Virus record (IMG/VR): IMGVR_UViG_3300037400_005412
DNA from: an uncultured virus (IMG/VR IMGVR_UViG_3300037400_005412)
Taxonomy: Duplodnaviria; Heunggongvirae; Uroviricota; Caudoviricetes
Direction: 5' to 3' (one strand)
Length of the DNA: 20,000 nucleotides
Below the pieces are notes generated by a model. That model did not search any database. It had not been told where the DNA came from and saw only the letters and a program-made list of their open reading frames with translations. Made by a program: the position numbers and the translations under genes. Positions within the stretch are counted from its first letter, which is position 1, and each line of letters begins with the position of its first letter. This document shows, piece by piece, positions 1 through 20,000 of the stretch.

Positions 1-18
1 TAAATCTTTTAGTGCCAT
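1..18 (-). CDS. 5' end of a downstream gene (MALKDL..., runs off the window); possibly terminase large subunit
   Basis: ATG at 16-18 overlaps the TAA of the upstream gene (TAATG coupling), with a GAGGTG RBS upstream. The product is a guess from gene context only. Confidence 0.5.
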
Positions 19-1256
19 TAGATTTCCACCTCATCATTCTCTAATAAAGATTCAAGATATTCTTCGTCATCAGTTGTTTCTTCATCTACCATATTTGATA
101 ACTAAGCAAAATCTTCATCATTAAGAAAAGCCTTTTCATCTTCATCAAATAGCTCAGATTCAAATGCATCATCATCACCAGCAGCATCAGCATCTTGCAT
201 TGCTTCTTTTTCTTTATCGGCTTGAATTTGTCTGACTGCATTTTCAATAAGATTACCAAGATTCATTTCTTCTGTAACTAAAGTTCTAGTATATTTCTAG
301 AAATCTTGAATAGTTCTATCAACTTTATCTTGAGGTCCATCTACATAGTAACGAGGGAAAAATCCATCTCTTTCGCACATAGCAATTAATTCTGATACAG
401 AATCAACTACATTGCCCGATTCTGTTTTATTTTGGGCCGCAGTAAATCTACCTGATTTCATAAGCATATCATACATTTTAATCATTTTCTATGCGCCATC
501 AACATCGCCCATATCTAATAACTAATCACTTTTTAACGAAGTTTTACAAATCTTCTTTAAAGTATCTATATGACCTGCTGTTTGAATATCATATGATTCC
601 ATCATATCGTTATAAAGTTTTTCTAATTGAACCCATTCTTCTGGTTTATACATTTTGCCCCATTTCATACGGAGCATTAATTTATCCTCATCAGTCAATT
701 CATCTGTGATAACACTATCATCAAAACCATTTACTTCATCAAAATAATCTGGTCCATTGTTATAAGTATAATCTGATTGAGGCGGTGGAGGAGGCGGCTG
801 CAATTCTCCTTCTGGAATAGTGAATGTCGCTTTTTCAATTGCTTCTGTAATTTGCTGAGCATCATAGCCTTGACGCTTCATAGCCTATTCTATTTTATTA
901 TTTGCTAATTCCTATAAAAACTCTGTATCTTTCCAGCGATATTCTTTCCATTGTTTTAATTTCATTTTAGAAAAATATCTTCCAATAATTGTAGTTCCAG
1001 TTACCTTGCTCTTGTCTTTACCATATGAAGCCAATAACTTATTCCATTCTTCTGGAATATATGGGACATCAACTTCTTGTAAAATCCAAAGATAAGTATC
1101 TGGATTCCAATTATCAACATGCATTGTTATACATTTTTTACATTGATGAAGATATTTCTATGGATATTTTTCTATATTGTTTGATTGATAAAACTAATCA
1201 ACATTCATAGTTTTATTACATTTCTCACAATACATTTGTTCATTACTTTTCGGCAT
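18..1256 (-). CDS. TAG-recoded 412-aa phage protein with N-terminal CxxC...CxxC Zn finger and acidic C-terminus; possible terminase small subunit/packaging-module protein
   Basis: AAGGAGGT RBS, ATG at 1256, TAA at 18-20. ORF-track pieces 912-1124, 522-881 and 297-485 share one frame and are separated only by TAG (1194, 1158, 912, 885, 522, 489, 297, 102). Function is inferred from the MYCEKC..FY..CKKC and KWG..Y...EW..LE..Y motifs. Confidence 0.85.
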
Positions 1257-1373
1257 CTCTATACCTCCTTTTATATTTTTTATAAAAGGCTTAATTCAGC
1301 TTTTTTAATTTGCCCAAAAAGTAAACTCCTTTATCTCATACGTGAAAAATTTACCAATTTTATAATAGATTAA

Positions 1374-2459
1374 TCACTTTTGCCCAAGCGCATTTTCCGC
1401 TAAAAGCACATTCTTTTTAGATTTCGCATTACGGCATTCTTTGCATATACTATAAAAGCCATCTTTAGAAGTTTTATTTTTAGAAAAATATTTGTTATGT
1501 GCTAACTTAATTTGCCCACAACGACTACATTTTTTAAAAACGCCAGGTTCTTCTATTGTAAAATGCCAAGTCAGCCATTCATCTTCAGCAGTATCCGCAA
1601 TTAATTTTGGTATTTTATTTCGCCATAATGAAGAAATATATTCCATACTATGTTTAATTCCAAATTCAGTTTGAAGAGCAATTTGAATATCAGTATTAGG
1701 CATTCCATCAATTTTATATTCAACAATTCTTTTATATAAAGGATATTTTTTTAAAGCTTTATCGCATAAATTTTCAAAATCATAAATCATATACCAAGTG
1801 TCATTTTCAAAATTTTCAGAACTATCTTGCTTCAATTTAGAATAATTACATAATATTGCTTCACAAATACTTGGATTTAAAAAAGTAAAACCAGAATAAG
1901 ATATTTCACCATTTTTATCTATTGATATTTTGCCATCTAAAGAAACTTTTTGTTTACTATGAATTAATTTGATTGGGACAATAGGTTTACGATAAGCATT
2001 TTTAATAATATATTGGTCTTTTCGTAATTCTATTAAAGTTCGTTTAATTATATATGCTTCTCGACCAGTCGCAGTTTTTAATTTATCTTCCCAAATTTTA
2101 ATGGCTTCTTTTAATTGCTATAAAGGTTGAATTTCTTGAATATCGTTTTTAGTGATTGTTATTTTAGGTTGAAAAATTATATCTTTGTTTTCTGTTATTA
2201 AATTATATATACCATCTTCACCATTTTCAAATTGAGAGACAAGACCTTCAAAGGAAACTTCTCGTTTATCAACTGTCGCCATTCGATTATCAGTTAGAAT
2301 TTTGCGTTGTTTCTTTTCTTGTTTCTCCATACATAGAACTAGATAATCAGCTAAGATTTCTAAATATCGTTCGCCAGGATCGGGATTATCTTCCAAAATC
2401 TATTGAACTAATTTATTTCTATCTTCTGGATTTTCAAGAGTATAGTCTAATTTTATCAA
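1374..2459 (-). CDS. TAG-recoded 361-aa protein with a sigma-region-4-like HTH and C-terminal CxxC...CxxC Zn finger (putative DNA-binding/transcription factor)
   Basis: GGAGGT RBS at 2466-2471, TTG start at 2459 (MIKLDYTLENPEDRNKLVQ*ILED...), in-frame TAG at 2400 and 2118, TGA stop at 1374. Joins ORF-track pieces 2118-2396 and 1374-1835. Confidence 0.85.
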
Positions 2460-2486
2460 ACTATTACCTCCATTCATTCTATATTT

Positions 2487-2547
2487 ATTCTACCAAAAAA
2501 AATTTTAAATGTCAAATCTTGACAATATAAAAAAAATTTGGTAAAAT
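2487..2547. promoter_or_regulatory. Back-to-back divergent sigmaA-type promoters
   Basis: + strand: TTGACA (2519-2524), 17 bp, TG-n-TAAAAT (2542-2547). - strand: TTGACA (2515-2510), 17 bp, TG-n-TAGAAT (2492-2487). Confidence 0.8.
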
Positions 2548-2582
2548 ATATTTAGAAAATTTATTAAGGAGATTATAAAAAT

Positions 2583-2837
2583 ATGCAACTTATTAATGAA
2601 AATACAAGTAGAAAAATTGATAGTTTAGGGCGTATTAGTATTCCAAAAGGTATGCGCGATAGGATGGGGATGCCGCAGGACACTGAATTAAATTTTTATA
2701 CTTTGATTACTGATAAAGGAGAATAGATGATTTGTTTGGCGCCGACCACTTTTAGAAGAGATAGATTTTATGTAGCGGCTGAAGTGCTTGATGAACTTGG
2801 ATTAGATTTGCCAAAGGAGTTAAGAGCAAAGTTATAA
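2583..2837 (+). CDS. AbrB/MazE/SpoVT-family DNA-binding protein, 84 aa, one in-frame TAG
   Basis: AAGGAG RBS; MQLINENTSRKIDSLGRISIPKGMRDRMG matches the AbrB RKxDxLGRxxIPKxxR signature. TAG at 2724, TAA at 2835. Absent from the ORF track. Confidence 0.85.
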
Positions 2838-2842
2838 TAATT

Positions 2843-3190
2843 ATGATTTATACTAGTTATTTCGGTAATAAAAGTAATTTTCCAGAGGATGCCTATGTAA
2901 TTGGCATTACTAGATTTGCTCCTATTGGAATATAGGAAAATTGGGATGTGCTTGCGCCTAGTTCTGAATTATTAATGTAGTTTAAAAATAAAGAAATTGA
3001 TGAATTTATATTTAAAGTAAAATTTTTAGAGTAGTTAAAATAGGTTGACAAGAATTATATCATTGAATTGCTAAAGCTGGCTGAAAGCCATTGGGATAAT
3101 GTAATTCTATGTTGCTATGAAAAGAAAGGCGATTTTTGTCATCGACATATTGTAGCCGAATGGTTAGATATTGGAATAGAAGAACTATAA
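2843..3190 (+). CDS. DUF488-family protein, 115 aa, four in-frame TAG
   Basis: MIYTSYF...LAPSSELL...LCCYEKKGDFCHRHIVAEWL family motifs lie in one frame across TAGs at 2933, 2978, 3032 and 3041; TAA at 3188. Confidence 0.85.
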
Positions 3191-3360
3191 TGGTTCTTCT
3201 ATTTTTTTGTAATTGGAAATATCGTAATTAGAAATTGAAAATTCATTTCGGAATTTTTTAGGTCATACTATATATATATTATAATAAATAAAAAAAATAA
3301 TCCGAAAACATACGCCCCTTGCCCGCGGTTCGCGCGCACAAAAAAATTTTTTTTCTTTGT

Positions 3361-3377
3361 GGGGGGGGGGGGGGGGG
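3361..3377 (+). repeat. Poly-G homopolymer (17 G) at the boundary of the two regions
   Basis: Directly visible. Confidence 0.9.
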
Positions 3378-3454
3378 CACAGGTGCCGGCGATAAATATA
3401 TAAAAAAACCAGACTTAAAGTATAAAAAAATAAAATTATTTTTCTAGCTCAGAA

Positions 3455-4150
3455 AATACCTACTAAGTCTATAGTCCGTGATTTCAAAAGTGCGCTAAAC
3501 GTTTGTTCTTTCTACCCGATAAAAATATACCTCGAAAAATATCTACTAAGTCTGTAGTCCAATTTAAAAAACTTCCATCAATCAAATCATTATGTTACCC
3601 CGTCAAATAATCCTTCTTTATGCTTCAGCGCATCCTTTTCCATCGGCCTCAGCCGAACTTCACTTTAATACACTAAAGCGCAAAAGTGCGACGAAAATGT
3701 GTTCGCTGCTTTCGCGCGCGCAACGTCCCGAAACCCTGTTCGCTTCTTTGGGGAGGGGAGGGTAGGCCCACACTTTAGCACGTTAAAGCGTTATAGTAAG
3801 CGAGCACCTTTGTTAAAATTTTAACAAACTTTAGCGCATTAAAGCATTAAAGTGTTCCAAATGCGTGTTTGGCGCACTTTAACACGTTAAAGCGTTACAG
3901 TAAGCGAACACCTTTGTTAAAAATTTAACAAACTTTAACACACTAAATCATTAAGGTGGACGAGCTCCTTTGTTAAAAATTTAACAAACTTTAGCGCACT
4001 AAACCATCAAAGAGTTTGTCAAACTTGTGTTTGCTTCTTTTGGTTACAAAATAATGACAAAAAATTTTTTAAAAAAACACTTGACAAACCAGGAGTCAAG
4101 TGTTATAATAGAAGTGGCACCTATTAAAAGGTAACAAAATAATGACAAAA
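3455..4150. promoter_or_regulatory. Non-coding island 1 of operator-like repeats (Rex-like, CTTTA-N6-TAAAG, SOS-like, OmpR-type boxes)
   Basis: TTGTTAA-N4-TTAACAA at 3810, 3914, 3970. CTTTA-N6-TAAAG-type at 3663, 3773, 3829, 3877, 3933, 3989. GAAA/AAAC-N4-GTTC at 3497, 3693, 3730. GTWACA-N5-ATGACA at 4043, 4131. Confidence 0.75.
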
Positions 4151-4249
4151 AATTTCTAAAAAAAGTAGTTGACAAATAGCGCGTCCGGTGCTATAATACA
4201 ATCAGAAAGAGGGAAGGAAAACCCAACAAACCGGAAAGGAATTAGAAAA

Positions 4250-4405
4250 ATGAAGAATTGGAAAGTCTGGATGCTGGTTGCTGAAAATGGTGAAGTCCTC
4301 GCCCGCGGGCGCAAGCGTGATGTGATGCGGATCGCTTCTACTCGGTATGTTTATCAGCACATCTTTTCTGACAGCCTTTACCAGACTAGCGAGCCCCTCA
4401 ACTGA
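4250..4405 (+). CDS. Hypothetical early protein, 51 aa
   Basis: Promoter at 4169, AAAGGA RBS, ATG 4250, TGA inside the terminator hairpin. Confidence 0.8.
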   Translation: MKNWKVWMLVAENGEVLARGRKRDVMRIASTRYVYQHIFSDSLYQTSEPLN

Positions 4406-4416
4406 GGGGCTTTTTT
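4392..4416 (+). terminator. Intrinsic terminator
   Basis: AGCCCCTCA-ac-TGAGGGGCT followed by a T-run. Confidence 0.8.
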
Positions 4417-4462
4417 CATCCCCGCAGGTAAGCGAGCACCTTTGTTAAAAATTTAACAAACA

Positions 4463-4507
4463 TGGGCGACCTTTCCCTCCACTCCCGGGTGGACAACCTC
4501 CTGTTGT
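4463..4507 (-). ncRNA. Candidate antisense-strand small RNA with GGA-loop hairpins
   Basis: - strand promoter TTGACA (4542-4537), 17 bp, TATAGT (4519-4514). Transcript reads ACAAC-AGGAG-GTTGT, CCAC-CCGGGA-GTGG, AGGGAAAGG; no convincing ORF. Confidence 0.5.
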
Positions 4508-4666
4508 GGTTATACTATACCATACAGCCCGCTTTTTGTCAAGCAAAAAAATACACAAATTAGATAAAGCCTTTTTGTATAACATTACCTATTGACATTT
4601 CTCTTGTCCGGTGTTACAATACAATCAGAAAGAGAGAAGAACCCCTAATGTAAAGGAGAAAATAAA

Positions 4667-4867
4667 ATGAACCACATCATTTACACTGACCGATATTTTG
4701 AAAAAAATCTACAGCGTGTAGAAGTTACCTGCCGGAGCAAAGTCTACAAAACATACTATGCGCACAATCCCAGCGGTTTGAAACAGTACGCCCGCGTCTG
4801 GAATAATAGACTCGGCAAGATGATAGACATACGCCTTGACACTGATCTTGTGAAAGTTATTGATTGA
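4667..4867 (+). CDS. Hypothetical early protein, 66 aa
   Basis: Own promoter, AAAGGAG RBS, TGA stop. Confidence 0.8.
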   Translation: MNHIIYTDRYFEKNLQRVEVTCRSKVYKTYYAHNPSGLKQYARVWNNRLGKMIDIRLDTDLVKVID

Positions 4868-5015
4868 ATAGCGCGAACCAGCTAAAACCGGACGGCATAA
4901 ACCAGAAAAAACATCCGGGCTTAGCGCGAAAACCGTAGCTTTTTGATAAAAAAGAATTGACAAACAATCGGACGTGTGGTATAATACTCTTAGAAAGAGA
5001 CAGGAGGGCAACCCC

Positions 5016-5177
5016 ATGAAATACTACAATGATGCCGATTTCTGCAGGCCCAGCACTGCAGGCGCGAAACTCTTAAAGGTGGAGCGCAACAAGCTCAACC
5101 CATTGCCAGGCTTGACATTCGTATCAATCGGCTACTGGAAACTCGCAAGCGGCGAAGTGATTGGCATTGTATTCTAA
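5016..5177 (+). CDS. Hypothetical early protein, 53 aa
   Basis: Promoter near 4957, AGGAGG RBS, ATG 5016. Confidence 0.75.
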   Translation: MKYYNDADFCRPSTAGAKLLKVERNKLNPLPGLTFVSIGYWKLASGEVIGIVF

Positions 5178-5451
5178 AAGCTGACAGCCTTTTCTAATAC
5201 GCAATTCACCGCGCTTCCCGCGAAGGGCCCGAAGCGCAGGTTACAATATAGTGACAATTTTTTACGACAAATTACAGCTTTTTCAACCAGATTGCCGCAT
5301 CCCGAAAGTGTAACAGATTAATGACAGAACAGTACCAAAAGAAAAACATAATTTTTTTTGAAAAAATGCTTGACATTTACCCGGGCTTGTGGTATTATAA
5401 TACCAGAAAGAGGGAAGGAAAACCCAATAAACCAGAAAGGAAAGAAAGACA

Positions 5452-5565
5452 ATGATGCAGTATGGTTACTATGAAGCACACGAGGCAGAGTGGGAAGCTT
5501 GGAACGAGTACGTTGAATGGTTGAACTTTGAGGCCGACATGGCAACGAATCCCTACGATGAATAA
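5452..5565 (+). CDS. Acidic aromatic-rich peptide, 37 aa (paralog family A)
   Basis: MMQYGYYEAHEAEWEAWNEYVEWLNFEADMATNPYDE; promoter 5370, RBS, stop in hairpin. Paralogs at 8289 and 14189. Confidence 0.85.
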   Translation: MMQYGYYEAHEAEWEAWNEYVEWLNFEADMATNPYDE

Positions 5566-5655
5566 TCGTAGGGATTCCAAAAAAAACTATTGACAAACCG
5601 GACAGAGTATGCTATAATAAATCCAGAAGTTAAGAAAGAAAGGAAGTAAAAAAAA

Positions 5656-5841
5656 ATGAAAGACTTTAACATTAAAATCACTATTATTTCTGCGCTTATT
5701 ATTCTCAGCCTTTTGACTCTTGGAATTATCGCTTGCCTCACTTGCGATGCGCCGACTTGGGAAAAGGTCGCTGGAATAATTCTCCCGGTTGTCCCTGTTG
5801 GCCTTGAAAGCTTTCTGTTTTATACATACATCTGGGATTAA
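5656..5841 (+). CDS. Small membrane protein, 61 aa, two hydrophobic segments
   Basis: Own promoter, AAGGAAGT RBS, hydrophobic stretches, downstream hairpin plus T-run. Confidence 0.8.
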   Translation: MKDFNIKITIISALIILSLLTLGIIACLTCDAPTWEKVAGIILPVVPVGLESFLFYTYIWD

Positions 5842-5915
5842 GGACTTAAAAAAGTCCTTTTTCTTTTTTTATTTTAGGGCTTGACAAATCGCCCGGGCAA
5901 TGCTATAATGTAATC

Positions 5916-5959
5916 ACAGGTTGAGGGAAACCGCACTCGGGCAGGAGAGGGGAGAGACT
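5916..5959 (+). ncRNA. Candidate small RNA, GAGGGA-loop family, copy 1
   Basis: Promoter 5881-5909; GGTT-GAGGGA-AACC hairpin; no ORF before the next promoter. Confidence 0.6.
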
Positions 5960-6070
5960 ATCCAAAAGGTAACAAAAGAAAAACAAAAAATTTCTAAAAA
6001 TAACTCTTGACATTCGTCCGGACTTGTGGTATTATAATACCAGAAAGAGAAAAGAAAGGAAGTAAAAAAA

Positions 6071-6406
6071 ATGAAAAAGACAATAAAGTATGTGGTAGTA
6101 AGACTTACTGTTCCCGAGGATGTCAAGAATTATCATGGCTATTACATTCATACTTATGCTTATAAATCTGGAAATCATGATTCTGTCGTTGAGTATTGCC
6201 ACAAGGTAAAAAGCCAAAAGGGTTATAAAAATGGCACAAGCTATAAATGGTATGTAATGACTGAACATCAGGCACTTGAAGAATCTATCAGGCTTCACAA
6301 ATGGCAGGAAGAAAAATTAAACAAGGATTTAGAAAGGCGCTTTCCCATTCGTTATTGTGAACAAACCGCAAGAGAAGAACTTGCCGAAATGATGAGTGCA
6401 AGATAA
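6071..6406 (+). CDS. Hypothetical early protein, 111 aa
   Basis: Promoter 6007, RBS, TAA followed by a bidirectional terminator. Confidence 0.85.
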   Translation: MKKTIKYVVVRLTVPEDVKNYHGYYIHTYAYKSGNHDSVVEYCHKVKSQKGYKNGTSYKWYVMTEHQALEESIRLHKWQEEKLNKDLERRFPIRYCEQTAREELAEMMSAR

Positions 6407-6434
6407 AAAAGGTTGAGCAATCAACCTTTTTTTT
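6406..6434. terminator. Bidirectional intrinsic terminator
   Basis: AAAAAGGTTGA-gcaa-TCAACCTTTTT with flanking A and T runs. Confidence 0.8.
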
Positions 6435-6473
6435 AATGCAAAGAACCGAACACTCTCGCAGGCGGTCCGAAAA

Positions 6474-6502
6474 ATTATACCATACCAGTAGCAAAAAGTC
6501 AA
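6474..6502 (-). promoter_or_regulatory. Antisense promoter driving a short ORF-less transcript toward the 6406-6434 terminator
   Basis: TTGACT (6502-6497), 17 bp, TG-n-TATAAT (6479-6474). Confidence 0.65.
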
Positions 6503-6621
6503 GAAGAAATTTCGCACAAAATAGCATAAAACTGAACGTCCCGATTTGTGCACTTTGACTATTGACACCGGGCTATTTATTTGCTATAATGAAGCCACAA
6601 AAGGAAAAGGAGATAAAGAAA

Positions 6622-6930
6622 ATGATCAACATTAGAAGCATCCTAAAACTGGCTGAAAATGACGGCCTGACTCTTAAAGCTGGTAAGCCCATCACTTACA
6701 AGAGTGGTTGGCAGGTTGCCACCGAGGGCGTAGAGTGCCACACCGCAAGAGAAGCGATCAATGCGGTTAAGGCTTACAGCGGGAACTGTGGCGTGTGGTT
6801 TGCTGGCGGTATCTACTACATTGACAAAAGCCACCGCGTGAACACTAAACGCGAAGCACTGGAAATTGGCAAGACACACAATCAGATTTCTGTGTTGGGC
6901 TGGCGTAAAATGGCTTTAGCGTATTGCTAA
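6622..6930 (+). CDS. Hypothetical early protein, 102 aa
   Basis: AAGGAG RBS, ATG 6622 (the ORF-track start 6562 is the TTG of the -35 element). Confidence 0.85.
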   Translation: MINIRSILKLAENDGLTLKAGKPITYKSGWQVATEGVECHTAREAINAVKAYSGNCGVWFAGGIYYIDKSHRVNTKREALEIGKTHNQISVLGWRKMALAYC

Positions 6931-7033
6931 AGCCATTAAAATTTTTTTTGAAAAATTGAAAAAAATGCTTGACATTTTGCCCGGCTTGATATAATATACA
7001 ATCAGAAAGAGAAAAGAAAAGGAGATAATTAAA

Positions 7034-7225
7034 ATGTACATGATTCTTACTGCTGATACCGAAGAGACCATTGCTTCCACCAGATTTGAGGATGTAGCTA
7101 AAGTAATTGCTGATTCACTGCCTATCAAATGCGTTGTTCGGTATGCTGACATGGGCACTACAGTCTATTACAAAGCACCCGGTGCTAACTTCTTCTCTGC
7201 TAACGAAAAGCAGGAAGTGGCCTAA
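7034..7225 (+). CDS. Hypothetical protein, 63 aa (paralog of 19491-19673)
   Basis: Promoter and AAGGAG RBS; shares TIA..xFEDVA..IA..LP..CVVRY.D with the 19491 gene. Confidence 0.85.
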   Translation: MYMILTADTEETIASTRFEDVAKVIADSLPIKCVVRYADMGTTVYYKAPGANFFSANEKQEVA

Positions 7226-7521
7226 AAAGCCACTTCTTTTTTTTTTTTTTTTTTTTTTGGTATTGACATTTGCGTGCGCATGTGCTATAATAGAATTGGT
7301 GCGTTTCTTTCGTCCAGGGGCTGTGGCGCAGGTTACAATATAGTGACAAATTTTTGCGAGATGTTACAAGAAATTACCCGGACTTGCGGCGTCCTAAAAC
7401 TGGTTACAAAATAATTACAAATCAGTGACAAAAAGTTTTTTTAATTTTTTTGAAAAAATGCTTGACAAATGCGCCCGGCTGTGGTATATTATAATCACAA
7501 AAGGAAAGGAGATAAAAAGAA

Positions 7522-7743
7522 ATGAAAAAGATGTTTACTTATGACGTGGGTGGTTGGTTGTTCTGGGATACCGAGGCTTTCGGGAATGGCTGGAAAGCCG
7601 CAAAGGAAAAGGCCACCGCTCTCCACAGCGCGATCTATCGCACGGTCTATAATGGAGAGACTGAGCGCCGAGAGGTTTACTTTAAGGCTGGATGTTTCAA
7701 TGATGTTAAGTATGCCACCCCTGACAGCGTGATGATTTTCTAA
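7522..7743 (+). CDS. Hypothetical protein, 73 aa (paralog of 15781-15999)
   Basis: Promoter 7462 and RBS; shares EAFG..WK.A..KAT.LH..IYR.V...EV...GCF..V.YA.P..V.IF with the 15781 gene. Confidence 0.88.
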   Translation: MKKMFTYDVGGWLFWDTEAFGNGWKAAKEKATALHSAIYRTVYNGETERREVYFKAGCFNDVKYATPDSVMIF

Positions 7744-7844
7744 GGGATTAAAAAAATCCCTTAGAAAATTTAAAAAATGCTTGACAAACCGGTCAACTTG
7801 TGATATTATAATACCAGAAAGAGAAAGAAAGGAAGTAAAAAAAA

Positions 7845-8033
7845 ATGACTTACACAATTAGCAAGAATTTCAATGGAACTTACTCCATCCACCTTGGCGC
7901 CGACCTCTTTTACTCTTGGATTGATGAAGCGCCCACCTATGAAAAGGCAATAGAACTTGCGAGAACATACGCCGGAGAAAACGGCACAGTCCTCTATAAA
8001 GAAGACCTTTTCAAATCCGCCATTGAAATCTAA
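7845..8033 (+). CDS. Hypothetical early protein, 62 aa
   Basis: Promoter, RBS, terminator AAAAGAGAGCC-gcaa-GGCTCTTTT. Confidence 0.82.
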   Translation: MTYTISKNFNGTYSIHLGADLFYSWIDEAPTYEKAIELARTYAGENGTVLYKEDLFKSAIEI

Positions 8034-8105
8034 AAAGAGAGCCGCAAGGCTCTTTTTTTATAAAAAGTGCTTGACAAAACGCCCGGGCTATGATACAATA
8101 CAATC

Positions 8106-8153
8106 ACAGGCGGAGGGACGCCCCACGCGGGAAGTCGAGGGGAGAGACTGACT
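8106..8153 (+). ncRNA. Candidate small RNA, GAGGGA-loop family, copy 2
   Basis: Promoter 8071; GGCG-GAGGGA-CGCC hairpin; no ORF. Confidence 0.6.
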
Positions 8154-8288
8154 TAATAGTTACAAAATGGTAACAAAAAAGTTTTTTCAAAAAAATCAAA
8201 AAAAAGCTTGACAAAATGCCCGGGCTGTGCTATACTACAATCAGAAAGAGGGAAGGAAAACCCCAATAAACCAGAAAGGATGAATAAA

Positions 8289-8396
8289 ATGGAGTTTTAC
8301 AGTATGGAGCAGTTCGAGATCATGGGCGACCTGATGGAAGAATATCAGGAGTGGCTGGACTTTGAAGAGGACATGAAGTCCAATCCTTGGGGCTAA
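8289..8396 (+). CDS. Acidic peptide, 35 aa (paralog family A)
   Basis: MEFYSMEQFEIMGDLMEEYQEWLDFEEDMKSNPWG; promoter 8208, RBS, stop in hairpin loop. Confidence 0.8.
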   Translation: MEFYSMEQFEIMGDLMEEYQEWLDFEEDMKSNPWG

Positions 8397-8490
8397 AAAA
8401 GCCCCAAGGAAATTAAAAAAGTGCTTGACAAGTAAAACAAAGTATGATATAATAAAGGCATAAAAGGAAAAGAAAAGGAGAATTAAAAAA

Positions 8491-8775
8491 ATGAGTTACT
8501 TTATGGGAAATGGCCGCGCCGATACTTGCCGCCACAGCGATGAAGCCTACAAGGGCAAGGCGGTTGAAATGATGATTGACGTGCTGGAAGCCCGTGATGG
8601 TTTTGAACTTCGCAAGGCAAGCGACAGCACCGGCTCGGCGGCAAAGTTCCGCATTTTCTGGGATGGCGAGTGCATCAGCACCGTCTACAATGAAAAGGAA
8701 GCGCGGGCGCTGTTCAATGACTTTGCCCCAGCCCCCAAGCGCAAGGCTGGACGCCCCAAGAAGAATGCCGCATAA
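8491..8775 (+). CDS. Hypothetical early protein, 94 aa, basic C-terminal tail (KRKAGRPKK, AT-hook-like)
   Basis: Promoter, AAGGAG RBS, downstream terminator. Confidence 0.82.
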   Translation: MSYFMGNGRADTCRHSDEAYKGKAVEMMIDVLEARDGFELRKASDSTGSAAKFRIFWDGECISTVYNEKEARALFNDFAPAPKRKAGRPKKNAA

Positions 8776-9033
8776 GTTCCAAAAGAGAAAGAGTTAAAAA
8801 ACTCTTTCTCTTTTCTTTTGTGGGACGTGCGCCGCCCGGGTAAGCGAATCCTTTTAGCTGGAGTTAGCGCCGACTTACCCGACAGGCCCCGAGCTTTAAC
8901 ACAGTAAAGTGGTGAAGAATTTTGAGGCGATTTGCTTGTTAAAAACTTAACGATATTTTTTCCGAAAAAGGGCTTGACAAATGCCTCCGGGTGTGGTATA
9001 GTATAATCACAAAAGGAAAGGAGATAAAGAAAA

Positions 9034-9192
9034 ATGAAACGTGAACAGTATTACAAGAACAAGAGAACAGGCGAGCACACCGAAAGCCATAAACAAGCCA
9101 TGGAATGGTATCGGGCAAAGGATGAGATCGAAGTCTGGTATTATTCCGAAGTGTGCGGCGAATGGCTGTGCGGGGTTGAGTGGGTTTGGTAA
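9034..9192 (+). CDS. Hypothetical Trp-rich protein, 52 aa
   Basis: MKREQYYKNKRTGEHTESHKQAMEWYRAKDEIEVWYYSEVCGEWLCGVEWVW; promoter, RBS, stop in hairpin. Confidence 0.8.
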   Translation: MKREQYYKNKRTGEHTESHKQAMEWYRAKDEIEVWYYSEVCGEWLCGVEWVW

Positions 9193-9257
9193 AAATCCAC
9201 TCAACTTTTTTTGAAAAAGGGCTTGACAAATCGCCCGGGCTGTGATACTATACAATC

Positions 9258-9300
9258 ACAGGCGGAGGGACGCCCCACGCGGGGAGCCGAGGGGGGAGAG
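9258..9300 (+). ncRNA. Candidate small RNA, GAGGGA-loop family, copy 3
   Basis: Promoter 9223; GGCG-GAGGGA-CGCC hairpin; no ORF. Confidence 0.6.
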
Positions 9301-9409
9301 CGCGCTAAAAGTTACAAAAGAATGACAAAAAATTTTTTTGAAAAGTGCTTGACAAGTCCGGACATGTATGCTATAATGTAGTCACAAAAGAGAAAAGGAG
9401 ATAAAAAAA

Positions 9410-9586
9410 ATGACTTACGAAGAAATGTACGATCTGCTGGCCGATGTTCTCGGAATTGATGAAAATGCCCTTGATCTGGCTTTTGCCATTGGCGGATGTA
9501 ACGAAGAAACCGCCGAAAGAATTTTGTTCTACTACACTGGCTGGCATTCCTTTGAGGGCTGGCTGGGCGAACAGGAAGAGGACTGA
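9410..9586 (+). CDS. Highly acidic small protein, 58 aa
   Basis: MTYEEMYDLLADVLGIDENALDLAFAIGGCNEETAERILFYYTGWHSFEGWLGEQEED; promoter 9349, AAGGAG RBS. Confidence 0.85.
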   Translation: MTYEEMYDLLADVLGIDENALDLAFAIGGCNEETAERILFYYTGWHSFEGWLGEQEED

Positions 9587-9688
9587 AAGAGTCCTCTTTT
9601 GCCCGGGCAAAAGTTACAAAAGAAAGACATTGACAAATAAAATAAAGTATGGTATTATAATACCAGAAAGAACAAAGGAGATAAAAAA

Positions 9689-9880
9689 ATGAAAAACTAT
9701 AATAACATGAGCTGTGCTGAACTGCGGCGGCAACTGAACCAGATCGACAATGACCTGCGGAACTTCCCCACTATGAGCCAAATTGAAAAAAACCGCCTGA
9801 CCTATGAGCGGATGAAAGTCAACGGCATTCTGCGCCACAAGATCACAGAAATCCTTGATGAATGTGATGAAAAGGCTTGA
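9689..9880 (+). CDS. Hypothetical helical/coiled-coil protein, 63 aa
   Basis: Promoter 9630, RBS; the TGA stop lies inside the next TTGACA. Confidence 0.82.
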   Translation: MKNYNNMSCAELRRQLNQIDNDLRNFPTMSQIEKNRLTYERMKVNGILRHKITEILDECDEKA

Positions 9881-9937
9881 CAAATAAAACAAAGTATGCT
9901 ATAATAAAGGTACAAAAAAGAAAAGGAGAATAAAAAA

Positions 9938-10075
9938 ATGAAAAAGTTTGAAACCAAAATCACTCGTGATAATGCCGATGTAAAGTGCATTGTTGAAGCC
10001 ATTGATAAAGAACATGCAGCCCGCCGCTTCTTTGAGATTCTTGGAGAGCATGGCCTGAAAATCAAGGAACTGTAA
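9938..10075 (+). CDS. Hypothetical protein, 45 aa
   Basis: MKKFETKITRDNADVKCIVEAIDKEHAARRFFEILGEHGLKIKEL; promoter, RBS, stop hairpin plus T-run. Confidence 0.8.
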   Translation: MKKFETKITRDNADVKCIVEAIDKEHAARRFFEILGEHGLKIKEL

Positions 10076-10222
10076 AAAGTTCCTTGATTTTTTTATGCCA
10101 AAAATACTTTAAAAATTTTAAGTAAAAACCGCAAAAAATCTCTTGACAAATCGCCCGGTTTATGGTATTATAATACCAGAAAGAGGGAAGGAAAACCCCA
10201 CAAACCAGAAAGGAAAAGAAAA

Positions 10223-10414
10223 ATGTTTTATTGTTATGTTGGTGGTTATGATTGTTCTGCTGAGGTTATCCGCGAAGAAGGTTGGAAGTGTGAAGCGGTT
10301 TTCGCAACTTTGCAAGAAGCATTTGATTATTGTGAAGAACATGCTTGCTATGATGATACTGGTTGGATAGAACATAATGGAGATATTCGCCAATTCTTTG
10401 ATTGGGAACTATAA
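10223..10414 (+). CDS. Acidic Cys-containing small protein, 63 aa
   Basis: Promoter 10143, leader hairpin, RBS, downstream terminator. Confidence 0.82.
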   Translation: MFYCYVGGYDCSAEVIREEGWKCEAVFATLQEAFDYCEEHACYDDTGWIEHNGDIRQFFDWEL

Positions 10415-10500
10415 TCAAGAGCCAAAAAGACTCTTGATTTTTTTTAAAAAAAATTGAAAAAATGCTTGACAAATCGCCCGGGCAGTGCTATAATGTAATC

Positions 10501-10548
10501 ACAGGTTGAGGGAAACCGCACTCGGGCAGAAGAGGGGGAGGACTGACT
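10501..10548 (+). ncRNA. Candidate small RNA, GAGGGA-loop family, copy 4
   Basis: Promoter 10466; GGTT-GAGGGA-AACC hairpin; near-identical to copy 1. Confidence 0.6.
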
Positions 10549-10653
10549 TTAAGTTACAAAACAGTAACAAATAGTTCCAAAAGAAAATTGTTGACATAAT
10601 ACAGTTGACATGCTATAATAATACCAGAAGTTAAGAAAGAGAGGAAAAAAGAA

Positions 10654-10734
10654 ATGTATCAAACTGCTATTGCCGCCGTCCTTGTTATTGTCTTTGTTGT
10701 AGCTATTGCCGCAATTTATTTGAATAATTTATAA
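10654..10734 (+). CDS. Single-TM micropeptide, 26 aa
   Basis: MYQTAIAAVLVIVFVVAIAAIYLNNL; promoter 10591, GAGG RBS. Confidence 0.7.
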   Translation: MYQTAIAAVLVIVFVVAIAAIYLNNL

Positions 10735-10823
10735 AAAAGACTTGACAAGCCCGGATACTTGTGTTATACTACAATCAGAAAGCGGGAAGGAAAACCTGCA
10801 CAAACCAGAAAGGAAAAAAGAAA

Positions 10824-11144
10824 ATGCCGCCCATTGATATTAATAATCTTAGCTATCATGTCCGTATGGATAGAAAAGAAAGACTGGTACAAATTAAATC
10901 TATTGGAATTGGCGCCCCGATTGCTAATAAAGAAGAAACCAAAGATGGTCGAAAAGTTATGAAAACTCTCACTTCTACTGGAATAATGGTGATTAGAGCA
11001 GTAGAAAGTAACATGATTATTACCATGTATCTTGCTGATTTCGATCAAGCAGAAAAAATGTTTAGAAAACAGTATGGATTGAAACTTCCAAAAGACATCG
11101 GAAATAAAATTAAATTAAATAACATCATGTTCCCCGCTAATTAA
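10824..11144 (+). CDS. Hypothetical basic protein, 106 aa
   Basis: Promoter 10742, leader hairpin, AAAGGA RBS, ATG 10824. Confidence 0.82.
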   Translation: MPPIDINNLSYHVRMDRKERLVQIKSIGIGAPIANKEETKDGRKVMKTLTSTGIMVIRAVESNMIITMYLADFDQAEKMFRKQYGLKLPKDIGNKIKLNNIMFPAN

Positions 11145-11215
11145 TGCGGGGACTTGATTTTTATAAAAAAAAATAGTATAATAATTATAGAAAAATAAAT
11201 AAAGGAGGTTTTAAG

Positions 11216-11332
11216 ATGTCTTTAGAGCTTGCCCGGGCATTGCTTGTGATTGCAAAATATTGCGCTTCTTGTGATGATTGTAGCGCTTGCCCACTTCATG
11301 ACATTTGCGGAAAAATTCCACTTGAATGGTAA
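11216..11332 (+). CDS. Cys-rich micropeptide, 38 aa (CxxCxxCxxCP...C)
   Basis: MSLELARALLVIAKYCASCDDCSACPLHDICGKIPLEW; AAGGAGGT RBS. Confidence 0.78.
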   Translation: MSLELARALLVIAKYCASCDDCSACPLHDICGKIPLEW

Positions 11333-11527
11333 TTAACGCAAAGAGCCGACATTCCCAAGGTCGGTTCGCACTTTCACACGCTAAAGGGCTGAAGAATTTT
11401 CGGCGGGCAAGGCAAGGCAAAAATAATTTATATTTTTTTCCTAAAACCTATTGACATTTTAGAACCTATGTGCTATACTATAATTGTTCCAAGAGAGAAT
11501 AACAAAATAAAAAAGGAGAATAAAACT

Positions 11528-11710
11528 ATGTACAATGTGCGCTTTACTGACACTATTCACGGTGAGACTGAGGAAAACTTTGACAGCTATGATGCAGCCA
11601 TGGAGTACTGGAATGACTATGCTGATACTGAGTCTTGTGTGGCTGGGGTTATGATGGATTTGGATAATTGCGAAATTATCTGGAACTTTGACGATCGAGA
11701 GGTCGAATAA
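11528..11710 (+). CDS. Highly acidic small protein, 60 aa
   Basis: Promoter 11451, AAGGAG RBS, ATG 11528. Confidence 0.85.
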   Translation: MYNVRFTDTIHGETEENFDSYDAAMEYWNDYADTESCVAGVMMDLDNCEIIWNFDDREVE

Positions 11711-11787
11711 AAAAATATAAAAAGGGGCTTGACAAACAAGCCCCTTTGTGCTATTATAATACCAGAAAAGGAAAGGGGAATAAAAAA

Positions 11788-11967
11788 ATGACTACTTACA
11801 GAGAAAACCTGCTTGACCGCATGATCCACATTTACGGGATGGAAGCTCCAATCGTAATTCAGTTTGCCGGAATGTGTGAAAGATATGAGAATAACGCTTT
11901 TAATGATGACATTTTGCGGCTGTTGGTGGAAGCTCACGAAGCTGACCCAGTTTTTGAGGAAGATTAA
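11788..11967 (+). CDS. Acidic small protein, 59 aa
   Basis: Promoter 11729, RBS, stop in hairpin. Confidence 0.82.
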   Translation: MTTYRENLLDRMIHIYGMEAPIVIQFAGMCERYENNAFNDDILRLLVEAHEADPVFEED

Positions 11968-12073
11968 AAATCTTCCTCAAATGCCCGGGCGGAAAAGTTA
12001 CAAAAGAAAGACATTGACAAATAAATCATGATGTGTTATAATAAAGGCGCAAAAAGAAAAGGAGAACAAAACA

Positions 12074-12511
12074 ATGAATAAAGTTTTTAAGAAAATAGAC
12101 GCATGGACTGAGCCTGTACGCGATTGGTGGTTTTGGAATTGGGAAGTTGCTGTAACAATAATTTTTGTAGTGGCTATCCTTATTGCGGTTGCTGTGTTTG
12201 GTCTATGGGCTTCTAGTGCTTTCTATGAAGAAGTAGAAAATTATGACTTCACCGCACAAGTGTATGATAAAGACCATTATACTACTCATTCAGTAAGTTA
12301 TATTACTTCTGGTAAATCTCGCATCCCTGTCTACCATACCCATCACCATTACAAAATAATGTGGGAAGATGTGGGAGAACGTGGGGCGCTTGAAATCGGT
12401 GAAGATCATTATAATTTAATTAAAATAGGTGATTTTGTAAATATTCATTGTTCTGTGAGAGCAGATAAGCAAGGGGAATTACATTATTATTATAGTTTCA
12501 AGGGATATTAA
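12074..12511 (+). CDS. Membrane-anchored protein, 145 aa (one TM helix followed by a soluble beta-rich domain)
   Basis: Promoter 12014, RBS, hydrophobic VAVTIIFVVAILIAVAVFGLWA segment. Confidence 0.85.
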   Translation: MNKVFKKIDAWTEPVRDWWFWNWEVAVTIIFVVAILIAVAVFGLWASSAFYEEVENYDFTAQVYDKDHYTTHSVSYITSGKSRIPVYHTHHHYKIMWEDVGERGALEIGEDHYNLIKIGDFVNIHCSVRADKQGELHYYYSFKGY

Positions 12512-12575
12512 AATCCCTTGAAATTTTTTTCAAAAAGGGCTTGACAAATCGCCCGGGCTATGGTATATTATAGTC

Positions 12576-12624
12576 ACAGGCGGAGGGACGCCACACTCGG
12601 GTAGTAGAGGGGGAGGCTTTTTTT
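12576..12624 (+). ncRNA. Candidate small RNA, GAGGGA-loop family, copy 5
   Basis: Promoter 12541; GGCG-GAGGGA-CGCC hairpin; ends in a T-run. Confidence 0.6.
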
Positions 12625-12760
12625 ATTTGGAGAATGTGTGGGAGGTTGCCCGGGCGGCGGCAAAAGAAAAACAAAAAGTTACAAAAGAAAAACATTGACA
12701 AGTAACCAGAAGTATGGTATATTATAATCACAAAAGGAAAAGAAAAGGAGATCAAAAAAA

Positions 12761-13039
12761 ATGTCTGGATTTTATGAACTTAAATGTGTTGATACTCTTG
12801 GTTTTTCTGTCTACTATTACTTTTATAGCCCTCGCGCTATCCGCAATCCAAAAGGCGCTTTGAAATCTGGTTATGCCCCTGATAAAGTGCGGCTTTTGGT
12901 AGAAGACCGAGAAGACACCCCTTGCGGGATTCGCTTTATGCACAATCCTTTTGAATACATCTATTTGAAGTATTTCAAAAAAACTGGGACTTTCAAGTTT
13001 AGCGGTTATCGTCTTGATTGGGAAAAAGAGGAATTTTAA
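12761..13039 (+). CDS. Hypothetical early protein, 92 aa
   Basis: Promoter 12695, AAGGAG RBS, stop hairpin. Confidence 0.85.
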   Translation: MSGFYELKCVDTLGFSVYYYFYSPRAIRNPKGALKSGYAPDKVRLLVEDREDTPCGIRFMHNPFEYIYLKYFKKTGTFKFSGYRLDWEKEEF

Positions 13040-13131
13040 AAAAAATTCCTCTTTTTAAAAAAAAGGCTTGACAAATACATCCGGATGTGATATATTATAA
13101 TTACAAAAGGAAAAGAAAAGGAGAATAAAAA

Positions 13132-13320
13132 ATGTTTATTGTTATTCTTAAAATTATCGCTGTTATTGCTGTCATTCGTTTCGTTGGTGGTGTGATCGAA
13201 ATAGTGATGAAAAATTTGTTTCTTGAAATTGAGTCAAGACGTTATGACAACGACCCTCAGCGCAAACAGAAGATCGAAGAAATGCGAAAAAGAATTGAAG
13301 AAAATTCAAAAAGGGCTTGA
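13132..13320 (+). CDS. Small membrane protein, 62 aa
   Basis: N-terminal hydrophobic helix and charged tail; TGA overlaps the next -35. Confidence 0.82.
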   Translation: MFIVILKIIAVIAVIRFVGGVIEIVMKNLFLEIESRRYDNDPQRKQKIEEMRKRIEENSKRA

Positions 13321-13375
13321 CAAAATAGCCCCTTTATGATACAATACCAATAGAAACAGAAAAGGAGAAATAAAA

Positions 13376-13495
13376 ATGATGTATGACATTTATCCCTGTG
13401 ATCTCGATCCCTTTGGCGAATGCCCGAAGCGGTGTCAGGACTGTGCCCATTGTGTGGGCTGGTTCATGGATGAACCAGAGGACGAAGAAAATTAA
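13376..13495 (+). CDS. Cys-rich acidic micropeptide, 39 aa
   Basis: MMYDIYPCDLDPFGECPKRCQDCAHCVGWFMDEPEDEEN; promoter 13317, AAGGAG RBS. Confidence 0.78.
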   Translation: MMYDIYPCDLDPFGECPKRCQDCAHCVGWFMDEPEDEEN

Positions 13496-13538
13496 AAAAG
13501 GTCTTGACAGGACGCAAATCCTGTGATATAATAAAGAT

Positions 13539-13810
13539 ACAAAAGGGGAAGGAAAACCCCACAAACCTCTGAGCTGGCCCAGCGAAATGGTACAGAGTGA
13601 GCATGAACACTTTGTCAAAAAATGCCGTGAACTGTGAATGAGAAATAGCAGGTGAGGTTAAGGTCTTACAGCACACCGCCGACCAAGACGCGAAAGGGCG
13701 GGAGTGGGAGAGCAAACTCCCAAACAGAACACAAAACCGTGAGAGCGAGAGAGACACGAAATAACCGCTCAGGATGGCAACCTTAAACCCCCGCTGTGAG
13801 TGGGGTTTTA
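13539..13810 (+). ncRNA. Candidate ~270-nt structured non-coding RNA, family not recognised
   Basis: Promoter 13504-13532 and terminator ~13785-13810; no RBS-led ORF; several local and long-range complementary segments. Confidence 0.6.
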
Positions 13811-13884
13811 AATAACCAAAAAAAGGTCTTGACAGGATGTAAATCCTGTGCTATAATAAAGACACAATAAAGGAGATAAAAACA

Positions 13885-13965
13885 ATGAAAGCACGACCGC
13901 CGCCCACAAGGGCATGTGATTGGATTACTAGTAATTAGATGGTAATGTATAGGAGAATAGACTAA
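13885..13965 (+). CDS. Micropeptide MKARPPPTRACDWITSN(*/Q)MVMYRRID: 17 aa in code 11 or 26 aa in code 15
   Basis: Promoter 13829, AAGGAG RBS, ATG 13885, in-frame TAG at 13936, TAA at 13963 overlapping the next ATG. Confidence 0.55.
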
Positions 13966-14188
13966 TGAATAGAATCAGAGACGAGACGTAAAACCTGATA
14001 ATGATAGTATAATGATGGAATAGAATGATAGTAATAAAATAGAATAAAGGCAAATGTCAAGAGGCGGCTCGGTTGGAGGTTGGGAGTAGCCGAAAAAATT
14101 TTTCAAAGAAATTTGAAAAACCCTCTTGACAAATCGCCCGAGCTGTGGTAATATATAATCACAAAGAGAAAACAAGGAGGAAAACAAA

Positions 14189-14299
14189 ATGACTAATGAC
14201 TACTGGGAAGCACACGAAGCCGAATGGCTCGCCGCTCAGGAGTGTATGGAATGGCTCCTGTTTGAGGCCGACATGGCCACAGACCCCTACCGGAATTAA
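14189..14299 (+). CDS. Acidic aromatic-rich peptide, 36 aa (paralog family A)
   Basis: MTNDYWEAHEAEWLAAQECMEWLLFEADMATDPYRN; AAGGAGG RBS; stop in hairpin. Confidence 0.85.
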   Translation: MTNDYWEAHEAEWLAAQECMEWLLFEADMATDPYRN

Positions 14300-14388
14300 A
14301 ATCCGGTAGGGAAAAATAAAAAAAGTAGTTGACAAATCCAAAAGTATATGATATAATTAAGACACAAAGAGAAAAGGAGATAAAAAAA

Positions 14389-14721
14389 ATGCTTAATAGT
14401 ACTCGTAAAGTTCTTGAACAGGTTGCCGCCGACTGGATGGGCAAAGACCGCGACTGGGAGACTTGGGAACATATGTTCGATTCTCGTGGACACAATATGT
14501 TTGGGACTGTTTATGCTATATCCTATTCTACTTTCCGTAAATATTCGACTTTAGAAAAAGTTGAAACCTTTGTTCCTGTGACTGTTGAAGAACTTGTCGA
14601 TCTGCTTAATGACTGCGCTGGGAATGACCTCTATGGGGCTTCTTGGGAGTATGTCATGCGGGACGGCTTGCCGTATGAACGGGTAATCACCTATCGGCTT
14701 GTAAAAATTAATTTCGATTAA
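14389..14721 (+). CDS. Hypothetical early protein, 110 aa
   Basis: Promoter 14329, AAGGAG RBS, ATG 14389. Confidence 0.85.
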   Translation: MLNSTRKVLEQVAADWMGKDRDWETWEHMFDSRGHNMFGTVYAISYSTFRKYSTLEKVETFVPVTVEELVDLLNDCAGNDLYGASWEYVMRDGLPYERVITYRLVKINFD

Positions 14722-14793
14722 AAGCAAAAGGGGCTTGACAAACCCAAGCCCCTATGGTATAATACAATCAGAAACAACAAGGAGGATAAAAAA

Positions 14794-14934
14794 ATGTACG
14801 AATACACAATCCGTTATTTGGAAAATGGTGAAGAAGATTACCTTTATGGATACAGCGAACGCGATCTGATTAAGCGCTATCCTGAAATCCCCCGCAGTAT
14901 GTATGTGATTGTAAGCCGCGAGTATATAGACTAA
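14794..14934 (+). CDS. Tyr-rich small protein, 46 aa
   Basis: MYEYTIRYLENGEEDYLYGYSERDLIKRYPEIPRSMYVIVSREYID; AAGGAGG RBS; terminator follows. Confidence 0.8.
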   Translation: MYEYTIRYLENGEEDYLYGYSERDLIKRYPEIPRSMYVIVSREYID

Positions 14935-14964
14935 ACCCCACCACAAGTAGGGTTTATTTTTTTT

Positions 14965-15093
14965 TGCATAAATACGCGCGCACTATGAATGAATATTCAT
15001 TCATTATAAATAAATAATTATGCATTCGGCGCACCGTCTTCCAGCCGCCGCGCAGCGTGTTTCTATTATACCACATGCCGGCAATTTTGTCAA
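14965..15093. promoter_or_regulatory. ARG-box-like palindromes plus an antisense promoter
   Basis: TGAAT-N4-ATTCA and TAAAT-N4-ATGCA at ~14986-15025; - strand TTGACA (15093-15088), 17 bp, TATAAT (15070-15065). Confidence 0.6.
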
Positions 15094-15252
15094 GCATTTT
15101 TTATTCATCAAAGTGCACAAATTTTTTTCCTGAAATGAATAATAAATAATTACCCAGGAGGGATGAATAAAAAATTTTTTTCAAAAAAGTATTGACAAAT
15201 GCCCGGTCATTTGCTATAATCAATATAGAAATTAAGAGAGGGGAACAAAAAA

Positions 15253-15687
15253 ATGTACACTATCACTTATACCAATATCATTACCTGTAAGACCAATGGC
15301 GATACCATCCAGCAGACCGTTAACTTTTATCATACTGGTAAGATCGAACGCCACGACAGCCGCCCTTGGTATGAGGAAAGCGACATTGAAGAAATTGCTG
15401 GAAGCGTTAAGTCCAGCGGCTTCAGCCTTGCTGACGGTCGCACGAATTGCGGCGAGACTCTGGAGGAGAAGTGGAGCGACTTCCGCGCCCGCACTGCTTC
15501 CCGTGTGTTCATTTATGTGACCGCTGAAAATATTGGGTACTATATGGACATTGATGAGTTTGAAAGTTTTGTGAAAACTTGGTGCTATATTTCCCGCGAA
15601 TCCGCAAAAAATGGCGGACGTTCCAAGGTCAGATGTAAGCATGAAAGCCAGAAAATGCGTAACTGGCTGGCACATAGAGCGGCTTAA
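15253..15687 (+). CDS. Hypothetical early protein, 144 aa
   Basis: Promoter 15192, GAGGGG RBS, stop hairpin. Confidence 0.85.
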   Translation: MYTITYTNIITCKTNGDTIQQTVNFYHTGKIERHDSRPWYEESDIEEIAGSVKSSGFSLADGRTNCGETLEEKWSDFRARTASRVFIYVTAENIGYYMDIDEFESFVKTWCYISRESAKNGGRSKVRCKHESQKMRNWLAHRAA

Positions 15688-15780
15688 AAAAAGTCGCTCT
15701 AAAATGAAAAAAAGTATTGATAAGCTCGGTTATATTTGTTATAATGAATCCAGAAAGAGATAAGAAAGGAAGTAAAAAAA

Positions 15781-15999
15781 ATGAAAAAGTTCGTTTATCA
15801 GGTAGCAGGTTTTGAGTATATCGGTTATGAGGCTTTCGGCGCTGCGTGGAAGCAGGCCAGAGCCAAGGCAACTGAACTCCACGTAGGTATTTATCGTCTG
15901 GTTATCAAGGGCGATATCATCAAGCAGGAAGTGCTGGTAAATGGCGGGTGCTTCCTCACCGTGGAGTATGCCAAGCCCGAGCAGGTGCTCATCTTTTAA
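15781..15999 (+). CDS. Hypothetical protein, 72 aa (paralog of 7522-7743)
   Basis: Promoter, RBS, clear paralogy. Confidence 0.88.
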   Translation: MKKFVYQVAGFEYIGYEAFGAAWKQARAKATELHVGIYRLVIKGDIIKQEVLVNGGCFLTVEYAKPEQVLIF

Positions 16000-16034
16000 G
16001 GGACTTGAATAAAGTCCCATTTTTTTTGACCATT

Positions 16035-16610
16035 TATACAATGAATATTCATTCATTTTGAATGAAACTTTATGCATTTGGCGCGTCCTCTTCCATCGGC
16101 CGCAGCCGTATTTCACTTTCACACGCTAAAGCGATAAATCGTTAGCGATTTAGCGCGCTAAAGTGGTCCAAAAATATTTTCCTATAACTTTAACACGCTA
16201 AAGTGGTAGTGTGTTAAAGTGCGCCAAAAAAGTTTTTTCGCACTTTAACACACTAAAGTATTAAATAGTTACAATTTGGTAACAACCGATGACGACCGGT
16301 TTCACTTCACTACGCTAAAGCGCTAAATTGAGAAAGAATACAGGGAGTAATCACTTTAGCACGCTAAATCCTTAAACCTACTGGACTAATAGACTTTACC
16401 CCACTAAAGCGATGAAGTTTGTTAGTTAATTAACAAACGAAGTTCATAATTTATTTACAAAAATTTAACATTTATGAAGATTGTTAATTATTTATCAAGA
16501 GATTACAAAATAATTACAATTGTTCCCACTTTGTTTCTTTTACACGGACTTTTTGTGCATTTTGTACAAGAGGAATTGCTTTTTCATTCTTTTTTTTGTG
16601 CAACATTACC
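16035..16610. promoter_or_regulatory. Non-coding island 2 of operator-like repeats
   Basis: ARG-like boxes at 16042-16078. CTTTA-N6-TAAAG-type at 16116, 16148, 16188, 16243, 16305, 16354, 16394. WalR-like at 16268, 16502. Rex-like at 16419, 16481. Confidence 0.75.
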
Positions 16611-16693
16611 ACTTGCAAACCGGTTCAAGATATGCTATATTATACTTGTCCAAAGGGACAAGAGAAAAACAGATTGAAAGGGAGAACAAAAAA

Positions 16694-17179
16694 ATGAAAG
16701 AGAACATCCTTGCTTACATTATGTCCACCTACATGCGCCTTGCCTACACCCCCGCCTATATCTTCGGCTATGCTATTAAGGGCACCATATACGCCGCGCG
16801 CGTCACAAATGCGGACGCCATTCTGCCCTACATTGCCACACTTGACCGCGCAAGCTCCAAGAATGGCGGCACATATAGCGCCAAATATAAGCCCAATATG
16901 GAAAAATGGGCAATCATCATGAGCGCCGCCGTAGAAATCCGCCCTATCTGCTCTGTTGACTATATGGAACAGCGCAAGGTTGAAACTCACCGCAATCGTG
17001 GACAGCTCTTTGAAGATATGGTCGCCGCCGCTTTCGATATGAAGCAGGTAGACAGCAAAAATGCCAAGTTTACCAAGTGCGGCGATGTGATTGCCAAGGA
17101 CGGCACTCATTATCAAGTCAAGTACAACAAAGCCACATTCAGTGACGAGCGCACGCTCCACAACCTTATGGGAGCTTGA
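16694..17179 (+). CDS. 161-aa protein with a C-terminal PD-(D/E)xK-like nuclease motif (putative nuclease)
   Basis: GGGAG RBS, ATG 16694; RGQLFEDMV...GDVIAKDGTHYQVK fits the E...D...QxK pattern. Confidence 0.65.
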   Translation: MKENILAYIMSTYMRLAYTPAYIFGYAIKGTIYAARVTNADAILPYIATLDRASSKNGGTYSAKYKPNMEKWAIIMSAAVEIRPICSVDYMEQRKVETHRNRGQLFEDMVAAAFDMKQVDSKNAKFTKCGDVIAKDGTHYQVKYNKATFSDERTLHNLMGA

Positions 17180-17312
17180 TAGGATAAACCCTATCTCCCC
17201 CATATGGCCCGGGCGCCAAAAAAAATTTGCCACATATGAAAATTCCTTATTGACAAACATTAAAAAATTTGGTAAAATATATACACAAAGAAAAAGAAAG
17301 GAAATGATAAAA

Positions 17313-17750
17313 ATGAAGACTATTTGGTTTGATATGGACGGCACTATCGCTAATCTTTACGGCGTTGAAAATTGGCTTCCGATGGTTCGAGCAAGCGACC
17401 CTACTCCCTATATGATCGCACGTCCTCTTGTAAACCTGTCAGCATTGGCTCGTGTTCTTAATCGACTTCGCCGCGAAGGATATGAAATTGGCGTGATTAG
17501 CTGGCTTTCTAAGACTGGTACTCCCGCATATAACGCAGAAGTGACCGCCGCTAAATATGCGTGGCTTGCCAAGCACCTGCCCTCTGTGGACTTTGACGAA
17601 ATCCACATTGTTCCATATGGCACTCCCAAACAGGTATACGCGCATAGCGCTGATGATATTCTGTTTGACGATGAAGCCAAGAATCGGGATAGCTGGACTG
17701 GCACAGCGTATGATGTAGATAACATCATTTCTGTTCTGTGCTCCCTCTAA
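17313..17750 (+). CDS. HAD-superfamily hydrolase, 5'(3')-deoxyribonucleotidase-like, 145 aa
   Basis: Motif I IWFDMDGTIANLY, K..WL..HLP, motif IV ILFDD; promoter 17250. Confidence 0.85.
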   Translation: MKTIWFDMDGTIANLYGVENWLPMVRASDPTPYMIARPLVNLSALARVLNRLRREGYEIGVISWLSKTGTPAYNAEVTAAKYAWLAKHLPSVDFDEIHIVPYGTPKQVYAHSADDILFDDEAKNRDSWTGTAYDVDNIISVLCSL

Positions 17751-17872
17751 AAAAAAGGGGGGGGCGCAGTTCAGCCCGGGCAATCAGCTTGTTAAAAAAA
17801 TAACTTTTAAAACCCCTATTGACAAACACCAAGAGTAAGAGTATAATAGACTTACAGAAAGGGGATAGAGTA

Positions 17873-18256
17873 ATGACTAATGCTGATGAAATCCGCATCA
17901 ATCTTTATATGAAGAATCTTAATATTTCGAGAGAAGAAGCAATTGCGCTGATGCGGGATGAAGAAGAAGATAATCTTCCCGAACTTACCACCAAACAGCG
18001 CAAGGTAGAAAAGGAAATGCGGCAGGCCGACCGCAAAAAGGAAACTGCTCCACGCAAACGAGAACGGAAACCCGATAATGACAAGCGTTTCCTCATTGAT
18101 ACTTTCATTTGGGCTTTGACTACTGGCGAAGAAACCAATGGAGATAATGTCAATGCTGAAAATGTCATTATCACCAAACCAGAAAGAGAAATTGAATTTG
18201 ATTATAATGGAAACCGTTACCGCCTTGTGTTAATGAAACCGAGAAAGGAAAAGTAA
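17873..18256 (+). CDS. Hypothetical charged protein, 127 aa
   Basis: Promoter 17819, AAGGGG RBS, ATG 17873. Confidence 0.85.
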   Translation: MTNADEIRINLYMKNLNISREEAIALMRDEEEDNLPELTTKQRKVEKEMRQADRKKETAPRKRERKPDNDKRFLIDTFIWALTTGEETNGDNVNAENVIITKPEREIEFDYNGNRYRLVLMKPRKEK

Positions 18257-18259
18257 AAA

Positions 18260-18523
18260 ATGAAATTTGTTAAACTTGATTCTGACCATCGCGCTGTTGC
18301 TCTTTCTACTTTGAGATCAGGTGCAGTTTTTCTCTATAAAGAGAAAATTGGAATGGTGGCTTCCAGAAATGGGAGAGACTTTCCACTTGATTTATCTACT
18401 GGACAGGAATTTACTACCTATGAAGGTAGGGAATGGATGCCTCATTCTTCTTTTCCTTTCCTGCCTCCTGATACTCTTGTAATTCCTGTGGATGCTACGC
18501 TTTCTTATAAAATTAAACCTTAA
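18260..18523 (+). CDS. Hypothetical protein, 87 aa
   Basis: Co-transcribed with the previous gene; AAGGA RBS; hairpin TAACCCACT..AGTGGGTTA follows. Confidence 0.8.
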   Translation: MKFVKLDSDHRAVALSTLRSGAVFLYKEKIGMVASRNGRDFPLDLSTGQEFTTYEGREWMPHSSFPFLPPDTLVIPVDATLSYKIKP

Positions 18524-18636
18524 CCCACTATAACAGTGGGTTAAAGCCCGGACAAATTAATTTACATAAAAACTATTGACAATTTTATTTTTGTATGCTA
18601 TACTATGATTACAAAAACAGAAAAGGAGAAATAAAA

Positions 18637-18711
18637 ATGGCTTTAATGATTGTTGGTTCTGCAATTGGTCTTGGACTTGCTATTCTGGTTGCTTGGCTCT
18701 GTGATTATTAA
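18637..18711 (+). CDS. Single-TM micropeptide, 24 aa
   Basis: MALMIVGSAIGLGLAILVAWLCDY; promoter 18576, AAGGAG RBS. Confidence 0.72.
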   Translation: MALMIVGSAIGLGLAILVAWLCDY

Positions 18712-18811
18712 GAGCCAAGTCACCCAGACAAAATGCCTTGTTAAAAAAATATCAAAATAAAATTCAGAATGCCCTCTTGACAAAATAAGTTAAGTATGGT
18801 ATAATGAATAC

Positions 18812-18900
18812 AGTTAAGAGGACAGAGCCGAAAGACTTTAAGATTGACCGAATCTGGTTGAAATAACCTAGTAGTTAGAGGATAAAAAATCAATCAAATG
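18812..18900 (+). ncRNA. Candidate small structured RNA upstream of the tRNA
   Basis: Promoter 18777-18805; no ORF; consecutive hairpins AGAGCC-GAAA-GACTTT, AGATT-gaccg-AATCT, GGTT-gaaat-AACC. Confidence 0.4.
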
Positions 18901-18953
18901 CCCTCTTGACAAACTCCAAAAAGTATGCTATAATATAAATGTAAATAAGACAT

Positions 18954-19040
18954 GCGTGGATGCTGGAACTGGTATACAGATTGGTCTTAAAAACCAATGC
19001 CCAAATGGGATTGGGGGTTCGATTCCCCTCCCACGCACCA
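18954..19040 (+). tRNA. tRNA-Leu (anticodon TAA), CCA encoded
   Basis: Acceptor GCGTGGA/CCCACGC (A7-C66 mismatch), D-loop GG, anticodon arm TTGGT-CTTAAAA-ACCAA, long variable arm, GGGGG-TTCGATT-CCCCT T-arm, ACCA end; own promoter at 18906. Confidence 0.93.
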
Positions 19041-19179
19041 ATACCTTCCTTCTCTCCTTTCTTTCTTTCTCTTTTGGCAAAGCGTCCTTTTTAGGGCGCT
19101 TTTGTCATTTTTGGTTGAAAATTTTAAAAAAATATTATAAAATTATTATAGAAAATTAAAGAAAAGGAATTGATAAAAA

Positions 19180-19428
19180 ATGATTGTTACTATTAAAGAC
19201 CAGAAGAAAGAATTCAATAATCACATTGCGGAGCTCGTAGCCCTTTGCCCGGGCAAAACCCAGGTGGAACTTTTTCATGAGTTTATGGCTAATGAAATGT
19301 TTAATTGTTCTGTTGATGAGAACTATTTTTATGAGTTTACTTTTGCTTTTGAAGAGTTCCTGTATTTTAATTATTGTGTAAATCCTGAGAATTTTAAATA
19401 TTTTGATTTAGATAGATTTTATTTTTAA
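19180..19428 (+). CDS. Hypothetical Phe/Tyr-rich protein, 82 aa
   Basis: Promoter near 19114, AAGGA RBS. Confidence 0.8.
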   Translation: MIVTIKDQKKEFNNHIAELVALCPGKTQVELFHEFMANEMFNCSVDENYFYEFTFAFEEFLYFNYCVNPENFKYFDLDRFYF

Positions 19429-19490
19429 AAAACACTTGACATCCTCCACCCTCTGTGCTATAATCATTATAGAAAGAGAGGTTGAGAGAT

Positions 19491-19673
19491 ATGTACTTTA
19501 TAATGGAAAAAGAAACTGAAATTACGATAGCATTAAGTCACTTTGAGGATGTGGCAAATCTTATCGCTGCAACTCTCCCTTGTTCTTGTGTTGTCCGGTA
19601 TGTTGATTTGAATAGCATTAATTGTAGTAGCAATAAATGCTTCTTCAAAAAAGAAAATAAAGAAATTGCTTAA
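19491..19673 (+). CDS. Hypothetical protein, 60 aa (paralog of 7034-7225)
   Basis: GAGGT RBS, ATG 19491, paralogy. Confidence 0.82.
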   Translation: MYFIMEKETEITIALSHFEDVANLIAATLPCSCVVRYVDLNSINCSSNKCFFKKENKEIA

Positions 19674-19687
19674 AGGAGATAATAAAA

Positions 19688-20000
19688 ATGGACATTAGAA
19701 ACATGCCTACCGAAGCTGCTTATTATGAATTTGTGGTGGTAATTCCCAATGCTGACCATTATACCTTTCTTGGAATGTATGCTAATGGACACGAAGCTGA
19801 AAAAGCCGCTCTTGAATACGGCGGAATTGTGATTCACAATGTGCGTATTCAAGGCCATCAGGAATCAAAGCCTAAAGAAAAGTATTATATTTTTAGTGGG
19901 GTATGGTCTTGGGGATGTTGGGCTGTTGATGAAGAAGACGCCCGCAAACAGTTTGATGATGCTGATTTAATGAGCGATGAAATAAACATCGACTGTGACC
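19688..20000 (+). CDS. Hypothetical protein, partial (runs off the window)
   Basis: AAGGAG RBS, ATG 19688, MDIRNMPTEAAYYEFVVV..., open to the end of the window. Confidence 0.8.
   Translation, partial: MDIRNMPTEAAYYEFVVVIPNADHYTFLGMYANGHEAEKAALEYGGIVIHNVRIQGHQESKPKEKYYIFSGVWSWGCWAVDEEDARKQFDDADLMSDEINIDCD

Follow-up and report, generated by a model that had tools for sequence, protein, structure and literature searches.

The DNA analysed here, a stretch of 20,000 nucleotides (the window) from an uncultured virus, raises a question of decoding at its left end: how are the TAG codons read that interrupt the first four genes? An earlier note, made from the letters alone, had described these genes (g1 to g4) on both strands, with 15 in-frame TAGs (8, 2, 1 and 4) and TAA or TGA ends, and had proposed that TAG is read as glutamine (Gln). 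The counts proved to be exact. Across the 978 codons of the four genes there are 15 TAGs and neither a TAA nor a TGA in frame. The two off-frames of the same genes contain 49 TAG, 91 TAA and 89 TGA, and from these proportions the probability that all 15 of 15 in-frame stops are TAG is about 9e-11. The note had also suggested that coding density be compared under codes 11 and 15. When ORFs of at least 100 amino acids are counted, the cover of positions 1-3300 climbs from 0.25 under code 11 to 0.83 with TAG as a sense codon. Code 4 reaches only 0.27, and neither code 4 nor the other stop reassignments gave a gain on this left part. No gene in the window ends at a TAG (0 of 42 complete genes, 4 on the left and 38 in the array to the right). 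The best explanation for the source is a tailed phage, large and uncultured, whose host is of the low-GC Gram-positive type. Judged from its sequence, this phage very probably decodes TAG as Gln (NCBI table 15) in its AT-rich genes, most likely via a phage-encoded suppressor tRNA.

The longest of the four genes is g1 (18..1256, minus strand), which encodes 412 amino acids, ends in TAA and contains eight TAGs at codons 21, 33, 115, 124, 245, 256, 320 and 385 (window positions 1194-1196, 1158-1160, 912-914, 885-887, 522-524, 489-491, 297-299 and 102-104). The following minus-strand gene, whose start lies in an overlapping TAATG at 16-20, continues beyond the window edge. The g1 protein matches phrog_3314, a family with no assigned function, at 6e-55, and no Pfam match was obtained in the local Pfam copy. 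In Geobacillus virus E3 and Bacillus phage Thrax3, its homologs immediately precede the genes for the terminase large subunit and the portal, and several Bacillus phages carry them under the annotation 'terminase small subunit'. From homolog annotation and gene position, g1 is putatively placed as the terminase small subunit; the gene for the large subunit falls outside the window. The best relatives of g1 in IMG/VR and in GTDB genome contigs show 71-72% identity only, and the genomes of the relatives measure 118-240 kb. An exact 40-mer taken from the window had no hit among the viral contigs searched. The MAG labels of these relatives read Erysipelotrichaceae, Bacilli, Anaeroplasmatales, Clostridia and, for one bin, Methanosphaera; such binning labels give a weak hint at the host.

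The second gene on the minus strand is g2 (1374..2477), with 367 amino acids, TAGs at codons 26 and 120 (2400-2402 and 2118-2120) and a TGA stop. Its product matches the 'sigma factor' family phrog_5767 (3e-49), has no Pfam match at E<=0.01 and carries a zinc-ribbon-like CxxC..CxxC at its C-terminal end. Identity to the syntenic gene of five relative contigs (L001, L003, L004, L005 and L022) is 75%. On the plus strand, g3 (2583..2837) encodes 84 amino acids with one TAG at codon 48 (2724-2726) and a TAA stop. It scores 23.8 bits against PF04014 (AbrB/MazE SpoVT-AbrB domain), slightly below the cut-off of 24.7, and matches phrog_4681 ('antitoxin') at 2.3e-8; it is a putative small DNA-binding protein of the AbrB/MazE type (SpoVT-AbrB fold). 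The last gene, g4 (2843..3190, plus strand), encodes 115 amino acids and ends in TAA, with TAGs at codons 31, 46, 64 and 67 (2933-2935, 2978-2980, 3032-3034 and 3041-3043). With TAG translated as Q it is a DUF488-N3a protein (PF22751, 2.4e-16, 60.5 bits versus a cut-off of 27). The match over residues 13-109 crosses all four TAGs, in agreement with the earlier note's statement that the conserved DUF488 motifs span them. A terminator-like hairpin (3173..3205, plus strand) overlaps the end of g4.

The ribosome-binding sites called good in the earlier note are clear in g1 (AGGAGG) and g3 (AAGGAG), but not in the other two genes. In g2 the GGAGG is found within the ORF, six bases ahead of an in-frame TTG at codon 7. 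This TTG is the likelier start (361 amino acids), and both TAGs lie inside the gene under either start. In g4, which starts 3 bases past the TAATAA of g3, there is no Shine-Dalgarno of its own at normal spacing. Between the two gene pairs a divergent pair of sigma-70-like promoters (2487..2547) is predicted from consensus matches only: TTGACA-17-TAGAAT toward g2 and g1 (2515-2487, minus strand) and TTGACA-17-TAAAAT toward g3 and g4 (2519-2547, plus strand). Each matches 11 of 12 positions and has TG ahead of the -10. Because the TAG-containing operons have sigma-70-like promoters too, a simple split into early standard-code and late recoded genes is unsupported.

The right-hand part of the window is organized very differently. 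Here, an early-type array (4081..19999, plus strand) comprises about 39 small genes of 24-161 amino acids, most of which have their own TTGACA-N17-TATAAT promoter and a strong ribosome-binding site. The promoters include 32 copies of one family (D1) in 3200-17000, and 29 strict hits were obtained window-wide. The region 3400-20000 is without long ORFs under every code tested, because the genes are genuinely small and not because another code is used. The array has no in-frame TAG in 2914 codons and ends its genes with TAA (32) or TGA (6) and never with TAG, one gene being open at the window end; it was therefore apt that the earlier note had confined its claim to the left-hand genes. TAG accounts for 15 of the 50 Gln-type codons on the left but for none of the 54 in the array (Fisher P = 5e-6). 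Codon usage differs further: the array has a GC3 of 45% and prefers CAG and CTN, the TAG-using genes have a GC3 of 19% and prefer TTA and CAA. A DNA search with 3400-11300 against 50,697 phage records gave no match. Homologous arrays are present in the relative contigs L003, L005 and L022; even between phages with only about 70% identity in g1, the array proteins remain 84-100% identical. Of the 78 genes called in the array of a complete 239.5-kb relative (G001, 71% identity in g1), 2 have a TAG at their end, and at least one of the two TAGs looks like a sense codon.

The meaning of TAG was derived from IMG/VR relatives that have no in-frame stop in the alignment (48 of 80 loci for g1, 47 of 78 for g2, 21 of 21 for g3 and 6 of 10 for g4). 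Gln is found opposite the TAGs in 165 of 479 cells (34%), compared to 31% opposite the window's own CAA/CAG and a background of 3.7%. The summed log-likelihood is highest for Q (-37.9), followed by K (-42.7) and E (-42.9), so that Gln fits best. Four TAG positions are 65-94% Q in these relatives: codons 245 (45/48), 256 (41/48) and 115 (31/48) of g1 and codon 48 of g3 (17/20). The reverse comparison covers 270 in-frame TAGs in 22 relatives, 57 of which face CAA/CAG in the window and 30 a window TAG; E comes next with 39. In nine relatives (L001-L008 and L022) the cover rises from 0.40-0.58 to 0.76-0.98 when TAG is read through. For the DUF488 and AbrB proteins, the earlier note had proposed that the residue opposite each TAG be tabulated. 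This singles out Gln in the AbrB-type g3 but fails to do so in g4, for which 98 database homologs were found and 92 (at least 100 amino acids) aligned: position 64 is E in 38 and Q in 27 proteins, and the other three positions are variable. The four DUF488 TAGs by themselves would therefore not be decisive for Gln. The standard-code cultured phages EF5, E3 and Thrax3 (24-37% identity) have Q at 2 of 22 covered g1 TAG positions (8, 7 and 7), and are too distant to be informative on the meaning of TAG.

A tRNA with the anticodon CTA is absent from the 20-kb window, where tRNA-Leu(TAA) is the sole tRNA (18954..19040, plus strand, with its own consensus promoter at about 18906-18935); at the gathering threshold, Rfam finds nothing besides tRNA in the whole window. 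The relatives G001 and G003 each possess one tRNA(CTA) (L114:11768-11837 and L115:14887-14974, respectively). In G001, which has 38 tRNA matches, it is closest to the phage's own tRNA-Gln(CTG) and has the acceptor-stem pattern and the G73-CCA end in common with it. Profile searches of G001 and G003 for a release factor (PF00472) and for the class Ic synthetases GlnRS/GluRS (PF00749) gave no match, so accessory machinery for the code change is absent from these two relatives. The tRNA-Leu(TAA) of the window is syntenic in G001 (L111:2578-2664). Of the Leu codons, the TTA that it reads accounts for 47 of 84 in the TAG-using genes versus 16 of 187 in the array.

Could the TAGs nevertheless be true stops, in genes that are decayed or fragmented or that are made by occasional leaky read-through? 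Under code 11 the frames of g1 to g4 do fall into pieces of 2-247 codons, and the window lacks a suppressor tRNA. However, the frames are broken by TAG alone, although TAA and TGA are each about twice as common off frame. Similarity to the relatives spans the full lengths, beyond every TAG: g1 aligns over 1-412 with 80 IMG/VR loci and g4 with 92 full-length DUF488 proteins, none of these homologs ends at a TAG position, and the conserved C-terminal block of g4 (CYEK..DFCHRH) comes after its last TAG. The relatives also have TAGs elsewhere in the same genes, together with tRNA(CUA) genes, and true stops are thus extremely improbable. Another sense meaning (Glu, Lys or whatever residue a class II-type tRNA carries) has a different basis. 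At 7 of the 15 TAG positions, all variable columns, K, E, N, D or V outnumber Q. The suppressor tRNA of G003 measures 88 nt, has a long variable region and is by overall identity nearest to tRNA-Leu and tRNA-Ser. Moreover, Gln-tRNA is made via Glu-tRNA in many low-GC Gram-positive bacteria, which makes mischarging conceivable. Against this stand the Gln share at the four strongly conserved positions, the lead of Q over K and E by about 5 log-likelihood units and a residue spectrum opposite TAG that equals that opposite CAA/CAG. The G003 suppressor also has the same acceptor ends (TGGGG...CCCCAG) as the tRNA-Gln(TTG) of G003. A residue other than Gln is very improbable on this evidence.

If the window were an assembly chimera of two phages, joined at the poly-G tract between the left-hand genes and the array, their contrast in TAG use would be meaningless. 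This tract is part of a GC-rich insert (3315..3395) with an A and T run and 19 G (3361-3379), which is either a real low-complexity tract or a weak point of the assembly; G runs are a familiar type of sequencing artefact. The contigs of one sequencing run (X1) stop at 3376 and resume at 3385, with a depth of 13-14 before and 32-38 after the break (about 2.7-fold), and none of the contigs of four sequencing runs bridges 3376-3385. The GC content also jumps here, from 28-30% to 40%. As no contig bridges the gap, synteny was used to judge whether the window is chimeric. The order g1, g2, g3, g4, a gap of about 1 kb and an array with homologous small genes at 84-100% identity recurs in three independent relatives (L003, L005 and L022), and L022 is contiguous across the homologs of both flanks of the G tract. 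A like GC jump, from 26-31% to 38-41%, occurs over a promoter-dense block in the complete G001, and the synteny of tRNA-Leu(TAA) in that genome likewise speaks against a chimera. Such an artefact is therefore very improbable, and the synteny in three contigs supports the view that the other 16 kb belongs to the same phage as g1 to g4.

Decoding of TAG as Gln thus remains the preferred reading, and it agrees with what the earlier note had proposed: in stop-free alignments of relatives Gln fits the TAG positions best, cover is gained and no homolog stops at TAG. Mechanistically, a phage-encoded Gln-type suppressor tRNA with the anticodon CUA would most likely outcompete the host release factor 1 at UAG. 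The TAG genes would then yield full-length products only once the suppressor tRNA is present. The array, which fully avoids TAG, would be translatable correctly in either decoding state. That the suppressor is encoded by this phage itself, its charging with Gln and the timing are what we infer.

The recoding of g1 to g4 is real and of an already described kind. Gut and rumen phages that read TAG as Gln (code 15) in standard-code hosts have been published (Borges et al., bioRxiv 10.1101/2021.08.26.457843), and the accessible part of that preprint allows several comparisons. As in those phages, in-frame TAGs align with Gln and suppressor tRNA(CUA) genes are present, here in relatives. The recoding includes packaging and structural genes, the genomes are large (118-240 kb for the relatives here) and the samples are from animal gut, the runs that contain the window being labelled bovine gut, with no RNA data set listed among them. 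Members with codes 11, 15 and 4 likewise occur in one phage family: in the present one, in-frame TAG is seen at 22 loci and in-frame TGA at 12, with Trp opposite the TGA in 37 of 53 cases. The nearest of the clades in that preprint are the large Firmicutes-associated ones such as Agate, the likeness being in genome size, habitat and mixed codes only. RF2 is reported in two Agate genomes, whereas none was found in the relatives G001 and G003. In addition, recoding here extends to a regulator and a DUF488 gene that follow a sigma-70-like promoter. The part free of TAG is a promoter array with a sharply higher GC content, for which no such description was found in the accessible part of the preprint.

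Three other groups can be compared. The Phassvirus group (phAss-1, 136 kb, human gut; Babkin et al. 2023, PMC10607447), as far as the accessible text describes it, is also a case of large uncultured phages with TAG within characteristic phage ORFs and with suppressor tRNA genes. When the left 3.3 kb was compared by blastn with the 50,697 phage records, only three weak matches (65-68% identity) were obtained, none of them named phAss-1 or Phassvirus, so that in terms of DNA the group is no close relative. In crAss-like phages code 15 was proven by proteomics (Peters et al. 2022, PMC9523058). TAG has the same meaning there, and according to the accessible text this is the only experimentally validated case of the reassignment. 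These phages belong to a different order with Bacteroidota hosts, while the reassignment described here is predicted from sequence. Finally, the same gene as g1 is found in large Bacillota siphoviruses: Enterococcus phage EF5, the VRE9 phages, Geobacillus virus E3, the Lactococcus phage 949 group, Bacillus phage Tsamsa and the Thrax group. The homologs have 23-37% identity over 77-84% of the protein and adjoin the terminase large subunit and portal genes, and in EF5 a g2 homolog is located near that of g1. All of these are cultured phages with the standard code (the g1 alignments of EF5 and Thrax3 contain no in-frame stops) and are distant relatives only.

As TAG-to-Gln decoding with suppressor tRNAs in gut and rumen phages has already been published, the present case confirms known biology and breaks no new ground. 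A wider view can be offered tentatively, with more doubt than confidence. Two translation regimes may exist on one genome: a TAG-free, GC-richer array that is readable by a naive host, and an AT-rich remainder that uses TAG as Gln. The latter would be served by a near-complete phage tRNA set, as in G001, with the tRNA-Leu(UAA) in the array behind an early-type promoter. The reassignment would then be the visible part of a wholesale, tRNA-driven switch of decoding, and the array a semi-independent, highly conserved module. In practice, the contig and its relatives need table 15, as otherwise g1, the sigma-like g2 and presumably the virion genes look fragmented. The window provides a clean example of a recoded codon that is avoided in both meanings within a promoter-dense early module, and three genetic codes coexist in the one family defined by g1.

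When TAG is read through, four genes fill the left 3.2 kb of the window. g1 (18-1256, minus strand, 412 aa) contains eight in-frame TAGs and ends in TAA, and g2 (1374-2477, minus strand, 367 aa) contains two and ends in TGA. On the plus strand, g3 (2583-2837, 84 aa) contains one and g4 (2843-3190, 115 aa) four, both with a TAA stop. The recount reproduces exactly the coordinates of the earlier note (18-3190) and its 15 TAGs in four ORFs ending in TAA or TGA. No in-frame TAA or TGA occurs among the 978 codons of these genes; their other two frames contain 49 TAG, 91 TAA and 89 TGA. Given these off-frame proportions, the probability that 15/15 interruptions are TAG is ~9e-11. The suggested comparison of coding density favors readthrough as well: ORFs with 100 aa or more cover 0.25 of 1-3300 under the standard code (table 11), 0.83 with TAG as sense and 0.27 under table 4 (TGA as Trp). 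The good ribosome-binding sites that had been described are found for g1 and g3, but not for g2, where GGAGG stands 5' of an in-frame TTG at codon 7, nor for g4, which starts 3 bases past the g3 stop and has no Shine-Dalgarno sequence of its own.

g1 matches phrog_3314 (6e-55), and tblastn retrieved 71 phage records, which are all either large Bacillota phages or unassigned. Its homolog immediately precedes the genes for terminase large subunit and portal in Geobacillus virus E3 and Bacillus phage Thrax3, and it bears the annotation terminase small subunit in several records of Bacillus phages. In five related IMG/VR loci (L001, L002, L004, L005 and L022) the g1 match spans ~1585-1597 nt for ~410 residues, ~350 nt beyond the 1239 nt of the window, which points to an insertion in these relatives, perhaps an intron or additional domain. 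The match for g2 is phrog_5767 'sigma factor' (3e-49). g3, a predicted AbrB/MazE-like protein, matches phrog_4681 (2e-8) and scores 23.8 bits against PF04014, just under the cut-off of 24.7. g4 is a DUF488-N3a protein (PF22751, 60.5 bits versus a cut-off of 27), and this match covers all four TAGs, in agreement with the earlier note that the DUF488 region crosses them.

An IMG/VR scan with g1 yielded 89 confirmed relatives, and the best 80 of the 89 loci were kept. The residues opposite TAG were tallied in loci without in-frame stop in the alignment (g1 48/80, g2 47/78, g3 21/21, g4 6/10). Among these relatives Gln faces the window TAGs in 165/479 cells (34%), and it faces the window CAA/CAG codons in 31%, against a Gln background of 3.7% in the same alignments. 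The likelihood from the IMG/VR alignments is best for Gln (-37.9), followed by Lys (-42.7) and Glu (-42.9), so that the proposed reading of TAG as Gln is supported. A consistent residue is seen at four positions, g1 codons 245 (Gln in 45/48 relatives), 256 (41/48) and 115 (31/48) and g3 codon 48 (17/20), but not at the remaining ones, which are variable columns led by K, E, N, D or V. In the reverse test, 22 relatives contain 270 in-frame TAGs, with 57 opposite window CAA/CAG, 30 opposite window TAG and 39 opposite Glu.

The g4 alignment comprises 92 of the 98 database matches, namely those with 100 aa or more. TAG position 64 is occupied by Glu in 38 and Gln in 27, position 46 by Gln and Asp in 17 each, and positions 31 and 67 are variable. 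These residues are compatible with Gln but do not by themselves decide the matter, and some of the close homologs may already be table-15 translations (TAG as Gln). None of the 92 terminates where g4 has a TAG, and the conserved CYEK..DFCHRH block lies 3' of the last TAG. Comparison with three cultured phages of standard code does not help to assign the residue, since their identity of 24-37% is too low.

To the right lies an array of ~39 small genes (4081-19999, plus strand, 24-161 aa), most of which have a strong RBS and a promoter of the form TTGACA-N17-TATAAT. Because the genes are small, no code yields long ORFs across the array. The promoter family has 32 copies in 3200-17000, often sharing a 5' leader (CCAGAAAGAGGGAAGGAAAACCC), and a strict search gives 29 matches in the window. 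The array avoids TAG: it has 0 in 2914 codons against 15 in 978 for g1-g4, and the TAG share of Gln-type codons is 0/54 against 15/50 (Fisher P = 5e-6). Its genes end in TAA (32) or TGA (6), never TAG, apart from one that is still open where the window ends, and g1-g4 end in TAA (3) or TGA (1). GC3 is 45% in the array and 19% in g1-g4, CAA/CAG counts are 14/40 and 32/3, and TTA makes up 16/187 (9%) and 47/84 (56%) of Leu codons, respectively. The sole tRNA of the window, a tRNA-Leu(UAA) reading TTA (18954-19040, plus strand), lies inside the array, downstream of a consensus promoter of its own. In its layout the array is similar to host-takeover modules known from SPO1-like phages.

The array also contains ORF-poor elements. 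A G-rich ORF-less element of ~45 nt follows a promoter at 5905-5990, 8095-8180, 9247-9332, 10490-10575 and 12565-12650, and again at L022:6865-6950 (minus strand). The six copies share 36 invariant columns (TCACAGG..GAGGGA..CGGG..GAGGGG), and those in the window have no Rfam match at the gathering threshold; the element could be a small RNA or form a G-quadruplex. In 13500-14100, array-type promoters at 13504 and 13829 precede stretches without a convincing ORF, one of ~270 nt and one with a 17-codon ORF running into TAG, which may be non-coding RNAs. The main array block is bordered at 3640-4470 and 16040-16400 by iteron-like repeats, made up of CACTTTARCRCGYTAAAG units and GTAAGCGAGCACCTTTGTTAAAAATTTAACAAAC in 3-4 copies. 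A repeat of 64 nt is found at both 14988 and 16040. L022 has similar CTTTAAYACAYTAAA motifs, and the repeats may be origin or repeat-boundary elements.

The relatives differ in code. With TAG read through, the ORF cover of L001-L008 and L022 rises from 0.40-0.58 to 0.76-0.98. Twelve other loci of the g1 family (L025, L052, L054, L055, L058-L063, L066 and L067) contain in-frame TGA, with a window Trp opposite in 37/53, which indicates code 4 as judged from the alignments. The g1 family therefore comprises standard, TAG-recoded and TGA-recoded members. L054 and L055 count among the loci with in-frame TAG as well as among those with in-frame TGA. Two longer relative records each carry one tRNA with anticodon CTA. 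G001, the record behind L022 (239,565 bases, rated 100% complete, g1 71% identical), has it among 38 tRNA matches; it is closest to the tRNA-Gln(CTG) of the same genome, with the acceptor-stem pattern and G-CCA end in common. That of G003 (155,695 bases; L115:14887-14974) measures 88 nt, ~19 nt of them in the variable region, has acceptor ends as in its own tRNA-Gln(TTG), and is preceded ~60 nt upstream by a TTGAAA-17-TATAAT promoter with TG. Searches of G001 and G003 for release-factor (PF00472) and GlnRS/GluRS (PF00749) genes gave no match in either.

The two halves of the window might have been joined artificially. A GC-rich insert at 3315-3395, which contains runs of A and of T and a stretch of 19 G at 3361-3379, is missing at the homologous spot of L022. 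In the sequencing run with 97% of the sampled words, contigs end at 3376 and resume at 3385, and beside the G tract the depth steps from 13-14 on the left to 32-38 on the right. The insert may mark a weak point of the assembly, the end of a genome or a terminal-repeat boundary, and the depth step may stem from a terminal repeat or from a conserved array common to co-occurring strains. A chimera was nevertheless judged against. L003, L005 and L022 keep the order g1, g2, g3, g4, ~1-kb gap, array, with array proteins 84-100% identical to those of the window, and L022 is contiguous over sequence homologous to both tract flanks. Moreover, G001 shows the same GC jump (26-31% to 38-41%) over a block at 110-150 kb with 63 promoter-like sites, where 2/78 called genes end in TAG. 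From the shared order, the array identity, the L022 contiguity and the G001 GC jump we therefore conclude that the left genes and the array belong to one phage. Compared with these three loci, the array proteins at 8289-8396 and 9938-10075 are 100% and that at 9410-9586 is 95% identical; the left genes (g1 ~70%, g2 75%, g3/g4 ~50%) are far below, which points to an early module that is shared or exchanged.

The earlier note's statement that several gut phage clades recode TAG to Gln agrees with Borges et al. (bioRxiv 10.1101/2021.08.26.457843), who report TAG-to-Gln and TGA-to-Trp recoding in eight such clades, codes 11, 15 and 4 mixed within four of the eight, suppressor tRNAs in 40% of the genomes that recode TAG, recoding of structural and lysis genes, and sources including cattle. 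The window fits the recoded gut phages as described there. Further code-15 phages are reported by Babkin et al. 2023 (PMC10607447) and, with proteomic proof, by Peters et al. 2022 (PMC9523058). It is thus supported that the TAG recoding is of an already published kind, to which the window adds a member.

Most likely, a glutamine-type phage tRNA(CUA) would read UAG in competition with host RF1; the presence of such a suppressor in the window's own genome, its charging and the timing are inferred. The TAG-free array would be translatable both before and after the decoding change, and the TAG-containing genes would give full-length products only after it. A caveat to a simple early-standard, late-recoded model is that both TAG-containing operons bear sigma-70-like promoters (11/12 consensus positions, 2487-2547). 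A bolder reading, defensible but less likely than not, is that codon usage and code switch together, with a host-like early array on one side and an AT-rich remainder supported by tRNAs on the other.

Follow-up and report, generated by a model that had tools for sequence, protein, structure and literature searches.

A predicted family of promoter-driven, ORF-less structured RNAs in the early region of giant TAG-recoded phages

Why should a phage place the same short G-rich segment behind one early promoter after another, with no gene to follow it? The question is raised by a giant rumen phage of about 240 kb in which TAG is read as a residue and which has a phage sigma-factor gene. The window (the whole 20,000-nt stretch of DNA that was analysed) belongs to its early region. 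Cultured relatives of the phage have Bacillota as hosts, and relatives of the sigma factor are found in phages of Enterococcus, Staphylococcus, Mammaliicoccus, Brevibacillus, and Geobacillus, a broad group to which we take SP82 and SPO1 to belong.

The repeated element and its fold

A search of the window with the pattern CACAGGNNGAGGGANNCCNCACNCGGG, tolerating up to 3 mismatches and controlled by 200 shuffles (0 matches expected), gives exactly five matches, all on the plus strand and each with 0 mismatches (Table 1). Every match starts 5 nt past the -10 hexamer of a TTGACA-N17-TAnnnT promoter, so that the RNA is predicted to begin at about A2 of the element (5916, 8106, and the equivalent positions); our numbering starts at the C preceding this site, and the element is 42 nt long. 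No plausible ORF led by a ribosome-binding site (RBS) follows any of the five. The preliminary description of this DNA, which had claimed five promoter-led copies without such an ORF, was correct on both counts but overlooked a sixth, divergent copy on the minus strand. Its 5′ hairpin is a different one, with a CAAC/GTTG stem and the loop AGGAG; CCACCCGGGAGTGGAGGGAAAGG comes next, then a 15-codon stretch that may be an ORF, and last a terminator.

Table 1. Elements and associated promoters in the window (P1, promoter of a copy; P2, next promoter downstream)
Feature	Position	Strand	Details
Divergent sixth copy	4470..4508	-	21.1 bits, E 3e-4
Promoter of divergent sixth copy	4514..4542	-	
Promoter P1, copy 1	5881..5909	+	TTGACA-17-TATAAT, TG-extended
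Copy 1	5915..5956	+	stem GGTT/AACC, loop GAGGGA, 19-28 G-C, 23-32 U-A, tail GAGGGGAGAG; 69.3 bits
Promoter P2 after copy 1	6007..6035	+	50 nt past copy 1; leads gene 6071-6406
Promoter P1, copy 2	8071..8099	+	
Copy 2	8105..8146	+	stem GGCG/CGCC, 19-28 C.A (the one mismatch among the five copies), 23-32 G-C; 63.2 bits
Promoter P2 after copy 2	8208..8236	+	
Promoter P1, copy 3	9223..9251	+	
Copy 3	9257..9298	+	stem GGCG/CGCC, 19-28 C-G, 23-32 G-C; 58.2 bits
Promoter P2 after copy 3	9349..9377	+	leads gene 9410-9586
Promoter P1, copy 4	10466..10494	+	
Copy 4	10500..10541	+	stem GGTT/AACC, 19-28 G-C, 23-32 U-A, tail GAGGGGGAGG; 68.6 bits
Promoter P2 after copy 4	10591..10619	+	
Promoter P1, copy 5	12541..12569	+	
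Copy 5	12575..12616	+	stem GGCG/CGCC, 19-28 A-U, 23-32 U-A, tail GAGGGGGAGG; 67.1 bits
Class-b extension of copy 5	12617..12660	+	C, run of 7 T, second GGGAGGTT purine motif, GCCCGGGC palindrome
Promoter P2 after copy 5	12695..12723	+	

Relatives of the phage supply 81 distinct versions of the element in 138 distinct contexts, with seven copies in genome G001, six in G004, and one each in G002 and G003. A blastn comparison of window positions 5001-13000 with 50,697 phage records gave no match, and the Rfam search suggested earlier found no family that matches the element. The element is restricted to one clade of TAG-recoded phages of about 240 kb.

The fold opens, 3 nt in from the 5′ end, with a 4-bp hairpin (5-8/15-18) that bears a G-A-(G/A)-G-G-A hexaloop, followed by two 2-bp helices, 19-20/27-28 and 22-23/32-33. 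Stem pairs 7-16 and 8-15 are formed in all 81 versions. Pair 19-28 is CG in 34 versions, GC in 29, AU in 13, GU in 1, and something else in 4; pair 23-32 is CG in 39, UA in 29, GC in 12, and another combination in 1. Because these two covarying pairs cross, the fold is a pseudoknot. Overall, 99.2% of cells are paired. None of 500 shuffles reaches the covariation score of 0.538 (shuffle score, 0.160), and slid controls stay at or below 0.081. Mutual information ranks the same four covarying pairs at the top, and 21 distinct combinations of compensating pairs occur. The family thus passes the covariation test that had been proposed for it, and by a wider margin than had been claimed. The stem compensation first noticed in the window (GGTT/AACC in two copies, GGCG/CGCC in three) stands, but the third type, GGCT/AGCC, present in 20 of the 81 versions, and two covarying pairs had been missed. 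The loop, described as an invariant GAGGGA, is so in all five window copies but in only 64 of the 81 versions; 16 have GAAGGA and one has GAGAGA, which lacks GGA. In 80 versions the loop reads A-N-G-G-A, with only N variable.

The middle of the element is invariant at A21, C22, G25-27, A29, and G30, with the reservation that most such positions were fixed beforehand by the metagenome search pattern, and that only 20 strong copies, obtained with a covariance model on whole contigs, are free of this bias. Unpaired GG doublets at 12-13, 25-26, 35-36, and 37-38 are invariant, including in copies found by the covariance model alone. The tail, GAGGGGRRR, leaves positions 33-41 purine-only in every version, and members of a divergent subfamily keep GGA-bearing loops on unrelated stems. 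Across the 42 nt the non-template strand is 47% G, and A/T-rich DNA follows. Nested-fold energies do not differ from those of shuffles (z 0.02 to -1.74), and ViennaRNA with its G-quadruplex option places a quadruplex in the best fold of none of the five copies. The covariation supports the prediction of a promoter-driven, ORF-less structured RNA family whose fold is under selection.

Promoter cassettes and genomic contexts

The window contains 48 consensus promoters, where 0.27 would be expected. Their spacers include CCGG in 22 of 48 cases and CCCGGG in 7, and two of these seven promoters lead ordinary genes; homologous units elsewhere have promoters with unrelated spacers. The CGCCCGGGC spacer, noted earlier in the promoters of the units, is thus not peculiar to them: it is a feature of PeSL-like promoter cassettes, and the promoter type is generic among the early promoters of this phage. 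Regions upstream of the promoters are AT-rich, GC-rich palindromes lie in the spacers, module order is shuffled between relatives, and many joints in metagenome contigs fall at promoters.

The units occupy the first 10 kb or so of a co-oriented, terminator-rich early region of about 45 kb (5.9-12.6 kb in the window; 115.5-124.9 kb in G001, where the strand-switch point and the minimum of cumulative GC skew lie shortly to their left, at about 100-115 kb). Nearly every gene downstream of them has its own consensus promoter. Among the 138 contexts, a consensus promoter ends 4-6 nt before the element in 132, and a Shine-Dalgarno (SD) sequence with an ATG precedes the next promoter in only 5. Another full promoter begins 40-79 nt downstream in 112 contexts, with no strong terminator between, which makes read-through leaders just as likely a product as separate small RNAs. 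Contexts of class a (93 of 138) have no strong terminator ahead of P2, copies of class b carry 1-3 additional GGGAGG motifs, and in 17 contexts a U-run directly after the element would give an RNA of about 50 nt. The unit is independent of the neighbouring gene, since the G004 ortholog of gene 9410-9586 has the promoter and lacks the element, and since the single copy in G003 runs into a convergent gene, with no co-oriented gene downstream. It is an independent, self-contained early cassette.

Possible functions of the RNA

Our best guess from the sequence, and a tentative one, is that the RNA serves as a decoy, abundant early on and presenting GGA or SD-like motifs. A consensus promoter of host type (sigma-A/sigma-70-like) would launch a small non-coding RNA, the first 42 nt of which would fold into a compact G-rich pseudoknot. 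Made in quantity right after infection from five to seven strong promoters, this RNA could work in trans, the GGA/SD-like purines of its loop and single-stranded tail capturing a CsrA-type translational repressor of the host or the anti-SD end of 30S subunits. Capture of either might tilt translation control toward phage early messages. The number of copies (five and a divergent one in the window, up to seven in relatives), the promoter just upstream, the covarying fold, the independence from genes, and the immediate U-runs are all consistent with such a role. So are the near-constant A-N-G-G-A loop and tail purines, the GGA loops kept on unrelated stems, and the extra GGGAGG motifs of class b. 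The tail is predicted to pair with a generic anti-SD sequence no less strongly than real RBSs (-8.3 to -11.2 kcal/mol; mean of 36 RBSs, -8.1). But binding to CsrA or to 30S subunits needs neither a pseudoknot nor an invariant middle, the products may as well be read-through leaders, nested folds are no more stable than shuffles, one version has lost GGA from its loop, and GAGGGG is not the best SD of the phage, whose genes use AAAGGAG. Each RNA would present 2-5 GGA motifs, fewer than known CsrA sponges carry. In Bacillota, the known antagonist of CsrA is a protein, FliW; no CsrA gene was found in the related phage genome, the search being confined to the phage.

The main rival, which we consider rather unlikely, is a 5′ stabiliser acting in cis. 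Structure and SD-like purine run would together shield the downstream RNA from 5′-end-dependent decay, in Bacillota by RNase J1 or RNase Y, the mode of action of the cryIIIA STAB-SD and of the polypurine sequence in early RNA of Bacillus phage SP82. Transcripts from P1 that read through P2 would then supply the next message in a long-lived form. The element does lie at the start site, its hairpin close to the 5′ end; its all-purine tail matches real RBSs in anti-SD complementarity with no start codon after it; class-a contexts would allow read-through; and the sigma-factor relatives occur in phages of Bacillota such as Staphylococcus and Geobacillus. Against this, element and gene are kept apart in 112 of the 138 contexts by a full consensus promoter that brings an upstream element of its own. 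In G004 the same gene (9410-9586 in the window) manages without the 42-nt element, nothing co-oriented lies downstream of the G003 copy to be protected, and 17 contexts have the U-run immediately 3′ of the element. A stabiliser of the generic type, moreover, requires no covarying pseudoknot and no near-invariant sequence.

It is improbable that the nascent structure, like put, binds its own RNA polymerase and causes terminator read-through without a protein factor. Position at +1, selection on structure, and a terminator-rich early region opened by the units would suit such a modifier, but read-through seems unnecessary for downstream genes that nearly all have their own promoters, seven copies stand within 10 kb, and one copy is faced by a convergent gene. 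The put RNA of phage HK022 is built of two stem-loops of about 70 nt, in place of one hairpin and a small pseudoknot. More doubtful still is a transcription-primed start of replication, in which the G-rich RNA would form an R-loop on the C-rich template beside the A/T-rich stretch and prime DNA synthesis, the folded strand being the RNA or the displaced G-rich DNA. Base composition and the proximity of the G001 strand switch and skew minimum agree with this proposal. However, four Watson-Crick covarying pairs, two of them crossing, point to a definite fold and away from a hybrid. The skew minimum is accounted for equally well by the change in gene orientation, and the element has no origin-type repeats associated with it, GTWACAAA being a motif of the next promoter.

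There is little to recommend a ligand-binding or G-quadruplex RNA, in which the four GG doublets would form an aptamer-like core for a phage protein or a small molecule such as a host immune signal: the doublets are invariant and the pseudoknot is compact, roughly the size of small riboswitch aptamers, but the invariance is partly imposed by the search pattern, the best folds contain no quadruplex, no Rfam aptamer matches, and neither an expression platform nor a regulated ORF lies downstream. That the unit has no RNA function and is a variant mobile PeSL-like promoter cassette, conserved through recent spread, fits the density, composition, and shuffling of the promoters but is disfavoured by the covariation and very improbable, since recent spread cannot yield 21 compensating combinations at such a level of pairing and the element is located outside the promoter, beyond the start site.

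Comparison with known systems

CsrB/RsmZ-type sponge RNAs sequester CsrA/RsmA. Like them, the present RNA would be promoter-driven and ORF-less, with A-N-G-G-A in a hairpin loop and GGA in single-stranded purines; unlike them, it is phage-encoded, probably in a Bacillota host, and combines few GGA motifs with a conserved pseudoknot core superfluous to CsrA binding, although multiple gene copies could supply a high dose. Like HK022 put, it would be a structured RNA encoded close to a promoter in an early phage region with terminators; hairpin and pseudoknot, many copies, and downstream genes with their own promoters set it apart.

The PeSL cassettes of T4-type phages have stem-loops in or around the promoter, with a role as terminators (Arbiol et al. 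2010, PMC2839356). The early region resembles them in its dense consensus sigma-70-like early promoters, AT-rich upstream sequences, GC-rich palindromes, and plasticity, with small ORFan genes and modules shuffled between relatives. Our element differs in being transcribed from +1, in its covarying pseudoknot, and in having no downstream ORF. Small non-coding RNAs also come from the early terminal-repeat region of Staphylococcus phage K, which infects Bacillota and has a sigma-factor cascade; they were defined by RNA-seq (PMC9241854), and the parallel with our element does not extend to sequence or structure. Finally, Bacillus 5′ stabilisers include the STAB-SD of cryIIIA and the polypurine sequence of phage SP82 early RNA. 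Measured against their descriptions in a review (PMC3997798), the element is distinct as a gene-independent cassette with a covarying pseudoknot and, usually, a promoter between itself and the ORF. It resembles them in its SD-like purines near the 5′ end without a start codon and in a structure that occludes that end, and it resembles the SP82 case in that the phage would rely on host polymerase for its early RNA and turn later to a sigma factor of its own.

Copies, promoters and fold of the element

A search of the window for CACAGGNNGAGGGANNCCNCACNCGGG, allowing up to three mismatches, returns exactly five matches, all of them exact and all on the plus strand; none are expected from 200 shuffles. 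Each lies 5 nt beyond the −10 hexamer of a TTGACA-N17-TAnnnT promoter, and transcription is therefore predicted to begin at about the second base of the 42-nt element. No credible ORF was found over the five units in the window. Promoters of this type are abundant: the window holds 48 between 2487 and 19464 (0.27 expected), most with TG and 44 on the plus strand. A crude rule finds a Shine–Dalgarno (SD)-like word and a start codon in the first 70 nt after 39 of them. The nine without include four of the five units, and the fifth stays out of that group only because its U-run contains a TTG. The preliminary description had correctly taken the copies to be promoter-driven and devoid of an ORF led by a ribosome-binding site; it had also singled out the promoter spacer CGCCCGGGC as a mark of the units. 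In 132 of 138 distinct flanked occurrences (contexts) a consensus promoter ends 4–6 nt before the element, and since the spacers there vary widely, CGCCCGGGC is better viewed as a general trait of the promoters of this phage. CCGG is present in 22 of the 48 spacers in the window, and the palindrome GCCCGGGC occurs 13 times (0.17 expected), often within a spacer. The palindrome may be an operator for early-promoter shut-off, or a stem like that of PeSL.

With numbering from the C that precedes the start site, the hairpin stem 5–8/15–18 takes three forms among the 81 distinct versions of the 42-mer: GGTT/AACC (31), GGCG/CGCC (30) and GGCT/AGCC (20). Pair 19–28 is CG in 34 versions, GC in 29, AU in 13 and GU in one, with four non-pairs; pair 23–32 is CG in 39, UA in 29 and GC in 12, with one non-pair. 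Invariant neighbours, 20–27 and 22–33, lengthen these to two base pairs each. Over the eight pairs, 99.2% of 648 cells hold standard pairs, and the three variable helices occur in 21 different combinations. The covariation score is 0.538, compared with 0.160 ± 0.014 in shuffles, none of which (0 of 500) scores as high; it falls to at most 0.081 when partners are slid by one to three columns, and the same four pairs head the ranking by mutual information. Selection on structure, first suggested by compensatory change in the stem, is thus upheld by four covarying pairs.

Because 19 < 23 < 28 < 32, the two short helices cross and form a small pseudoknot stacked on the hairpin. Folding programs limited to nested structures miss it, and nested-fold energies are no better than those of shuffles (z of 0.02, −1.74, −1.74, −0.58, −0.26 and −0.47). 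Two additional pairings were discarded. A third pair of helix 3 (24–31) forms in only four of 15 versions and is therefore left out of the fold, and pairing of the tail with CC.CAC.C, as proposed by ViennaRNA, is unsupported, the covariation partner of position 23 being 32 rather than A34. Conserved purines occupy nearly all of the unpaired positions, namely the loop, A21, G25–G26, A29–G30 and the tail, which reads GAGGGG and then purines only through position 41 in all 81 versions. The loop, G-A-(G/A)-G-G-A, is less uniform than originally described: GAGGGA in 64 versions, GAAGGA in 16 and GAGAGA in one.

Coordinates of the element copies and associated features, in the window unless another source is named
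Feature	Position	Strand	Details
Element copy 1	5915	+	predicted start 5916; copies 1–5 score 58–69 bits (covariance model)
Element copy 2	8105	+	predicted start 8106
Element copy 3	9257	+	predicted start 9258
Element copy 4	10500	+	predicted start 10501
Element copy 5	12575	+	predicted start 12576
Sixth, divergent copy	4470–4508	−	21.1 bits, E 3e-4 (covariance model)
G001 copies	115.5–124.9 kb	one strand	7 (covariance model)
G004 copies			6 (covariance model)
G002 copy			1 (covariance model)
G003 copy			1 (covariance model)
GTWACAAA sites	4043, 4131, 5969, 7403, 8159, 8170, 9311, 9613, 10553, 10564, 11997, 12678	+	
GTWACAAA arrays	L182 1–120		
Palindrome TTGTTAAATTTTTAACAA	4440–4460	−	after the divergent sixth copy
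Promoters of second leader type	4169, 5370, 8208, 10143, 10742 (and 13504)		
Promoters without SD and ORF	7263–7440, 13504, 18777, 4081	+	
Promoter without SD and ORF	15093	−	
Gene	18–1256	−	8 in-frame TAGs
Gene, phage sigma-factor homolog	1374–2477	−	2 in-frame TAGs; phrog_5767, E 3e-49
Gene, AbrB/MazE-type	2583–2837	+	Pfam match E 4.5e-5, just under cut-off
Gene, DUF488	2843–3190	+	4 in-frame TAGs
tRNA-Leu (anticodon TAA)	18906–19040	+	own consensus promoter 19 nt upstream
ROOL RNA of G001	L309 357–980		292 bits
tRNA matches, RNA ligase and phrog_850 protein of G001	L307–L310; L310 4496–5995; L311 8490–9758		36 tRNA matches

Distribution and genomic setting

A covariance model built from 14 copies recovers the five known copies, a divergent sixth on the opposite strand of the window, and further copies in a related phage contig (G001) and three shorter viral contigs (G002–G004). 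Scanning metagenomes with a pattern that specified 20 bases gave 119 loci. The pooled set, from which one evident chance match was dropped, comprises 81 distinct 42-mers, 127 distinct 70-mers and the 138 contexts. Since the pattern fixed 20 positions, invariance at these positions in the metagenome set is imposed by the search, and the 20 strong model-found copies in whole contigs are the only set clear of this bias. Searching 16 sources with the model yielded three further matches that depart from the pattern, one with the loop GAGAGA, one without the 5′ arm of the hairpin, and one with a different 5′ half.

Apart from the known G002 copy, the model finds nothing in 80 loci, 1.39 Mb in all, surrounding sigma-like gene homologs of 62–79% identity; within 10 kb of that gene at least, the family seems to be restricted to a narrow clade. 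No blastn match to window positions 5001–13000 was found among 50,697 deposited phage records. A loose pattern of 14 fixed bases hits at least 122 loci in bacterial genome contigs; none of those checked among the matches listed has the 5′ half of the element, and the pattern is too loose to show absence. Two loose viral scans, with 114 and 36 loci, returned real members only where these came from the same four contigs. Rfam 15 at E ≤ 1 gives, over the whole window, only a tRNA and three weak chance matches outside the elements. The view that no Rfam family corresponds to the element is borne out even at E ≤ 10 on short stretches, where the best match to copies 1 and 5 with their flanks reaches 16.6 bits against gathering thresholds of 40–55. 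The titles and opening abstract lines of the literature surveyed contain no account of this RNA or of a phage-encoded CsrA-binding RNA. The element represents a genuine structured RNA family, not catalogued before, that occurs in multicopy early cassettes of a TAG-recoded giant phage clade; the original observation is confirmed, and extended by the sixth copy, the relatives and the pseudoknot.

The window aligns at 64–91% identity, in shuffled order, with positions 110–135 kb of G001 (239,565 bp) and with the three shorter contigs. The consensus promoters of G001 are confined to 110–160 kb, with 83 on the plus strand (19, 24, 19, 15 and 6 in successive 10-kb bins) and 0–2 in each bin elsewhere. 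This region has a G+C content of 34–41%, compared with about 29% in the remainder, and 51 of the 53 CCCGGG sites fall within it. TAG is decoded as a residue in G001 and in the window alike: with readthrough of TAG, the G001 frames that stay open for 300 codons or more rise from 20 (standard code) to 54, the longest having 3,128 codons. The cultured relatives of the sigma-factor homolog are all in Bacillota phages; of 20 records, seven come from phages of Enterococcus, four each from those of Mammaliicoccus and Staphylococcus, and two each from those of Brevibacillus and Geobacillus. The picture that emerges is of the early region, read by host polymerase, of a giant TAG-recoded phage, and the sequences suggest that one of the rumen Bacillota is its probable host. 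The phage group of G001 is unusually rich in RNA biology: G001, a complete phage, encodes a ROOL RNA, tRNAs (36 matches), an RNA ligase and a 499-aa protein of phrog_850 (“RNA-binding protein”; Pfam DUF2828 and DUF7788). The window carries a tRNA-Leu with a promoter of its own.

The surroundings of the unit fall into three main classes. In class a (93 of 138 contexts) about 12 nt separate the element from GTWACAA, and nothing but an A/U-rich GTWAC hairpin stands ahead of the next promoter; in class b (17) an immediate U-run precedes more GGGAGG motifs; and in class c (19) one to three AGTTA-N8-TAACT hairpins follow. Nine contexts have none of these features. The next consensus promoter begins 40–79 nt past the element in 112 contexts, and an SD with ATG precedes it in only five. 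In G004 the ortholog of the window gene at 9410–9586 lacks an element, its own promoter following at once on the gene before it, and in G003 the terminator of a convergent gene lies within about 100 nt downstream of the element. The unit is independent of any particular neighbouring gene.

GTWACAAA occurs 12 times in the window (2.2 expected). By our reading, most copies (nine) lie 17 or 38 nt upstream of a −35 hexamer, spacings that are two helical turns apart, and these include copies at element-free promoters. The word is therefore assigned to the next promoter rather than to the RNA, and looks like a phased upstream promoter element or factor site. By eye, complementarity of a TCTGCC linker to GGCAGA is limited to some subtypes, and a conserved mini-ORF in the class-b extension is contradicted by frames that differ among copies. 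The first gene of the rightward early region encodes a small AbrB/MazE-type protein of the SpoVT-AbrB fold, a candidate reader of the repeated DNA words GCCCGGGC, GTWACAAA and TTGTTAAATTTTTAACAA. The last of these is found in operator-like arrays of three in related phages (L367, L368).

Other leaders and possible small RNAs lie nearby. A second conserved leader type, CAGAAAGAGGGAAGGAAAACCC(C), precedes the SD at several promoters as a hairpin with a AAGGAAAA loop, and its stem becomes GCGGG/CCTGC at 10742. A GGA in a loop together with the GGA of the SD is the layout of CsrA-controlled messages. Several more consensus promoters lack an SD and ORF and may launch other small RNAs; one such unit (7263–7440) is about 150 nt long, with a G+C-rich start and then several GTTACAA-like words. 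Loci L334, L335, L336, L342 and L345, whose sigma-like genes are 62–72% identical, have other ORF-less mini-units in which a consensus promoter is followed by an immediate G+C-rich hairpin and a U-run, with a predicted RNA of about 35 nt. In these sister clades they may play the part of the G-rich unit.

The element RNA as a putative decoy

Phage takeover is usually explained by small proteins. For this phage, non-coding RNA appears to be among the main early products. Its first-expressed DNA carries a new structured-RNA family that has multiplied to five to seven copies, driven by promoters among the strongest possible. The presence of several copies, each under a maximal promoter, the lack of an ORF and the independence of neighbouring genes would suit an RNA that serves as the end product and is synthesised abundantly early on. 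Purine motifs shown in a single-stranded tail and in the loop of a hairpin that starts 3 nt from the 5′ end, the extra GGGAGG repeats of class b, and GGA-bearing loops kept even in members with unrelated stems all fit an RNA that would offer GGA or SD-like motifs to something. It is plausible, if still tentative, that the element RNA is a decoy displaying such motifs.

Each RNA has two to five GGA motifs, in the loop, in the purine tail and, in class b, at one to three more places. The tail pairs with a generic anti-SD as well as the real ribosome-binding sites of the window do: its duplexes have energies from −8.3 to −11.2 kcal/mol, and the 36 sites average −8.1. CsrA prefers the form A-N-G-G-A, which the loop presents in 80 of 81 versions. 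A decoy aimed specifically at CsrA seems doubtful. Pfam CsrA is absent from G001, which has no bearing on the host. A U-run directly after the element, which may end a discrete transcript, occurs in 17 of 138 contexts. In its fullest form, likewise a doubtful one, the proposal would be that a TAG-recoded clade of giant Bacillota phages floods the cell within the first minutes of infection with a 42-nt G-rich pseudoknot RNA, made from five to seven consensus promoters, whose A-N-G-G-A loop and purine tail would capture a post-transcriptional regulator of the host. Were this true and the captured factor CsrA, the element would be the first RNA antagonist of CsrA in the Bacillota and the first encoded by a phage. 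The invariant pseudoknot core is accounted for by none of the readings proposed here. Once its binding partner is known, the RNA would stand as either a novel type of phage weapon or a novel device for RNA stability.

Rival readings and known systems

The chief rival to a decoy is a cis-acting 5′ stabiliser, which is possible, though we would not favour it. Bacillus mRNAs are stabilised by 5′-end occlusion and by a strong SD without a start codon, according to PMC3997798, which also cites a polypurine stabiliser from early RNA of phage SP82. The element shares with these STAB-SD and polypurine stabilisers an SD-like purine run near the 5′ end with no start codon next to it, and class a has no strong terminator that would prevent transcription from continuing. 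However, a complete promoter intervenes before the next gene in 112 of the 138 contexts, the G004 ortholog dispenses with the element, and the G003 copy faces a convergent gene.

A modifier of polymerase like put is unlikely. The put RNA acts on the transcribing polymerase through two adjacent stem-loops in about 70 nt, whereas the element consists of one 4-bp hairpin and two crossing 2-bp helices in 42 nt. An R-loop primer, near the strand-switch and skew minimum, is rather improbable, and a small aptamer or quadruplex more improbable still, with no quadruplex in the best folds from G-quadruplex folding. A promoter cassette without any RNA role is the least credible of these readings, and the remaining probability belongs to something not thought of. 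A riboswitch is not supported: in 133 of 138 contexts no ORF lies between the element and the promoter that follows. Only in class b might a terminator form as an alternative and, at −5.7 to −10.1, it is no better than the hairpin (−6.4 to −7.7).

Small non-coding RNAs from early regions have a precedent in phage K, a Bacillota phage with a sigma cascade, whose early terminal repeats give rise to such RNAs, of unknown role (PMC9241854). A broader likeness is to PeSL, characterised in PMC2839356 by consensus early promoters with AT-rich upstream parts, GC-rich palindromes, plastic regions of ORFan genes, and shuffling. The promoter cassettes of this phage match on all of these traits. The stem-loop of PeSL, as presented there, is a terminator or attenuator followed by an SD and ORF, whereas the element lies past the start site, forms a pseudoknot, and has no SD and ORF behind it. 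The match to PeSL describes the promoter cassette and not the transcribed element.

Follow-up and report, generated by a model that had tools for sequence, protein, structure and literature searches.

INTRODUCTION

The phi29-type pRNA (Rfam RF00044) is a structured packaging RNA that is transcribed from an early promoter and is both essential and universal in its phage group. Type III antitoxin RNAs (ToxI-like) and their phage mimics consist of ~36-nt tandem repeats and could neutralize a host defense protein. At the level of mRNA, 5'-proximal purine-rich SD-like elements are said to block 5'-to-3' decay. Two 5' mRNA stabilizers have reportedly been described in Bacillus, namely STAB-SD, credited to Agaisse and Lereclus in 1996, and the polypurine stabilizer, credited to Hue, Cohen and Bechhofer in 1995. 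A preprint reports that phages also carry genes for RNA anti-CRISPRs (Racrs) and for viral sgRNAs, each with its own promoter and terminator (bioRxiv 10.64898/2026.06.01.729453).

The usual reading of a large phage's early region is a row of tiny orphan proteins. We analyzed a 20,000-nt stretch of DNA from an uncultured virus (IMG/VR IMGVR_UViG_3300037400_005412), which is termed the window throughout, and focused on a cassette whose predicted transcript spans ~270 nt from position 13539. Among the modules of this early region, one appears to be an RNA gene, with gain and loss in the manner of an anti-defense gene. The candidate resembles pRNA as a phage-encoded, predicted structured RNA of comparable size with an early promoter and differs from it in being optional and in matching no Rfam model.

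RESULTS

The cassette lies in the promoter-rich early region of a gut phage

The phage to which the window belongs is a large, uncultivated member of the Caudoviricetes from the gut (rumen-type), and the window represents its early region. With a cutoff of 11 of 12 consensus matches, 43 promoters were counted on the plus strand of the window and five on its minus strand. Between 11000 and 16500, 32 promoter-like sites were found, compared with 14.7 +/- 4.4 in shuffles. SD-led ORFs of 17-145 codons stand behind most of the window promoters. Of 14 ORFs compared with PHROGs, a single one had a match (deoxyribonucleotidase-like), and this marker protein has relatives in 46 IMG/VR loci on contigs of up to 240 kb. 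Megablast of the whole window retrieved no close deposited phage genome. The sequencing runs that contain the window stretch are mostly labeled as bovine or other animal gut metagenomes; runs with only a small share of the stretch were given no weight for habitat.

Several other units of the window deserve description in their own right. A tRNA-Leu(UAA) with a long variable arm is located at 18954-19040 behind its own consensus promoter (unit 18906-19040), and just 5' of this unit, at 18777-18905, a promoter is followed by ~95 nt without an SD-led ORF. Likewise, a promoter leads into ~165 nt without an SD-led ORF at 7298-7461, and the next promoter follows at 7462. A short ORF-less unit is present in five copies (5916-6006, 8106-8207, 10501-10590 and 12576-12694 on the plus strand and ~4507-4400 on the minus strand), each with its own strong promoter on the 5' side and another promoter directly 3'. 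The consensus of the five copies, ACAGG[YK]GAGGGA[MR]CC.CAC.CGGG.AG..GAGGGG.., includes a hairpin with an SD-like loop (GAGGGA) and a covarying stem (GGUU/AACC vs GGCG/CGCC). This five-copy unit is possibly a second family of small phage RNAs.

The cassette combines a promoter, a generic leader, a unique body and a terminator

The candidate and its immediate flanks contain the following features.

13494..13556, plus strand: left copy of a 63-nt direct repeat (promoter and leader start), from the repeat search
13504..13532, plus strand: promoter of the sigma-70/sigma-A type, TTGACA-17-TATAAT with a TG extension, 12/12 matches
13539..13566, plus strand: generic 5' leader with the hairpin GGGG-AAGGAAAA-CCCC (13545-13560; GGGG 13545-48/CCCC 13557-60), then ACAAACC, from the sequence and leader comparison
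13567..13597, plus strand: stem-loop CUCUG/CAGAG (CTCTG 13567-71/CAGAG 13593-97 in the DNA) with an inner GCUG/CAGC stem (13573-76/13580-83), from the sequence
13575..13775, plus strand: stretch found in contigs of two RNA-library runs, from contig alignment
13598..13622, plus strand: variable A-rich linker with six variable positions
13623..13779, plus strand: multi-hairpin domain (~157 nt) with the closing helix TGCCGT 13623-28/ATGGCA 13774-79, from MFE, RNAalifold and variation
Stems inside this domain, plus strand: CTGTGA 13632-37/TTACAG 13666-71; CCGCC 13676-80/GGCGG 13697-701; GGGAG 13706-10/CTCCC 13717-21; CGTG 13738-41/CACG 13755-58
13639..13641, plus strand: TGA stop that only the window copy carries, interrupting the single long sense frame, from variant comparison
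13789..13812, plus strand: intrinsic terminator, hairpin 13789-13805 followed by a short U run (TTTT), from the terminator scan
13819..13881, plus strand: right copy of the 63-nt repeat, which is the promoter of the next unit, from the repeat search

The two repeat copies that flank the cassette are 84% alike and are spaced by 325. The transcription start near 13539 was derived from the promoter spacing. An earlier note on this DNA, made from the letters alone, had described a GC-richer transcription unit with its own promoter and terminator, six local stems and no RBS-led ORF. The sequence, read directly, contains all six stems and both long-range pairs that the note had described as crossing (TGAGC 13598-602/GCTCA 13767-71 and the closing helix of the domain). 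The promoter and the terminator-like hairpin are both in place, with ~270 nt between them. The GC content of the unit is 0.48-0.49 compared with 0.29-0.41 in the bins just 5', and the interval between the cassette promoter and the next promoter contains no SD-led ORF. The note had not recognized the RNA family, in agreement with our comparison with Rfam 15 (4227 models). At gathering scores, the only hit in the whole window was a tRNA at 18954-19037; at E<=10, the region 13400-13950 yielded three hits with E values of 7.3-8.4, all at 13798-13887 and none in the candidate body. The observation of the earlier note is confirmed, and its features are modestly beyond chance.

What is specific to the cassette is only the GC-richer body at 13567-13788, as the leader is common to many gene cassettes. 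The leader ends at ACAAACC (13566), and the unique body stands in place of an SD and an ORF. Equivalent leader hairpins are found 5' of the SD-led genes at window positions 4210, 5411, 8249, 10184 and 10783. Among 328 occurrences of the loop word in related loci, 147 form leader-type hairpins, which are distributed over 30 of 48 records and display at least 15 complementary stem variants; 109 of the 147 are followed by the SD sequence AAACC[AG]G[AG]AAGG. The leader motif has an invariant loop, AAGGAAAA, and a freely covarying stem (GGG/CCC, GUG/CAC, GAG/CUC, UUG/CAA and others), and its 3' side continues into AAACCAGAAAGG (SD) and then a start codon, as exemplified by L002 at 10936, L006 at 12114 and L032 at 10817. 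Within the window, the motif matched no Rfam family. This 5'-UTR leader motif is possibly a 5' stabilizer or a translation enhancer.

The cassette is optional among close relatives

The nearest relative, L001, shares 80% amino-acid identity in the marker protein and lacks the cassette, a feature that the earlier note had missed. L001 aligns to the window at 13299-13557 and 13818-14044, and contains one promoter where the window contains two. The 325 bp that comprise the promoter copy, body and terminator are absent from it. Both forms are found in DNA run X2. One contig includes the cassette (13453-13874, depth 21.5), and a second, joined form (depth 12.1) leads from 13501 to 13845, with a promoter like that of L001 between them in place of the cassette. 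Among close relatives, the cassette is optional.

A second DNA copy, L048, was found by a 20-mer scan of JGI metagenome contigs. The cassettes of the window and L048 are 93.5% identical over 340 nt, with 210 of 221 body positions (95%) in common. The adjacent 39-aa gene is identical at 83 of 120 positions (69%), and the other shared genes are 66-80% identical. The promoter is as conserved as the body between the two, so the high identity may reflect recent horizontal spread instead of selection on the RNA. In L048, the terminator hairpin retains its stem but has an altered loop, and a different gene comes after the cassette.

Further copies were recovered through the opposite strand. An antisense ORF (13464-13757, minus strand), used as a query, retrieved eight clusters and three further members, which correspond to 11 protein records. 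These 11 public 'hypothetical proteins' (138-281 residues; homologues P0001-P0013) result from reading through the cassette and the promoters on either side of it in antisense. Gene finders call the antisense ORF because the purine-rich plus strand leaves the minus strand without stops, and the 'hypothetical proteins' are gene-calling artefacts. Sequence 5' of the body differs from that of the window in P0003 and P0008, of which P0008 resembles the second, upstream promoter region of L048; given these differing 5' contexts, the body seems to move as a module.

Altogether, the thirteen copies outside the window occur in differing contexts and all retain the full body, and all copies are ~90% or more alike. 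As far as these sequences tell, the family is narrow and consists of close copies only. The antisense-ORF profile, searched against 1.84 billion representatives, returned three known clusters and two weak promoter/leader hits and nothing more distant. No homologue beyond L048 emerged from blastn against 50,697 phage records, a plasmid search or megablast with the whole window. The transcript gave no nhmmer hit in 46 related viral loci, and a DNA search of the whole records behind L001, L005, L008, L011 and L012 found the cassette in none of the five. Covariance model R1, applied to 49 sources, placed only the window and L048 above noise (next best, 13.5 bits), and tblastx of the body against 49 loci, in which a decayed gene was sought, gave only L048 below E 0.4. 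Pattern scans of viral contigs with a 20-mer and with a 25-mer that included variable position 13713 had no hits, two 20-22-mer scans of 185,579 species genomes detected no copy in host genomes, and a related-locus search with the 110-aa neighbor found none. L049, a candidate from the metagenome scan, has only the 20-mer in common with the cassette and was dismissed as a chance match.

The neighborhood of the cassette contains three further units of note. Adjoining the cassette site, 13376-13495 encodes a 39-residue Cys-rich peptide with the pattern C..C....C...C..C..C, which is kept beside the site in the window, L001 and L048. Between the window and L001, this gene has accumulated 10 synonymous and two non-synonymous changes, indicating clear purifying selection. 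The unit on the 3' side, at 13864-14125, is ~85% conserved in L001 and is missing from L048. Its 17-codon SD-led ORF (MKARPPPTRACDWITSN) is followed by ~190 nt rich in A, T and G, in which there are AATAGAAT/ATGATAGTA repeats (TRF arrays at 13998-14048), and by a terminator-like hairpin. L048 itself contains a second ORF-less cassette directly 5' of the RNA cassette (3392-3230, minus strand), with its own promoter, a leader hairpin GGG-AAGGAAAA-CCC and only a 6-codon ATG frame. The ~130 nt after that leader are unrelated to the candidate body.

Sequence variation partly supports a conserved fold

The plus strand folds with an MFE of -78.5 kcal/mol (z = -2.42), which was equaled by one of 200 dinucleotide shuffles. 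The minus strand has a z-score of -0.79, and 39 of 200 shuffles were as good. A single sequence does not prove individual stems because the stems are short and the RNA is purine-rich, with 14 GAG triplets and many alternative partners. Between the window and L048, a comparison based on real DNA only, 13 of the 17 differences lie outside the 46 pairs of a hand-built model, and three of the four inside keep pairing. The other variants were mostly deduced from amino-acid changes in the antisense ORFs, in which antisense-silent changes are invisible and two-step changes were resolved by parsimony.

Two helices are kept by this variation. The long-range helix 13623-28/13774-79 is present in both the MFE and RNAalifold structures, varies at 13625, 13774 and 13775, and retains a standard pair in nine of nine changed cells. 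Helix 13676-80/13697-701 displays a compensatory G-C to A-U change in P0002 and P0013 as well as U.G wobbles, and it has an A.C mismatch in P0008. In stem 13632-37/13666-71, the 13670 A>G change keeps a U-G pair, and 13666 U>C (P0005) creates an A.C at 13637-13666 or 13655-13666. Four stems in all never vary, including those at 13706-21 and 13738-58. The covariation is thin, with one compensatory pair and otherwise wobbles, because the copies are ~90% or more alike.

Other pairings fare differently. The MFE hairpin 13592-99/13608-15 is wrong, as it is broken in eight cells by variation of the linker at 13598-13622 (variable positions 13605, 13607, 13613, 13615, 13616 and 13621). The alternative CUCUG/CAGAG stem-loop at 13567-97 is uncontradicted; its stems are invariant, and what varies in it are loop positions (13577, 13591 and 13592). 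The earlier note had proposed that the two crossing long-range pairs form a pseudoknot. This pseudoknot is not supported because helix 13598-602/13767-71 in L048 retains one changed pair and loses another through a C-G to C.A break. The partner of 13766-71 is ambiguous; of four candidates, L048 disrupts three and leaves 13595-99 intact. A loop-tail kissing pair between UUAAGGU at 13658-64 and ACCUUAA at 13781-87 was rejected, as the loop is altered in L048 and no compensating change accompanies it.

The variation-consistent structure has a free energy of -55 kcal/mol (-63.7 when completed) versus -78.5 for the MFE structure. We propose a model that would consist of the leader hairpin, the stem-loop 13567-97, the A-rich linker, the multi-hairpin domain 13623-13779 and the terminator. 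Support for a conserved fold from sequence variation is partial and comes from the two helices. The structured-ncRNA interpretation of the earlier note is partly supported: the cassette forms a unit of its own, lacks a credible reading frame, matches no Rfam family and encloses contigs from RNA libraries, and two helices in the note's scheme are kept by variation. Its first stem, at 13545-60, is the generic leader hairpin, and its pseudoknot finds no support.

The sense frames lack the hallmarks of the phage's protein-coding cassettes

Does the cassette encode a small protein? All three sense frames carry stops in the window copy. The TGA that interrupts the only long frame is found in the window copy alone, which the earlier note had not noticed; position 13639 is C in all 11 antisense-ORF proteins, in L048 and in all four runs compared. 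In L048 and, per the inferred changes, in P0001-P0008, sense frame 1 is uninterrupted over 13573-13761; among the copies compared, all but that of the window are open for 64 codons. Between the window and L048, frame 1 has one synonymous and seven non-synonymous changes, and the random-transition expectation is 33% synonymous. This 1:7 ratio differs from the 10:2 ratio of the 39-aa neighbor against L001 (Fisher p = 0.0045). No SD precedes an in-frame GTG, TTG or ATG of frame 1, whereas nearly all cassette genes of this phage have AAAGGAG or GAAAGG 6-10 nt upstream of the start. The ATG at 13603 is lost in L048. Two sense-strand ORFs were tested against Pfam and PHROGs and matched no family, and in a 44-codon GTG ORF of frame 2, seven substitutions changed seven residues. 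The cassette thus lacks the combination of an SD, an open frame and a synonymous excess that marks the small protein-coding cassettes of this phage. Of the generic features of a stand-alone ncRNA gene, it has its own promoter, an intrinsic terminator and no translatable ORF. The antisense strand was rejected as the product because it has no promoter, folds with a z-score of -0.79 and has an ORF that crosses the plus-strand promoters.

RNA-library contigs give a weak hint of expression

Traces of expression were sought in Logan contigs, which display neither strand nor ends. Two RNA-library runs from different studies contain the cassette. Run X19 has a 201-nt contig at 13575-13775 with two differences, and run X21 has a 197-nt contig, of which 196 nt align at 13579-13774 with eight differences. 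Both contigs lie wholly inside the unit and have no loose ends, and the DNA contigs of X2 and X3 continue past the positions at which the X19 and X21 contigs end. The flanks at 13393-13547 and 13889-14012 have no cover in the RNA-library runs, which was not counted as evidence. Presence in an RNA library does not by itself amount to transcription, as DNA can occur in RNA libraries, and these contigs are a weak hint that the cassette is expressed. The contig midpoints, 13675 and 13676.5, coincide with that of the predicted transcript (13675.5), as would be expected if low-depth ends of a 13539-13812 RNA were lost symmetrically; processed ends near 13575 and 13775 would be an alternative.

DISCUSSION

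We propose that the cassette, one of dozens of small early modules with a consensus promoter each, is probably the optional gene of a stable, trans-acting, early functional ncRNA in this large uncultivated phage. Transcription by the host RNA polymerase would begin near 13539 and end at the hairpin 13789-13805, producing an untranslated transcript of ~270 nt. By analogy with Bacillus 5' stabilizers, the RNA would be shielded at one end by the generic 5' hairpin and at the other by the terminator hairpin and would accumulate. The RNA would then act in trans early in infection on a host protein or RNA. The optional distribution among near-identical phages resembles that of accessory host-takeover or anti-defense genes, and the cassette may come and go among close relatives because it is useful only in some hosts. 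A tentative but most economical reading of this activity is that the RNA serves as a decoy or titrating partner of a host protein or RNA. No extended complementarity to the RNA was found in the window or in five related phage records, which makes a long phage-encoded antisense target unlikely.

What could such a decoy bind? The RNA is enriched in GAG (14 compared with 7.2 expected, 0 of 1000 shuffles) and in GUGAG (4 compared with 0.6, 2 of 1000 shuffles). GGA is not in excess (5 compared with 7.4 expected; 948 of 1000 shuffles have as many), which argues against a CsrA/Rsm-type sponge. A TRAP-like (G/U)AG array was rejected on account of the irregular spacing of the GAG triplets. The loop AGAGCGAGAGAGA at 13742-13754 is invariant and purine-rich and contains an (AG)3A run, a motif bound by Bacillus Hfq. 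In a more speculative version, to which we give rather little credence, the cassette would be an 'RNA moron'. Phages of this group would swap this early and highly expressed decoy by recombination at near-identical promoters, and invariant purine-rich loops such as AGAGCGAGAGAGA would titrate a host RNA-binding protein or defense sensor. If true, it would serve in counter-defense or host takeover without any protein, for which CRISPR mimics are the only precedent described.

The functional ncRNA has to be weighed against a functionless origin and against translation. The cassette could be transcribed filler, such as the remnant of a gene without its SD and start, that lies between recombination-prone promoters and spreads passively. 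The body starts exactly where the leader would continue into an SD, other ORF-less units exist in the window and L048, and the equal conservation of promoter and body between the two is what recent transfer would give; moreover, the cassette is dispensable, and covariation is thin. We nevertheless regard filler as unlikely, since tblastx against 49 loci revealed no intact gene relative (only L048 below E 0.4), the thirteen non-window copies keep the full body in differing contexts, two helices retain their pairing where they vary, once through a compensatory change, and the plus strand folds better than shuffles. A small protein is decidedly improbable. It would be a charged peptide of 55-64 residues that runs in frame 1 from GTG 13597 to TAA 13762, with the window copy as a pseudogene (TGA 13639). 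Such a protein would account for the open frame in L048, the inferred-open frames in P0001-P0008 and the C at 13639 outside the window, and two changes, 13713 C>T and 13659 T>C, would leave the encoded peptide unaltered. However, the in-frame starts have no SD, unlike those of nearly all cassette genes, ATG 13603 is lost in L048, and the 1:7 ratio is near the random-transition 33%, unlike the 10:2 ratio of the neighbor. By our estimate, an open frame of this length is not unusual at 14% T. Furthermore, the peptide matched no Pfam or PHROGs family and would cover only 165 of the ~270 conserved bases.

Two further alternatives assign the RNA a different function. As a cis-acting leader or transcription control (an antitermination or read-through device or an insulator), the cassette would govern the downstream units, and it does lie directly upstream of another unit, with a weak-tailed terminator of four U. 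This role is very improbable given that the downstream unit has its own 12/12 promoter and exists without the cassette in L001 and run X2, that a different gene lies downstream in L048 and that no riboswitch or leader family was matched. We assign the smallest likelihood, bordering on negligible, to a CRISPR-derived decoy, either a solitary-repeat RNA anti-CRISPR or a viral sgRNA or tracr-L-like RNA. The preprint reports such phage RNAs with their own promoter and terminator, including a tracr-L of ~211 nt (bioRxiv 10.64898/2026.06.01.729453), and the cassette is accessory, as anti-defense genes often are. Against this origin, the body has no CRISPR-DR or tracrRNA family match at E up to 10 and no internal repeat, its sole long-range helix of 6 bp is far below a repeat:anti-repeat duplex, and no host genome among the 185,579 species genomes covered by the two 20-22-mer scans contained a copy.

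If the ncRNA is functional, an RNA-only accessory factor would be added to the host-takeover tool kits of phages, and recombination between promoter repeats would move RNA genes besides protein genes. The immediate impact is limited because the family is narrow and the phage is uncultivated.

How does the candidate relate to the described systems? Its first 28 nt form a 5' hairpin with the purine-rich SD-like loop AAGGAAAA, like the Bacillus stabilizers, and this suggested likeness is limited to the generic leader and does not extend to the unique body. Similar to ToxI mimics, it is a phage-borne ncRNA that could neutralize a host defense protein, but unlike ToxI, it has no tandem repeat in 13539-13812, as TRF detected arrays only at 13998-14048. 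A further parallel is with Racrs and viral sgRNAs as portrayed in the preprint: the candidate is likewise a small phage ncRNA gene with its own promoter and rho-independent terminator that is accessory and plausibly directed at a host factor. Unlike them, its body has no match to a CRISPR-repeat or tracrRNA model, no repeat unit and no co-located known anti-defense gene, and its ~270 nt and multi-hairpin domain contrast with the 89 nt and sgRNA shape of the viral sgRNA. The candidate lacks those defining features of the compared RNAs that were tested, and we file it as a new family within a known kind, the phage-encoded stand-alone ncRNA.

Follow-up and report, generated by a model that had tools for sequence, protein, structure and literature searches.

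Runs of three prolines stall ribosomes, and such PPP stalls are normally relieved by EF-P. Among phages, the bar minigenes of λ are two-codon ORFs (ATG ATA stop) placed behind an RBS, and their effect depends on the last tRNA. Small RNAs which also encode a peptide, the dual-function RNAs, include SR1/SR1P, RNAIII/hld and SgrS/SgrT. In Salmonella, the rate at which the leader ORFs of mgtCBR and mgtA are translated is described as a report on EF-P or on proline supply (PMC3641672, PMC6460261). RxPP motifs are described as depleted in the proteomes of Bacillota, and stalls of the RAPP type as resistant to EF-P (PMC12992588). In B. subtilis, a stalled ribosome acting as a 5' roadblock is reported to stabilise a long downstream RNA (PMC3997798). 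The locus described here invites comparison with these systems. So far, it appears as a conserved small early transcription unit, restricted to one narrow clade of phages which are TAG-recoded and come from metagenomes of the bovine gut and related ones.

The DNA analysed (hereafter the window, the whole stretch of 20,000 nucleotides) comes from a bovine-gut phage in which TAG is recoded, and corresponds to its array of early genes. With the standard code, the ORFs of the window are all short, and when TAG is read as Gln, long minus-strand genes appear at the left end, at 18-1256 (eight in-frame TAG, match to phrog_3314) and at 1374-2477 (two in-frame TAG, match to a 'sigma factor' PHROG). From about 3500 to 19700, the plus strand carries an unusually regular array, in which a promoter is followed some 15 nt later by AAGGAG, and then by an ATG and a small ORF. 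Promoter-like sites number 121, versus 56.7±6.5 in shuffled sequences; 23 of the 121 are perfect TTGACA-17-TATAAT, and the TG extension is found in nearly all. Between 4081 and 19491, 38 promoter-RBS-start units were parsed, ending on TAA (30), TGA (7) or TAG (1). This count leaves out nine promoter-like matches having no RBS or start by the pattern used, and a match at 2519 which was parsed but lies outside the early region. Over its 16 kb, the early region has about 45 consensus promoters, and it includes several ORF-less RNAs. Structured RNAs of this ORF-less kind adjoin the unit, and one of them appears in RNA libraries.

Near-identical DNA was present in 24 bovine-gut metagenome runs from 14 studies, and the run with the largest share of it (0.91 of the sampled words) is possibly the source sample. 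The tblastn relatives of protein P0001, at 25-43% identity, belong to large siphophages of Enterococcus, Geobacillus and Lactococcus, and to phAss-1. These are phAss-1- and EF1-like phages, and phAss-1 is described as a TAG-recoded gut phage (PMC10607447). A PHROG scan of eight neighbouring proteins gave only one weak match, of unknown function. One relative, of 239,565 bp, is recoded too, with seven in-frame TAG in its P0001 homologue. It has the unit in a single copy and 40 tRNA genes, among them one whose anticodon is CTA; its stretch from 110 to 170 kb contains about 75 consensus promoters.

Comparisons were made on 11 sequences, the window and ten related contigs, reached by several routes. 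The HAD-like protein encoded 3.4 kb downstream led to 18 IMG/VR loci, of which L002 has the unit, and L147 was reached with the first 17 nt of the GC-rich 3' element as a search word. A search of metagenome contigs with 21 nt of the same element retrieved 13 stretches: nine homologues, one on L002's own contig, and four chance matches (L149, L152, L154 and L157) which share only the 21-nt search pattern and were dropped. In IMG/VR, a 15-nt GC-rich pattern was unspecific (at least 120 stretches, only L023 being a true homologue), a 23-nt pattern missed a homologue through a 2-nt difference, and the ORF2 pattern recovered only two contigs already known. A match of the ORF2 pattern in an Acholeplasmataceae MAG, among genome contigs, was due to chance and lay inside a longer gene. 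No match to 13600-14400 was found by blastn against 50,697 phage records, and no relative by an IMG/VR scan with the 110-aa neighbour protein. The homologues are all close, at 85-93% identity, and with the exception of L002 were obtained via the 3' element, so that the sample is narrow and biased.

Identity to the window in the flanking sequences is 89.5% for L147 and about 85% for L002, and overall the unit shows a similar level of conservation. Inside the unit, conservation is very uneven. Variable columns amount to 2 of 21 in codons 1-7 of ORF1, 14 of 42 in the ORF1 tail, 2 of 17 around the RBS of ORF2, 5 of 27 in ORF2, 16 of 24 in 13992-14015, 4 of 31 in 14016-14046, 10 of 16 in 14047-14062 and 6 of 42 in 14084-14125. 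Conservation reaches or exceeds the flank baseline in the promoter, both RBSs, the peptides MKARPPP and MNRIRDET, and two nucleotide blocks. An earlier note on this DNA, made from the window alone, had named lack of conservation as one result that would speak against its reading of the unit; conservation across relatives is what was found.

This pattern bears directly on the idea that the unit is debris, the remnant of a longer early gene with slippage repeats, lying between two useful promoters. The ORF1 tail does drift with indels, the region is one of partly decayed repeats, and early genes are shuffled among relatives. In addition, L010 has a 50-aa ORF ending in DWIITNTTYID-TAATG, followed by ATAGAAT repeats. 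However, the likeness to L010 is not significant (32 vs 23.8±4.0, a value reached by 16 of 300 shuffles), the elements kept at or above baseline are those listed above, and in three genomes a module of the unit is duplicated with both copies intact. Debris appears to us a very unlikely account, and the unit is not regarded here as a decayed gene.

The unit begins on the plus strand with an early promoter (13829-13857) matching 12 of 12 consensus positions. Its -35 box TTGACA lies at 13829-13834 and its TG-extended (TG-n-TATAAT) -10 box TATAAT at 13852-13857, and the 17-nt spacer contains a palindrome, ACAGGA..TCCTGT. A second copy of the promoter and leader cassette, 63 nt long and 84% identical, is found at 13504. 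The promoter is kept in 10 of the 11 homologous sequences. L156 is without it and without ORF1, yet keeps the RBS of ORF2, ORF2 itself, the A/T block and the 3' element. In that contig, a promoter of the same type leads to a GC-rich, ORF-less RNA of about 300 nt, which runs straight into the RBS and ORF2.

The RBS of ORF1, AAGGAG (13870-13875, plus strand), is placed 9 nt 5' of the ATG and is invariant in 10 of 10 sequences. ORF1 itself (MKARPPPTRACDWITSN followed by TAG, 13885-13938, plus strand) is conserved only in codons 1-7 (13885-13905). MKARPPP is present in all ten sequences holding the 5' part, and the only two changes found in these seven codons are synonymous Pro changes (CCG to CCA, CCC to CCT). 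By a hand count, the chance of two synonymous changes is about 0.07, which is weak evidence, and it could be that these codons are conserved as RNA instead. The three consecutive Pro codons CCG CCG CCC at 13897-13905 make up an EF-P-type polyproline motif. Beyond codon 7, the frame drifts freely. ORF1 ends on TGA at codon 11 in five sequences, on TAA at codon 9 in one (L160, after a 1-nt deletion), on TAG at codon 18 in three (one of them the window, with the TAG at 13936-13938), and on TAG at codon 23 in one (L155, after a 1-nt insertion). Variants of 8, 10, 17 or 22 residues result. The strong promoter and RBS leading to MKARPPP, with a TAG at 13936, had been described in the earlier note, and every coordinate was correct.

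ORF2 (13965-13991, plus strand) encodes MNRIRDET, reads ATG-AAT-AGA-ATC-AGA-GAC-GAG-ACG-TAA in the window, and starts at a TAATG overlap at 13963. Its RBS, AGGAG at 13951-13955 (plus strand), lies 9 nt 5' of the ATG; all 11 first copies have TATAGGAGAA at this place, and all 3 second copies have TGAGGAAAAA. There are 14 copies of ORF2 in the 11 sequences, and RBS, ATG and in-frame TAA are present in 14 of 14. The RBS and the TAATG-type overlap given for this ORF in the initial description hold in the window. Four sites vary within codons 1-8, all at third positions, with six distinct changes, all of them synonymous. By hand arithmetic, 12 of the 63 single changes in codons 2-8 are synonymous, and six out of six would be met by chance at about 5×10−5 under uniform substitution; the chance that four variable sites all fall at third positions is 35/5985 = 0.006. 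A hairpin between ORF2 and 14000-14008, which shows one compensatory change in L147 but is only 78.6% paired in the larger set, and which could have explained the variation pattern of ORF2, is unsupported.

A long form, MNRIRDETKTF/I, is found in four relatives, and its stop sits in the loop of a weak 6-bp hairpin (AAAACC-TTTTAA-GGTTTT) followed by a T run. In three of the four long-form genomes (L148, L155 and L160), the whole module of about 90 nt is doubled; both ORF2 copies are intact, and the second has a GAGG RBS of its own. Within the whole 239,565-bp relative, the motifs MKARPPP and MNRIRDET are confined to this unit. Judged by their pattern of substitution, both behave like selected, translated micro-ORFs.

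The earlier note had drawn attention to nine TAG triplets in some 115 nt of C-poor sequence, and both points hold: TAG occurs at 13929, 13936, 13950, 13958, 13970, 14005, 14021, 14029 and 14040, and the base counts over 13925-14055 are 62 A, 8 C, 28 G and 33 T. The nine TAG in 13929-14042 compare with 4.77±1.57 after dinucleotide shuffling, where 18 of 2000 shuffles attain nine, and with 3.3±1.7 after mononucleotide shuffling, where 5 of 2000 do so. TAA (9 vs 7.7±1.8) and TGA (5 vs 4.9±1.2) are not enriched over dinucleotide shuffles. Within 3501-19700, six or more TAG per 131 nt are met only here, the mean of 1607 sliding windows being 0.96. Across relatives, the unit contains 7-13 TAG in short forms and 15-17 in long forms. 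It had also been called the only TAG-containing unit of the early region, and indeed it is the one unit with a TAG stop among the 38 parsed.

These features had been put together as a device sensing or promoting the code switch, either through read-through at the ORF1 TAG, coupled to the minigenes, or through titration of RF1 or of a tRNA. In line with this proposal, the phage and its relative are both TAG-recoded, the relative has the tRNA with anticodon CTA, and the kept TAG richness exceeds dinucleotide expectation, unlike that of TAA or TGA. AGA codons 3 and 5 of ORF2 are moreover invariant, and an AGA near the start is reported to behave as a minigene in E. coli in some cases (PMC2490762). 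Three observations tell against read-through. In 6 of 10 sequences, ORF1 stops at TGA (five) or TAA (one) ahead of the TAG. The frame link which would lead from the TAG, read as Gln, to the TAA-ATG of ORF2 exists in the window and L148 only (2 of 10), the coupling not being conserved because the tail and stop of ORF1 vary. And in short forms ending at TGA, the conserved ORFs make no use of TAG. The nine TAGs are split 3/3/3 over the three frames by arithmetic on their positions, most of which turn over: only four TAG columns are invariant in all 11 sequences, and one TAG common to ten relatives is absent from the window. Conservation had been suggested as a check on both RPPP and the TAG positions; RPPP passed it and most of the TAG positions did not. 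As for titration, each of the four Thr codons is used in some copy as the last sense codon of ORF2, so that trapping of one particular tRNA would not be expected. In addition, the 239,565-bp relative encodes its own tRNA-Arg(TCT), tRNA-Ile(TAT) and tRNA-Pro(TGG), and the RF-1, Pth and EF-P N-domain families are absent from it.

Rather than serving the code switch, the TAG richness looks as if it came incidentally with the codon pair AAT-AGA and with repeats of this pair. The TAG within ORF2 is the AAT-AGA codon junction, and 7 of the 9 TAGs lie in an ATAG context, 5 of 9 in ATAG[A/T]A[A/T]. Most of the TAGs sit in the word ATAGAAT, which corresponds to the AAT-AGA codons of MNRIRDET and to decayed repeats of it. 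This word has three copies in the window and six in L002; when the window and 19 loci were scanned, clusters of it were seen in only 3 of these 20 sequences. The window block 14016-14046 repeats GAATAGAAT, and the whole region consists of whole and decayed copies of one module; the TAG excess would thus arise because the word of ORF2 recurs in decayed repeats. The code-switch idea is not supported by these comparisons and seems to us extremely improbable. What stands of the proposal is a translation-level device, a reasonable view given that the micro-ORFs are conserved, but one with no tie to the code switch.

Past ORF2, a variable spacer (13992-14015, plus strand) holds the mini-ORF MIV, starting at 14001, and the start of MME (14012-14023). 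The chain of mini-ORFs had been placed correctly in the earlier note, but two of the seven short-form sequences, L159 and L153, no longer have the ATG of MIV, and the mini-ORFs beyond ORF2 are not selected. The spacer is followed by an A/T/G-rich block without C (GGAATAGAATGATAGTAATAAAATAGAATA, 14016-14046, plus strand; repeat family D5), in which the TAGs at 14021, 14029 and 14040 are present in 11 of 11 sequences. In long forms, this block opens with ATGAATAGAAT, the same word as in ORF2. A 35-aa frame from 14024, with TAG as Gln, was considered and rejected, being broken by 1-nt indels in L147, L153 and L158. Minus-strand ORFs at 13975-14187 and 13928-14053 have no promoter or RBS, are split by the long-form insertion, and were likewise set aside. 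The block is conserved as nucleotides and not as a frame, so part of the unit should work as RNA or DNA, a role which a reading in terms of two micro-ORFs does not explain.

One way to account for the block is to see in the unit a non-coding early RNA, whose unstructured (U/G)AG-rich stretch soaks up a host or phage RNA-binding protein, the micro-ORFs being incidental or merely stabilising. The nucleotide conservation of the C-less block and the ORF-less structured RNAs next to the unit fit such a sponge, as does the low predicted structure of the transcript: its fold is no better than that of shuffled sequences (z -1.72), 11 of 200 of which fold equally well. Moreover, the bases that vary in ORF2 occur every 6 nt, at the first base of YAG triplets, and a protein binding NAG triplets could produce an identical pattern of variation. 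TRAP binds (G/U)AG repeats with 2-3-nt spacers, and HutP binds UAG repeats with 4-nt spacers. The TAG start-to-start distances in the window (7, 14, 8, 12, 35, 16, 8 and 11 nt) are irregular, in contrast to the regular repeats of such binding RNAs. Moreover, the families TRAP (PF02081), HutP (PF09021) and CsrA are absent from the 239,565-bp relative, an Rfam and tRNA search of 13480-14200 gave no relevant match with E up to 10, and a sponge leaves aside the RBS, ATG and stop of ORF2 kept in every copy. We judge it unlikely.

Other signs of RNA structure were sought along the unit. A possible hairpin, ATTACTA / T(A/G)GTAAT (13924-13946, plus strand), weakly supported, would place the ORF1 TAG in its loop; its seven pairs are 100% paired in ten sequences, with three one-sided changes (to G-U) and no two-sided change. 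Across the alignment, a change on both sides is seen at one pair, a result equalled by 158 of 500 shuffles. Pairing of the Pro codons at the 5' end with the 3' element was estimated at -27.1 kcal/mol versus a mean of -21.5 (sd 6.2) for 810 other 62-nt stretches, many of which beat it, and its pairs never vary. When the 239,565-bp relative was searched for targets of antisense pairing or repeats, only 13-16-nt chance matches appeared, together with RBS and leader words of at most 23 nt. Contigs assembled from RNA libraries (four runs) cover just 14021-14123 of the unit, and come from a relative.

At its 3' end, the unit carries a GC-rich element (GGCGGCTCGGTTGGAGGTTGGGAGTAGCCG, 14063-14092, plus strand). 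It is invariant, partly by construction since 21 and 17 nt of it served as search patterns; L002, found independently of these searches, also has it. Then come A/T tracts, which we take to be UP-element-like, and the next promoter (14093-14154, plus strand), driving a 36-aa gene at 14189-14299. This promoter is found 3' of the unit in 11 of 11 sequences and a 36-38-aa gene in 10 of 11; the 36-aa protein gave no family match. No terminator-like site was found on the plus strand in 13805-16000, so the RNA of the unit may run on into the 36-aa gene. The weak 6-bp hairpin and T run, in long forms only, were what was seen by way of transcription-attenuator features.

The position of these elements raises another explanation, acting at the DNA level. 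The A/T block and the GC-rich element might form an activating, curved or operator region for the promoter at 14126, or an iteron-type site, for example a transcription-activated origin. The A/T block indeed precedes the -35 at 14126 by about 80-110 bp, 14084-14125 is among the conserved segments, two tandem near-identical promoters precede an AT-rich stretch, and it is here that ATAGAAT clusters. However, cumulative GC skew shows no turn at the unit, which is single-copy in the 239,565-bp relative, and a DNA element would leave the synonymous-only pattern of ORF2 and the kept RBSs unexplained. Like debris, this account has in our view little chance of being right.

The explanation we put forward, tentatively and with somewhat less than even confidence, is that the unit yields a conserved early RNA carrying two micro-ORFs, and that RPPP keeps a ribosome close to the 5' end of this RNA. 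The early promoter and RBS cassette would load ribosomes onto a micro-ORF in which selection acts on MKARPPP only. RPPP, as an RxPP and triple-proline motif, would impede translation, and codons, frame and stop after it would drift freely because the ribosome is paused or lost there. Held close to the 5' end, this ribosome would act as a roadblock and protect the RNA downstream, as in Bacillota, and the output of the unit would then be tied to the host's capacity for translating proline runs. Next would come one or two modules, each made of its own RBS, an ORF of 8-11 codons and an A/U/G-rich tail built from decayed copies of ATGAATAGAAT. ORF2 (MNRIRDET or MNRIRDETKTF/I) would be under purifying selection, and its peptide, active either free or as a nascent chain, would be the most likely product. 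The invariant GC-rich element, then the A/T tracts of the next promoter, would close the unit.

A more specific version gives ORF2 the leading part: the octapeptide gene MNRIRDET would be a true early product, bioactive or acting as a nascent chain, gated by MKARPPP as a proline-run sensor responding to host EF-P or proline supply. We hold this version to be rather doubtful. If true, MNRIRDET would count among the smallest genes known to be under selection in viruses. If both micro-ORFs are translated, the unit would be a compact phage example of translation-level control in a Bacillota-type host, with a polyproline 'parking' frame ahead of a gene for an 8-11-residue peptide. Micro-ORFs, dense promoters and ORF-less RNAs of this sort would be missed by automatic annotation. 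In a TAG-recoded phage, a local TAG excess need not concern the code switch; here it would come from a repeated coding word.

Among known systems, the ermC leader and other 5' 'roadblocks' of Bacillota share with the unit a transcript whose 5' end carries a strong RBS and a very short ORF (PMC3997798). The erm leader differs by a macrolide-dependent stall controlling a hairpin over the erm start, whereas the unit has an RPPP motif, no regulated hairpin in evidence, and a downstream gene with its own promoter. With the mgtCBR and mgtA leaders of Salmonella, the common trait is a short upstream ORF with consecutive Pro codons (PMC3641672, PMC6460261). Those ORFs belong to a leader with alternative stem-loops placed before one operon, whereas in the unit no terminator (13805-16000) and no covarying alternative structure (in the alignment) were found.

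The arrest peptides of the RAPP/RGPP type (ApdA, ApdP, SecM-like) resemble ORF1 in having an Arg and then prolines near the peptidyl-transferase centre (PMC12992588). The core of ORF1, however, is K-A-R-P-P-P and not R-A/G-P-P, that is RxPP with x = P, and where RAPP arrest is described as needing the adjacent N-terminal region, ORF1 has only M-K-A before the motif; neither RPPP nor ARPP occurs in the main text of that report (PMC12992588). RAPP systems have a Sec or YidC gene downstream, and the unit a 36-aa protein instead. RPPP, likened to RAPP motifs in the earlier note, is thus not a member of that family, having the wrong core and three preceding residues.

The likeness to λ bar minigenes, also drawn at the outset, lies in an RBS-led ORF of few codons borne by a phage and in the presence of ATG-ATA words. 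The conserved ORFs of the unit, however, have 7 or more and 8-11 codons, exceeding the size of a bar minigene, and it is the peptide which is conserved, the last codon being variable. The ATG-ATA ORFs (MIV and MIVIK) have no kept RBS, and the three-codon MIV is not conserved, so that the bar parallel does not hold. With dual-function RNAs, the unit shares a short, strongly expressed transcript combining a small ORF with non-coding parts conserved as nucleotides; it differs in that its peptides are far shorter and no base-pairing target was found in the phage. We place the unit with leader peptides, minigenes or dual-function RNAs, its main interest being the selected frame of eight codons and the ORF-less early RNAs.

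The early region of the window (3500-19700) is laid out as a dense array of promoters. About 45 near-consensus extended -10 promoters, all on one strand, are spread over these 16 kb, and promoter-like sites number 121, versus 56.7±6.5 expected. Many of the spacers contain palindromes (ACAGGA..TCCTGT, GCCCGGGC), and the -35 element often lies within a hairpin. Hairpins around the -35 could be the ends of the preceding transcripts.

Several promoters lead transcription units that contain no ORF. One of these (13504-13812) adjoins, on its upstream side, the early unit encoding MKARPPP and MNRIRDET, and its promoter and leader match those of this neighbor with 84% identity over 63 nt. It includes a canonical terminator (13789-13805), and the predicted RNA, approximately 274 nt long, folds with an MFE z-score of -2.42, only 1 of 200 shuffles being equally good. 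Of the related contigs carrying the neighboring unit, L147 and L153 also have this ORF-less unit, at 90-92% conservation, and L002 lacks it. Two contigs of 201 and 215 nt, from two RNA-library runs of a single study, fall in their entirety inside 13551-13775, with 2 differences apiece from the window. A comparison with Rfam gave no match. In the relatives, more types of GC-rich ORF-less early transcripts adjoin the MKARPPP-MNRIRDET unit (L156, 1791-2385; upstream in L147, L153 and L158). One type starts GTCAAGAGGGGTGA..CCCCCACCTGACTCGGCGG, and in L156 another is joined straight onto the second ribosome-binding site and the MNRIRDET ORF.

A second, short, promoter-led unit without ORF is present in five copies (5881-6006, 8071-8207, 9223-9348, 10466-10590 and 12541-12620). 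Each has a G-rich core of approximately 50 nt, ACAGGCGGAGGGACGCC...GAGGGG(G)AG, followed on its 3' side by GTTACAAAA/GTAACAAAA words in four of the five copies. Their folds (z from -0.03 to -2.63) mostly do not beat shuffled sequences. The G-rich unit is also found in five related contigs (L148, L150, L155, L159 and L160). A further promoter-led ORF-less unit, at 7263-7461, contains six GT[T/G]ACAA or ATTACAA words, similar to -35 hexamers. At 4081-4168, a perfect promoter and a ribosome-binding site precede a five-codon ORF, MTKNF, with a TAA stop, and the next promoter follows directly.

Some tiny proteins of the early region form paralogous families (5452-5565, 8289-8396 and 14189-14299; 7522 and 15781; 7034 and 19491). 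In one such family, three proteins of 35-37 aa have a common core resembling xEAEWxxxxExxEWLxFEADMxxxPY. Among these paralogous proteins, none of those scanned matched a PHROG.

The early region also includes a tRNA-Leu gene (anticodon TAA, 18954-19040), which has a consensus promoter to itself (18906). The counterpart of this tRNA gene lies at 132,578 in G001, the related phage genome of 239,565 bp to which L002 belongs and which CheckV rates as complete, which has 40 tRNA genes, one of them, at 201,768, with anticodon CTA. The G001 homologue of the window protein P0001 contains 7 in-frame TAG codons, and approximately 75 consensus promoters occupy a single strand of G001 between 110 and 170 kb.
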